Shown here: positions 1 to 64,000 of the stretch, piece by piece | Numbering within the stretch: the stretch's first letter is position 1 | Layout: every line of letters begins with the position of its first letter | Assembly: GCA_905178155.1 (NCBI GenBank) | Contig: CAJINV010000002.1 | Location: 967,809-1,031,808 of the forward strand | Length of the DNA: 64,000 bases | Direction: 5' to 3' | From: Amoebophrya sp. A120 | Lineage: Eukaryota; Protista; Dinoflagellata | The notes under the pieces: model-generated | Databases searched by the model: none | Seen by the model: only the letters and a program-made list of their open reading frames with translations | Told to the model about the DNA's origin: nothing | Made by a program: the position numbers and the translations under genes

Positions 1-22
1 TGCGATACTTTTGCACAGGATA
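1..22. mobile_element. End of an introner (truncated by window edge)
   Basis: tgcgatacttttgcacaggata matches the right end of introners at 39114, 47643 and 48723. Confidence 0.8.
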
Positions 23-433
23 TCTACTCCTCAGCGTTTGTTCGCCAGAGAAAGTAAAACTGGACCGAAGAAAGTCACGCTCATCTGCGGGATGAAGATC
101 TTGTTCCCTTTTTGGCGGAGGGCGCTCCTGCTGCAAAAACATTGCCTGCTCCTGCTGGTGCGCCTTTTGCAGCACTAGTTCACGTAGAGATCGTGCCACG
201 GTAGTAGAAGGCCGGTCTACTTGAAAGAACGGGGTACTAGCAACACCATGTTGTCCTCCTGCGTCGAGTTGTGGAGAAGGTTGCTCCGCATCTTTTTGTC
301 CACCTTCCGCGGCCAGAAATTCTTCCAGTTGCTGGCCCGACGGGGGGCGGAATAAACCCGAATTGCTCCTGGTCTTCTCCTTGTCGCTGTCAGCCACGGC
401 GACCACCTCTTGCTCCAGGTCGTGCTGTTCCAC
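23..433 (-). CDS. Host gene A, downstream exon (uncharacterised protein, continues off window)
   Basis: Stop-free frame VEQHDLEQEVVAVADSD...GEQTLRSR; joins in frame to exon 21793-21906 when 434-21792 plus one TCCAC is removed. Confidence 0.75.
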
Positions 434-1018
434 TATCAAATGCAAAAGTGTCTGGGTCTGAAAGTAGAGTGCAGACCTTTGCGATGCGGTTTTTGCCTAG
501 CCCAGACCCGATCTGGGCAACATGCAAGCGCTAGCATCCCAGATTCCGAGCAGGTACTTATCCCGATGCCGAATCCACATTACAAATGCCTTCTTTCTGT
601 AAGAGCCTGCACGATTAATCGACCCCCTTCTCGATACCGAGAAGCCCCCCCGAGTCCGGATTCTGACCGACCTTACCCCCCCACGCCCCCCTTCTCGAAA
701 TCGGGGGGCTTTTTATCGCGAACCCTCCGTCCGAAACTGAACGCCAATGCTACGGCGCATTCTGCGCCATTCCTTTCTTTTTTAAGATTACAGCGCCAGA
801 CGCGGTCTCGCTTCGAGTAGATGCTACTTAGTAGCAAGCGAAACAGACATCGCCCACGCTGTGGCGCTTTTTCTATTTTATGTAGTTTTTCCCGAAAGAG
901 CGCAGTCAGCTGGCGTTTCGCTCGGCTCGCTGGTTTTGCAGCGCTTAGCAAAAAGCAAAGTAGCCCCCTGCTTCTTCTGATGTCGGCCACTATTATCGCT
1001 AAGACGGCCAGGAAGTCG

Positions 1019-1140
1019 TTGGGGGGAATGAAGGGCGAAAAAGTAAATATAAAGTTAATGACTGTAATCCTTAACTATTTAGGATAGATCTGATACATGT
1101 CTCGGATAGATCCGGATTTATCACGGATAGATCTTGGATT
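1019..1140 (+). repeat. Left TIR and subterminal GGAT(A/T)(G/T)ATC repeats of the hAT element
   Basis: TIR followed by ggatagatc/ggatttatc copies; 17-bp tgatacatgtctcggat (1091-1107) perfectly inverted at 20348-20364. Confidence 0.8.
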
Positions 1141-1801
1141 TGAAAGGTCGCACGCCGACTTTTTCGAAAAAAAAACAAAAAACTTTGACCGAATTTGCAT
1201 TGTTTCTCCTTGCATGAACAGTCGATCGCCGTGGGTTAATAAGGGATGCCCACTCCCCCGGATTGATCCCCTCGTGTAGATCTATCCACAGCGCGCGACA
1301 ATTTCTGGACCAGATATGTGATCTTTCGTTTGATCGTGACACGTGATCGGCTATCTTTTTCGCAATGTTGAAGAGTATGATTTGACGGAGTGAAAAAACA
1401 TATGTGTCGGCAATCGAGGCAGCTCTTGTGATGTTTCTACGCCATCTGAACGCGTTTTGGTTTTGCTTATGTCCACTTGCAGTTACATTCATGATAATGA
1501 TGTTGATTGTCAACATAGAAGGAATTCTGACTCAGCATCGAGCTCAAAACAGTGGTCGAAATGTAAATGTACCTCTACAACGTGCATGTCATGACAATGA
1601 GAGGAAAGTAAAAACATCATCAACATTCAACGAAGAGCTTGAGCGCATACGTCTATACCGCACAAGAAACGAAGGATCAACTTAAACCTAAACATACAGC
1701 AGTAGCTGCGTCATAGATAACGTGTCTCTCATTGCTTGTAGTGTCGATCAAGTGTCACGCAAACGCTTTTCCTTCCCATATCGTTATCAACCACGATCAC
1801 A

Positions 1802-2564
1802 TCACTTGGATTTCTTCTTGCTCTTCGGCGCCGAAGATGACGATGAAGAGGCCTTGGCTTTGGACTCCTCCTTGCGCTCCCACTCTCCGTCATCGTTCTT
1901 CACGACACCGACCAAGTCCGGGGCGTTGTTCACAATATCTTCGTCGGCCTGAACGTAATTTTTAATCTTTTTCATTTTGCAACTGAAGTTGAAGTGGATG
2001 CGCAGGGTTTGAGTATCATTTTAATTCTCGTCTCCATTTGGCTTTGCTATACATGAAAGCACGCAGCTCAACTTCATTCATATTGATATTCGTGCATGTC
2101 TACAAATGCTGACACATATGCACAACAAAAAACAGCACCACGAGTGTCACGTTGATGGACAATCCCTTCCGCTTCGGATCCACGTCATCCGGAAGCACGA
2201 AACCCTCCAACTTCACGGCTTTGGGGCCGATCTTCTTCCAGTACGGCACCGCTTTGGGCACCAAGTGGCACGGCGTGTCGTTGGGCGTGAACTTCATCGC
2301 GGACGAGTACTTTTCCATGATCGCGCACATCGCCAACATGTCCGGGTCGTCACCGATGTCGACGCTGTGTTTGCCGTCCATGGACTTCATGACAGGGCCC
2401 TCCATGTTGAGAGCAATGGTCTTCAAGTGGTCCTCGGAATGTTTCGCGTTGACCTTGCGGCCCTCGGCAGCAACCAAGGCCTCGATGGGGATTTTCGGGG
2501 CGTCGACCTTTGTGAACTTCTCCATGAAGTCCGCGATGTCGTCAGACTTCGGGTGGCGGGACAT
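1802..2564 (-). CDS. Cargo gene 3: small uncharacterised protein, 2 exons (about 2140-2564 and 1802-1955)
   Basis: MSRHPKSDDIADFMEKF... with strong GC3 bias; second GC3-rich segment VQADEDIVNNAPDLVGVV...SKKKSK*; AT-rich intervening sequence. Confidence 0.65.
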
Positions 2565-5500
2565 TTTTTTTGGCAAGTGGAGCCGCGAACTACCGGAAGT
2601 TTTTTTCTAGAAAGTGCAATTGCGAAAAAATTGCCGCAGTTACAGTATCAATAAAAGATGCGGAAAGGCAACAGAGTCAAAGCTGTGATGTGTGAATTTT
2701 ATGAACTGCAAGTGGTCAAGCATACAACGCCCTGAAGTATTTGGGTTTGTGCAGTCAGTTGGGGCACGCTTTTGATTTTCTGTTGGCATTTTGATTTTTA
2801 TTTTCCGATCCACTGAGTGATGAGTCTGAGTCTCAGGCTCAAGCTCAACGCAAATTTAAATATTTTGCGTGATCTGATCGCGAAGGTACTTTCGCGCTCT
2901 TCTCATCTTTCAGAAGGGTCTGCCGCTACCCTGACTCTGGCCATTCGTATTCTTGGAACTCTTGTTTCGCTTTTGATTTTCATTTTCATACTACTGCAAA
3001 TGCTACACTAGCTTGAGATGTGGCTGTGCCTGTAGCAGTAGCTGTGCTTGAGCTTGTGCATCAGTCTCCGGCGCCGACAATAAAAGGGAAATCATCAAGA
3101 ATGAACACCAGGTCTTTCAGCTCCAGCGAAGTGGGCAAAAAACATGCAGGCAACGACCGCCGTCATTTGATTCCCCGTAGCAACTAGTGCAACCACTTGA
3201 GTGCATGAATCTGAGTGTGAAGTGACCTCACGCGTCATCAACTGCATCAACGACAACCTCAGCAGGAGCAGCACGGAGATTCTGCTAAAAACAGTCCACG
3301 CTTAATCACGTTCGCGTTGTCATTCAATATCAATCTCAAGTGGAGAAAATAAGTGGTAAATCAGAATGGGCTACATTCCTTGCATTCTGTGTAGTAATCG
3401 ACCTCGACTTTGGTTGGCAGTGATACTTAGGCTATGCAGTAGTGATATCGGACACGCCATGTGATATCAAAAACATTATCATCTCTCCAAAGTGTTTTCA
3501 TATCATTATCATCACTATTTGCTTCGCATGCACATACTCACACTCAACGCTAGCGGTGATGTACTTGGCTAAGGAAGTGTAGCTGGAAAACGATACTGGT
3601 GATCAAAGCGAACCCGAACCGCGACGCGCATGTTTACCAGAAAGACAAACAAGCGACAGCAGTGCAGACCGATGTGACTTCTTCCACGCCAATTGACATG
3701 TAGTGAAGACAGACACTCCGACCGTCACCAGCACCACAAAACAAAGAGTGCGTGAGAATCAAATTCTGTGATCTACAGGCGAATCATAGTTGCAGGGAAT
3801 TTTTTGTATAATCCGGTAGGGGCTTTAAGGTTCAAAAGTCGCTGCGTTTCATATTTTAGATTGCCCCTCCTTGATAAAAGAGAAGAAGGCAGTAGTTCGC
3901 ACGCAGTAGACATGATTGAAATCAACCCCCTACCTTTGCATCGATGCGGAGGCACGTGCACGTAGTGGAAGATGCAGGGCAGATGGAAAATTGTTTGGTT
4001 ACACTGGTAAAGGTGAGCATAGTGGAATCGAAGCTGCGGCAAATTTAAACCTACCGGCACAAACACGGGGAAGGTGCTGGCAGTAAAAAAAGTAGAAGAC
4101 TTCAACATCCACGCACTTCAATTGTATCGAGAGTCATGATTCTTTTAAGTTCTCAGTCGCAGCTATCACGTTCACTTCCCTAGAAACAATCGAAGTAACG
4201 AATTGGCCAGGCTCAGTGCTAGTCTGATTGTTCTTGTGCTCGCTGTTGTTTCTATTACTGTTTGTGATGCTTCGCGTAGTTCCACAATAAATAGAGATAT
4301 TGAAGACATTCTGTGTGAGGCAGAGTTTGATTTTGAAAGTCAAATTCAATGACAACAACCACTCGCACGCTTTTCATCTCGAGAGAAAATTTCATTCTAA
4401 ATGATTTGACTTTCTTTTTTATGTAGAACGACCCGGAAGCTTTTTTTCATGTAGTTCTTCAAATAAAACTATTTTAATTTTTATTTTTCACAATCGATCT
4501 CTTCATAAAATTATAACTATTTTCGTACCTCAACTTCCTGATTTTATTTTCATTTAGATTGACTTTCACAAAAAATCAAATCGAAACAGATTTGCCGACG
4601 AGTTGAAGCATAGAGCTGCGACCTACAGCTTGGAAGCGAAACTCAGCAAGCCGATGATCACGTGGGCAGCCAGTCCTACGCAAGAAATACGCAAACCGTC
4701 ATACCTCGCGACATCATCAACGAGCAGCACAACCACGACCAAGCCGGGCCTCCCCATCCCCTTCGCGATACAGTAAACATTTTGGAGCAGAGAGCAGGTA
4801 TTCAATTTGTTTTATCAGCATGTATCTAGAAACGACATGAGGCGTTGGCGCAAGCGCACTTTCGTTTTCGTTCATATAGCTTGACTCATGACAGTGCGAA
4901 ACAAAAGCTGTTGCGTTTTATCTTTATGCCCTATGATTGTTGCTGTTCTAGTTTCATGCACATCTCAGCTTCCGCGTGCTTCTTGTTTACTATAAAAATG
5001 AAAATAATCGCTATTGTCGTACTGGTACTGCTACTGGTTCTGGATCTGGTAGTCGTAGTGTGGAAGTAAAAATAAACCCAAGTATCACCGCGCGACAGCG
5101 AAAGAGAAGAGGAAGCTCGAGCGATGCTGGGATTCAACAATCAAACTCGAACCGACATGACAGATCTTAGCATCAGTTCCGATATTCATACTTCAATTTA
5201 TAATTTTACTATCCTTGATATCGAAACGATGAAAAAACTATTTATAGCCTGACTACTTCATACGCCCCATCAGGTAAATGCGACCGGGACCTACAGCAAC
5301 TCTTTCAACGGTCATGCACAAATGACGGTGACTATCTCCATCGCAACAGAGGCGCAACGGTGATAGTCGAAACCACAAATCTGATACAGCGACGCGGTGA
5401 TAGGTTGACGCCGTGTCCGAGCAAGTACGAGCGCGGCAACAGCAGCACACGCAAAAACTCCGGACTGGGAAAAGCAGATCCAAATGGCATAGGATACAGG

Positions 5501-5986
5501 TATGAAGCTAAATGCTAACACATTGCCCGCCGATTGTGCTTGAGTCTCGGCTCCTACAGTATTAGTATTTGTATTCTCATCGTACAAAGCAAAACTATAA
5601 TGGAAGTTTTGGCGTGGTTACTATTAGGAAGAAACCGATAAGCAAGGACATCGAATGCAAGGAGCTGAGTAAAGGTTGCAACTGCAAGACCGAGAGGACA
5701 AGCATTGCTCCAGACAGCTGTTTCTAAACCTATTTTTTAATAGAGTTAGAAAGTAGAGAAACGGTCTTCACTGATTCTTGTCGTCTATAATGCTGCTACT
5801 CTTCCGATTAGAACAAGCCTCCTGAGCTTTTCTTTTTAATTTTGATTGTGGTGGTGCTGGTAGTTGTGCGTGTAGTTGTAGACTCTATGTCACTAGCACT
5901 CGCTGTAACTAAAACTATGAAAATAGAAGTAGTTTTTCCTTTCACTTTGTATATTCATTCTCATTCACTTCTCACGTTGAAGTAGT

Positions 5987-8900
5987 TTAGCTAGCCTCCT
6001 CTTCCTCGGAAGACGACGAGTCGGAGTCGGACGAGGAGACATTGTTCGCGTATTCGTCGTCATTATCTCCGTCAAAGAACTCGCTCAAATCATCCTGCAT
6101 CTGCTGGAAGTCACGCTTGTACTTCTTGACGTTGCGCTCGTACGCGAGGTCGTCGGACGCGCGGACGGGCATCTTGACGGTCAAGAACTGCCGGCTGTAC
6201 TCACCAGTGGCCTCGCAGGGACCGGTCGCGCCGGGGCCCATGGGAATCTCGACGTCGACGAGTTTAATCATCTCGGAGAATTCGTCATCCACCGGATTGG
6301 CATCAGTGGACTCCTGGCTGGTCTTCGCGGCACCGGGGGCCACGGTCTTGGCGGTATACTTCCACATGTACTTAACGCACGTGGTCGGACACGGGAACGC
6401 TTTCGCGTAGATCGACTCGTACATACCGCCCAACGACAACGCGTTCTGCGGGTGCCGCAGCTTGTTCAAAACAAACTTGCCGCCATTGTTGATCTCCTCG
6501 TCTCCGAGGTTGTAAAACTGTTTGCAGAGGCGGAACTCCGAACGCAACTTGATGAGGTCGCGCAACTTCCCCGAGGCCGGCTCCACCGCCTCCTTTTTGG
6601 ACTTCTTATCCTTCTTCTTCTCCTTTTTGTCATCCTTCTTGTCTTTCTTCTCCTCATCAATCTGCGGCTTATCCTTCTCGACCTTCGGGTACTTCACGTA
6701 GTCAGCCTTGGCGATCTCGCGGACCTTGAACCACGCCGGACTAACGTTGGATTTGTCCTTCAAGTACTCGATCGTCATTTTGTACAGGCTCTCCTCGTGT
6801 TCCTTGGCCTTCTTGGCATCAGCGGCTTTTTTGATGGCCTTTTCAGCGTCATCACCGGCCTTCACGCGGCGCGCGCTATCCTTGATCAAAGTTCCGATCG
6901 CTTCCTTGTACGGCTCCAAAACGCGGATCGTGTTGATGACGACGTGGTCCGCATCCGGGTCCTTCTTTTCTTCATAGAGCAACGGCTTCTCTTCCAGCTC
7001 GAGCCGGATCGACTCGTACTTCAAGAAATCGCTCAGCTCGATGTAGCGAAAACCGATGTCGCAGATGGTGTCGATGACGTGGTTGGTCGTAGCGATCTCA
7101 GCACCCTGATTATGACGCTGAGTTTTAGTTTTATGTCATGAGTAAGAGGAGTTGGGTTTTGGTTTGTCTCTGTCATCATTTCGGATTAAATCCCAGAAGT
7201 TAAGGCTTTGAAGCCTTAACCTAAGGGCTTGAAACCTTAGCTCAGGTTTTAGAATACGAATACGAAAATCCAAATCAAATGTTGAAGTAGAAGCACATGA
7301 TCCAAAACGCAAAAACGCAAACATGTTATGTAGTACATCAGAAGCAGCAAGGTGCTTCGCCAACTCGGCGCCGTTGTTCACACCAGCGGCGATGCGCTCC
7401 ACCTGGGATTCGTCATCCTGCTTTTGCTTCTTGCTCGGCGGGGATCTGGCCTTCTTTTCGATATCCCGCTTCTCCTTCGCAGAAATCTGCTGCTCCTCGG
7501 ACTGGCCCTGCATGGAGGACTGCGACAGCTTGAAGCTCACCATCTTGGACTTCTTCATCGACTTGGACTTCTTGGTGTCGTCGGCCACGTCCTTATCATC
7601 GTTTTTCTTGTTACCTTTGCCTTTCTTACCCTTTCCTTTCTTACCCATCTTGGCCTTTTTCTTCGCTGGACCATCTTCTTCTTCCTCTTCTTCATCTCCG
7701 GAAGCCTTATCCTTGTCCGCGTTCTTATCGTCGGCGGGGACGACATCCGCGTTGTTGTTGTTAGTGGTATTGTCGGCGTCCTGCATGATGGCGTCACCGG
7801 ATTGATCGACCAGCTCCGACTCATTCTTCGACTCGCCGGTCTCATCGGACGAGTTCTTGTTTTTCTTCGAATCATCGGCGATCGGCTTCGGCTTGACGAT
7901 GCGCTTGCGCCGCGCCATGTCTTCGCTTAACCTCCCATCCTCGGTCAACGGCATCAGGTAGCCCTGCGGCACGTAGTTCTTCATGATGATTTCGCTCCAG
8001 TTCTCACTGGGCTGGTGCCAGGTGGTGATGGTCCAGAACTGCTGCTTTCCGTCGTCGCTGGCGACACGCTGCCCCGCAGACCAACCGTACGTCGGCATGG
8101 GTTCGCCATGACTCTTCGCCACCAGCTCCATGTTCGGCAAGCGGTCGTTGCGCATCAGGTACATGTTGATGATCAGGCCCGGCAGCATTTTTATGCATTG
8201 CAAAAGTATCGCACTATCAGCAACTGCGTTTGCGATGTCTTGCATGACAAACACAGAAACAAGCCAAAATGAAAATCCATTTCTAAATCTAAATGTAGAT
8301 CAAATACAAATTTAAATACGAATTCGAAACTCATGCGCTCATCTCATGCATTATATCGTATCTGCCACTACAACTAGTTACTGGTATGAGTGCGATACTT
8401 TTGCAGTGCATAACCTTCTTGGTGTACGTGTCGTGATCGAGTTGTTGTTTCGGCTCGAGGACCCTCCTGAACACAAAACCGTCCTTGGGCGTCAGGAGCT
8501 TCACGGACGCCGGCGTTATATTTTCCCAGTTTTTCTCTTCTTCCGCTTCCGACAGGTCCATGTCATCCTCCTTCACTTCCTTCTCCTTCTTGGGCGGCGC
8601 CGTGATCCGCTTCTTGTAGTCGGAGAAGTTCTGATACAGCTGGACGATCTTCTTACGGACCTCGTTGCTCGGGTTCTTGTCGCGCATCTGGGCCGGCTTG
8701 AGATCCAGGCCCAAATCCTTCTCGACTTCGTTGATGTGACCGTTGGCGTTCGCTTGGCACAAGCGGCACAAGTTCAGCTGGTCCTGCTGCAGCATCAACT
8801 TTTCCGTGCCAAAGGCCTGGGAGATGCTGTGCTTGGTGCCGTACTTTATTTCGATGTAGCAGGCACACCACAGGTCGCACGCCTGGCTACCGATGTCGAG

Positions 8901-10466
8901 GCCCGTGAATTTAGCGTATTCGTTCTGTAGATGTAGATGTAGTTGGAGATGTGCAATTGCATGCGTAATCAGCATAGACATAGAAGCAACGTCGCGAGTG
9001 TTGTGACTGAAAAAAAAGCACAAACTAAAACAAAACAAAAACTATATAACTGAGAATAGGAGTGCGAGATTCTAGCTCTACGTCTACCTCATGCTCATCG
9101 TCGTCCTTATTACTCTGTAGCCTACAGCTTCCAATACCAATTCCTAAATAAAATCATAATCAAAATCAACTGGAACTGACGCTCATGCTAAAAAAGAAAA
9201 ATATACTTTAAACTGGGGAAACAGGTTCGCGTGCTGATCCGGATGCAACTCGCAATGGATGGTGGTACCAGTCATCGTCCACGGCTCGAAGATTTCGCGC
9301 TTCACGATGTGCGGCGTCTGTTCCACACAAACACCGGTCGTGATGCCTTCCACGCGGCGCTGGGCGTACTCCAAGATGCCACACGGGATCGCCATCGCCT
9401 CCTGGCACTGTTTCTTGTACGTGGCAAAGGATTCCTTCAACGGCTTCAGCACATGCAGTTGTTCAAAAAACTGCACAGTTTTTAATTTTTTGATTTCTTT
9501 GTGCTTGTATCGGATATGCATTTGCTTTTGCTCTCTACATGCGTGCGCGTCTGAAACGTTATCACTACTCTTTCGAAAAAGCAAAACGAACACCGAAGTC
9601 AAAGTCAAAGTATAACAGCATATGCATGACAGATTTGCATTTCAACTTGAGACGAAAAACAAAATCATAACCATTACCATAAGCAGCAAAAGTAAATAGA
9701 TAAAAAATGCAGTCGGTTTAAGAAATCCATCTCCCATATTGCGAATCTGGATAAATCTTTCGACCAACGCAACATGGTCGCTCAGGGAGTGGCGCAGAGT
9801 GACGCACTGTTTTGTTTTGATATTCATAATCTTGATCTTTGTATTGCATGAAAATAGAATCATTGATGAAAAATCAATGGCATGGCATGTATACTAAGAT
9901 GTATGCAAGACAAACACGCAACCTATCCTATATAGAAAAGAAAATGAAAATCGCGCTATACTTTCAGGCTCAGCGGCTCGACGGTCGCGAGTCCGACGTT
10001 GCCGAAAGCCTCGCGACTGTGGTTACCAGACAAGCGCCCGCACTTGTTGTCAGCAGTGGCGGAGGGACCGTTGTCGACCAAAATCATTCCTGAGGGATAT
10101 AATAGTTTGAATCTCATGCGTGATGATAGTGCAAAGCTAAAGAGTTTCATATGCATTACAAATGTTCACGAAAGACCAAAAAATCAAAAAAAAAGCTGTA
10201 CTCCAATCATTTGCCGTGTATCTTCCGATCCGGAGGGCGGTCTGTAATTTGAGTACTTGAAAGGGATTACAGTCCCTGTTTAGTTTGTGTTTCTTCGTGA
10301 CGTCCAAGATAGCCTGGGTCAACGGCCGCACAAACACACCATGCTCATCCGGAATTTGGAACGTGTTGATGGTGAAGTTGCCGATCTCGGTGGTGGTTTT
10401 TTGACGATTGTCATAGAGGAGGACCTCCTTTTCCGTCTGTGCGACGGTCACGGAGGTGTGCGCCAT
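5987..10466 (-). CDS. Cargo gene 2: multi-exon protein with N-terminal ParB/Sulfiredoxin-like motif and K/D/E-rich C-terminus
   Basis: GC3-rich exons at about 10200-10466, 9963-10093, 9210-9470, 8413-8925, 7355-8190, 5987-7105; motif ILVD...GRLSGNHSREAFGNVGLATVEP resembles ParB GxH(R)xxA; domain call is by eye. Confidence 0.6.
8192..8412. mobile_element. Degenerate introner inside cargo gene 2
   Basis: IR tatgcattgcaaaagtatcgcac ... gtgcgatacttttgcagtgcata; TSD not recognisable. Confidence 0.7.
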
Positions 10467-10658
10467 CCTGTGGTCGGAGAGTGTGTGGTGCTCTCCGACA
10501 AGTTGAAAACGACTACCAGAAGTAGATGATTTGAAGCGAAAATTGTCTCTCAGCTACGGGCTTTGGGATGATGGTGAAGGTTGAATTGGCATGAAATCAA
10601 TGTGAATTATCCTCGCGAGTTGTTCACTTTGCGATCAAATCTGATGATTTTCAGAAGA

Positions 10659-10831
10659 TGCAAAAATCATCATTTTGGATTAAATCCCAGAAGTTAAGGT
10701 TTTGAAACCTTAACCTAAGGTTTTGAAACCTTAGGCTAAGGTTTCAAAACCTTAGGTTAAGGTTTCAAAACCTTAGGCTAAGGTTTCAAAACCTTAACTT
10801 CTGGGATTTAATCCAAAATGATGATTTTGCA
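10659..10831. repeat. Foldback palindrome with five 16-bp quasi-palindromic units at 21-bp period
   Basis: Arms tgcaaaa(a)tcatcattttggattaaatcccagaagtt; units aaggttttgaaacctt at 10696 and 10717, inverted aaggtttcaaaacctt at 10738, 10759, 10780; degenerate half copy at about 7173-7250. Confidence 0.9.
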
Positions 10832-11531
10832 ACTCTTTCAAAGTCATCATTTCTCATCCAAAAAAAGATCTCCGACAACACTTTCAAAGCAACTACACAT
10901 CAACAAAAACCACCGACGAAGGAACGAAAGTCACTACTTTTGCTCTCAAAAAAGGTGTCAAAGAGCAGAGCTTTCCTTTGCATTTGATCAAAAAAGTGTC
11001 TGGAACGCCAGCAATTATCTGCATAAAAAACACGGCGGCGCCCTCCTCGTTGTCTCTCGCAGAGCAACCGCAACGCCATATATTAGAGATTTTCCAGCTC
11101 GTTGAAGTAGCTCTAGGCGCTGGAGTGCAAAGCCTATTGCTTCTCAATATTCATTCTGCACATAGAAACCCAAAGAAAAGCTCGAAGAAATCAGAAAGAA
11201 AAGCTCTAAGAAATCAGAAAGAGAAGCGCACTATTTTAGCTGGAATACTTTTGCACTTGCCGCAGTTTCTACATTATACAGCGCAGGAACCTTTTGCGAA
11301 AAGCGTCTTTCTTGATCGTTTTTTCCAATAGCTGCAACAGCTTACTCCGCAGCTTCTATCTGTAGTTATACTTCTTTCGCTGTAGATTTGCGTTCATTTT
11401 TATTCCTTATTATATTCCTAATACATAGTCAGCGCAATAACAATAAGAGCACCAGTTCAAGTAGGATTAAGAGTAGTGATGTGGAAAGTGCAAACGCGCT
11501 ACAGGTGCAAACACAGAGACATATGCAAGCT

Positions 11532-13528
11532 CTACCGCCAAGGCTCACCGTCTGAGTCATCATCTCCGCTGCTGCTTCCAAAACTTGAATCACTTTCCAA
11601 CTCCGAATCGCTTCCGTCGTCACCTGCCGCTGAGCCCGCTTCGAACACTTGCTTTTTGAACTCCTGGCACACTTCCGCTGCTTTCTGCTTTTGCGCCGGT
11701 GTCGGCATAACAAACTTTTTGGGAAGTTTGTCCTTTGCGCCCACGATGTTTGCCTTGATGTAGTTGCACATGTCCAAAGACACCTGCAACCGCGAAGATT
11801 TTGTAAAGCACCGCCGAGATGCTTTTTTTTTCGTCTTTAATTCGCCGGCACCACTCCACTGCAGATAGGATGTCTTCTTTGTGCTTCGTAAGCACGACCC
11901 CCGCCACACATTCGTCTCCGGATTGTACGTGGCGTACCCGTTGTACGCCTTCCACAGGTTGCTTATCATCATTTCTGGTTGTGCATCGATCCGGTTGAAC
12001 GTCTTCCACTTCTTATCCCGCTGCCGCTTATTCAACATTTGCTTGCGCTGCCGAGCAACGAGGACGTCGTCGTCTTTTTTGTTTTCTCCTTCGTCGTCGC
12101 CAGGCAACAAGCCCTGCAGAAGATCGGCCTTTTTTGTTTTTCGTTTTTTCTTCAGTTCCAACAAAGACCACGTTTCCCGCTTCCCGTATTCTATCAACGC
12201 GAGCTCCTCCGTCTGCATCTCATCCACGAGAGTCTCCCCGTCTTGCGCCACGTACTTCTGGTCCACACTGCTCTTCCATTTCGCTGACTCGTCGTAGTAG
12301 ATAGAAAATCCGCCATCCGAATCACTATCATCATGTCGGACAGAAAAACCGGAAAAGTCAGCACTTTTCAACCGCAGTGTGAGTTTATGTTCGTCTGTCA
12401 CCACGCCGCCGTTGATGTCTACGAACGTGGTGGGCCGTCGCTTCCGGGAAAGGTTGTTCACATTCACGGCGCAGTCAACCATAACTGTTTCCCTCCTGTT
12501 CGGGTCCAACTCGGTTTCCTCTTCCTTGATCTCCACTTCCACTCCGCCGATACTGATGTCGATGTTGTTTTTGCCATGCAACAAGAGCTGCTTTGGCACC
12601 GCAGCAGAAGAAGATGATGATGACACAGCGGCAGTCGAGTTGTTCATCGGACGCACATCTTCATCTTCTTCGTCTTCCTCCAGAATAGGCGGCAGCAAAG
12701 TGGTATGAAGATGCGAGCTGTTCGCGTTCTGCTTCTTCTTGTTCCGAGTTTTATTTTTCAAAATCGTATCTACATCCAGATCGGTTTCGTTGTCTTCCCG
12801 CACGTCCTCGTCAGGATTTTTGCTGATAATATTCGCTTCTTTTTTACTTCCGGCCGCGTGCGACGCCGCTACCACCGCCCCACTCTTGTTAACGTCTTGT
12901 TCTTTTGAAGATGCTGCTTTCTGCGTTTTCTTTTTCCCTTTTTGCTTGTTGTTTTCACCTTCGTCTCCTTCGGGCAAAAACTCCGCGCTGCCATCATTTT
13001 GCTCTTCCCCGGACGTAGTTTTATCCGCTTGCTCTTTCGGAGGATACCAGGCGGCGTATCTGTAGATTAGTTCCGACAGCCGCATTTTTTGCTCTGCATC
13101 GACGTAGTATTCTCCAGTACAATCAACGTCGTCGACTGCTACTAGGTGCGCGTCATTATTGCAGGAGTCGACGCACAGCCACTGCGTTTCGATCTTGGGT
13201 GCATCGGGCCGAAGTTTGAAGTAGATCAAAGTACCCGGCACGATGTCAGTCTCCGACATGCACAATGCCGGCCACTCTGCTTTCCTCTTTGTCTTAGCGC
13301 CTGTTATTGCCCGGCCCGGATTGTAAAAGTTCTCCTTGCCGAAGTGCTTCTGAATCACATGACACACGTCACTGAAAACGATCATCGGCGAGGAAGTGAA
13401 ATACTTCTTGGCTTGTCCGCTCCTCCGCGCGTGAGGGCAGCACACCTTGTTGCGCGCGTCCTCAAATTGCTCAAAGGCTGCCAGGTAATTGTTGCGGTTG
13501 AAGCCCCTGGAGTTTTGTACTGCGTTTC
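11532..13528 (-). CDS. Large exon/ORF in the hAT element: C-terminal extension of the transposase gene or a separate cargo gene
   Basis: 637-aa ORF, frame open up to a stop at 13527-13529; same strand, about 200 bp downstream of the last transposase exon; splice junction not resolved. Confidence 0.6.
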
Positions 13529-13730
13529 AATGTTGATCATTTTCATTTAGCTCTCGCTCATTATCAGTCACGTCGATGATTTTACATATGCACTAGCATG
13601 CAAGTGGAAAACTAGATCTAATTGCAAAAGTGTAAGTCATAGCAAATGTAAATCTAGATGACAACAGAAATTGAAATCGAAATGAAAATTAAAATTTTTT
13701 AAAAATAAAAAGCCAGCAGCTTTTTATTTT

Positions 13731-16700
13731 TTATTTTTCCCAGTACCTTGCCGACGCCAACTCCATCCCTAAATTTCCAGTGTTGACCTCGCGGTGTATC
13801 TCCGTCGACGTCGAGTTCAGTTTCTCGCAGTCCTGACTCGAAGGGAAGAGTGCGGACAGCAGCGGTTTGAGGTCGGCCACAAAGGCCGGCGACCAATTCG
13901 GTATTTGATCCGGTTCAGGCCCGTCTATCGTCGCGTCGTCATCAGCCGCTCGTTGTAGTTCACCGGGAAAATCTTGGAAAAAGTCGAAGGAAATTCTGTC
14001 GAGTTTGCCCTGTTTCCCAAGGCGGATCAGATCCTGTGCTGTAGCCCGCACCTCGCCGCCCCTCATGAGGCCGTGCAACCGGTGTGGAAAGCTCCGTAAG
14101 GGTTCCTGCCGATGAAACAGGTCGTCGATAATGCGAAGAAACGTCAAGCAGCACCGCCCGAAGGCATCCTTCGCGTTCCCCAGTTGCATCGTGGTCAGCG
14201 ACAAGCGGTTCCACAAGCGGGCTTTCTCGATCGGCTTGACACAGTGGCGGGCCAACTCGAAACTATCCGCCCCAGAAGTCGACAAGCCGTGCGACCGCAT
14301 CACGTCGGCAGAGCAGTCGAGGACGACACTATGCTAATGAAAAAGTAATCTTCAGGCTCGCTTGCGTGAAGCTAAAGGTAAGGCTACGGAGAAAATCTAA
14401 ATCTCGAAAATCTAAATGCAAATCACAATGTAAATGATAACGAAGTAGAAGCTGTGGCTGTGCATGCACTTACGCTAATAGTTCCACACATACTTATAAT
14501 TTGTATATTCATTTGCATTAACGATAAGCAGATGCAGACGCAGATCCAGAGCGTCTGCGACTGCGTGGTCGTCCAGGAATGTAATGCAGAAGCAGCAGTG
14601 CCACCACTGCGCCACATTCTATTTCTCTTTAAATTCGTAATCGTATTTCTATTTGTATTGCAATTTCTATTTCCTGTAATGCAGAAGCAGATCCTATAGA
14701 TAAAGACCAGCCATGATTATGCCTTACCTTTAGACTTTACTTCTACCTGAAGACTCATTCTTCAAATCACATCGCCGAAGGGGAGCGGGAAGGTTGCAGC
14801 GTGATAAAGATCCAGGGAGCTCTTCAGTGCGGTAATGCAAGTCCACCACGGTTCGCTGGTAACTGCAGTCCAGGCGCGTCTGATTAAACTACTTTTGTTC
14901 TTCTGATATTTCTTCTCCCGGTCTGCTGCTAGTCGTGGAATATTCACCGCCAGAATGGGCTTCTGTTTCATCAGCCCACTCACAGTATTCGCCAAGCTGA
15001 GCCAGCGGGTGCGCACGTAGTGGCTCACTTTTTTTGGTGCATCCTGCACTTCGTCGTCGTGATTGAATTCTGTTTTGCCAGCATCTTTCCGCAACTGCAG
15101 ACGATTGCCCGACTCAGTCGCTTCGTGGTATGCCCGCAGTTCGTCTCCTTTCAAAGCCTTGCCGTCGAGAATGACCTTTCCCTCGCGCATGAACTCCTCC
15201 ACGTCCTGCATCACAACCTCCTGGTCTCGCGCCCGCGCGTCCCGCCGCTCTTTTTGTTTTCGCACATCACCGACAGGAATAATGCCTTCACGATCTTCCC
15301 GCGGTGCACGCTTGGGAAGCTCCTTCTTCGTGAGAAACATACTATTAATGACTTTACTCACTGCTGTTACTGTCTTCTCGATTTTCTTGCCATAGGCGGC
15401 AGAGATGCACTGCAGGGCGGTTTTTCCCAAATTCGACATCTCTATGCATTGCAAAAATGTAAATCAAAGTACCGCAGTAGTCCTAGCATTACACACAGCA
15501 TATGGCTATGGATACGGTGTCCACGCTTCTTTTTGTTTCTCTTTCACTTTGTCATGCGCGATCGCGTTCGCAACTAATAGTAGCGATACTTTGACTTGTG
15601 GTTTTGCACAGGATAATATGATGGAGCTGGCAAAAAATCGACGTGCGTGACCAGTTCGGTTCTGCCGGTCGCTCTACCACCCGCCGCGTCTTGTTTTCGC
15701 AGCGAAGAGCTTCGGTCAGGTACACCGTATTGTCTCCCAGTTTGACCATGTCTGATCCACAATCGGACGCTGTGATGCAAGCAGGCCTTGACGGGGGGAG
15801 GTACCCGCCATACTCCATGTTGCTGTAGACCCCGGGCAGGGGTAGCCCCACCTTCCACGCCTGCTCCCAGTATTCTCCGAAAATTAACCATCCCCATCCA
15901 AAGTGCACGAAGAAGTAAATCATCAATTTTCCATTTTTGCATGACAAACACAAAACGCGCAACATGTTTTGCATGACAAACACAGCATGGAGCTGGTGAC
16001 GAATAGGGATTGTTAATTTTCAAGGAATAAGTATATGTCGTCGACTACCGACAGAAACCCGCCCTCTGTTCCTATCGGCTCCAACGAGAAGTCATACATC
16101 ACCACATCTTGCCCGTTGTTGATGGACCTGAATAAGTACACCTTGGCGCTGAGCTGCTTCACGTCGCCGAAAGGGGTACTGTCCGGCACGATCCTCGTTA
16201 CTATTTTCGGTGGCCTGTTGGGATTTTGGCCCGGATCAGTCGCCACTCCATTGCTCGGATCTGAGCAAGGTGGGTAAACTAACTGTCGGTCTCCGTCCCA
16301 GTTCAAATGACTCGACTCAATTCGTTCCCGCCTTCGCATCTCCTCATCTGTTTCTCCACCTTCTTGTTCTACCAGCTCCAAACTATTAGTGTTACTGCTC
16401 GCCGACAAAAGAGCGCTTTTTGCGGCACTGCTCAAATTCTTCTTGTTTAATGTGAAAACTGGAAGAACAGACTCGCTCACCTTGTAGCTCAAGCCCTTTT
16501 TCTTCGGCGGATCGTCGTCCATCATGGTCGTATCAACTGCAGCTAGTTGTGTGTGCTGCTGTCCGGATTCGGAATCTGTATTGCTGTTTTTGAGATGATG
16601 GTGGCGGCTGCTGTTTGGAGCCCGTGTTGGCGCGCTTGTCAGTTGTGTGCTGTCGTTATTGTTTGTCGGCAAGCTGTTGCTCTGGCTTTGTTGGGCAGCT

Positions 16701-18811
16701 AGATCTTGTGTATCTGCGTCCTGCAATACATGTGCAAAACCGTACCGCTTCTTCTGGTCAGCTGCTCTTGCTACTTTTACCATGCCGGGAGTTGCATAAA
16801 AATTCAAAATCTTCATCCGTATGATAAATCGCAGTGCGTCTCGGTACAGAAATTCGTCCCGTTTGGCCTTCATCCTGTACTTCGCCTTCGCGCGAGCGAT
16901 CATCATTTTCAAAACCGTCCTCATGTCCATCGCCTCTGCGGCGGATGTTCCGGACCGCGCCGATACTATCGCGTCAGCGTAGAGGTGCGGGCTCATGTCT
17001 GGCAACGCTTCAAAAGCTTGCAGTAGTTCTTCGTCGTACGCCTCGACTACCGCGCTCTCGTCTTCCTCGTCAGACTGGTCCAGCAACGCATAGTCATTTT
17101 CATCATAATCGTCCTCCGATGATGATGAGCAAGAAGCGTCTCCCGGATCTTGCTGTTTGTTTTTCTTCTTCTTGTTTTGCAGTTGCTGTTTGCTTCCTGC
17201 CTTTCCACTGGTGATTGCCGCTTTCGTTTTTTTACTACTTTTTCCAAGCTGTTTGCGTTGCGGTTTCGTGAGCTTGTTTTTCACTGAGCTCGCGCTCCGG
17301 ATGTTGTCATCATTGAGGCTGACACTACCTGAATCCGAGTGCGAATCTTGTCTATTAAAATTCCACAAGTCACCGACATCGGTCTCGTGAAGCTGCAGCT
17401 TGTTGCCATCGGTCGGCCCTTTGTAGTTTTTCATTGTATTTTTCACCGAAGAAGAAGAACTGAAGTTGAAGCTTGAGCTTGGCGACGTTTTATTTGGTAC
17501 GAACGGAAGGCCTGCATTTCCACTTGCCATTTTTTCCTCATGTTCGTCGAAGTCTTCTTCTTCATCGTACGCCTTTTGTCTAATGCCGAGTTCTGCAAAA
17601 GCGTTTCGATACGGTACGAGGGAGCTGCTGGAATTATTGTTGTTGTGCGCGGAACCGCGCGCGCGGACTTTTTGTTTTTTCATTTGCTTCCGAACCTCCT
17701 TGCGTTTTTTTTTCTCCTCTTCCTTTCTTTTTTGTATCACGGCTACCGGCAAATCGTCACCCAAGATGTCATCTTCCTCGTCTTCGCAACTGGAACTAGA
17801 CGAACTGCTTGAAGCCACCTCTTCGCCCAGTCTCGAAGACGAAGAACCAACTACACCTGCGCTGCGTGTTCCTGCATGTACGGAAGCAGCTCCAGCACTA
17901 CTGCTCGTCGCTGGGTTGAAGAAGTTGCTTGCATGCGGCACCGCCTGCTGTTGTATGGAAGTAGTAGCTCTCTTTGGCTCCGCTCCCACCTCCATGTCAA
18001 TGTCCATGTCCTCAACCACTTGGGTCTCCTGGTCTCCAGCCTTTCGCTTCTTTTGTTCTTGCGCTGCTACATCTTCAGCACCTCCGCGTTTGGCGATGTC
18101 TGCTTTTCGTTTCAAAGCCTTTTGCTCTTGTCGGTCTTTCTTTCGTTGCATTCGCTCACTTCGTTCTTCAGCAATCGCCTGCAGCAATGCATTTCGTAAA
18201 TTTTGATCCGAAACTGCGATGTCGCGATTGTCGATCATCCGGCTATCGAGATCATCTTTCACCACCCCCGCAGCCATCAAGACCTGTCTTGCGCGTTGGC
18301 CGCCCGTTCCACGACCCGAACCAACGAGCCACGCGTTCCGGAGCCACTTTCTTTTCTTCGATGCGGATGCTGGTAGTGTTGGAAATCGGACTTCTGGCTC
18401 GTTGGGATCACCGCCGCCTATATCTCCGCTGTCTTGCATCTTTTTTGCAAGGTCTGCTATTCGGGCCTCTTCTTCCTCTTCCTTCATCTTTTTTTTGCTC
18501 ATGTACTTTTTCTTTACTTTCTCGTCCGCCGGAACGTCGTCGGGCATGAAGCGACTGTAGTAGATGTTTTTCACAAAGTCCTGAAACGAAACGCCCTTCT
18601 TTTGTTCATTCTTCCAGCTTACACCTAAAGACTGCTTGGACGGTATTGTTTTCCGGGCAGATGTTTTTTCTAACACCTTTTCTGTTTTTCCGTTCTCTAC
18701 TGCCCACTCCAATAGCCGAATAAGATCTGCAACCGTTTTGCACTGATCCATGCGCTCCTGCAGCCCCTTCGTGGGGCCGATGGTGATTATTTCTTTCTTC
18801 GTCCGCGCCAT
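13731..18811 (-). CDS. hAT-family DDE transposase, very large, intron-split
   Basis: Exons about 16015-18811, 15616-15925, 14765-15442, 13740-14330. Motifs in correct order: RIVPDST..QLSAKVY (D 16181-16183), TASDCGSDMVK (D 15762-15764), CQLH (15621-15632), VRTRWLS (TRW 15002-15010), LLSALFPSSQDCEKLNS (E 13824-13826). Confidence 0.8.
15443..15615. mobile_element. Degenerate introner inside the transposase gene, just after the CxxH motif
   Basis: tatgcattgcaaaa ... ttttgcacaggata; flanks atctc/atatg. Confidence 0.7.
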
Positions 18812-20340
18812 AGCAGTAGCGACGAGACGAAGACAACTAACCCAACGCCAAACAGCTTACGAAATAAGCAGGGCAAAGCCGAGGAGGATGTGGATGCGGA
18901 TGTGCACGCGGATGGCACCAGGTAAAAACATTTTTTCCTTTTTGATATTAATATTTGTATTGCTGTTACTTCGTTTTGTTATTAGTTTGATTTTCAAAAT
19001 TTAGAAATTGAAATAGTAATAGAATAGAGATATGAGTAGTGTCAAAGTGAAAGCTCATACGCATAATCATACACGTTCTGCCTCAGCTTTGATGCTGAGG
19101 CTCAAGGTTAGTTCTAGTTTTCCTTGTGTTGGTGCTTGTAGTAGTTGTGTTAGTTCTGGTTCTCAAAGGAGTGCGTATTCGTATGCGAAAACGAAATCGA
19201 AAACGAAATCCAAATCAGAGTTTCAAAATAGAAATACTAATAAGAATAAGCTCAGCAATAAAATGTTTTATTTTCATTTTCAATTACAAGATCAACAAAA
19301 TCAAAATAGAAATACCAAAAAAACGCAGGTTGCTAAAAGTGAATGAAGCGATGACGAGTAACGGAAGTTTTAGCACGAGCAAAGTTGGACACTCAAACGA
19401 TTATCGCTACCTATAGCAGTGCAAGCTCGATGACGAAAGCAACACGCTGGAGGACCTGCTTTTATGACTGTTTCGATTTCGAGAAGCTTTGCAATGATGA
19501 AAAGGTAGAAAACCAAAACAGATGAATAGGCAAAACGATAGTGGCGACTTTGAATTTGATTCACAGCGATTTGATGCGATTTGATTTGTATTGCAGCGAT
19601 ACCTGCAACCACGCACACTCACACTCCCAAACGACACGGCGACGCTTGAACCCAATTGCAATTTGTGTCATGGCGTTTTATTGTTTTACTTTTGGTTTGT
19701 GCGAAAAGTACTACCCGCTCTTTTGCGCTCTATCTCAAAATCGAAACCTACTGGCTTCCCAACGACAAAAACAACCGACACCAACCAAAACAAAAAACAG
19801 CCTTCAATGTACCCAAATCAAATGCACAAGCAGCGCCACGCTATGACGAGCTTCGACTTTACCTTTAGGAACATCAAATCAAAAATAATACGACGAGGGG
19901 ACTCAGCAACCACCTACTAGCTCGGGGCGTATCAATGCAACTTGTGCAATTCCTACTATTTCGCTTTTTGTGTCGTTTCTGTTTTGCATAAACAAAAAAA
20001 ATGCACAGCAACTATCGTTCATTGAGTTCCTTTTCATCTTGCTCATCGTTTTACTTTCATTTTCTTGGTGTTGTTGAAACAAATTCGACCATCACACCGC
20101 CGCAACACCACGCCGAGTTGTAACGTCGCCACACTGTTTTGCATCGCTTCCACCTACCTCTGATCTTCGACAACATTACGACTGTGGTTTGAAAAGTATT
20201 AATTTTGAACAGAAGTCTCCATGTTTTTCGCGTCTCGGAGCAGACCATCAAGTTCAGACCGACCATCCGAAACAACACCACAACGCTTCGCCACCGACCT
20301 CCGACAAGATGAAAAAAACAACGAAATAATTTTTCAACTT

Positions 20341-20456
20341 TAGATTAATCCGAGACATGTATCAAATTAATCCGAGAATGTACCGGATTTATCCGACATA
20401 GTTAAGGACTACAATCATTAACTTTATATTTACTATTCCCTCTTCATTCCCCCTAA
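20341..20456 (-). repeat. Right subterminal repeats and TIR of the hAT element
   Basis: attaatccg/atttatccg copies then the reverse complement of the left TIR. Confidence 0.8.
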
Positions 20457-20694
20457 GGAAGTCGCTTATGAACGGACAAAATACAAATTGGCCCCAGTGC
20501 GTGCATAAGTATAGCGCCACTAGAATCAATGAAACAAGCGACCTACGAGAATGGCGCAGCGAATGGGGCTCCGCCCGCTTTCAATTTTTCCAGCCCCGGA
20601 CGGGGTAGAAGCAAGCTGCACTTTCACCGGGGGCATCGGGGCTTTTGCGCAAACCTACCCGCTCTATACAGGCGGCCTTTTTCCACCCAAGCGG

Positions 20695-20950
20695 CTGGGC
20701 GGAGAAAAGCCGTCTTGGAAATTCAAAAAATTTGCAATTTTCAAGCGGGCTTGTTTCCAAAGACTTGCTCGAGGAAAAGCTTTCGCGTGCGGTCGGGTGG
20801 AGAAAACAAAGCCCGCGTGAAAATTCAAAACATTTGGAATTTCCAAGCGGGACTAAACTTTCTCCAAAGACGTGCTCGGGAAAGATTCTTCTCGACCCAG
20901 TCCATGGGGAAAAACCCGGGCGGAAATTCAAAAAGTTAAAGTTTTCGACT
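20695..20950 (+). repeat. Three imperfect repeats of about 100 bp within the TAA element
   Basis: gaaattcaaaa...aatttt/ccaagcggg recurring near 20719, 20819, 20924. Confidence 0.6.
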
Positions 20951-21792
20951 TCCAGGGTGGTTCTTCTTCACCCGGGCCCCTCGGGAGTCGCTTTTTGGAG
21001 AGCAGTTGTAGCGCAGCTACTTCGCAATAGAAACACCCTGCGCGCACGCAGTAAGACAACAGATCTCGCCCCAAGTAGATCCCGGAAATCTTTTTCGCAA
21101 CCTGCGGCCCCTTTTTCAATCGGGCCTTCTTTTATACGCTTCTCTCGAGTGTTGTCCTCTCTATGGGGGACGCGTCGCTCTCTACGACAAAAAAAACCAA
21201 TAAAGCGCAGCAACCGCTTGCTTGCGCCCCTGGCCAATTGCTGTCGGCCTCTTATTTGGCATTGTGTGGCGGGGCTTTAGAATTCAAACTTTTTCGCACC
21301 TATTCCTTTTGTGGTGCGCTTCTTGCGGATCGCAGTTTTTCATTTACGACTCCGTTCTCTTTCTTGTTGGTGGTGGTGTGGTTTCTAAAAAGTCAGAACC
21401 TTTTTAGAAACCACACCAAGAAGAAGAGCTTCTGCTCCACTAAGAAGAGAAAAAAGTAAAACCGCACTACCACCCCGCGCCCGTATTTTCTGAATTTGCC
21501 ATCTTTGGCGCGGTGGACGGGGGAGTTCCGATTTTGCATTTTGGATTTTTGAAGTCCGATTTTGGATCGGAGTAAATCGCTGAGGTTTTGCGACGGCCGG
21601 ATGACCGACCGCACCTACCCCCCCCTTCTCGGTATCGAGAAGGGGGTCGATTAATCGTACGGGCTCTAACAGGAAGTGGGGCCACCTTATTTTTCTGACC
21701 AACATGCAGCATGGCAGATTTTGTTCGATGATGTAGAATTTGCATCACAAATTCGAATCCATCCAGACCCAGATCGATATCTGCAATGCATA

Positions 21793-21906
21793 TCCACATC
21801 ACTGTTAATACCATGGTCCACGGCGTCCTCAGAAATCGCCTGGTGCTCCATGTGCTTCAAAAAATACCGCATGTCCTCGTCCGTCCTCTCCTCCGAGATG
21901 GGAAGG
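21793..21906 (-). CDS. Host gene A, middle exon
   Basis: LPISEERTDEDMRYFLKHMEHQAISEDAVDHGINSDV, in frame with both neighbouring exons. Confidence 0.75.
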
Positions 21907-23035
21907 TACTAACTTGAAATTTGTCTGCAGCTAAAAAAATCAAAATTTTTGGTAGTGCAGTTCTTGTTCTTCTCTTCTCGCGGCCCGGACTGCAGCCCGC
22001 TTGCGAGCGCTGCGGACTCCGTGCTGGGGAACTTGGCCGAGGTGTTGCGCTCCATTCCTGCGTCATTTGCTCGAAGGTCCCCCACGCGCTTGATTTGCTA
22101 GCTCCACACGGAAATGCGGCAACAGGTAGGGGCTTCCGACTGCCATTTTTCGGGGAAGTTTCGCACCTAAGATAACAACATGACGCGAGCCTCCGAGAGG
22201 TGCTTGGGCGCAGAGCCCCTTCCCCCAAAAGTGGCAATTTGTAATGCGCGTTTCGCATTACAAATGGCCTTCTTTTATGACCCGTCTTGGGCTCGCTCTC
22301 CGGGCCAGGTCACAAATCTGAGCCCCTGGATCAGCAGAATGCCGTGCTGTGAGGGTTCAGATTTTTGATGCAAAACGTGGCTCCGCGAAAAAACTCTGCA
22401 CCTCGGCAACGAGGTCGCCAAGTGGAGGTGCAGAGTTTTTTGGCGCGAGGGGGGGAAAGTGGGGCAGATAGCTCGTGTTTGTCTGCGCCGCCAAAAAACT
22501 CTGCACCTCCGAAATTGGCCTCCAGATGAGGTGTCCTCGGACACCTCTTCGGAGCCCTCCCGAGTCGCGGACCTCCGGGGCGACAAATTTTGGCCGCCCT
22601 TTTCGCATTGCCCCGACCTGAATCGAGCTCAATTTGCAGGCAGAAGCCTGCAACTTGAGCTCATCCCTGAGTCGACCTCCTCCGAGGCCGCGAGGTTTGA
22701 ACCAAAAGCGAGCCTCTGCTTCAGCAAATTCAACTCATTCCCAAACAAGACACTCACTAGGTAAATCGTCAGGAATCAGGAGGGAGTGCGGGAACTTGAA
22801 GACCTACAACTGCGAACCCGGGTGGACGACGTCCACCGATAGCGAAGCACCGAGTCCCCCGGTGGCTGAGCTGTCTCCTCTGCTTCGTCCGCCGAGGCCG
22901 TGCCGGAATACCTGGCCTGCCCATTTCCTTGATTTCGTTTCATTGTGAAAAAAAAGAAACACACAAGAAGGTGCCCGAAAATGTAGGATGCAAAAATTTT
23001 GATTTTTTTAGCTGCAGACATTTTTCAGTTTAGTA
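21907..23035. mobile_element. 1.13-kb TIR element with a 38-bp flanking direct repeat, in host gene A
   Basis: 45-bp TIR tactaa(ct/ac)tgaaa(tt/aa)tgtctgcagctaaaaaaatcaaaatttttg; DR 21869-21906 vs 23036-23073 (37/38 identical) abutting both TIRs. Confidence 0.85.
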
Positions 23036-23510
23036 GCACGTCCTCGTCCGTCCTCTCCTCCGAGATGGGAAGGAGCTGAGCGGCCATAGCGAAAAATTTT
23101 GTGGAAAAATCATCGGACGAGCTCTTTTTCGTCAGCGTTGTGGAGCTGCTGGCGCAAAAATCTTCTTGAATATTACCGATCGCAGGTGGAACTACTACTC
23201 CTGCAGTGGAACCACTAGCACACAAGAACCGGGGCGCGGCTGTGTCGTAGTCCACCTGCAAAAAATCCTCCTGGATGAAGATCGAAATAGTAGAAGCCAG
23301 AAAAGTAGAAACGTCTTGTAGTGCGAAACAGTTGAGGAGAACTAAAATGTTGACCCAGACAAAGGTCGAAGTCGATGCCCCCGTCTTGGTTGAAGCCCTG
23401 CGTGTAGCAGGCCAACTCAGCAGACGCGGCAACATCTTTCGCGGCCTTCGCGGTGGTTCTGGGTGAACGGATGAAAATGAATCTGAAATGCTAATATCCA
23501 ACTCCAACAC
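23036..23510 (-). CDS. Host gene A, upstream exon (start uncertain)
   Basis: ORF with a hydrophobic stretch (VWVNILVLLNCFAL) ending in AAQLLPISEERTDEDV at the duplicated site. Confidence 0.6.
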
Positions 23511-26153
23511 GACGACTTCTATCGTGAAAATAAATATCTATTTCGAGCAGCCACTCGGTATAAAGAAGTCGAAAACACCAACGAACTAATGGGCCGTGTA
23601 GTACAATCTGTTGTACTTTAGTAAGCTAATAGTGTAGGTAAAAGAAAATCAATGGAGGTAAGGAGCTGAGAGAAGCGGAGATGAAAACTCTAGTTTGCTT
23701 CGTCCCCGACAGATCGCAGAAACGACCTGCTTTGATTGAGGCTGAAAAGGAAAGTTTTAATACAATTCTGTGGCGGTTTTGGTGACATAAACACGTGATA
23801 GTAAATTTGTGTTATTACCCAAGCGCGTTTGTACTATCGTAGACAGACGAGGGTAGAAGTTCTAGTTTCTATCGCTTTCAATTTACTAGAAAACGAGAAA
23901 AACTCGGCGCGCGGCGGCCCCAGAATACGATCGATGTTACGTCCAAAATCGTAGAAGATAAACTAAAGTTAGAATGGGATAATTATAGGAAGGTAGATTG
24001 GTAGTTGTCAGATTTTTCTTGCCGTAGTTTCTGTCGCTGCTTGCTTAATCAGCTGGTCGTGTAGCACTAGGGCAGAAGTCCTGGCACGGAAAGAGGTGGA
24101 CGATCGACCACTTGCGCGACCGTGGTACCCAGGACTACTTTCTTTGCTCTTTCGCGCGTCGCTTTCGAGGTTTTACAGTTTTTGGTCGTGAGGCGGAGGT
24201 AACTAATCGAAATAATTTTATCCTCTGTAAAAAAGTATACAAGTCCAAGGGCTTTAATATCTGAATGAAGCGCCTAATCGACGCATATCTCTTGTAAATC
24301 AATACTCATCTCGAGAATTAGCCCTCTTCAGAGGCATCGGCGGCGAGGTGGGCGACTGATTTGTACAGTCACTATTTCTGTTCTTTCCGGTACAGGAAAA
24401 TGTTTCCTTTCATCAATGAATTTATCAACTGCTGAAACCGTGATACCGAGAAGAAGGCAAGGCCCTCACGAAAAAATTCTTGATGAGAATAGTAGCAGTG
24501 ATGATTAAACTCATCCAAGTTTCCCACATTCATCAAGGTGGCGCTAAGTACAGAATATATCGGTTGAAATAAAAAGAAAAAGTGAAAACGAAGCGCCACA
24601 ACCTCGTCTGCCGATCTGAATAAAAGAGCATCAAGATGAGTAAAAGGCCTCAGGTAAGATTCCGGTTTTCGTTGTGAGAATTTTCGAAAATAAAGAAATT
24701 ATCATGACAGAGTCGAGAAACAAAGTGCTGTCAAAGTGTCGTACGCTGAGTGTCTGAGTAAAAAGCCATCGAAATTTTTGAAACAAATACAACAGTAGAG
24801 TTAGGCCACAATAAATCTAGAAGCTGGCCAACTGCTGTACTGCTACTGCTATAGTGCTCCTTAACGAGCTCCTACCACTTTCATTTACGACTTGGAGTTC
24901 GCTCCATTCTATTCAATTCTCGATTTACGACAAAGAACAAAATTGTACACACGCAGCCTAAGTGTATTTTTTCATAGAAAACTTCTTCAGCCGTCAACGT
25001 CAATTATTGCCCGTAGCTATGGTGCGATGAGATGAAAGGTAAACTTCTATCGCAGGAGCCATAGCAAGGACGTAGAGCCGAAGTTCGTTTTCGAGGAGCT
25101 AGTTAGTAGTAATGGAAATAGTAAAACCGAAAAGATCATAAAGCTTTGAGAATGGACACTGATGTCCACTGTGATAGATACTGTCGTTGACGACTGGGGG
25201 TGGTGCGCGCACCACTTCTTTCTAAAAAAACAATTTTACTGTCCAATAAAGCCCTGGAGGAGCAGCTCGATTTTTAACACTAGACGTCCTGTCAAGTGAG
25301 TAGCTGTCGTTCTGTTTGATACACTGACTAATATTTGCGTTTTTGGTTTCCCTTATAATTGTCGCGCTTTTCGCTTTGCGTACTTGTACTTGTGTCTTTT
25401 TTTTTCACTAAAAGACACATAGAGCAGATCAGGTGGAAATAAAGATAAGTCTAGGAATTCCGTTCGTTATAGAGAGGTTCTTTAGTAGTTGTCCAGGTAA
25501 AAAGTAGAATAAATTTAGCGTTTGTAAATCCAAGTCGTAAGACGTCCAAAGAAATCAATACCGACACTGACACCCACAATCGTAAAGTAATACTCTCTAC
25601 TGTACTTTCGATAAAACTTTCTTTACAATCACTTCACATCTAATAAGAGCCTGTGAACTATCATTTTGATTTTTGAAGATGTTGACATCACCACACCAAT
25701 GTCTGTAGTTCAAGATGTTGATAGCCCGGTATAGCTGGTCCTTTGGATTGCTGCGTTTTAACGCCCATCATGATTGCAAAATATAATCCAGGAGATCCAC
25801 CGTCTAGTTCTTTTCATCCTTCCCAAGTAGTTTCATCACCATACCTTCCACCTGCGCCTACTACACGAACATTACTCCTTGTCTCTATTTCTGCTAAAGC
25901 GGCGCTGAAATCCGCTCTATTTCCACTGTCAATTTGATCTTGTTTGCCACACTGATGAAAACAAGAATATGTTGTAACCAGGACTAGATCTTCACAAGCA
26001 TGTATGCAAGTGCAGCTCTTGGCCGCCTTTTTGTCAGCAAGGTAGGGAAAGGAAATATTAGAACTGATACCGCCAAAGAAAAAAAGTCGCAGCCGCTACC
26101 ACCACACTTACGCCTACGCCATAGCATTAGCAATACCCAGATGTGGCAGAATA

Positions 26154-28727
26154 TTAAGCATGATCTTGAGCCAATTGGAAACGCGGCTTCTCGTTTAGCA
26201 GGTCTAGATCTTCTTGATAGGTCTTCTCTCGTTCTCTGAACATCTCGTCGAGCACGTACCCTTGTTGCAAGTCAGGAGCATAATTGCTACAAATAATACG
26301 ATTGCTGAACCTACTAGAACTGCCAGTTAAGCAGGAAATGATGAAAATCATAGCAAGCGAAAGAAACATTCTATACTTGAAAAGCGACAGTCCCTCCGAT
26401 GGCACGATGGAATGGAGTTATGGAAGGTAAGAAATAGAAACAGCTTGTCTTTGTGGTCATGCGATTTACGTACCTTGCATCACAATTTCACATTGTGTAA
26501 TCCGCATGACAAACTGTACTTCAGTTTTCTATTCATAAGTCGTCGAGAAACGTCATGACGTCGGTCCACAGCGTATGCCAGAAAAAAACTATGTTGGTGT
26601 AAGTCTGTGATGCAGAACATGCAAAAGAGTTACACTTGTCATGCTGGATCTGCGTCATAGGCTACTTCCATACATGTTTCCACGTACTAGCTGCGCACGA
26701 CAGGTAGTTTTCCCTGTAAAAATGCAAAGCGAATTTGTGATGCTGCTCATCCTACAAAGTTACACTTACACAGTTTTTTTCTTGGATACAGCGAGTTCTC
26801 CATGTAATCCTTCAAGTTCACTTATGCAATACAAATTTCCTGTACATGTACAAAATGCATCACAAATTTCACCAACTTGGAGCATGCCACTTGTCATGCT
26901 GAATCGAATTAAAAGGAAGCTTTGTCATGCAGAAACCGCATTTGTACATGTACAGGAAATTTACTGTGGATATCACTTGCTTCTTCAGATCTTATCGCAG
27001 TGTGAATAAAGTAGAGTGGTTTTTCTTGTGACGATTCTCTGTTGCACATTTCGCACGAGGACAGACGTAGTGTGTCATGCGTGTTGACAAGCACCGCATC
27101 CTCGTCCACCTCCAAGCGTGGAGCGTTGCAAATTGGTAGTGCGTGACCCGCCCCATAGTTATGTACACGCTTTTACGCTCTCACTTGTCAAAATTTGCAG
27201 GAAAATAACCCGGTAGAGAAAAATGCGGCAAAGCGAAAGTACCCCGACTGACATGAAAAAAAAAACGCCACTCCTTTATTTGCACTTTCATACAGCGAAT
27301 GTGGCGGACTTTCCTCCGGCGCCCAGTGCCTTATTCTTTGGAAAATTAATTTCACCAGAAATCTGTCATGCGCAAGTAGAACAATCGCAGCAGCAACTAG
27401 AGAACAGCAGAAGCTTTTTGTCGGATACCTTTTTCATGCGTTGCACAACAAGGGCAAAGTAAGAGGAGCCACGAATTTCGATCCTAAAAAAAGCAAAGTA
27501 CTTCTTACTATACCTGCACTTGGCAATAGTAGTCCGTTTCCGCCCCTACTGGATCGGACAACATCAACTCGTCTATCGCCCAGGGCTGCACTACAGTATC
27601 CTGCGTAAAAGTATCGTACTCGTAGTAATCGCAGTCATGCAGCATTACAAATCTTCATCCAAAGGTAAAACAGCATTACAAATTCCATTTGTCATGCTGA
27701 GCTAATTTGTCAACATGCGATTTATACTAGTACGATACTTTTGCAGTTCATATACAGGCAGTTTCCGTTCCGTATTCATTTGTAGCATGCGCTGCTGCAA
27801 AATCTCTTTCAATCCGAAGAACCACAGATCTCTGGTTTCCCTTCCCGAAAACTGGAGCGACCGCTGTAAAAAGCCGCCACCCTGCTTCTCGTTCTTGATG
27901 TAGCTTCCCGTACCCGGCTTCCACCCGTCGAGCGAATTCGTGAGGTCTTCGAACGTCCTATGAGAGTTGTGCACAACCCCTTGCTCTTTCTCTTTTCGTT
28001 TGTTTTATGCAAAATAGCGAATCCGGGTCTACTCTTGCCTTTAAGCACTGCGCGCATGACAAGTTCTTGACGCCCCCGCCCAAAGCAGGAGGACTACAAT
28101 CCGTGCCCGGACTTGTTGTCAGGCAGAAGCTATAATAGCCGCGGCATTCTTCATTGCTTCTGTTGCTGCTCATGCTAGACAAATGAGGCGCAGAGGGACG
28201 AGTTGTGCACTACTTTCATACGTCAAAATCGCCATTGGAAGTTTCGATGTGTTGTTTTCCGCTGCGAGGGAGTTTATGATCTGCTCCGGTTTGGTGCTTT
28301 GTTGGTCTGCTTTGTTTCCCTTCTGATTCATTTTGTTCTCTTCCTCGTCGTCGTCCGGTGTTGGGTTTTTTTCCTTCTGCGCGTGATCGCTTTTCTCCTT
28401 CTGCAGAAACCCGCTCGGGGGTAACGCCGCTGCGGCCGGGACGGAGAAGTCCTTGGGCCGGAGATTCTGCACGCACTTCAGCGGAATGCGGATTTCTTTC
28501 TTGTTCATCTCGGCTTTATTGTTATTTGCCCCAGTAGTGGCTGTGGCGGCAGCGGCCCCGCCGAATTCCAGGACGATGGCGTCCATTTTGTACGCAAGGC
28601 GAACAAACGCTTCGCGCTTGACAAGGTCATGGTTGGCACGGTGGATCACCGGGAACGCCTTGCAGAGCAGTTCGGGTTGGGGCCGAAGGTCCTCGGCGTG
28701 AACCAGGGTGGTTGGGGCGGTTGACAT
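26154..28727 (-). CDS. Host gene B: multi-exon uncharacterised protein, possible PH-like region; 3' end uncertain
   Basis: ATG 28727; EIRIPLKCVQNL...RSLQFSGRETRDLWFFGLKEIL resembles a PH-domain C-terminal helix; frame continues across introner 27597-27752. Confidence 0.5.
27597..27752. mobile_element. Introner (AAAAGTATCGTACT family)
   Basis: TAT...ATA IR, TSD TACAG. Confidence 0.9.
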
Positions 28728-30945
28728 TTTGTTTTGATATTGATACGATGTCGTTATGGTTTATTCTGATCAATAGTACAATGTACGGGAATTTTGCGTC
28801 GTGTATGAATTCTGTGTAAAAACAGGAACGTCAACGCACACACCGTCTTCACCGGGAGTTCAAGAACAGGATCTTTAGACACTTCATTTCACACTCCAGC
28901 ACTCATGGGTCGCTCAGGTAGATGATCCAAAACGGAGACGGACTATCTATGTTGGCTGCCCTCGGTCGCTCACCGCACTTGGCGCGATCTCTGAATTACC
29001 GTCCGTCCCTCCCCGCCTTCCGCACGGCATCACGGAGGGGAACCCCGAAAGACTGGCAACTCTTGACGCACGGACGAAAGAACAAGCATGCGCATTTGTT
29101 GTGCGGATGAGACTTCACCGCGGCCCAGAAGAGCCCGGTGGATGTAGCCATAGCACTATGAACTATGTCCCGGCGCGAGAGAAACCATAGTGGCATCTAC
29201 CTCGCGGGGCGCTTGATATCGAAATGAAAAATACGAAACAAAGGCAGGCGCGGAACACGCCCCGGGGCGTTGTCAGGCTGCACACAGACAGAAACAAGCG
29301 GTCGCGCGCGTGCGAGGGCCCGCCGGGGCGCAGTCCCACATCAGGACACACACTGCAAGCAGAGGCGCGCCCTGTCCTGCCAGCCTGCAGAAGTGGCGGC
29401 GCGGGCGCGCCCGCGCGCCGGGAGGCGGGCCGGCACAACAAAACCGGGGCGGCGCTTCGTCCCATCGATCAATCTATCCTTCCTACCTGTGGAAGCGGCC
29501 GGGCTGCTCCATTCTTCCCGGGCAAATATTTACATACTCACTGACCCCCGGCATGAATGTGGCTGCCCACGCGCGCGCGCCCCACACCCACGAGAGGCGG
29601 GGCCGGCACGCGGCCAGGATCGGCGGGGGTCGCTCGGCCGTTGAACGCCGCCGGGGCAGGCGGCCACCCGGCGCGGGCAGAAAAAACAGACAACACAACC
29701 AGGCAGAGAGAGCCGGGAAGTGGCGGCCTGTCCGGTGCAAGCCCATCCAAGTGCGTTGTCTGGTTTGCAATCGTTCGGGCTAGGCGACTGGCCGCCGGAA
29801 CCCCCGCCCGCCTGTCCGCGACGATCTTGCCTATGTTTGCGGGCTTGATGTCGCGGCGAAACGGGCCGGGCTAGGAATTCGGGCCGCGCCAAAGCGCCGC
29901 CCCGGCAAAGAGGCAAACGAGGAACACACGAACGCAAGGAAGCGGGCGGCCGCCCCGGGTGCCGCGACAAAATTGCCCGCCTTGGCCATCGCCATGGCCT
30001 TGCCCTGCCTCTGTCGGCTCTCTTCCCCGCCCTTGTAGTTTGGGCGGTCCGCCTCGAACGAGGCCCACGTCCCACAGAACACAAGCAGTGGCCAGCACTC
30101 GACTTGGATTCTCCCAAACGCGCGCCCGCCGGGCCATCCGGCAAGCGGCATGGGCCAAACTTGCGAAGGCGGGGGGGTGAGGCGGTCGAATAACGTAACC
30201 CGCCGCCGGCCGCCCGGCAAACAATAGCGGCGCGCGCCGCGCCTATGTTTACGGCCCGTCTGCCTCTCGGGGAAAGTGGCCCCCCGCCCCCCAAGCGGCC
30301 CCCCAAAGGCCTGCGCGCCTTGCGCCGAGCTCGGTACGGCTCGCCAGCCGCCGCCCCACGCACTGCATTACCCTGCTAGGCAAGCGCCTGCGCGAGGCCT
30401 GTGGGCCCTGTTCCGATAGGGCGGGACGCCGGACGGAGAGCACCTCCCTGGCTATCGGGCCCAGAAGTCCCGCGCCCGCGGGGCCTCAACACGGGCGACA
30501 TTGGTCAAGCAGCGCCGCCGGTCACTCCTCCGACTATGTGCCCCCTGCCGAGGCACTGACGCCATCGGCCGTCCGTCGGGATGCTCGGCCGCAGGGGCTT
30601 TCTGACTGTAAACTGCGGCGCAGGGGGCCACTCTGTCGGCCATCTGTCATCAAATACACTACCCAGGCAAGAACTCTTGGACAGGCGTGCAGCCGCCCTC
30701 GATCTTTATTGTTTTGCTTCAAGATGAAGAACAAGAAGCCCCGAACACTCCCGGCGTGATAGTGAAGCCTGTCACTCCAAAATTAGATTGATTCAACCCC
30801 AAAGGAGGAGGTTCAACGTCAGGCTGCTCAGGAGGCAAGTTGCCATTGCTCGACCATATCCACAGCTGTTGAGTGGAAAGCTACTGGTTTATTGAAAAAC
30901 GATGGCACTACATCAGAGCACAGCATGGCCACACGAGGACCACCC

Positions 30946-33900
30946 TCACGAACTTCTTGTGGCCAGCACACGCTTTATCCACATCCACGGATCATTAGAT
31001 TTCAATTTTTCCCCACAACTTGATGCTGCTTCACCTTGCTCTTTGTCCCTCATCACAGCCTCGTCCTTCCCAACATCCAAACCATCACCAGCTACAGGTG
31101 ATCCCGGCGACGGCAAGGTTAAATCCACCGGTTTCCCGTCAATCTCCACGTAATCCAGGCGTGGGCCCGATGTTGTTGAAGATGATGAAGTTGCAGCTCC
31201 CGGAAGACGAGCAGGATGTTGATCCACAATATCCACGTCGTTATCAATCCGCGCGTAAAAATCCACCAACGGGATCATGTATGCATTACAAAAGCATCGC
31301 GCTAGTAGTGATTGCATGACAACCTATTTTCTCAGCATGACAAGTCACGCAGATTTCACTTGAGAATGAGAAGCAGCTTTGTCATGCATGCGTGATTGCG
31401 ATTACTAGCAGTACGATGCTTTTGCGATGCATATCAACTTCGGCACCGCCACCGCTAGCGCTTTTGCCGCCGTCCGGGCCCGCGCCGGGGGCACGACTCG
31501 CCCCGTTTCCTTCGCGCGTTTCTTCAAGCGGTTCGCGATAATTTCGTCGCTGGCGGTGATGGCCAAAATCGCAATTTTGTACTGCGGGTAGTTTTGCCGG
31601 ATGTACGCGATTTTCTTCGTGTAAAATTCGTAGTTGTGCAAAGACCCGTCGACCCAAAGGGTCAAGTTTTGCTTCATCGCCACTTCCTGCGCAATTTCCG
31701 CGATGTACCCGGATTCCTTGTGGCACAAAGTTCCGGCCTGCCGGAGGGACTGCTTCAGGTACTGTTTCCACTCGGGCATCAGCGTTTTGAAGTGGTCCGG
31801 ATCGATCTTGCTGATGGATTCCAGTTATGCAAGAACGCAAAAGCATCGTACTCGTATTGAAATCATGCATTACAAATCCTGTTCTTAAGGCAAATTAGCA
31901 TTACAAATTTCATTTCTCATACATACTGAGGAAATTTGTAATGCATTTATACGACGAGTAGGAGAACGATACTTTTGCATTGCATACCAGTGGCAGGATG
32001 TTTTTGCTACTCATCCAGCCCAAGACCCACCCCTTCCCGTATGGAGCTCTCAAACGTTACACTCTCGACTTTTACATGAATTTGTCATGCAAAAGCACCA
32101 TCATCATCCGCGCGATCAAGCTGCTTCGCATGACAAATTTGCCTAGGGCTAGACAGCACCTAAATCTGTGCGGGATTTGTAATGCTGCAGGCGTAATCTC
32201 CCCCATTTCACTTTTCCCATTCTTGCGTCACAAATCCATGTAACAGTTGAGAATGTAATACGTTGAGAACGCCATATCCCGCTCCCCATCGACCCGCACG
32301 TTAGGATGAGCCAGGGACGGTTACTCTGGTAAGTCGGGGAGGTAGAACGTTTTCGGAGTAACACCGGCGAGAAATGCTGTTGGGGATTTGTGTTTGATGC
32401 AGTTGGTGTAGTCACGACTCCTGCAGATGAACCACCAGAAGCGGAATTTGTCATGCTGTTGTCTGTTGTTCCGTAGTACAGCAGTCCATTGCTGTTGCTG
32501 TTCAGCAACACAGATTTCCGGATGCAGTTGTCCTGCCAGTGCTGTCTCGATTCGCAGTAAGCGCCATGGTAACTGTAGTCCATTAGCGTTTGCCGAATCT
32601 GTTTGAACGGTCCGACAAATTTGTTTGTATTTGTTTTATTCCCTCCTGGAGGAACATTGTCGCTGTCATGCGGCACCGAGTAGTTTTCCTCGGTTGATTT
32701 GCTGAAGTCGTAATTCTCCGGAATTGTGTAGTCGTTTTTCGAGATGGTTTATCCAGGAAAAAACACCCATCCCCATCCAATTTGTCATGCAAAACATGCA
32801 TAAGCCCTTTTGTTTGTCATGCAAAAAATGGATGGGGATGAGTGCTTTTTCCTGGATATGGTTCGGGCAAACGACGGCCGCATCTTGCTTGCGGTGCTTC
32901 CGAGAAGGTCGTCATCTACAAGAACTTCATAGTGTGAAGTGTCGAGAGGATGATCATCCGCACTGCTTCTCCTCCCAGGGAGGTCGCCTGCAAAATCCTC
33001 GTTGTCGTGCAGCAGGAGGTTATTATGGCTTCGTTGATCAAACTGCTGCATCATTGTAGTGCCGGTACTAGCTGCAGCGCCGCTGTCTTCGTCCTCATGC
33101 ACCGAGCTGTTGCAAATTGAAAAATCGTCCGTGTCGGAATCAAACGGCTGGTGGTCCAAGGCTATCGTCGTCGCTGTCGGTGCGTCTTTGCTCACACTTC
33201 TACTCGGCGCGTCGTGGGAAGCTGAAGTAGGGAGGTGGTCGAGGATTTCATGTTCTGGCGCGGGCGGTGGGGAGAGGCCGGGATGATCTTGGCCCGCACC
33301 AGAACATAGCTGATCATGCTGAGCATGATCAGCTATGTTGCTGTGTGGGCCTTCATTAGTTTCTGACACTGTTTCCGAGGATCTTCCAGAACTGCCCCTG
33401 CTGCAGCTGCTGGTCTCGCTTTGATAATGTTCCTTGTCAAACAAGGTTGTGTGGTAAACAATTTCGTGAACCAACATCCTCAAGTACGGGGTCGTTTCGA
33501 CAGCCCTGCAGAACGAATCCATGTAGATTTTCGGCTCGTCAGCGTGGTCGCTGGTTCCGCTTCTACCAGCGGGAGCAGGAGGAGGATAACTACTTGCTTC
33601 GTCCATCCCAAATTTCCCCACGATCCGGTTCAGTTCTGATTCATTTAGCTCCACCTGCACCAACCCGAATTTCGGATCAATCAGGCGTTTAAACTCCGAT
33701 TTATGCATTGCAAAAGTTAGTATCGCAGTCATGCATTACAAATTTTCTTCTTAGGGTAAATCTGCATCACAAATTTTAATATTTCTCATGCTGAGGAAAT
33801 TTGTAATGCATTTCTACGAGTGCGATACTTTTACTTTTGCAATGCATACGATCTCGTCAAGAACGCTTCTTCACTGTGATCAAACTTGCACAACCGGCGC

Positions 33901-34765
33901 ATCTATCAAATGTAAAAATGTCTGGGTCTGGAAACTTGTGATGCTAAACTGCGCATGATTGAAGCGCTTCCAATGGCAGCCAAGCATGACAAGTTTTTGA
34001 GAGGCCTGCTGATGCCTAGCACGCATTACAAATTGCGTTTTTGCATGACAAAGAAAGCCTCTGTTTTGCTGCTCATGCAACACAGATTTTCAAGGAATGC
34101 ATGACACGCATTACAAGTTCCACTTTTCCAGACCCAGACATTTTTACATTTGATAGCATCCGTTGGAAAGCTAACCGGGATTCCTCTTCCTGTTGGCTCA
34201 AGGTGCGGGTGATAGTAAACTCTTCATCCGCGAAGGGGGGCAACGGGGGCGGTGGCGGTTTGGGCGGTGGCGGTGGTTGGTCCTCATGAGCTACAGGATT
34301 ATTTGCTGTCAATACGTCGACTGTAAGCGTACCGTCGGCTGTCGTTGGAGATGAAGTCGCTGCAGCTGGCGGAGGCGATGCAGTAGACGGTATGTTTTCC
34401 ATTTCGGTGCTGGTCGGACTAGAATTAGTGTTCTGCTTGTTGCTTAGGTCGTCCCACGCCGGAGAGTTGGAAGATGAAGGTCCGTTTTTTCTTGCTCCGC
34501 CACTCGATGAGGACGAAGAACCCGTAGTCGTTTTAGCACACATGATTTTAGTACTTTGCACCGTCGACAAATACCGAGGATGCTGCGGGACAACGTGCGC
34601 GGCTGCGGCTGGCCTTCTGCTAGAAGTAGACCACAATATTTTCCGTCTTCTTGCAGCTAGTAATGCACCCACGGAGCTGCAGGACGTGGACGACGCAGCA
34701 GATGCTCCGACGTTTATAATTTTTGCTCCGCCTCGCACCGCCGTCGTAGCGACGCTCTTGAACAT
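30946..34765 (-). CDS. Host gene C: EF-hand-like motif plus zeta-toxin-family P-loop kinase domain; N-terminus resembles a mitochondrial presequence
   Basis: After removing introners: FDHSEEAFLTRSEFKRLI; DYSYHGAYCESRQHWQD; PWLILTCGSMGSGKG (Walker A); KIDPDHFKTLMPEW; CHKESGYIAEIA; WVDGSL; KRAKETGRVVP. Confidence 0.85.
31280..31433. mobile_element. Introner
   Basis: IR tatgcattacaaaagcatcg / cgatgcttttgcgatgcata; degenerate TSD tcatg/tcaac. Confidence 0.8.
31826..31986. mobile_element. Introner
   Basis: TAT...ATA IR, TSD CCAGT. Confidence 0.9.
32040..32276. mobile_element. Introner (CTCAAACGTTACA family) splitting the Walker A codons
   Basis: IR tatggagctctcaaacgttaca / cgttgagaacgccata; TSD TCCCG. 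Confidence 0.9.
32750..32858. mobile_element. Short introner (TATCCAGGAAAAA family)
   Basis: IR of about 29 bp, TSD TGGTT. Confidence 0.9.
33702..33848. mobile_element. Introner
   Basis: IR tatgcattgcaaaag; TSD cgatt/cgatc. Confidence 0.85.
33904..34155. mobile_element. Introner (TCTGGGTCTGGAA family)
   Basis: IR, TSD GCATC; near-identical to 40940-41191. Confidence 0.9.
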
Positions 34766-35176
34766 TTTTGTTCATCACATGGTAGTTGAAAAGAAGTCGT
34801 GTCGTCTTCTGCTTGCATCAAGAGGAGATGCAGCCAAAAAGACAACTTGTGAAAGTAGCACGCGGCACCAGTCGCGGTTGCAAACGAAAAAACCCGGTAA
34901 TCTTTTTGGTTTTCATCCACTAGTACTTCTCGCAGAGGCAGATGCGGGACCAAAGAGGTAGTGGAGCTCCTGGAGAAAACAACTCTCATCTCTTTATTTT
35001 CCTGTCGTCCGCGTAAGTTCTTTCGGGCATGACGGCTTAGACACGCAAAAAAAAAAGAGACCCTGAGGCTGTGAGACCCAAACCAGCGAAACACGACGGC
35101 AGCGTGGTTTTTTTGTGTTTCGAATGACGGGAAAAAAATAAGCATACCGTCGTGATTTCGATTTGTGTGTTTTTTT

Positions 35177-36000
35177 GGGGGATCCGCCCGTTCCCCGGGG
35201 ATCCGCCCGTTGCCCGGGGATCCGCCTTCGCCCAGGGGATCCGCCCGCTCCCCGGGGATCCGCCTTCGCCCAGGGGATCCGCCCGCTTCCCGGGGATCCG
35301 CCTTCCCCCAGGGGATCCGCCCGCTCCCCGGGGATCCGCCTTCCCCCAGGGGATCCGCCCGCTCCCCGGGGATCCGCCTTCCCCCAGGGGATCCGCCTTC
35401 GCCCAGGGGATCCGCCCGCTCCCCGGGGACCCGCCCGTTCCCCGGGGATCCGCCTTCGCCCAGGGGATCCGCCGGCCCGCTACTCGGGGATCCGCCTTCG
35501 CCCAGGAGCCCGCCCATTCCCCGGGGATCCGGGTTCGCGCAGGGGATCCGCCCGCTCCCCGGGGAGTCGCCTTCGCGCAGGGAATCCCTCCGCCCATTCC
35601 CCGGGGATCCGCCCGCTCCCCGGGGATCCGCCTTCCCCCAGGGGATCCGCCCGCTCCCCGAGGATCCGCCTTCGCCCAGGGGATCCGCCCGTTACTCGGG
35701 GATCCGCCCGGCTCCCCGGGGATCCGCCCGTTCCCCGGGGATCCGCCCGCGCCCCGAGGATCCGCCCGCTTCCCGGGGATCCGCCTTCGCCCGGGGGATC
35801 CGCCTTCGCCAAGGGGATCCGCCCGTTACTCGGGGATCCGCCCGTTCCCCGGGGGTCCGCCCGCTTCCCGGGGATCCGCCCGCGCCCCGAGGATCCGCCC
35901 GCTTCCCGGGGATCCGCCTTCGCCCGGGGGATCCACCCTCGCCCCCGGGGGGTCCGCCCTCGCTTCGGGGGGTCCGCCCTTTCCCCGGGGAAATCCTCCC
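35177..36000. repeat. GC-rich minisatellite, 17-20 bp units with GGGGATCCGCC core
   Basis: Dozens of tandem variants visible. Confidence 0.95.
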
Positions 36001-36034
36001 GGCTGGGGTAGTGCGTACCACGGGAGAACGGGCT

Positions 36035-36905
36035 CCGGAGGAATCCTCTCCGGAATCCCCTCCCGAAATCGACGTTGTGCCGCCGGGGAAAGACCGCGAA
36101 GGACGGCGCCAATCCGGTCAGTGGATTCCGGAGAGGATTTCGGAATCCTCTCCGGAATCCTCTGTGGAATCCTCCTCCGAAATCGAGGTCGTGCCGTCGG
36201 GGAAAGGGCGCCAAAGACGGCTCAACTTGGGCCAGAGGATTCCGGAGAGGATTTGGGAATCCTCTCCGGAATCCTCTGCGGAATCCTCCCCCGAAATCGA
36301 GGCCGTGCCGTCGGGGAAAGGGCGCCAAAGACGGCTCGACTTGGGCCAGAGGATTCCGGCGAGGAAAGGGCGCGAAACACGGCTCAACTTGGGCCAGAGG
36401 ATTCCGGAGAGGATTTTGGAATCCTCTCCGGAATCCTCTGTGGAATCCTCCCCCGAAATCGAGGTCGTGCCGTCGGGAAAAGGGCGCGAAAGACGGCTCA
36501 ACTTGGGCCAGAGGATTCCGGAGAGGATTTTGGAATCACTCTCCGGAATCCTCGGTGGAATCCTCCCCCGAAATCGAGGGAGTGCCGTCGGGGAAAGGGC
36601 GCCAAAGACGGGCCAACTTGGGCCAGGGGATTCCGGAGAGGATTTTGGAATCCTCTCCGGAATCCTCTGTGGAATCCTCCCCCGAAATCGAGGCAGTGCC
36701 GTCGGGGAAACAAAGGGCGCGAAACACGGCTCAACTTGGGCCAGAGGATTCCGGAGAGGATTTTGGAATCCTCTCCGGCATCCTCTGTGGAATCCTCTCC
36801 CGAAATCGAGGGCGTGCCGTCGGGAAAAGGGCGCGAAAGACGGCTCAACTTGGGCCAGAGGATTCCGGAGGGGCTTCCGGAATCCCCTCCGGAATCCTCC
36901 GTGGA
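36035..36905. repeat. Tandem array of about 7 units of about 115 bp
   Basis: gaatcctctccggaatcctc...cgaaatcgagg..gtgccgtcggggaaagggcg...ggctcaacttgggccagaggattccggagagg repeated. Confidence 0.95.
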
Positions 36906-38560
36906 AAATGTGCGCCGGTTTGCCGGGGCCGCCAGGTTGCTCGCAATCCGCAGCAGACTGTGGCGATTTAAGCACACGAGACGCCAACACAGACGCGGCG
37001 CGGTTGTGTACACAAACAGCAGCGGAGTCCATGCGCGCGCCGCCTTTTCGGTTGCATTGCGACACACTTTAGCACGACCTAAGCCGAAGGTTTTCCGGGA
37101 AACCTTAAACGACGTTTCCCGAGCGGAATCCATTGATTTCTGGGTCTCACAGCGTCATATTCTCAAAAAAAAATCGTTGCAGTAGTAGATCAGAGGCGCG
37201 ACGCCAAGGGCTGAATTACATAGTCACAAGCTCATTCGTTCTCTGGTGCTCTCTCGCTACGTTTTTTTTGTTTGATCGGAAAAAAATGAAGTTCTAGCAT
37301 TAAAGTTTGTTCGCGCAACAGGTGGTTGGGAATGTGCTTACTTTCAGCTTGTTTGAAGTTCTTTTTTGTCTATTCGGATCGTGTAGTAGATGCTCAAGTT
37401 ACAACAGATGCACTGCAGCGGGGGACGAGAGGACAAACATAGCGGCACTGGATGTTTTAGTTTTTCCCCCGATGAATAAACACGAAGCAAATTATGCGGC
37501 TTGTTGGAGGTGGTGGCCGTGGCTTTCGTACCATAGCAACACACTAGCTGTGAATATATCACCTTGATATCGCAGCTCTCTCAACAGTGTCCTCTTCGTC
37601 AGGACCTGGTCCTGGTCACCAGGAGCATTGACTTCATTAGAACAGCACCGCGCCATGATAGTATTTAATGCTCAACACTTTTTTGATGTTGAGTCTGGTC
37701 TCGTGTCTGTGCCACTCACGTAAGTTTATGTTTAGGTAGGGACTGCACGACACAAGTTGCTTTCCTTGATATGGTCGTATGTAAAGCATTCGTCGCCAAG
37801 GAAACCTCAAATTTCCGTCTTTCTAGCGACAGTATGTCGCCATCGTTTTCTTTTTCAGTAAAACCATATTAAGTGCTGACTGATGTCTATCGGCGTGGGT
37901 CCCATGAGATCCTGCCTCCATATGGGTCTCCCTGTGCATGTGCTAGTCGTCGTTAATATCCCAACCACGTGGCTTTTTTTTTTATAGTTTATTTAGGTTT
38001 TTTATTTTTTTACAGACAACGTAAAATAGTAATAGACGACTTTTCGCCAAGAACCTCCTGTAGCTGCACACAAATCATACACAGTGTTAATGGTAAGTCG
38101 AAACATGTTCAGGATTTTTTGTATGTATCCACAGTTGTACTTGTATAGCATGTAGGGAAGCACTGCCTGGCGCTGCAGCACCAGATATACTTTGGCACGT
38201 CCGCAGCAGCCTGGAAGTATTCTCCTCCATTTTATCTGATAGTGCGTTCATTTTTCTCTTTACGCTCTTGTTCTTCTTATTCTATGCAGTGGCGCACAGA
38301 GGAATATTTCATTTTCAGATTTTCATGTGGCGCAAGGAAATACTAAAATGAGGAAAAAAAAGCAATCTTAAAATATAAATAGTAGCTTCAGCGCATGCCT
38401 ATCGCCCCGTCCCCCCGTAGTTGCAGCTCCTTCCCTCCATACTAGTACTATCCCCGGTTGTAAAGCCAAAAGCGACTTTCCGTCAATTCATGCACCGCGG
38501 CAGCCCTCTACTTCCTCTCCAGTATTTCTATTGCATAGGTAAATCGGCTTATCGGCATGT

Positions 38561-41500
38561 TTAGAAACTCCTCGCGCAATAGAGTCGCTCCCGGTCCAAA
38601 ACGGCTTGCGTGTTTTCCTCATTCAAGTTGCCACCAAGCCCGTACTATGCATTGCAAATATGTCTGGGTCTGGAAGGTTGCAACTTGTCATGCTAATTCT
38701 GGATAGTGCAAAAATCTGCGTTGCATGAATACCAAAAGCTACAGCGCACTTTTCACCAAGCTGAGAGGGAGTTTCTCATGCAGACGAGGCATGATAGAGG
38801 TCGGACAGAATTTGTCATGCTGGGTCATGTATGACAGCCCTCACGTGTCATGGAAAACCTGCATGACAAGTCTTCCAACCTTCCAGACCCAGACATATTT
38901 GCATTTGATACGTACACTGGAGGCTCGGTAAACATGATTTCCGTCCGGATCTGGGGGGTCGATGTTATGAATTGCAAAAGTATCGTACTCATAGTAATCG
39001 CAATTATGCATGATAAATCTTCTCTCCAAGGTAAAACAGCATGACAAATATCATGTGTCATGCTCAGCTAATTTGTATTGCAATACTACGAGTACGATAC
39101 TTTTGCACAGGATAGATGTAGTTGTGGCATCATTTTTACCACCACCACCTGCAGCTTCATGATGTTGTTCAACATCCGTACGGGAAGTAGTACTAGCACC
39201 TTGTTCTGTCATGACCCTCACCACTCGTATCCGTATCCGACTTTTCAAGGATTTGAAAAGCAGGTAAAGCCCCACAAACTGTATGAACTGCAAACGTATC
39301 GTATTCGTGTAAATGCATGACAAATTCCCTCAGCATGAGAAATAAAATTTGTAATGCGGATTTACCTTTAAAAAAAAAATTTGTAATGCATGATTGCAAT
39401 ACGAGTACGATACTTTTGCACAGGATAAACTGCCCGTTTTGGCGATTGAACGTCAACCCGAGATGCATGGTTATCGGCTGGCCCGTATCAACTGCAAAAG
39501 TATCTGGGTCTGGAAGGACGCAAGTTTGTCATGCTTGACTCACATGAGTCTTAAACCTGCAATGCGTGAGCAGGAAAACAAGAGCCTCCTGCCTGTCATG
39601 CAAAAATGTAGTTTGTCATGCGGAAAGCGAAACACAAAGGCGCCCAGAAACTTGCCATGCGTGGCTGCCTATAGCAGTGTCCCCACAATTCATGAATTAG
39701 CATCACAAATTTCCAGACCCAGACATTTTTGCATTTGATAGCCCGACCTCGGCTCACTAAAGGGTTGGCCGTTGGTCATCACGATCTCGTCCAAAGTTTC
39801 TTTTTCTAGTTGCACACCCAGATTTATCTTCACTGGTTGTGGTTGTGCGCCGGTACTGGTGGGGTATTGCTGTCCTCGTGGATGCTGGAGTAGGTTTTGA
39901 TGTTCTGGTGGTAGCTGTAGCGCAAATCCAGCAGGACGACCACTTGTTGTACCAAGACCATCGATCCCGTAGTTCTGGGGTGCTACCACTGCTCCCGTGA
40001 TGGGGTCGAGGAAGACCATCTGCGGCGGATATTGGTATTGCGCTTGCAGTAGTTGTGCAGCTCCTCGCATGACTGCACTATTGTCATGCATCGCTAGCGT
40101 GCGTGTGGCCGCGGCGGCTTTGCCGGGGGTGATCAAGGAAAGCCGCAACTGCCGCGGCCTCGCCGGGTCGTTGGAGGGGGTCATTTGGAAAAAATCCAGG
40201 GCCGCCTGCTCCCGATTCTCGCATTCCTCGGAGAAAAAGACGTCTTTCAACAAGTTCTCAAAGATTTTTTTCCGCACCGCGTAGTCCGTACCGATAATTT
40301 TCTCCTGGTTTATTCTAGTCGCCTTCCTGCGCCGCCGGTCCCCGATTTCGGTTTTGATGTACAGCACGTCTTGGGATTTGTCAAACAAACGCTGCAGAAA
40401 CTTGTTCATTTTCTCCACCGATAATGGGAGCGCGAGCCGCTTCCTGATTTCTCGGTACAAAGCCGTGTCCTTCTCAAACCGGCGCTGCGTTTCGTGGAGC
40501 TTCCACTGGCGCATATCTTGAAAGGCTCGGGAAGACTCGTGTTCGGCTGCCTCCTCGTCGGCGATATCAAAGTCCGTTACGCCATGCAATTTCTCCACCG
40601 CCCAATCAGGGAGGGGGGACCAGTACCCGCGGCCCCCTTTGGCTCTCGAAAGTTGCATCTTTTCGCGGAAGTCTTGCGTGAGGGAGGATAGTGCTTGAGT
40701 AGGACGACCACTTCTTGCACGACCTCCGCTCATTGTACTACTGGGACCCCCTCCACCCGCCTCGCGACGGTCGGCAAATTGATTTTGTCCACCAGGTGGT
40801 GTTCCTGCGGAGGACACAGATTCTGCAACTCCTGGCCGGCGCGGCGCAGCCCACGCAGTGTGGCCCGACGAGGAGGTGGATGACGACGACCAGGGATTAT
40901 CGGAAGGAGATAGACTTCCGTGGAAGTGACCCGCTGCGGTATCAAATGTAAAAATGTCTGGGTCTGGAAACTTGTGATGCTGAATTGCGCATGATTGAAG
41001 CGCTTCCAATGGTAGCCAAGCATGACAAGTTTTTGAGAGGCCTGCTGATGCCTAGCACGCATTACAAATTGCGTTTTTGCATGACACAGAAAGCCTCTGT
41101 TTTGCTGCTCATGCAACACAGATTTTCCAGGAATGCATGACACGCATTACAAGTTCAACTTTTCCAGACCCAGACACTTTTGCAGTTGATATGCGGACGA
41201 ACTTGACGTTTCAGTGATGCTCTGGGATGGTGCGCTTCTTCCTCCAAGCTGGTCCTCGTTTAAAATTCCGTTAGTTCTTTCCGCATGTGGAAGTTGATCT
41301 AAATCTACTTCATTCGGGTAGGATAACAACAGTTGGTTCACCAGGGGCCAAATGCCCTCATCGTGTTCTTTTTTCATCTCCTTCCTCAACTTTTCCGGCC
41401 ATTCCGCGTTTCCGCTCTTCAAAGCTGCGGCAAAATTCGCGTTGTCGACCGGGAAGTTACGGAGAAATTCGTGCACGGTGGCGACAAATTCGGGGGTGTG

Positions 41501-43099
41501 GAAAAATTCCTCTTCTACCCCTGGCGGGGTACTCGAGGACCCCGTGGAGTCAGCCTCAGGAGAGGACTTCTCGGCATTCATCTCGCTAGCCGGTAGGTCT
41601 TGAGGAGGTACTAAATCTTCCTGTAGCTGCACGCGGGCGTGCGGTATGAAAGAGCCGGCGCCGGGTTTGAACTTGAAATAGCTCGGTGGAGGTACGGAAG
41701 ACATATTCATCATCTGCACACCTAGTACACCTGAAGTAGGCGTCGACTGCTCCGCTGTAGTTGTCGTGCTGGCCAGCACCTCAGAAGCTGCAGTGTGGTT
41801 TCCTCGTTCGCCGCGCAGGCGCAGCGCCGGTTGTTCCGGAATCGGAAATGATACAGCGGTGGTACTGGTACGAGAAGAAGACGCCCCCGGGCCAACATCA
41901 GCACCTCCACTCGATAAAACATTAAACGCAGGAGGTGCAGCTTGTCGTAGTCCTCGTGGTCCTGCTTTCTTATCGGAGATGGTGACGGTTTCTTTTCGTG
42001 CACCAGCAGCAGGAGCTCCAAAGAATGATGTGGCATCTGCGCCCCTCCTTGCACTACTACTCGCACTCGCACCAACATCTACTACTTCCAGCTGATCTTG
42101 CTTTGGTGTCGTAGCAGGAGGTGCAGGACTAGAAATGGTATTGTTGAGCCTAGTAGATGTAGAACGACTAGGACTTATGTTGGTGGACGACGACGAGGAC
42201 GACCCACTGGTGGGCGCAGCTTTTGCTTTGTCACTATCCCATCTACTACCTTTGTAGTTGTTCTGTAGACCGGATGAAGATGTTCTTGCTGGTCGTTCTT
42301 CTTTTATTCTGGTGATTCTTCGACGTGCCGCATCCAATTCTTTCTTTATTCCCTCTCTCTTCCAGGGCTTGTTCCTAACAGGCGATGGAGCTGGTGCGCG
42401 AGGCAGCTGCGCACGTTTAGAAGTAGTACTCTTCTTCGCAGTAGACGAAGCACCACCTCCGGCTTGACGTGCAACTGTTTCTAAGCTTGGAAAATCGTCG
42501 GGACTTTGGAGCTGAAAGGTCACGGTACGTCGTCGAGGATCAGGGCCAAGATCATGATGTACTTCATGACCCCCTCCTAGTACAACGTGGGGGCCAGTAT
42601 TGTGTTGAGCAGGAAGATCTTCTTCTATTTTGAAAATTGGAGGCCGCGGATCCACCAGGTCAATATCATCTGTGCGACGAAAATGAAATGAGGTGTCAGG
42701 TGCCGTTGCCGAAGAGTTGTAGACAACTTCCGCTATGTGAGAATAGAACCTGGTGTTGTTCTCCGCTGCGTCATTGTCCACGTTGTGGAACAAATCAATT
42801 TCATGTGCATTTTGAGGTCCCTCTCGCGAAGATCTTGTTCCTGAATGAAGATCATTCGTGGTACTAAAAACTGTGTCATTGTTTCCGGCTGAAACATCGT
42901 CAGCTACAGGAGGATCATCAGCATCACGTCGAGAGGACCTTGTCGTCTTTGCAGCCTCCGCGCACCAGGTCGATGTTGAAAACGACGCGTTGCCGTTGCC
43001 GCCGTGGTTGCCGAAAATCGACGTAGTATTAACTTTCCCCTCGCCGGAGAGGAAAAAGTTGTAGAGGTAAGCCGCCAAAAATGAACGCAGTTTCAACAT
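38561..43099 (-). CDS. Host gene D: large low-complexity uncharacterised protein, 6 exons
   Basis: MLKLRSFLAAYL...; frame traced open across five introners (element plus one TSD removed each time) to ...ERLYCARSF* at 38561. Confidence 0.8.
38646..38910. mobile_element. Introner (TCTGGGTCTGGAA family)
   Basis: IR, TSD CGTAC. Confidence 0.9.
38966..39114. mobile_element. Introner
   Basis: IR, TSD GATGT. Confidence 0.9.
39282..39427. mobile_element. Introner
   Basis: IR, TSD AACTG. Confidence 0.9.
39486..39740. mobile_element. Introner (TCTGGGTCTGGAA family)
   Basis: IR, TSD GCCCG; inverted homologue of 46106-46368. Confidence 0.9.
40940..41191. mobile_element. Introner (TCTGGGTCTGGAA family)
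   Basis: IR, TSD TGCGG. Confidence 0.9.
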
Positions 43100-44683
43100 C
43101 TTGGCTTTTTGTTTTCCTTTTTCAGGTCGTGGCCGTGGGAGAAATAATGTATGAAGTAGGCTTTTACTAATGGCTAAATTTCGATCATGAAATTCAAATT
43201 CAGAGTTAAACACCCACGAAGTGAAAGGGTGCAGCTCCACCTACAACGGCTTTTCAAAAATTTAAATCCAAATAGTCGAACAAAAAATATAAAACATCAA
43301 TGTCGTGGAAAATTCCTATATGCGATTCTTGCGTAGAAGTTCAATGATTATGATATGAAAGAGAAGAAAACGTACTTGATCTCAGTCTCCTGTTTCTTGA
43401 AGGAGACACAGCCTCTCGTAAAAATGTACAGTATTCGTATATTGAGAGGTTCTGGTGGCATGCGCTCTTTCATCAATCAGGGCTATGAGTATGAGTACGT
43501 ACTTTTGACCGTATCATATACTTTCTTGACGTGATGCGATGTATCACGCACAGAGTCGACGTCGAGCGGAGTATGAGCAACAATACTTCTGCTGCCGACA
43601 GGTACTAAAGTTGATGATCCCGTTCGTCATGTTGATCAGTTCTCCCGCTGGAGCGTGCGACTGTAGTACGTTAGAGAGATCCTTCTAGACCACAGTCGCA
43701 TAATGGACCTTGACCTTCTAGCTGCCGCATGACAGCACTATACACTACACAGGACCTTCGTCACCTTCTTCTTGATGATCTGCATCTGATGTTCACGAAC
43801 ACAAAGCGGTGCAAAGCTGAGTCCCGAGAAGAACGCGTGCTAGAAGTTGTGTACTCTTTTGGCTCACGGTTTTTTTTTTCATTTCCTGCGAAAGAACGAA
43901 GGTTGTGTCGTGCACAAAAAAGCTGTGCGAGATTGCGAAGATTTGGCTCTCCTTCTTTTTTACTTCTATCTTCGAGCAAACTTCTGAGTTCGAATTGTCT
44001 AACAAACTATGATGACAAAAACAACTTTATTAAAACAGGTAGTCTATCTTGACAATTTACAAGGAAAAATGTCTTGTCGCTTTGAATGTCGGTGTCGTTG
44101 TATTGAAAATAAGTAGTTACATCGCTTGATTTGTACGAAAAAAAGAATCACTATCGCGATCCCCGCTGTTAAAAGTAGAGCCACCTTTGTTAATAGGCCC
44201 TGCTTTCACAGTAGACTCGTTCGTGTTGCAGCAGCGCTTTCCACAGGGACGGTCATCTTCACGTACACGTAAGTACTGCAAAAATAAAAAAGATACATCG
44301 CACCGGGATTACACTAGCACCTCCAGCATCCGGTGCCAAGCAGAGCAGATAATATCATTTGATTTATAGAGCAGCAAAACAAGACCACTGGGTCGTTCTG
44401 GAAACTCATCGCGACAAATAAGATGAAAGCATCAACAGCTTCTCCGCGTAGTTCCATACGTGCTGGAGTAAGTTCATTTTTTTCGTAGTTGAAAAAGAAA
44501 AAGCAAAAAAATCATATAGATGCTGAGTCGAAGTACAACTTGGACCCAACTCTATAGTTTACGCTAGTTAGTATAGTCGTCGTAGCGGGTACAACGCTCA
44601 CGTGGTTTCAATATTGCTATCATATACACTGTCGGTTCAATATCTCCAAGACAATCCTCCGCGCCGCACCCTCACTTGGTTCT

Positions 44684-47600
44684 TTACGAAGAGACCCCGA
44701 TCAGGGAGCCGGCGATACAGACTTGGACGAAGCCCGCGAGCAGAAATTTGTAGTTTCTTTCTCCCTCGATCTCCCCAAAGACCGCCGCACCCCAGATCAA
44801 CGCGACCAGCCCCGCGAAGGAAGGCACTAGGGGATAGGCGATCACGAATCCCAACGTGTCATTCGCGATAAACCAGCAAATCTGGCCGAGACCCCAGATC
44901 ACGCCGGAGAGGAAACCGGGAAGGATGGTGCGGGGAGACACGTAGGCCGGTTGGTTCTTGGAAACGCAGCAATAGATCAACCTGTAATTTGGATGGATTT
45001 GGTATTTGCTATGGTACTAGGCCGATGAGGATCCTCGATGAAGAACATGATGATGCTATTCAGTTTTTGCGGTTTGGCATGAAAAATGTGCATCACAGCT
45101 TGTCCTTGTCACCCTAATTAGCATGGAAAAATTCTAAGTAGACTCAGAAAATCTTATGCTAGTATATGACCTGCTCAAACGTTAACGTTACAATCTCAAA
45201 CGTTACAATAGAATTCGAAAATCTGTGATGCAAGAAGTGCATGATCTAGCCAAGTCTCATACGACTGCGCATGACAAGTTCCGGAGTCCCAAACCGCACT
45301 ACAATCTGCCGAAATTTGTGTTGCAGAAAGTGGAGTGGTCTGCGAGTCTGTCATGCTCATTATGCAAGACAAAATCCAGATTCTATTGTAACGTTTGAGA
45401 TTGTAACGTTTGAGCAGGCCATATAGTAGATTACATTGCGATCGTCGACATGACGAAAATTCCCGTGTAGTGCCAGAAAATGTAGTATCCACAGAAAATG
45501 ATTTACCGTGCACGCACGACGTGCATGCCCGCATGACAAATCCCTTGTCGTATCTTATTCACGCATGACAAGTTCAATTTGTGCTTCTTGCCTTATGATC
45601 AATTAATGCATTTTGGACGTCGTCCTCGTCGTGTACAGTAAATCAATTTGTATTGCGTATGTAGCTGAGGATGTTTTGCGGCGCTCCGGGATAGCGGTCC
45701 ATCACGTAAAAAACCGGGTTGAAGGTGACACCGTAGAGTAGCCCGCTACACAGACAGAGGATGAAACCTTGAAAAAAAATTTTGTCGTACGTGACTACGC
45801 ATGTCAAGCAGGCACCACAATTGCAATGCATGGACCTCGTCCTGCTGGCCAGGATACATCATGATCTGCTCAGAAGTTGTACTGTAAAAAAACCATCTTG
45901 ATGCACCAAACAGATGATAGGAAAAACAAAATTCCTACCGACAAAGCGTTCCTTAGACGCTTCCCACCATTCGTCCATTCGTTTCGACGCCATGGACTTC
46001 CGGTTCCCATTATTCGCCCCAGCACCTTCGCACTCCGACACCACGGCGCCCAGTGCGTGGTCCAAGTTCTTCTTGACTCCGTCGTGATTGTTCACGGCGC
46101 TGCCATATGCATTGCAAATATGTCTGAGTGTGAAAACAGAAACTTGTGATGCTAATCTATGAATTGTGGGACACTGCAATATCATGCAGGCACGCATGAC
46201 AATTCGCTGGGCTCCTTTGTGTTTCGCTTTCCGCATGACAAACTACATTTTTGCATGACAGGCAAGAGCAGGCTCTTCTCCTGCTCACGCATTACAGGTT
46301 CAAGAGTCATCTGAGACAAGCATGACAAACTTGCATTCTTCCTGACCCAGACATCTTTGCAATGCATATACCACTGACATTGTTCCCCGACGGGGGGGCG
46401 GTGCCTAAGAACGAGCCGGCGATATGGAGCCCTCAGGTTTGAAATTCTCTGTGATGCATAAAACGCGACTCAGGAAGTGACTGCATTGCAGAGGACGTAC
46501 TGGGGACTGACTATTGTCCTGCTATGGGTTAAGAATTGGGCTGCTAATTCGCATGACAGATGAGTACCCCTTTGCACTCAACAGCATGACAGACATGCTT
46601 CAATAAGTGCGCGGGAAATTTGTCATGCGCGGACTACAAATGGGGCGTCAACTGGGCTCGCTTTCCTGCATTACAGATTATTTCAACTTTGAGAATTTCA
46701 TCGAGCCTGAGGCTTTCATAAGCGACCGGGCACGCGGACGCGCAAAACGTGTTCGGGTGGAATATGGCATTCTCAAACGTTACATTCTCAACTACATAAA
46801 TTTGTGATGCAGGAATGGCAACAGGAAAAGCCCGGATCTTGCAACTCTTGCATCACAAATTCGGCACAGATTCCCATGCTGTTTAGCCCTTCCAACATTT
46901 GTCATGCGAAGCAGCTTCATTGTGTGCATGTTGATGCTCATTTTGCATGACAAATCATGTAACAGTGGAGAATGTAACGTTTGAGAGCGCCATATGGAAA
47001 TCGCGGGATTTCAACCGCAGAGGGTTGTGATCCAAATCCGTTTCATACGCCTTTTTGTCGTGCGGAGAGTCGCGAATTTCCCTCCGCATGGAGTTCAAAC
47101 GGTGCAAGTCCTCCTGAATGCTGTACTGTGCCGTCTTCCCTACTTTTGCCAAGGATCGACGCGTTGTACAACTTGTGGTGTTGTTCGCATGTTTATCCTG
47201 TGCAAAAGTATCGCACTCGTATTTCAGTATATTCGTTCGTGTGGATCGGCTCTGCTGACCGGGTAACCCATCGCCTCACATACAAAACCCTAAACCCTAA
47301 ACCCAAATTTCAGTATATGCATTACAAATCTTGTTCTTAAGCTAAATCCGCATTACAAATTTTATTTCTCATGCTGAGGAAATTTGTGATGCATTTATAC
47401 GAGTACGATACTTTTGCAATGCATAATGTTGGCCCATCCCCTGATAGCTCGCGTGGTATTGCTTGTGGGATCTGTTATTTATTCCGACTTGTTATCAACT
47501 GCAAAAGCATCGCACTCGTATAACTATAAATGCATCACAAATTTCCTCAGCATGAAAAGTAAAATTTGTAATGCAGATCTACCTCAAGAACAAGATTTGT

Positions 47601-50600
47601 AATGCATGATTGCAATAGGAGTACGATACTTTTGCACAGGATACTTGCGTATCCGACCGTCGGCCGTTGTAGAGAGGCGAGCTGTTTCGAAGTAACTCCC
47701 GTTCATCGGATATCCAGTGCGAATATGTCTGGGTCTGGAAGAATGCATGTTTGTCATGCTTGTCTGGCATGAATCTTGAATCTGTCATGCACGTTACCCA
47801 AGAGCCCCACTTTTCTGTCATGCAGAAACGCAGTTTGTCATGCAGAATAGGCAACACCTAGAAGCTCGGAAACTTGTCATGCTGAGCCAGCATGGGTGGC
47901 CTCCTCATGGTACGCCACCCAGCATCACAAGTTTCCAGACCCAGACATATTTGCATTTCATATCCGACACCGTGTTTCGATTTCCGTACGCACCCGGTGC
48001 GTAGGCAGAGGCGTTGTAGTTTTGCTGGTGTTTCATGTTATTGCTTCCCGGGAGATTCTGGCTATTGCTGTAAAGAAACCCTGCTTCATCTGGAGAACTG
48101 CGGCAGTGCTCCTGGATAGACACCCGGCCTAAATTGTTGGAATTGCAACCATCTTCGGAGGGGGAGGGGAAGCAGCCAGCTCCTCCTTTTCCCCGGCGAT
48201 TATTATACTTGTATTCCCCGGTTGAGGCAGAAGAAATTCTGTTCGTTGACATGGAGCGAGCAAAGCCACTCTGGCTATGTTGCTCCGGAGAATCAGAATT
48301 CACCATGTGGGGGCGGCCTGCGGAGGTGCGGTTCCGAATCTTGTGGGTGTCCTGGTCGTGGTTTTTTACGTTTATAATTTGTTATGCGCGGTTACATTCA
48401 TCAGGCACACTTGTCATACATGCAAAGGACTTGGGCAACAACATTACATCAAAATTATACCAGCTCCGCTAAGTTGTTTGTCGACAGCGACCGGTTCCGC
48501 GTTCCCATGTTCAAGGAACCGCCGATCGTGGGGTTCTTCCTGACTTGCCCGCTGACGTTGTCAACATTTTTGGGTTGTTATGAACTGCAAAAGTATCGCA
48601 CTCGTATGAATGCATTACAAATTTCCTCAGCATGAGAGATAAAATTTGTAATGCGGATTTACCTTTAAAAAAAAATGTGTAATGCATGATTGCAATACGA
48701 ATACGATACTTTTGCACAGGATAGTTGTTCGGGAGCTGCCAAAGATTCCGTCAGGTTTGCCCCCATTCCCGGTCCAAACTGCCCTTGCGGCGATTTCGTT
48801 TTCTTTTTGTTCTCCATATCCGCGAGCAGTAACGGCTGTTTCATGGTATCAGCATTCGAAGAAGCTGCACCACCACTTTCTCCCGCGACTGGCGTGGCCT
48901 TCGTATTGGTTCTTGTGGTCTCCTTATCGACGACGTTTACCGGGGAGCTTTCCTTGCTGCTCACGTTGATATCCGAATCCACCGCTTGCAGAATCTCCAC
49001 GTCCGGTCCCTCGCCCCTTTTGCTGACCTCACTCAGAAACGACCCCACCGGCGGTTGTTGGTCGTTAACGCCCCCTGCTGTGCTCAGCATTTCCGATCCC
49101 ACGGACATTTTGCGGTAGTTCGTGACCCTGGAGCCGTCGATATCCTGCGCAAAAGTATCGCACTCGTAGTAATCGCATTCATGCATTACAAGTCTTTTTC
49201 TTAAGGTAAATCCGCATTACAAATTTTCTTTCTCATGCTGAGGAAGTTTGTATATGCATTTATACGAGTACGATACTTTTGCAGTTCATAGTCAACCGGG
49301 TTTGTGAGTTCAATAAGCTGTCCCGCCTCGTCCAAATTCTCCTTAATTTGCTTATTGATGTGATCCGGTATGTCAAACTTCCCGCTGCTCTTGCTCGTTT
49401 CTTTCGTCTTATTTGTTCCCTTGCTCATCGGCGGGGGTTGAAGATGCTGGGGATGATGATGTCTTCTGCTGTTATTATTTCCGGTAGTATAATTTTCCGG
49501 ACTTCTCTTCTGGTCACTCTTCACAGACTTCCTTCTACTCCTGCACACAGTGGAAGATGCTGTATCCACAGAAAAACCTAAAAAACCTCTTCCCCATCAA
49601 ATTATAGCATGACAAACGAAGGCTCTTCTTCGCATTTAGGCATGACAAATTGGATGAGAAAGGCATAGACAAAGAGCTGTTTTCAGCATTTTCTGGGGAT
49701 ACAATGCTGACCCGGTTTTCGATTTCGATTTATCCACTACTTTCGGCGTCATCGCGTGTCCCATGGGGTTCGTGGCGGAGCAGACGGACACGGAAACACG
49801 GTCATTGAACGCTTCCTCATTGTCTTCGTACTTTTTCTTCTTCTTGTATGGAAGCGTCAGGTTTGACATCGACAAAGTTGAAATAACTTGTAATGCATAA
49901 AACGCATGACGCAAGGCGCGTGTGTTGCAGAGCAGGCAAATGAGGCCCGTCTTTGCCTAAACATGAGAAAGTCGCCCGTCTTTGCCTAAACAGCATGACA
50001 AACTGGATTTAGGCACCACCGAAATTTGTCATGCACCGCTTTGAAATTGGGCTCCCAACTGGTATCGATTTTATGCATTACAAGTTATTTCAACCTTGTC
50101 GATTTCAATTCTGACACTCCCATATCTTGATGTTTTTTTTCTTCGCATAGTTGTACTGCTTCTTCCCCTATCAAATGCAAAAATGTCTGGGTCTGGAAGA
50201 TTGCCAGGTTTGTCATGCATATTTTGCATGACCCATGATGCCTGTAGTGCATGACTTAGCATCACAGTTTTTTGGAAGGCTTCCTGATGCCTATTCCGCA
50301 TGACAAATGCGGTCTCCGCGTAGCACAATCTGGACTCCTCTACTTGCTGGTCATGCAATGCAGATTTTTTTAGAATCCAAAAACAGCATGACAAGTTTGG
50401 ATCCTTCCAGACCCAGACATATTTGCAATGCATATCCCCCTCCTGGAGCCCGCGGAGCCGGTGCCGGGGGAGCAGCCCAAGTTATCCTGGTCGCTGTTAT
50501 TCGCGGTGGAAGTTGAATTGTGGTTCTTACTCGTTTCGTCCTCGTCGTGCTCGTCGTGCGAGTTGTAGTCGCAGTAATTATCGTTGTTCATATCATCGTC

Positions 50601-52222
50601 GGTGCTGTAGCCGGCTTATGCATTGCAAAACTATCGTACTTTGGTACGAATTGCATGACAAAGTTTTTCCATATTTATGAAAAGCCGTTTGTCATGCTGG
50701 ATTGCCCATGAAAAAGAGATCTGTAATGCATATGATCTGCAATTACAATATACGAGTACGATTTGCAAAGGCATACTGCTTCATCGTCGATGACCTCTAC
50801 GTCGATTTCTATTTCTTTCCCACTTTTCTTATGCATTGCAAAAGTATCGCAGCCTTAGTAACTGCTGTTATTTCCTAAGGTAAAACACCATTACAAATTT
50901 CATTTGTAATGCTGAGCTGATTTGTAATGCGCTTTATCCTACTACGATACTGTTGCAATGCATAGTTCTCGTCAAACACCATTTCTTTCACGATCTTGGT
51001 CCGTGGCGGTCTGTTGTGGTTCCGGTTTTGGTTGTTCCGGAGGGCTCGGTGCTGATTATGGCCACTAGAAGTTGGCTCTTCCTCCTCAGTGTCCTGATCG
51101 CCACTAGAGGGTTGCACGACCGTCGGTTTGATTTGCATGTACATGAAACACGCACCGCAGGCAAACGCCGCGCCCGCCATATTCAGCATCGGGTACGATA
51201 CCGTAGCCTTAGTTGCACCCAGGATCCCGAAAAAACCGGCGGACCATCCCACCAGCATGTTGCACACATTCCAAACGCAAAGACCAAGGGCCATGCCTGA
51301 TAGTCATAGATTTGTGGTTTTGTTCTTTCAGATCGTGTTGTGTGATTGGTTGTTCTTGTGCCGCGAAAGGGTGAAAGAAAAAAAACCTGTCATGCTGATC
51401 CTGATGCTGAAGAAAGATGCTCGGCTAAAGTAAACGTTCCCAAAAAGAAAATGTACCAATCCGGCTGATGATCGGGATTGCCATCAAGTTCCCCGCGCAC
51501 CAGGCCATGCCTCCGCCCATCGCGTAGTGCGGTTTCGGCACGGTGGGGAACCCGCTTAGAGCAAACAAGCACAAGCCCGTGCAGAAAATCCCGCAACACA
51601 TGGTCCACTGAAAGAAGATCCCATTCCCCGTGGGAAAACTCCGAGCCGGCACGAAGTTGCTGCCGAAAAAAATGCCCGCGAAGATGACCGCCAGAATACC
51701 AGCGGTTACGTCTTTCGAGGGTTCTGCTTCGGGTCCTATGCCATCTGCGGTCAAAAGCGGTAAGCAGTCCTGCCCGGCTTCACAAGAACCGTGTTGGCCA
51801 CTAGCGTCGCTCGGCAACTCCAGCCCATGTCCTCCGACGTGCGCATCCCCTGGGGCTCCACCAGTATTGAATAACGCGTCCAGAATGTTGTGTCCCTGCA
51901 ACGGCCAAGTTTGGACCAAACTGACCGCGGTTTTGGAATTGTCCAAATTCTGTTGGGAAGAAGAACCAGCGAACAAATCCTCATGGGTAGACGCAGTCGG
52001 GGCCATGAAAGAAGTCGATGTGGATGGTGTTGACATAATTTGTTTCATCTGGCTTTGGTCAACAACATCTGGTGCAGCAGCAGCTCCCACCTGAATGGCT
52101 TGCTGGGAGGTTGCGGTCGGATCAACATGATTTCCCGCTCGATCGCTGACTATAGTCGCGGAAGGAGATGACAAAACCGCGATGGCTGTCTCTGCCAGGG
52201 CTCGAGCTGTTGCACCTGCCAT
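44684..52222 (-). CDS. TMEM144: TMEM144-family (DMT superfamily) membrane transporter with a greatly expanded central loop
   Basis: IFFGSNFVPARSFPTGNGIFFQW; AMGGGMAWCAGN; IGMALGLCVW; SGLLYGVTFNP; ILPGFLSGVIWGLGQICWFIAN; VALIWGAAVFGEI; includes a canonical GT-AG intron at 51297-51456. Confidence 0.85.
45165..45423. mobile_element. Introner nested within an older intron
   Basis: IR tatg(a/g)cctgctcaaacgtta; TSD TAGTA. Confidence 0.85.
46106..46368. mobile_element. Introner
   Basis: IR, TSD tgcca/tacca. Confidence 0.85.
46423..46720. mobile_element. Introner
   Basis: IR tatggagccctcagg / cctgaggctttcata; TSD ggcga/agcga. Confidence 0.85.
46763..46994. mobile_element. Introner (CTCAAACGTTACA family)
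   Basis: IR, TSD TGGAA. Confidence 0.9.
47194..47425. mobile_element. Introner containing a short telomere-like CCCTAAA tract
   Basis: IR, TSD ATGTT; aaaccctaaaccctaaaccc near 47285-47304. Confidence 0.9.
47493..47643. mobile_element. Introner
   Basis: IR, TSD cttgt/cttgc. Confidence 0.85.
47711..47962. mobile_element. Introner (TCTGGGTCTGGAA family)
   Basis: IR, TSD tcgga/tccga. Confidence 0.85.
48579..48723. mobile_element. Introner
   Basis: IR, TSD GTTGT; close to 39282-39427. Confidence 0.9.
49141..49290. mobile_element. Introner
   Basis: IR, TSD gtcga/gtcaa. Confidence 0.85.
49563..49701. mobile_element. Degenerate introner
   Basis: tatccacagaaaa / ttttctggggata; TGCTG repeat offset by 3 bp on the right. 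Confidence 0.65.
49847..50124. mobile_element. Introner (TATGGGAGTGTCAG family)
   Basis: Long IR, TSD TCTTG. Confidence 0.9.
50169..50434. mobile_element. Introner (TCTGGGTCTGGAA family)
   Basis: IR, TSD TCCCC. Confidence 0.9.
50617..50775. mobile_element. Introner
   Basis: IR, TSD cggct/ctgct. Confidence 0.8.
50830..50964. mobile_element. Introner
   Basis: IR, TSD tttct/gttct. Confidence 0.8.
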
Positions 52223-52487
52223 GGCTAGAAAAAATCCGCGGTGAACGAGATTTTTCCGGTCCTTGTCTTCCGGAAAAAGCGGCGGTTGTTGGGTCTAGAC
52301 CTTCTGCCTCCACCAGCGGCCACGTTGTCGTGGCGATTGTTCAGTAGCTAGGTAAGTCGTTTTGATGTTCGCCTGTAAGAACAGGCGAAGACGAAAGAGA
52401 CGAAAGGGAAACAAGGAACCTGTCCGTCTCCCCTCTAGATCCCGCAAAACAGCTCGTGCTGCGGGGGTAGCTGTCTGTCGTCGAGGG

Positions 52488-52793
52488 TATGGGAGTGTCA
52501 GAATCGAAATTGACAAAATCAAAAAATTTGTGATGCACAGAATCGATGTCAGTTGGAGCCTCAGTTTTCAAGTGGCGCATGACAAATTTCGGGAGCACCG
52601 AAATCCAGTCTGTCATGCTGTTTGGGGAAAGAAGACCGCTCCTGTCATGCTACTCTGGCAGCACATTGCATACCCCTGAACAGGCATACAATCGGCCTCA
52701 TATGCCTGCTCCCCAATACAGGCCTTCAGTGCTCTACATTTTACGCATCGCAAGTTTTTCGATTTTGTCGATTTCGATCCTGACACATCCATA
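52488..52793. mobile_element. Introner (TATGGGAGTGTCAG family) upstream of the TMEM144 ATG
   Basis: IR, TSD GAGGG. Confidence 0.9.
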
Positions 52794-55786
52794 GAGGGCT
52801 GTAGTGACGTAACAAAGAGACGAAGGTGGTACTAGAAAGAGCAAAACCAAACCAAGAAAGCGAGTTAATACCGGTGTGTAGTTTGTTTCATTGAGAAAGG
52901 AAACAAGAGACAACAACTTCTCTTCGACAAACTAGTACAACAAGGTACGACCTTATGGGGTGAAATTCGTTGATGTCCTCAATATCATGTGTATTAGTGA
53001 TCCAAAAATCAACTACTAGATCGATTGCAGCGGCAAGTCAGATCGTCGAAACCAACGAGGAAAAACAGAGATGCGGCAGGTGTTAGAAAAATAAAAAGGT
53101 TGCGTCAGATCTTGAATCACAAATAAAGAAAACGATTTGTCATGGCCGGCAGAACATCCGAACATCGTCACATATTGAAAGCCGTCAAAAGCTCTCCCCG
53201 ACGTGTCGTCGAGCGGGAAGTACCACGGTGCTGTAGCACCACGACCACCACGACCTTCCTTGCAGATTTTCGTCCTTGTATTTTTCCAATTTTTTTGTTT
53301 TCAAATACATTCATGGTTATGATGTGCGGTCTTTGTGAGCATAAACTCGGTGATGTAGTGGTGGGCTGGAAAAGAAAGTAGAAAAACTACAGTGGTGATA
53401 CGCAGAAAGTGGATCATTCGTAGGCAAACGAATGGTCCACAAAAGGTGAGACGGAAAAAGTTTCGGCGCGGCGATACTGCTACGTAGCATAGGATGTGAA
53501 AAATTACTAGTTGTGGCATTATAGTGGCTTTTTACTGTAAAGTTGAAAGAAAGAAATTGTGAAAAAAATTTCCCAATAAGTCACAGAAAAACTTCCATAC
53601 CAGCTTCGACCAAGCAGAGCTCAAATTTACATAAATTTACAGCCTTTACTCCATGTATTTCATCAAAAAGCATTGCAGAGACGAGTAGAACAGCAGCAGC
53701 TCCAGGGGCCTGAGCTGCAGCCAAGAGAGGTTTTCGTAGTTCCTGGCGCACTGTCGGCTATTTTCCCTGGGAAAAAATAACGGGTGCAGCCCCGTCCTCT
53801 GGAAACGCGATTCGAATCTTTACAGCACCTTATTATTCTTTTCACTTGTAGTTCTTTTTATGCATATTTTTGAGCTAGTACTGTGGTCTTCACTAGAAAA
53901 AAAATCTACCAAGGTTGAGTAGAGTGGATTTAGAAAAAAAAAGCCAAATCTGTCATCCCGCACGACCGTTCTGCAACCTACTGTAGCACTGCCAACAGAG
54001 TCACTTTTGGATGCTGAGGTGCCCCAGTGCAGGCATGACAAGTTTGACTTTTCGTGTAAAAAAGGTGTCAGATTTTATTCGTAAAGTATTAGTAGTGGAA
54101 AGTGTCGCGGTCATAAGATCCTCATACTTGTTGGTTTTTCATCGTCGTCGAAAGAAACCCATTGCAGGACGAAAGTAGAGTTGCTGTGAAGAAGCAGCTT
54201 GCTCTGGTGCAAAAATTTTTGCATCGGAGCAAGTTCCTGATCCTGTGTCTGTGATAGTTGCAATTGCATAAATTCTTACGTCTGATGCTTTTGATACGTA
54301 GCTTGTGCTTGTTTCAATCTCCAATGAAACTACCCTAGTGATGAAAAAGAAATATGTTGACCCTGTTTTGCAGATTTGATGAAAATCTAGTTGAAACGTT
54401 GAATAATCATGATAGTCTGATACTGTTTCCCCATAAAGAAGTAACACTACGTACTGTGATAAGTTATATTTTCGATACCTCATACGGTCTAATAAGTACT
54501 TCCGTTGTAGAAGAAGATTTTTGCAATAGAAAAAAGTTCGAATCTATACGATAAATTTGCTATTTTCATACGGTTTTTTTTTTGTAATACGAAAAGAAAA
54601 TCGAAGAAATAAGGTGAAAAAAGAATAGTCTTTTGGAAGAATTTAGATAGAGTTTCTGGTTGATTGTTGTGCCTCCACGAAGAGTTGTGATAGTGTGCGT
54701 GACCACGCTGGGCATACCTGCAACACAGGAACGGGCGCCGGAGGTCCTTCGTGCTTCACGACCTGGCTCCCGCCTGTGATTGGAAATATGCAGCCAGCTT
54801 GTCTACGCGATTTGCTTGTTTTCTCGAAATGCGCTTGACGTTTATCCGTCGCTCCAAAATTATGTTGTAGAAGCAAGTCGTGGCTTGGTTAAAGTGAATA
54901 TTTTTGCAAGAGCCAGCACAGCTTGAGAATTATTGCACTGTAGAAGTAATCAGCTATGATCGTCCCTAATTGACTTGTTGTGTTTTGTTTTCCTGTTGCC
55001 TCCCCTATCTTCTGTTCCAATTGGTTCTTTGATGGTGTCGGTAGTTTTTTCTCGGTAGGTGACCTCGAGCCTCATCTTGATCGCGCATACGCAGCAGGTC
55101 GCCACGCATAGACGAGAAAATGAAACCCAAGCTGCACCCAACGTCCTGAAGGTCGTTTGCAAAAACGACAGTCGCAAAAACGGCTTCTAGATTTTCTGAC
55201 TCGTGGCTACTGCGTCTGTGTTGAACTAGATGATCTATCACCGCACGACGGCGCGCAGGTAAGTAGTTTCTACCTAGTACCTGCGTGACCACGCACTGAT
55301 CACGGAAGAAAGACCCTTCACGCGTTTTGATCGTGCTCCAATGCTGTATCTCACTTCTACTTACGACCTCTGCCAATTTTGAATTTGTTTTTTTACATTT
55401 TTTTTCTGCATATGACGCTGGAGCTGGTACTGTACCAAAGTGATTCTACTTATAGTGCCGTTTGTGAGATAGCCACCCCTACAAGCTTCTCACCTTCTTG
55501 CCACTCCCGCCCAAAAAAATCGGAGTAATTTTGCCGCTTTTCCAACTTTATTTAAGCTTCTGATTTCTCTGAGGTACAGATAACGATTGCGATGCTCGTC
55601 TTTTTTTGTTTGAATAAAACCCCTTCGTTTCGTTGTACTACTGTGTCGCTAAAAAAATGTATAGTAATGCCAGTGACTTTGATGATTTTTGCACATGATA
55701 CGATGTCGCCATGGAGGATAGGATTAGAAATTTGATTCCAGATATTATTTCTTGCGGTTGCCACCTGGCAAACTCGTCCGGTTGCT

Positions 55787-58700
55787 TTATTTGCTGGCTT
55801 TCCACTTTCCGCGGCGCTTGTCAACCAGGTCCATCAGCAAACAGCGGACGCGTTTTGGAACCTGATAGGTATTCTTAGTCATGTGAGTGTGTTTGTCATG
55901 CATGTTTTCATTAGGATACATAATTCTCCGCACCTGCCTACAACGCATAACAAATTCCAAATTAAAGTTTGCAACCAAATAAATCACAAGAAGAGTGTTG
56001 TTATCAATTAAATATACCGAGCTGTTGACATCGATTTTTCCCTTGAAAAAGTTCTGGAACAAATCGTCCATCCATGCTTTCTGACCCCGGTCATGGCAAT
56101 CAAAGTGCGGCCCAACGATGTCGATCAAGGTTATGAGGCACTCCAGGCAGATCGGCGTGTCTTCCTCTTGGAGCATTTGGGCGATCGAGGGAAGCAGGCG
56201 GGAAGCGAGGAGTTTGCAGTTTAGGAGTTTACCGATAAACCGCACGTTGCCCATCAGCTTCTTCTTGTACCTGAGAGTGATAGAAGTGTTCTTGATGTTC
56301 ATCATCTTGAATAATACTCGGAAACCAGCATGGCAAACCTAATTGAATATTGGCTACAGTTTTAGCATGACAACCTCTTCAATTCCCTGTAACCTGATCT
56401 ACTAGATCTGAAATAAGCAGTACTTGTGCTCTCGCTCGATAGCCTCGTCGTCCCTTACGTTCGCATCCAACACTCCCTTCGGTGGCTGCAAATTCGCCTC
56501 GAAGAACTCTTGAGTCCGAGAAAGCAAACAATGCCGAAAGCTGTTGTCTCCTTCGATACCTGTGTGGTTTTGAAATTTTTTCGCATGAAAAAAAAACGCA
56601 AGCGCAGATGGCAACGGTGACATTGAATGACATAACGAGACCGATCCAGTACAAGATTAGTATCGCACTCCCACTCGTACTAATCACAGTTGCGCATACC
56701 AAATCTTCTTCTTATACGTAAAAAAATCCGCATCACAAATTGGAATTGCATTTCTCCTGTACCGTAAGCCTTGTATTTCGACTGGTTCTCCGTGAAGTGC
56801 TGGCTCAACCGGTTGCACAGTTTCGTGTAGAGGTCGTCAAAGTGGTGCTGGTATCAAATCCAAAAATGTCTGCGTCTGGAAGATTGTGAGATTTGTCATG
56901 CTTGTCTGGTATGACTAAAAAGTTTGCGATGCGTGCCCAAGAAGACACCCTTTTGCCACCTGTCATGCGAAAACGCAGTTTGTCATGCGAAAAACGCAAC
57001 ACAAAGAAGCGCAGATATTTCTCGTCATGCTTGCCTGTGCAGCATTACAGAGCATTCACTATTCCCAACGAAGCATTACAAGTTTCGAGGCCCGGACATT
57101 TTTTGCAGTTGATAGCTGGGTGGTGACTTTCTCGAAAATCTCGCACTATCCTGTGTAAAAACGTCCCCACCCCAGAGTTGTGATGCAGATTTGCCATGAC
57201 AGGAACATTTGTGATGCGCAACCCCATGACAGGCATTTTCAATCGTGTTTGGGAACTTGTAATGCTGTAGACAGGATCAGAAGGTCGATTTGTGATGCGG
57301 CTTTCCTTGCTAACTTGCACTACCTTACGGACTGAAACTTGTCATGCGTGACTCCGAAAACTCCGTGGTTTGTGTTGCAAAATCCCCATCCTGACTCTGG
57401 TGTGGGTACGTTTTTACTCAGGATACGCACATCAGCGCGTTTACGTGGTCCGGGTGGGAGATGCCGACGTTCAGAATTTCTTCCAACATTTTCTCAAACG
57501 TACCCTCAGAGATCTTGTTCAAGATGGACTTGAACTTCCGGACGATTTCTGCATCAGCGGACGCGGAGAGTTCTGTTTTTGATGTGGGTCACAAGTTAGG
57601 TTGTACCAATGCATTTTATTTTTTCGCAAGCCTAAGCTCGACTTCTAGAGCTGCCACGAGAACTCAATAAACCAACAAATTTAGTGCATTTCTGTATACG
57701 TTTCTTCTGCTGCACGGCCCACGAGGATTCCGAAGAAACCAAAGCCTGCTTCCTCCACCCCTGGCGCGCTTCGCATTCCTGCGTCCCGAAGATCTTGGAT
57801 GACTCGCGATTGGCAAACCGCAGCATGAGGAAAAAACTGCGGCTGTACTTGCATTCAGTGACATTGGACAAAGGATCTAAATCCTCGGGCGCCGGAAGGC
57901 TACCGCAAGTGGACCTGATAGGTTGGATTGTGAATGGGAACAGTTTTTGCTTCTTGTTTTTACGTATTTATACTCAGGGCCAGGCGTAGAAGCTAGCGAG
58001 CAACATCATCGACGAAGCAGCATTACACCAAAATCCTATACCCTACTTACATCTTCTCAGTGAACCAAAAGATGAACCACGAACAACGATCCAAATAAAT
58101 AAGTACTGTGTCCCCAAGCCTCCTCCCTTCTTGTTCCCCACGGCGATTTTCGGATCGAAGGCTCCTCGCGGTGAGACCGCGATCCCGGGCGGGGGCGACA
58201 TGTCATCTAGGTCCAGCACCGGACAGCTATTTCCCGCGGCGGACGTCGCACTCGAGGGTACTAACGGCACCATGCAGGAGGAGGTTGTAGACATGACAGA
58301 CGCTTGGTGCTGCAGCAAGTTAGCCGTGCTGCTGCTGTTCTGACTACTCGTCGCGGTTAGCCCGGGCAGCGGCGGCAGTGGGGGCGCTTTGGATTGCGGC
58401 CCGGAGGCAACGGAGGAAGGTAAAACTTGGTTGTACTCCATCATGTCTTTCGGGACGTGGATGTTCGGAGTCGACATGTTGATCGGAATGGCCTTCCCGC
58501 CCGCCAGAGCAATCGTCCCCTGCTGCTGAGCGTTGCTATTTTGCTGTGGCGTGGTCGAGGTCAAGGGTTGATGCTGTTGACCATGACCAGTCGCATTCAT
58601 GACCACCGTTCCCTGCTGCAAATTAATCGTCTGCTGCACAGAGGCTCCTGCGCTTTGCGCGGACATGGTCTGTGGCAGAGATGGCGGGTTGCTGCTTACA

Positions 58701-61700
58701 GTCCCGGCAGCTCCACCTCCGGTAGAGGTTCGCGGCAAAGTGTTGTTCTGTGCGGCGCCGCTATCAAGCGCAGCCGGCAGCGTCGCCGGAATAGCAGGTG
58801 GCGTCTGCGCGACCGTCTTATTGTTTGCCGTTGTGCTTGCTGTGACTGCAGGTTGTCCTGGTTGAGCTGCACCCGCTCCTGCCGGCGCAGCTGCAATGCC
58901 GCCTGGCTGCAATCCCGCTGTGGGCGGCAATGCCGGCGTGGTTCGTGCAGTTGTCGTGCTCGAGGTAGCGGTTGCTTGCTGTAGCTGTTGTTGACCTGCG
59001 CCGTTGATTGATGCCGGCGTGCTGCTGCTTACTGGAGGCAGAGGGGGCGGCACGCCTGAAGTCTGCTGCTGCCCTTGCGCTCCTGGAACTGTCGCTGAGG
59101 TCGCGCTTGTAGGCACGACGGTGGCTGCGCCTGCTCCACCAGCGGCAGCCGCTCCCACGGCCGGCAGAGGCGGTGCGGGGGCGCTGACCTTGCTGACGGG
59201 GGGCGGAAGGCCTTGGGAGGTTTGTGGCTGCTGCTGTTGTCCCGGGACCTGGGGCAGCGGAGGTGGCGGTAAAGATGTTGTGGTGCTTGTACTCGTCGCA
59301 GGCTGCGCAGCTACGCCACCACCCCCTGCATTATTGGCGGCTAGCGGAGGCTGGAGCGAGTTGTTTGCCGCTACTCCAGTTTGGCTCGGCTGTTGTGTTC
59401 CTTGTGCTACTGCTGATCCTCCTTGTTGCGTAGTGGCTGCCAGTGACTGCGCATGCGGCAACATGTTGTTGGCACCAGACGCCGCAGCTCCAGTGGTGGT
59501 TTGCTGTTGCTGCTGCGCAGTCGTGGTGCCAGTGGCTGAAATCTGCTGGCTCAGACTTATTTGCGGTTGAGCTGCAATGCCGTTTTGATTTTGGTTTTGC
59601 TGCTGCTGGTTCAAGCTCTGCGCAGTCAACGCTTGCTGCAGTTGTAGGTTAAAGTTGGTCTGCTGTTGCGGCACACCCACCTGTTGAACTCCTGCGTTAT
59701 TAAACATCGGGCGCTGCTGATTAATATTTACGCCAGTTCCAGTTGCTCCCGCAACTACAGAAGTGGTCGACAGATTGGTCTGCGACCGGTCCATTTGATT
59801 CAAGTTTTGTTGGCTCAAGGTCTGCTGCTGACCGACCATTTGCTGCTGGCCAAAGGTATTATTCGGGTTATTGTTCTGCTGATTGAAATTGGTAAGCTGC
59901 TGCTGCTGCTGCGCTTGGTTAATATTCATCGCGTTACCCAAATTACCTTGCTGCTGCAACAGTTGCTGTTGTAACTGGTTCTGCAGCTGCATATTCCCCT
60001 GCATCAAATTGTTGTTGTGTACTCCACCCTGCTGGTTTTGCGTGTTCATCACGGCATTGCCCATCATCATGTTGTTTTGCTGCGGCTGGAAGCTCTGACC
60101 ATTAGCATTCATGAGCCCCTGCTGCTGCTGCTGTGCGTTGTTCATGTTTTGTACCCCAGCAGCTTGTAGCTGCCCCTGGTTGTTCATCAAGTTAGTATTC
60201 TGCTTGTTTTGCTGCTGCAATGCCGGCGGCTGCTGGCTCTGCGGGTTAAACTGAGCATACACCGGGCTCGTGGTGCCCGTCATGACGCGCGGCGCCGGTG
60301 TGGAAGTGTTGGTGTTGGAACCAAGATTCAAACTCAATTGACTTTGCTGTGCCGCGACACTACCGGTAGCCGCGTTAGTACCTCCGGAGCCAACGACAGT
60401 ACTGCCCTGCTGATTTGCAGTTCCTACAGTACCCACGACCGTCGAGGCCTGGCCTGCCGGGGTATTGTTTTGCATCTGCTGCTGCCCAACTCCAATGCTG
60501 GACGTCGTGTTGCTCATGTTTAGCCCGGGAACCACACCCTGTTGCGTCGACGGCCCAACAGCACTCTGCAGTTGCTGCTGATTGAAGTTCTGATTCATCG
60601 TTTGCTGCATCTGTTGTTGGGTGTTCATGGTGAGACTCTGCTGCTGCATCTGGGGCTGCTGCTGCTGTTGACCTTGAGATGTTGAACCCATCTGCTGCTG
60701 CCCAACATTTGTACTCAGACCACTCGCCAAGTTGCTTTGCGCATTCAGCATTTGCTGCTGAACTATTTGCTGCTGCTGGAGCTGCATTTGCGTCGGGTTC
60801 TGCTGCATAGTGGTCTGTTGCTGAAAAGTAGAGCTGTTCATAGTATTTGTTCCCTGCTGCTGCTGCGGCTGTTGGAACTGATTTTGGTGTTGATTCCCCG
60901 TCGTAGTTCCCATCAGATTACTGCCTCCGGCGCTCATGTTTACCGGCTTCCACTCCTGTGCGCTCGGGTTCAGCTGTTGCTGACCGGATGCAAAGGAGGC
61001 GGTTGAGTTTGTGTGCTGCATCATTTGCTGATTGTATTGCAAACCACCTTGGGTAGACGTGTTCTGTTGATTCATGTTCAGGTTCATCTGGCCCGTGTTC
61101 ATGTTTTGCTGCATGCTGTTCATGTTGTTCGCCATGTTGCCACCTTGTTGATGGCCCAGCATGTTGTTGCCACTCATCGACTGTTGGTCATTGCTATTGC
61201 CAAATTGCATATGACCACCCATATTGCTCCCCATCTGCTGGTGCGACGTCTGCTGTTGTCCGTACATGTTGCTCTGACTGTTGAAGCCCATGTTGCCCAT
61301 GTTGTTCTGTTGCTGATTCTGCATGTTGCTATACATGTTGCCCATGCCGCCCATACTGTTGTTCATCATGCCAGAACCCGTGTTATTCATCCCCATGTTG
61401 GAATTATTTGCCATGGCTCCAAACTGGTTTGTCCCACTGAGAGCACCTCCGCCGAACATGTTCGCGTTAGTCCCCTGCTGGCTTCCTTGCTGCATCATAC
61501 CGGATGTGTAAGACGCGGTGTGATTCAAGCTGGTGTTCTGATTCGCTCCTCCGACAGCTGAATTGTTCGCGGAAAAGTTGTAACTGTTCGCGCTGGTACT
61601 GTGCGTCAACACGTTCTGGCCCTCACGCAGCTTCTTGATCTTCTCGTCCTTTTGCGCCGCGTATGCAAGAAAAAAACTGTGTAAATGTAAGTCTCTTCGA

Positions 61701-64000
61701 AGAATAGCATCACAAGTTTGCTCTGCATGACGCAGAAAACCTGTCATGCGTAGCTAGTACTTGAAAACACGCACGAAAATAGCCTCTGATGCATGTCCAG
61801 CATGACGAGTGTACCAGTTTTGCATTTTCTGCAACACAAAGATACACTTACACAGTTTTTTTCTTGGATACCGCGGTCTCATCGGGCCCGAAGTTCATCT
61901 TGATCACATCCCCCTTGTGATTCCGAACCTCAAAAGAATTGGCGTTCGCATTAGTGGTCGTGCTGTTTTGCTGTTGTTCTGTCGTTGTTCCTGCAATTGT
62001 GGTACCAGTTGGTCCTACTTGTTGCTGGTGGTTTACAACTCCGCCGACAACACTACTATTACCACCAGCCACGCCGGATATCAAAGTAGAGCTCGCGGAT
62101 TGATGCGTGCCGGCAAGATGACCAATCGGGTTAGCGAAATGCAGCCCTCCGAGTAGTTCCCGAGACTCCTTCTTGTTCTTGTTCGCTTGGAGCTTCTCGT
62201 TCAGCATTTGCTGCAATTCCGCCGGCGTGAGCCCGTCGATCTTTTTCTTATTCGACGCCTCCAGGGTTCCTCGCGGCGGCTTGTCTAAGGTGCTGCTCAC
62301 ATTCCGGGACAGATCGCTCTCCGTCGCGGAAGAAGCGGCGTTGGGAGAAGAGGCGTTGGCGAGGGGGGTGGTGAGACCTCCTTCTTTGGCAGTTGCAGTT
62401 GCAGATGCAACACCTGCAGCTCGTTCCACAGCAGTTTTGGAAACCGCGACTCCAGATGCTGAGACTACCTCCGCCGAAGTTGCAGTAGCAGCAGCTGCAG
62501 TGACAACAGCGGCCGAATTGTTTTGTTGCTCGCCAATTACATCCGCTGTCGGAGGACAAGTCGAGGTTTTGTTCTCGACAATATCCGTATGACAGTGCAC
62601 AACTCCGCCTCCCCCCCATTTGCATAGCATGAACGGCAATACAAGCATCAGCAAGAATGCCGGATTTGCATGACAAATTTGCAGTGGAGTGTAATGCTAT
62701 TTGGGCTACCAGAACTTGTCATGCAAACAGTGCCAAGAGGCAAGAGGTGGATTCGGTATTTTGCATGACAAATGAGGGGGAAGAGGAGTTGTTCACTGTC
62801 ATAATCCGTTGTCGCGGTAGTCGTTGTGTTGTCGCCAGAGGTGCCGGAAGAAGCGTTGTCCGCTGAAGACGCTCCACCGGTAGTGGTCAAAACCAGGTTA
62901 TCGACCGCTACGGTATATCAAATGCAAAAATGTCTGGGTCTGGAAGAATACAAGATTTGGTTGGTTGGTTGGGTAGCGCCTGTCGCCGGTGCAGGTCCCG
63001 CCCTCCATCGATTGCGATCCGGAGTAGCCGGACTTGTCATGCATGTTTCTCATGATCCATGATGCTTGTGATGCATGACCTTGCATCGCAGACATTTAGA
63101 GGGCTTCCTGATGCACCTTCCGCATGAGAAATGCTCTATCCGGGTAGCACAAACTGCTACTGCACCCCTGTTGCTTGTCATGCAATACAATTTTTTTTAC
63201 CGTCCAAGAATAGCATGACAAGTTGCATTCTTCCAGACCCAGACACTTTTACATTTGATACGGTAGTAGTCGTCGACGCGGGCGGATCCGAGACGGCTGG
63301 GGAATTCTGCTGCGTTCTTTGCTCCTTACCAGTAACTGTCGTGGCACGGCTGTCGTCCTGTTTTCGATTGTTTTCATTCCGATATTTAGCATGACAAACA
63401 TCGACTCGTCGAAATGACGACAGACAAGACACTACCACTAGTCAAAAATGCTCGTTATGCAATACAGATCTTGCCCTCCTAACCATCTCGCATCACAAAT
63501 GAATCCAGAATGATCGCCATCAATGCATTAAAACAAATAAACTCTCTATACGATTGGTGACTGGCTGTTGCCCACGACTCCTGTGCTCGAATTCAGCAGC
63601 GCTAGCGAATCGTCCGAACTTGTTAAGCCCAGCGTCGTGCTTTCCAAGCTGGGAAACTTCCGACAGACGATTTCGTCTTCCTCGTAGCTGTTTTCGCACG
63701 AGCTCACTCGCCCGTTTATGAACCCGGTAGAAGCCCGGGTCGTCGCCGTGGTCGCTTTGGACAGTTGCTGTTTGCACCGCTCCGGATCGCCGTCTTCGCT
63801 ACTGGATGACGAAGTGGCGCCGCCAACGTCCGTCTTCGTTGTGGACGAGCTCGCATCTTCCGTCATACCGGACTGCAGTTGTTTTTCGGTCACTGCATTA
63901 TTACCTGGCTTTTGCTCTACCGTAGGACCTTCTTCACTGCTAATACTTTCCTTTTCCGAAGAAGGCAGGTCAGTAGCAGCAGGCGCTGCTTGAGCAGATG
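55787..64000 (-). CDS. EIF4G: eIF4G-like translation initiation factor: long Q/N/M-rich N-terminal region plus C-terminal MIF4G domain (5' end off window)
   Basis: Spliced motifs IVRKFKSILNKISEGTFEKM, EIFEKVTTQHHFDDLYTKLC, SFRHCLLSRTQEFFE, KKLMGNVRFIGKL, CLECLITLIDIVG, VPKRVRCLLMDL; YSRSFFL resembles the eIF4E-binding motif. Joining of the upstream exons is inferred. Confidence 0.8.
56852..57114. mobile_element. Introner
   Basis: IR, TSD GCTGG; removal restores the MIF4G frame. Confidence 0.9.
57147..57425. mobile_element. Introner (distinct family)
   Basis: IR tatcctg(t/a)gtaaaaacgt.cccac.ccagagt; TSD CGCAC. Confidence 0.9.
62916..63260. mobile_element. Introner (TCTGGGTCTGGAA family)
   Basis: IR, TSD CGGTA. 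Confidence 0.9.

Follow-up and report, generated by a model that had tools for sequence, protein, structure and literature searches.

Three transposable elements nested in one non-canonical intron of Amoebophrya sp. A120, the innermost very probably an hAT transposon

The introners of the dinoflagellate Amoebophrya sp. A120 are defined by a terminal inverted repeat (TIR) that starts with TAT and pairs the two ends of the element, and by a direct repeat of 3–5 nt at the exon/intron borders (Farhat et al. 2021, PMC7789003). The non-canonical introns of A120 average 240 nt, the intron analyses of that study being limited to 40–1,000 bp, and the longest annotated intron measures 35,152 bp (PMC7789003). 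U1 was undetected in A120 (PMC7789003), and the gene described here bears on how Amoebophrya removes introns that lack GT-AG borders when no U1 can be detected. Ab initio programs could not handle the non-canonical sites, for which reason the A120 gene models were built from aligned assembled transcripts and proteins, with no ab initio prediction (PMC7789003). As far as the available text of these reports goes, putative transposases have been described for A25 only, and not for A120 (PMC7789003), and Amoebophrya Kv yielded no DNA transposon (PMC12005148). Here we describe an A120 introner that holds two further transposon layers together with genes, as found in a window of 64 kb (the whole stretch of DNA that was analysed).

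Scripted removal of the layers gave the order introner (layer 1, 434–21792), TAA-flanked TIR element (layer 2, 603–21666) and 19,438-bp element (layer 3, 1019–20456), each with its own target site duplication (TSD; Table 1). Layer 1 is flanked by TCCAC, and its termini read TATCAAATGCA... at one end and ...TGCAATGCATA at the other, both beginning with TAT. Layer 2 has a 42-bp TIR of 95% identity between two TAA copies. Layer 3 lies between two copies of GGAAGTCG, an 8-mer that occurs in the window at these two borders and nowhere else, and its ends form an inverted match of about 89 bp with 85% identity (1019–1107 / 20370–20456); a 9-bp TSD, AGGAAGTCG, is obtained if the right end is moved one base inward. 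Stepwise emptying leaves 1,618 bp, then 292 bp, and then an open minus-strand host frame across the empty site. The original prediction, namely three nested elements with 5-, 3- and 8-bp TSDs whose removal leaves about 1.6 kb, 292 bp and a continuous host frame, was thus reproduced in all its coordinates, with the 9-bp reading of layer 3 as an addition. From base composition, the chance of such a TSD per site is 1.6e-5 for 8 bp, 1e-3 for 5 bp and 0.016 for 3 bp; the weak 3-bp TSD of layer 2 is backed by the emptied layer 1, which aligns through the TAA junction with eight of eight family copies. The nest sequence contains no N. The three nested layers and their exact borders are confirmed, and we infer that the outer element inserted first.

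Table 1. Features of the nest and of its host gene (window positions; strand "." where none is assigned)
Feature	Coordinates	Strand	Evidence
Host gene exon 3 (P0002 aa ~169–307; TSD copy 429–433; gene runs off the window)	17..433	-	
Layer 1 introner, 3' half on the host strand, with TAA copy 600–602	434..602	-	
Layer 2 TIR element, left part (TIR 603–644; closes with 8-bp TSD copy 1011–1018)	603..1018	.	
Layer 3, 19,438-bp hAT-like element	1019..20456	-	
Likely cargo gene C, ~200 aa, two exons, GC3 0.82 in exon 1	1802..2564	-	
Accessory gene B, about six exons, ~1,050 aa	5987..10466	-	5/6 exons match AT5 P0004
Introner in gene B; of all rival ends, its 3' end pairs best with the layer 1 5' end	8192..8412	.	
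Modelled transposase gene, ~2,088 aa, five exons	11532..18811	-	two colinear homologues
Second, decayed introner in transposase gene, absent from both homologues	15443..15615	.	
Introner in transposase gene, absent from both homologues	15871..16029	.	
8-bp TSD copy 20457–20464 and layer 2 right part (TIR 21625–21666)	20457..21666	.	
TAA copy 21667–21669 and layer 1 5' half on the host strand (21670–21792)	21667..21792	-	
Host gene exon 2 (P0002 aa ~134–168; TSD copy 21793–21797)	21793..21901	-	
Host intron 1: 1,129-bp TIR element (21907–23035) plus 5 nt	21902..23035	-	
Host gene exon 1 (P0002 aa 1–133)	23036..23435	-	

Layer 1 has the features of an A120 introner: an imperfect inverted repeat of about 27 nt, TAT at both ends, TCCAC on both sides and a repeated family. 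The window holds 72 TA(T/C)-ended inverted-repeat pairs, many of them overlapping, against 2–3 in three shuffles. The stand-alone copies expected for the 292-bp introner do exist: eight relatives of 252–345 bp, six with a perfect 5-bp TSD, are found in the window, and the emptied layer 1 is colinear with all of them from end to end (53–66% identity, interior z 3.7–11.0 versus shuffles). In Dataset S2 of Gozashti et al. 2025 (PMC12130899), the family fam9 (2,231 members, 278-bp element, 30-bp TIR) has a 3' splice coordinate of 23,826, and four other families reach 18,837 (fam135, 4 members), 16,127 (fam3), 15,545 (fam1) and 13,922 (fam21). If these coordinates are alignment columns, which is our interpretation, five A120 families beyond 13,000 among 56 of the 58 rows suggest that long nested members recur among the annotated A120 introns; none of these 56 rows has hAT as its final class (PMC12130899). 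The proposal that introners are safe landing sites for large elements stays a hypothesis drawn from one locus: of 35 introner-like elements picked by hand from the window, a single one is such a case, which shows tolerance and not preference.

PIF/Harbinger elements make a 3-bp TAA/TTA target duplication and encode transposase and Myb/SANT genes, or else share their TIR with an autonomous partner. Layer 2 resembles the non-autonomous members in its TAA target duplication, set in the palindrome CTG-TAA-CAG, and in its G-A-G-C-C termini, but we do not class it with them because it has no coding capacity and no relative was found. Indeed, the emptied layer 2 contains no long ORF, the 64-kb window holds neither a second copy nor an autonomous partner with a matching TIR, and the TIR pattern had 0 matches to viral contigs. 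The expectation of stand-alone relatives was therefore borne out for the 292-bp introner and not, within the window, for the 1.6-kb TAA element. A longer TIR that includes the TAA flanks (593–21676) was rejected, having no TSD and flanks that align to the layer 1 family. Dataset S2 also lists an A120 introner family, fam86, of 1,619 bp with an 84-bp TIR (PMC12130899); its closeness to the 1,618 bp of the emptied layer 2, with a 42-bp TIR, is a size coincidence only.

The modelled transposase gene of layer 3 is free of stops across five exons (18811–16030, 15868–15616, 15440–14771, 14333–13747 and 13506–11532, the GT-AG intron borders being approximate), once two introner introns and two GT-AG introns are taken out, and is likely intact. 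A HMMER search with the protein gave three matches: P0003 (1,278 aa), P0004 (Amoebophrya AT5.2 g13352.t1, 2,480 aa) and P0005, a TPR/CHAT protein that was rejected as a chance match. P0003 covers exons 1–4 and P0004 all five, colinearly, and both run continuously across the two introner sites. The conserved motifs are DxTPFG (D877), SDxGSD (D963), CQLH, TRW (R1157, W1158) and SQDxExLNS (E1405); the two D, the R and the W are common to both homologues, while the E is kept in P0003 and not in the AT5 model. These putative catalytic residues, which would correspond to D180, D248, R318, W319 and E572 of Hermes (PMC6027215), were assigned by motif and conservation, with no significant alignment to Hermes. 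A YDFS motif considered for the first catalytic D was rejected, since the homologues keep the D of DxTPFG and not this one.

hAT elements have TIRs of at least 8 bp, TSDs of 4–8 bp and the TIR consensus (T/C)A(A/G)NG (PMC6027215). Layer 3 agrees with the first two in its inverted match of about 89 bp and its 8-bp TSD (9 bp also readable); at the right end it reads TAGGG on the 9-bp reading and TTAGG on the 8-bp one, and at the left end TTGGG. Searches by profile and fold gave weaker results. The transposase had no hAT-related Pfam or PDB sequence match, and a Pfam scan of its 947-aa N-terminal ORF no BED zinc finger. An Atlas search reached a FAM200-like cluster at 0.87, a lead only, and with exon 4, whose single-sequence fold had a pLDDT of 41.8, it gave no usable named match. 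With a model of the P0003 core (pLDDT 49.6), Hermes (8edg) ranked 3 of 48,161 chains, tied with unrelated helical bundles (Z 9.2, rmsd 3.9, 170 aligned, chain range from residue 249), and in Foldseek it ranked 37 (E 2.3). A metagenome scan with a transposase exon confirmed 0 relatives among 205 candidates, no deposited protein matched exon 3 among candidates of 409–2,000 aa (the model itself exceeds 2,000 aa), and the window has no second copy of the layer 3 ends. Mutator/MULE elements, with a 9-bp TSD, a long G-rich TIR and a MULE-type transposase, are the alternative that the 9-bp reading and the long TIR would allow; hAT is favoured by the TRW and SQDxE motifs together with the match to Hermes. 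Taken together, the assignment of the innermost element to the hAT superfamily is very probably correct on its motifs and colinear homologues, with profile and fold matches that are suggestive and below significance.

Layer 3 carries more than its transposase. Five of the six exons of gene B match P0004 in order, directly after its transposase part (pairwise E 2e-3 to 6e-8), so the two genes have long been paired in Amoebophrya and do not reflect a single capture event. Gene C matched neither Pfam nor P0004. No deposited protein for gene B was found among candidates of 652–2,000 aa, and exact look-ups of inner-gene proteins returned 0 of 10, weak evidence either way. The layer 3 genes also hold three introners, two in the transposase gene and one in gene B, so that the nest is four levels deep. 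Their in-frame removal takes out the element plus 2 or plus 5 (n = 3). All three lack a perfect in-place 5-bp TSD, compared with 10 of 32 elsewhere (p 0.044; n = 3, the set chosen by eye), a hint that they are older than the arrival of the hAT at this site and were carried along with it. Such introners in hAT genes suggest a vehicle for introner spread; given its 8-bp TSD, the hAT is probably not the source of the enzyme that moves introners with 5-bp TSDs.

The host gene is GSA120T00022442001 of A120, whose 794-aa protein, CAD7931915.1, is recorded on one contig with one cluster member. It was the one protein recovered with exon 3 among 748 candidates, which included no other relative; it has no Pfam family, and a metagenome scan confirmed 0 relatives among 24 candidates. 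Its sequence maps in order to 23435–23037, 21905–21798 and 433–17 (307 aa, no internal mismatch), and at the nest site it reads GINSDV-EQHDLEQ, exactly the predicted junction. Enumerating the junctions against this protein gives a 21,364-nt intron with 6 placements, 0 of them GT-AG, and a 1,134-nt intron 1 with 4 placements. Because the protein has no Pfam family or other relative, a transcript is the most likely source of the junction, and an annotation made from transcript and protein alignments lends indirect support to splicing. The original prediction had left splicing of the host gene across 21 kb as a condition; on the basis of this one deposited gene model, we consider it probable that the host RNA is spliced across the nest by some RNA route. 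That all 21,364 nt leave in one step, in cis, as a single non-GT-AG intron is our preferred reading, held with moderate confidence. Selection for splicing cannot be inferred from conservation in a gene with no known relative. The neighbouring intron 1 is informative about the rule of cutting. Its element is flanked by a 38-bp direct repeat (21869–21906 / 23036–23073, 1 mismatch), yet the deposited junction takes out the element and 5 nt, which leaves an 11-aa duplication in the protein; the cut tracks the element ends and not the direct repeat.

How the two ends could meet over such a distance was approached by folding energies, which were computed from trimmed ends and have no bearing on kinetics over 21 kb. 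The first 30 nt of layer 1 on the host strand pair best with their own 3' end among 466 candidate ends (−24.9 kcal/mol), but the introner end at 8192 is only 0.2 weaker (−24.7 kcal/mol), and the layer 1 duplex is weaker than those of all eight stand-alone copies (−29.8 to −48.0 kcal/mol). With this near-tie and a weak outer duplex, end pairing alone is a poor guide over 21 kb. By contrast, the end-to-end duplexes of layers 2 and 3 reach −81.3 and −109.1 kcal/mol, and adding the layer 2 arms to a co-fold of the outer halves raises the gain from −12.5 to −55.3 kcal/mol; the resulting structure contains the two end helices of layer 1 as well as a layer 2 helix of 46 bp. The proposal of inverted-repeat-defined splicing is therefore supported only in part: the outer repeats by themselves fail to single out the right 3' end, whereas the inner TIRs are predicted to bring the ends together. 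Each inserted element would supply its own terminal inverted repeats, which would pair in the pre-mRNA and loop out the interior; such a nested zipper would keep the old introner halves together nearly as in the 292-nt original, and the non-canonical machinery of the host would then cut at the introner ends, removing the element plus 5 nt.

Other routes to the deposited junction have to be weighed against one-step removal. All homology-supported inner exons lie on the host strand, and the inner genes, modelled in the host direction, could through their own 3'-end and leader processing cut the precursor, which counts against a single step in cis. Two separately ended RNAs, held together by the nested inverted repeats, would then be joined in trans; the A120 leader is trans-spliced onto at least 37.8% of transcripts (PMC7789003), and for the outer halves, taken as two strands, pairing is predicted with a gain of −55.3 kcal/mol. 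Yet no deposited inner-gene protein was found within the lengths searched, and in Amphidinium, where intron-nested genes are common (25.2% of genes), no such mechanism is invoked in the available text (PMC12584245); we regard joining in trans as improbable. The same low probability is given to a stepwise, twintron-like removal, in which the hAT-like element and then the TAA element would leave through their own strong inverted repeats and restore the small introner. The inner TIRs do pair far more strongly than the outer, and the size of fam86 is compatible with an emptied layer 2, by coincidence only (PMC12130899), but the TIR lengths disagree (84 versus 42 bp) and layers 2 and 3 do not have the TAT start typical of A120 introners.

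The transcript could also stem from cells or a gene copy free of the big insert, through a recent or polymorphic insertion, DNA excision or an unannotated duplicate, in which case the 21-kb intron would be a product of mapping and the allele possibly dead. Since its modelled transposase is free of stops, the element could be mobile, and the RNA came from a study earlier than the genome paper (PMC7789003). Against this, the record sits on one contig with one member, and 307 aa of its protein align to this locus without an internal mismatch. A difference at base 3 between the terminal repeats of layer 3 is consistent with some age, and the intron minus layer 3 would still be a 1.9-kb nest; an insert-free source is unlikely, if the least so of these rivals. 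An assembly error that put a repeat inside the intron is conceivable where Illumina scaffolds were combined with long-read ordering (PMC7789003), and is very improbable in view of three matched nested TSD pairs, an 8-mer unique to two sites of the window, a sequence with no N, and a layer removal that rebuilds a normal member of the introner family. One-step removal in cis is thus retained as the preferred reading.

The locus offers two natural experiments on the splicing rule. In the first, an intron of 21.4 kb combines outer repeats that have decayed with a competing end in its interior; in the second, the neighbouring intron, the junction takes no account of a direct repeat of 38 bp. In addition, a likely intact hAT transposase is at odds with the published statement that A120 has none (PMC7789003). 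A broader picture, possible but doubtful as a whole, would be that the U1-less splicing of A120 is blind to length and content and takes out any block between paired inverted repeats as element plus 5 nt, even at 21 kb with co-oriented genes; that, should these genes cut the precursor, an RNA zipper allows the exons to be joined in trans; that nested TIR elements strengthen the intron and make introners havens for autonomous transposons; and that an intact giant hAT moves the introners in its own genes between sites.

In comparison with known systems, the nest shows similarities and important differences: (i) With the A120 introner elements (Farhat et al. 2021, PMC7789003; Gozashti et al. 2025, PMC12130899) it shares the TAT start, the TIR, the 5-nt direct repeat, the non-GT-AG borders and a genomic family, but typical introners differ from this 21.4-kb intron, which contains two further transposon layers as well as genes and whose own repeat has decayed. 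(ii) With Hermes, layer 3 shares the 8-bp TSD, the TIRs, the D-D-RW-E order and CxxH, at a similar W-to-E spacing (247 versus 253), whereas its insert before RW is longer (194 versus 70 residues from the second D). Relative to known hATs it is set apart by its 19.4 kb, by a transposase of about 2,090 aa with long unexplained N- and C-terminal parts that match no Pfam family, by an accessory gene conserved in AT5 and by introners inside its own genes; ToxhAT, a 14-kb hAT, is likewise large and cargo-bearing (PMC12506042). (iii) The nonconventional introns of euglenids also have non-canonical borders, end-joining TIRs, TSD-like repeats and a removal mechanism that is not established; they belong to another lineage, have another border pattern and measure from dozens to several thousand nt, with no gene-bearing transposon reported inside them in the available text (PMC11282704). 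(iv) Twintrons, stwintrons and ordinary nests of intronic transposons have in common with this locus an element within an element inside an intron. Ordinary hosts of intron-nested transposons keep GT-AG signals that are read by U1 and U2. Here, in contrast, neither border is canonical and U1 is undetected (PMC7789003). The part of the literature that was searched contained no published account of this nest, nor of any hAT in A120. The parts are of known kinds; as far as we have searched, the novelty lies in their scale, in a non-canonical intron that encloses a likely intact transposase and in the built-in means by which the locus can test the splicing rule.

Related introner families supply both the host and the element that it carries, since the introner (a non-canonical intron-forming element) at 32750-32858, in a host gene, and that at 15871-16029, in the transposase gene, have internal sequence in common. 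In the first intron of the nest's own host gene lies a TIR element of 1,129 bp with TACTAA ends, and on both sides of it we found a direct repeat of 38 bp with 1 mismatch. The deposited protein (CAD7931915.1) is derived by removal of this TIR element plus 5 nt, and an 11-aa duplication is retained. Elsewhere in the window we observed a GC-rich satellite, as well as a GC-rich block (63–66% GC) that is possibly another insertion.

Repeats and palindromes in the window, and layer 3 stretches lacking long ORFs
Feature	Position	Description
TIR element of host intron 1 with its flanking 38-bp repeats	21869-23073	
GC-rich block	29150-30650	AT-richer genes on either side
GC-rich satellite	35175-36900	short GGGGATCCGCC units, then longer palindromic units
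Palindrome upstream of gene B	10628-10863	long, built of 21-nt units, a short way from the gene
Partial copy of this palindrome	7173-7254	within a gene B intron
Layer 2 repeats	20691-20937	3 repeats at ~102-bp spacing, in part mutually inverted
Layer 3 stretches lacking long ORFs	19000-20300 and 2600-5900	~4.5 kb

The two stretches of layer 3, the hAT-like element, have neither long ORFs nor homologues; small genes could be present there, or cargo that has decayed. In Amoebophrya AT5, the gene model of the homologue P0004 (g13352.t1) has the transposase fused to the homologue of gene B, the accessory gene of layer 3, and is devoid of the stretch bearing the catalytic E; P0004 may be either a mis-model or a dead copy.

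Follow-up and report, generated by a model that had tools for sequence, protein, structure and literature searches.

A 19.4-kb unit with matched ends and three predicted genes

In the window, by which we mean the whole 64-kb stretch of DNA analysed, positions 1019-20456 hold a unit with terminal inverted repeats (TIRs), subterminal repeats, a flanking target-site duplication (TSD) and three predicted genes, here called the transposase gene, gene B and gene C (Table 1). On the plus strand GGAAGTCG occurs at the two flanks of this unit only, and the chance that two random 8-mers of the window match is about 5e-5. Because the base A precedes both copies, a 9-bp duplication (1010-1018 and 20456-20464) is also a possible reading, though it opens a gap in the tip of the TIR. 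The left and right ends, including the subterminal part, are 85% identical over 92 bp. The motif GGATWKATC has eight matches in the window, six within 270 bp of the left end, one at the right end and one internal, and a looser version adds two to three at the right end. The first-pass annotation had described TIRs of about 60 bp, GGATWKATC-type subterminal repeats and a perfect 8-bp TSD, and all are borne out: the TIR arms align over 59 bases, of which 53 agree, with a single gap, seven of the motif matches lie at the element ends, and the duplication is exact, with 9 bp fitting too and a single insertion to judge from. The hAT terminal consensus is (T/C)A(A/G)NG (PMC6027215); the right end, T-TAGGG, fits it if the TSD is 9 bp, and the left end, which starts TTGGG, departs from it.

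Table 1 Features of the element and its host locus, in window positions
Feature	Position	Strand	Basis or remark
Host introner split by insertions; predicted 21,364-nt host intron	433..21797	-	
Outer inverted repeat, 593-644 / 21625-21676 (92% over 52 bp)	593..21676	.	repeat of ~1.65 kb, interrupted by element
Left TSD, GGAAGTCG	1011..1018	+	sequence scan
Left TIR	1019..1078	+	53/59 identical to right arm
Left subterminal GGATWKATC-type repeats	1082..1290	.	6 matches
Gene C, predicted 2 exons (2564-2151, 1986-1802), 199 aa	1802..2564	-	no homologue found
Gene B, predicted 7 exons, 1,080 aa	5987..10466	-	AT5 homology
Two degenerate 16-bp inverted-repeat copies, gene B intron 6	7202..7238	.	
Host-family introner within gene B	8194..8413	-	
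Palindrome with five tandem 16-bp inverted repeats (10696-10795, period 21)	10628..10863	.	
Predicted hAT-like transposase gene, 5 exons, 2,071-2,077 aa	11532..18811	-	splice model, relatives
Transposase exons (approximate)	18811-16031, 15872-15617, 15444-14808, 14331-13747, 13506-11532	-	predicted
Transposase motifs	D 16183, D 15764, CxxH 15632-15621, W 15004, E 13826		
Right subterminal repeats	20342..20396	.	motif scan
Right TIR	20398..20456	-	alignment to left arm
Right TSD, GGAAGTCG	20457..20464	+	sequence scan

The predicted transposase and its relatives

All splice junctions in the element are predictions made without RNA; under one splice rule the frames of all three predicted genes are intact. 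Once spliced, the transposase frame has no internal stop, and a GT-AG intron at 13746-13507 connects its upstream exons in frame to the exon 11532-13506, which is matched by both Amoebophrya AT5 models described below and in which the frame runs into an acidic tail before stopping at 11532. Because this intron fuses two segments, we count three predicted genes rather than four. The genes are co-oriented, as annotated at first, but the earlier count of three to four becomes three, and the transposase gene, formerly placed at 13731-18811, is 2.2 kb longer. Co-orientation is not distinctive, since the gene-like ORFs among the 19 of at least 200 aa listed beyond 20500 are on the minus strand as well and unidirectional gene clusters are typical of Amoebophrya in the available part of the genome survey (PMC7789003).

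The motifs D, D, CxxH, TRW and E do stand in the hAT order originally noted (catalytic residues D877, D962 and E1388 of the spliced protein), with roughly 870 aa N-terminal to the first D and 680 aa C-terminal to E; what changed is the first D, now best placed at 16183, in a D-x-T-P-F-G block kept in all three relatives. We dropped a first D in the MYDF block, which is not conserved in the relatives, a catalytic E in the last exon, where the region aligns to relatives without an E motif, and a mini-exon at about 14590-14525, a segment without which the relatives align.

A phmmer search of 1.84 billion representatives with the transposase returned two hits, P0001 (45% identity, E 7.5e-42) and P0002 (41% identity), the latter being Amoebophrya AT5 gene model g13352; a profile search added P0003, AT5 gene model g11511, and these are the sole relatives detected. 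D, D, C, H, R and W are kept in all three and E in two of them, the gene model of P0002 being without the stretch that carries E. AT5 has no fewer than two divergent paralogues, and a third sequence stands at 84% identity. This predicted transposase, frame-intact and very divergent, escapes standard domain searches. In Pfam (sets of 13, 17, 9 and 4 pieces plus 8 alignment members) no hAT family was found on the element exons, P0001 or P0002, and no N-terminal BED zinc finger was detected in the transposase or in those two relatives. Across Pfam, PHROG, NCBIfam and PDB sequences there was no hAT or ParB family match, PHROGs and NCBIfam giving weak, unrelated matches and the PDB sequences a kelch-repeat artefact alone. 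Word-index homologue searches with single exons, viral contigs queried with the TIR pattern, genes B and C and exon 4 of the transposase, metagenome contigs, phage records and Rfam likewise gave no match.

Gene B follows the transposase at divergent loci

Spliced gene B is homologous to the second half of both AT5 models (P0002, 1568-2471, and P0003, 1613-2137; E 6e-40 and 1.5e-40, in the order listed), and in both the order is that of the element, transposase and then B. The two AT5 loci share no more than 28-34% identity with each other, yet in both B comes after the transposase; this sequence comparison indicates that B is likely a fixed accessory gene of the transposon lineage and not host cargo.

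Both AT5 models are single ORFs (2,480 and 2,570 aa) in which the transposase and B halves are fused. With the two genes in tandem and co-oriented in the window, and non-canonical introns common here, splicing might unite them into a single gene of about 3,100 aa, which would make the element a giant with a single polyprotein. We consider this improbable: the transposase frame in the window has its own acidic tail and stop, the start Met of gene B aligns with Met1613 of P0003, and 1.07 kb, including the repeat array, separates the transposase stop from gene B.

The five-repeat array lies 230 bp upstream of the gene B ATG, and seven of the eight window matches to the 16-bp repeat fall in two clusters inside the element, against 1.7 expected. 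At its N-terminus the gene B protein has NRD..PF and SG(N/S)H(S/T) blocks, conserved in 3/3, which we take to resemble ParB. HMM searches of gene B gave no match to ParB, a DNA methyltransferase or a 2OG-oxygenase; a predicted fold of the part ahead of the C-terminal 575 aa (pLDDT 39) had no informative structural match. Our tentative suggestion is that gene B may encode a protein with a ParB-like N-terminal domain that binds the five 16-bp repeats and regulates or protects its own element.

Gene C and the question of cargo

For gene C no homologue was found in the HMM libraries, the ESM Atlas or viral contigs; short phage fragments in the Atlas share few features with it and were taken as noise. 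Neither AT5 model (g11511, g13352) contains a match to it, and the 3.4 kb between C and B are without a long ORF. GC3 is 0.70-0.86 in genes B and C, 0.54-0.70 in the transposase and 0.45-0.63 in seven flanking ORFs. Gene C could be cargo picked up by the element or, alongside B, a further accessory gene.

The first-pass annotation regarded the element as cargo-mobilising, and one could read it as a hAT with variable host cargo, like Pandoravirus hATs and Pack-MULEs, in which B and C are captured host genes: C is unmatched in both AT5 models, the interval between C and B is empty of long ORFs, and the GC3 of both genes, above that of transposase and flanks, suggests that their history may differ. 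There is little to recommend this, as B stands behind the transposase at both AT5 loci despite their divergence and searches turned up no host homologue for either B or C, the B search having covered proteins of 299-2000 aa and counting as weak evidence by the tool's own note. The element likely represents a transposon lineage with several genes and an unusually large size, not a vehicle for host genes.

The element lies within a predicted host intron

The outer repeat of about 1.65 kb that the element interrupts shows no TSD of its own. Around it lies an introner of one family in which eight of nine minus arms have a plus arm 240-330 bp away; for the ninth minus arm, at 441, the partner is 21 kb distant. 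The exons flanking this split introner join in frame over 180 stop-free codons. The nesting predicted from these arms and frames is an element in a small repeat in an introner, the whole making up a 21.4-kb host intron. Because the element interrupts both a species-specific introner family and the small repeat, its insertion is younger than both. Amoebophrya introners are found both inside the element and around it, with at least four introner-type introns in its genes and one introner hosting it. In the accessible text of the genome survey, these introners have 3-5-nt direct repeats (PMC7789003). We considered the transposase as the introner mobiliser and rejected it, since the introner arms and 3-5-nt repeats are unlike the TIRs and 8-bp TSD of the element, which makes such a role unlikely.

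In contigs of the source run (X1) we found one copy of the element at ≥80% identity, at a depth of 40-43, with unitigs passing unbranched through both element ends; neither an empty site nor another copy bounded by the TIRs was seen. The term family, used in the first-pass annotation, therefore holds at the protein level across species (AT5) but not for copies in the source run. Given the single copy, TIRs that differ at 10% and at least four introner-type introns, we do not claim recent mobility. A further run, X8, whose RNA origin is a guess, had one exact 227-bp match at 19960-20186 and an uninformative blank over the genes, and in the raw RNA runs X4 and X5 the reads numbered 0 and 1, too few to bear on expression; these comparisons took in four of the nine listed runs. 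The single copy, intact frames, introners within genes and diverged TIRs would also suit an old hAT-derived locus that has lost its mobility or been domesticated and is retained to serve the host. We regard this as very unlikely in view of the perfect TSD and complete TIRs, an insertion younger than the introner family and small repeat it interrupts, and the divergent AT5 paralogues with their third, 84%-identical sequence.

Superfamily placement

Structure searches used the predicted fold of the core of P0001 (mean pLDDT 48), not the window protein. Foldseek against 350,542 chains placed Hermes at ranks 1, 4, 7 and 49, with a top E of 0.57 that is not significant. VIA against 48,161 placed Hermes first (229 aligned, rmsd 8.9, beginning at Hermes 175) and as the sole match with Z of at least 8, its Z of 8.5 barely exceeding the tool's quoted background of 7-8 (up to 13 for helical models). 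The viral fold library gave no match at E 0.001, and in the ESM Atlas a FAM200/GTF2IRD2 cluster, which we take to be hAT-derived, stood at rank 10 (0.86) and serves as a lead only. A Hermes-like fold, as the first-pass annotation envisaged, is thus favoured by rank with both aligners, though for the low-confidence fold of a relative and with a non-significant E.

W and E are 232-234 aa apart; Hermes has a spacing of 253 (PMC6027215) and the MULE Muta1, in which W shortly precedes the catalytic E, one of 18 (W401/E419; PMC5225508). That the element is Mutator-like, a reading that the possible 9-bp duplication also fits and that CxxH and a conserved W, common to hATs and MULEs, and the 8-9-bp TSDs of MULEs (PMC5225508) would allow, is extremely improbable when RW lies 232 aa ahead of E, with a long insertion predicted to be helical, as hATs are laid out, and Hermes is top in both fold searches. 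Judged by its motifs and the modelled fold, the transposase is likely hAT-type, of a deeply diverged lineage.

Discussion

Giant multi-gene DNA transposons have been described for EnSpm/Plavaka, Sola, KDZ and Mutator. Like hATs of the Hermes, Ac and Buster type, the element combines an 8-bp TSD with TIRs and subterminal repeats, follows the order D-D-CxxH-RW-E with a predicted helical insertion between D2 and E, and has Hermes as the top fold match of a protein 45% identical to its transposase. Unlike them, it spans 19.4 kb with three genes and a transposase of about 2,070 aa, shows no BED finger or Pfam hAT domain and has ends that start TT(A/G)GGG; its spacings also differ from those of Hermes (D2-to-H 47 vs 20, H-to-W 147 vs 51). 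The transposons S0-S2 of Pandoravirus celtis, as far as the available part of their description goes, likewise hold a hAT transposase and further genes between TIRs, but they are viral, 7-10 kb long, with a standard BED-containing transposase and variable cargo (bioRxiv 10.1101/500207), whereas the element is nuclear, intron-rich and accompanied by a gene kept across species.

Similar in architecture, on the accessible portions of the sources, are the giant algal transposons, which share its size, a fixed accessory gene, an accessory protein of roughly 1,100 aa and an adjoining inverted-repeat array: Ectocarpus Sola1-1_Ec32 (21.5 kb, with a 1,104-aa ParB plus a methyltransferase gene; PMC12477816), the red-algal Bostrychia Plavaka (17.4-19.1 kb, with PAG3, whose ParB-like domain protein adjoins tandem inverted repeats; bioRxiv 2025.02.11.637652) and Chondrus EnSpm (16-20 kb; PMC6431247). 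Tandem inverted repeats next to the accessory gene, the PAG3/Sola1-type feature, are present at gene B. The transposase superfamily differs from that of Sola, Plavaka and EnSpm, and gene B is likened to their genes by description. ToxhAT/ToxTA, formerly called hAT, is a 14-kb element with TIRs and additional genes; it was rejected as a hAT precedent, having been reclassified as Tc1/Mariner-type on its TA duplication in the available text of PMC12506042.

The ends, the relatives and the Hermes ranking support the initial proposal that an Amoebophrya-type parasite carries a giant element with TIRs and a TSD whose transposase is hAT-like, and we think it probable that 1019-20456 is a cut-and-paste transposon of the autonomous type from an Amoebophrya hAT lineage that has diverged deeply, with its transposase of about 2,070 aa and the fixed accessory gene B. 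By analogy with hAT biochemistry, the transposase would bind the TIRs and subterminal repeats, excise the 19.4-kb unit and reinsert it with an 8-bp staggered cut. The anatomy of the locus suggests that a copy landed in the small repeat inside the introner and that the host gene likely survives by splicing away the 21.4-kb intron; more speculatively, the gene B protein might act on the adjacent array. A wider possibility, which we put forward as doubtful, is that a hAT lineage grown to 19 kb kept a ParB-like protein and parS-like array, that the algal Plavaka/Sola module is a general self-regulation or anti-silencing device also present in alveolate-parasite hATs, and that the element is tolerated here by lying hidden in an introner spliced as a 21-kb intron.

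The suggestion that the element may be undescribed stands: we found no report of an Amoebophrya hAT transposon, nor of a hAT of 19 kb in which an accessory gene is fixed, in a literature search outside which lay most subscription papers, Repbase and the supplements of PMC7789003 and PMC12130899. The genome survey, in its available part, gives no transposase in A120 and two putative ones in A25 (PMC7789003), and no DNA transposons were reported for the Karlodinium parasite (PMC12005148). The element indicates that transposase searches of Amoebophrya genomes can miss intact, very divergent DDE transposases, and it raises again the issue of which agent moves the TIR elements there, its own ends being unlike introners. 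If our reading is true, hAT joins the giant multi-gene transposons through a 19-kb member whose companion gene is conserved between species. If gene B is ParB-like, its protein and the five-repeat array would offer a direct binding test of the idea that an accessory protein binds its own transposon, and the predicted 21.4-kb non-canonical intron would be a test of the reach of introner splicing.

Ends, assembly support and insertion site

On the plus strand, GGAAGTCG occurs at 1011–1018 and 20457–20464 and nowhere else in the window, and the probability that two random 8-mers of the window match by chance is ~5e-5. An A precedes both copies, so this target-site duplication (TSD), seen at a single insertion, is compatible with 9 bp as well as with 8 bp. 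The terminal inverted repeats (TIRs) immediately internal to it share 53 of their 59 aligned bases and differ by a single gap besides, similarity between the ends reaches 85% over 92 bp when subterminal repeats are included, and seven of the eight GGATWKATC matches in the window lie ≤270 bp from an element end. The TIRs are 10% diverged, the TSD is perfect and the predicted gene frames are intact.

Three error-free contigs from sequencing run X1 span 740–10692, 10799–15899 and 15870–20739 at a depth of 40–43, equal to that of other single-locus contigs, and cross both element ends unbranched. The junctions are therefore supported by X1, possibly not independently, as X1 may be the source sample. 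Two contigs account for everything in the left-end bin, while the right-end bin also takes in a flanking high-copy repeat; at ≥80% identity the element is single-copy in X1. Among the X1 contigs listed, none bridged 10693–10798, which corresponds to the palindrome. A similar inverted-repeat array (9 differences over 69 bp relative to 10750–10818) lies at another genomic place on a 1,828-bp X1 contig of single depth, which may represent a diverged second family member.

The element splits a ~1.65-kb repeat with 52-bp inverted ends (593–644, 21625–21676), itself positioned between two arms of an introner, a repeated host intron with inverted arms. The window is rich in such introns, which have been described for Amoebophrya A25 and A120 (accessible text of PMC7789003). 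Since the transposase relatives that bear a name are Amoebophrya AT5 proteins, the window probably comes from an Amoebophrya with introners. Among the nine minus arms listed for the introner, eight are accompanied by a listed plus arm 240–330 bp away, while the partner of the one at 441 is a degenerate arm around 21765–21797. Taking out the inserts leaves a 281-bp introner remnant, and the flanking host exons fuse into 180 stop-free codons. Because the flanking arms pair and the host exons join in frame, the element is predicted to lie in a 21,364-nt host intron; the longest Amoebophrya introns given in the same text are 35 and 90 kb (Farhat et al., PMC7789003). The insertion is more recent than the host introner; the element genes contain introners, and therefore the lineage has been resident in the genome for some time. 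The ends of the ~1.65-kb repeat read TAAGAG/TTAGAG, resembling the TT(A/G)GGG start of the element, and the repeat may belong to the hAT type as a non-autonomous member; its ends showed no TSD. A separate 1.13-kb insert at 21869–23073 could be an intron created by an element whose duplication is unusually long.

Predicted genes and other features of the window
Feature	Position	Strand	Description
Transposase gene	18811–11532	minus	predicted, 2,071–2,077 aa
Gene B	10466–5987	minus	predicted, seven exons, 1,080 aa, closes in frame
Gene C	2564–1802	minus	predicted, 199 aa, closes in frame
Stretch between genes B and C	2600–5986		3.4 kb without long ORF
Introner-type introns	15873–16030, 15445–15616, 14332–14807, 8194–8413		all in frame under either of two rules 6 nt apart
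Glycine-rich motif	18263–18358		W-x-R...LVG-x-G-x-GT-x-x-QRA in low-complexity transposase N-terminus; 53–62% conserved, all relatives
Block after catalytic core	13119–13330		small, beta-rich; kept in AT5 g13352 (35%)
Insert	21869–23073		1.13 kb; 45-bp inverted ends (21907–21951/22991–23035); flanking 38-bp direct duplication of host exon (21869–21906/23036–23073)
Tandem arrays	35092–36906		GC-rich, units of 19 bp and ~114 bp
Host ORF	58043–61753		1,236 aa, low-complexity, Q/N/M-rich, prion-like composition

Transposase identity

Pfam scans of the exons and relatives, like every other family library scanned, did not recognise the transposase. When 1.84 billion representatives were searched by phmmer with exon 4 as the query, two proteins matched, the unnamed P0001 (45%) and Amoebophrya AT5 g13352 (41%), and a profile search added AT5 g11511; core identity to these relatives is ~33–37%. 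D877, D962, C1006, H1009 and RW1156 are conserved in all three, and E1388 in both relatives possessing that stretch. Both the ends (TIRs, subterminal repeats, TSD) and the hAT-order motifs reported by the first-pass annotation are borne out.

The motif spacings are 85, 47, 147 and 232; those of Hermes are 68, 20, 51 and 253 (numbering from the accessible parts of PMC6027215 and PMC5225508). MULEs have CxxH, W and 8–9-bp duplications in common with hAT, but in the available text of PMC5225508 the MULE W lies only 18 residues ahead of E, as opposed to 232 here. A fold was modelled from the core of the intron-less P0001 rather than from the window protein (pLDDT 48, pTM 0.39), and it begins with three strands, then a helix. 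Foldseek against 350,542 chains placed full-length Hermes first (E 0.57) and again at ranks 4, 7 and 49; VIA against 48,161 entries also ranked Hermes first (Z 8.5, next row 7.2; rmsd 8.9 over 229 residues, model 14–445 onto Hermes 175–437). Each score is non-significant alone, and what this model suggests comes from a family named beforehand heading both lists. By impression, the block after the core may be a Tudor/SH3-like reader domain; Pfam gave no match there.

Gene structure and the companion gene

Of the four predicted transposase introns, three begin with TTAT, and a single rule removes them all, as does a second rule that is wider by 6 nt; the fourth is GT-AG. The predicted frame is stop-free under either rule, and the wider one restores the spacing seen in the AT5 relatives at the three introner sites. 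Each introner insertion may add two codons, or splicing may remove more than the repeat arms. P0001 reads into an intron at the position where the last exon of the window transposase is joined. GC3 is 0.70–0.86 in genes B and C versus 0.54–0.70 in the transposase (four correctly framed exons), and 0.45–0.63 in seven flanking ORFs, below genes B and C. Gene C had no relative in Pfam or other HMM libraries, ESM Atlas or viral contigs.

Both AT5 models continue, exon by exon and in the same order, into a region matching spliced gene B (E 6e-40 and 1.5e-40). The two models are only 28–34% identical to each other, and therefore the transposase-then-B layout is old and present in at least three divergent loci; their fusion of both genes as one ORF may be genuine or a gene-calling artefact. 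Gene B, initially read as cargo, follows the transposase in both models and would be better described as a companion gene, not obviously cargo, and a supposed fourth gene is the last transposase exon, matched by both models. The N-terminus of gene B bears conserved blocks, which we take to resemble a ParB/Srx domain; HMM scans of gene B gave no ParB match. Five 16-bp palindromes with a 21-bp period lie 230 bp upstream of gene B and two more in a gene B intron; the window holds eight matches versus 1.7 expected, a count attained in none of 100 shuffles.

Proposed mechanism and relation to known elements

By analogy with hAT biochemistry, the transposase would bind the TIRs and subterminal repeats, cut out the entire unit and insert it with an 8-bp stagger. 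As a whole, including these steps, we consider a cut-and-paste hAT the probable reading. Gene B probably serves the element and, much more tentatively, might do so through binding the repeat array. In the portions available, comparable layouts are described for Bostrychia Plavaka, which likewise has a ParB-like accessory gene adjoining tandem inverted repeats (bioRxiv 2025.02.11.637652), and for the 21.5-kb Ectocarpus Sola1-1 with its 1,104-aa ParB-methyltransferase gene (PMC12477816).

Giant multi-gene DNA transposons of 16–30 kb are reported, in the text accessible, for EnSpm/Plavaka, Sola, KDZ and Mutator (PMC6431247, PMC12477816, bioRxiv 2025.02.11.637652); Pandoravirus hATs with variable cargo measure 7–10 kb (bioRxiv 10.1101/500207) against 19.4 kb here, and ToxhAT is no longer assigned to hAT (PMC12506042). 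A search of largely open-access articles found no paper combining Amoebophrya, hAT and transposon, and surveys of Amoebophrya-type genomes report, in their accessible text, few or zero DNA transposases (PMC7789003, PMC12005148). We conclude that this giant element is hAT-like but deeply diverged, and that it carries an accessory gene that has been conserved.
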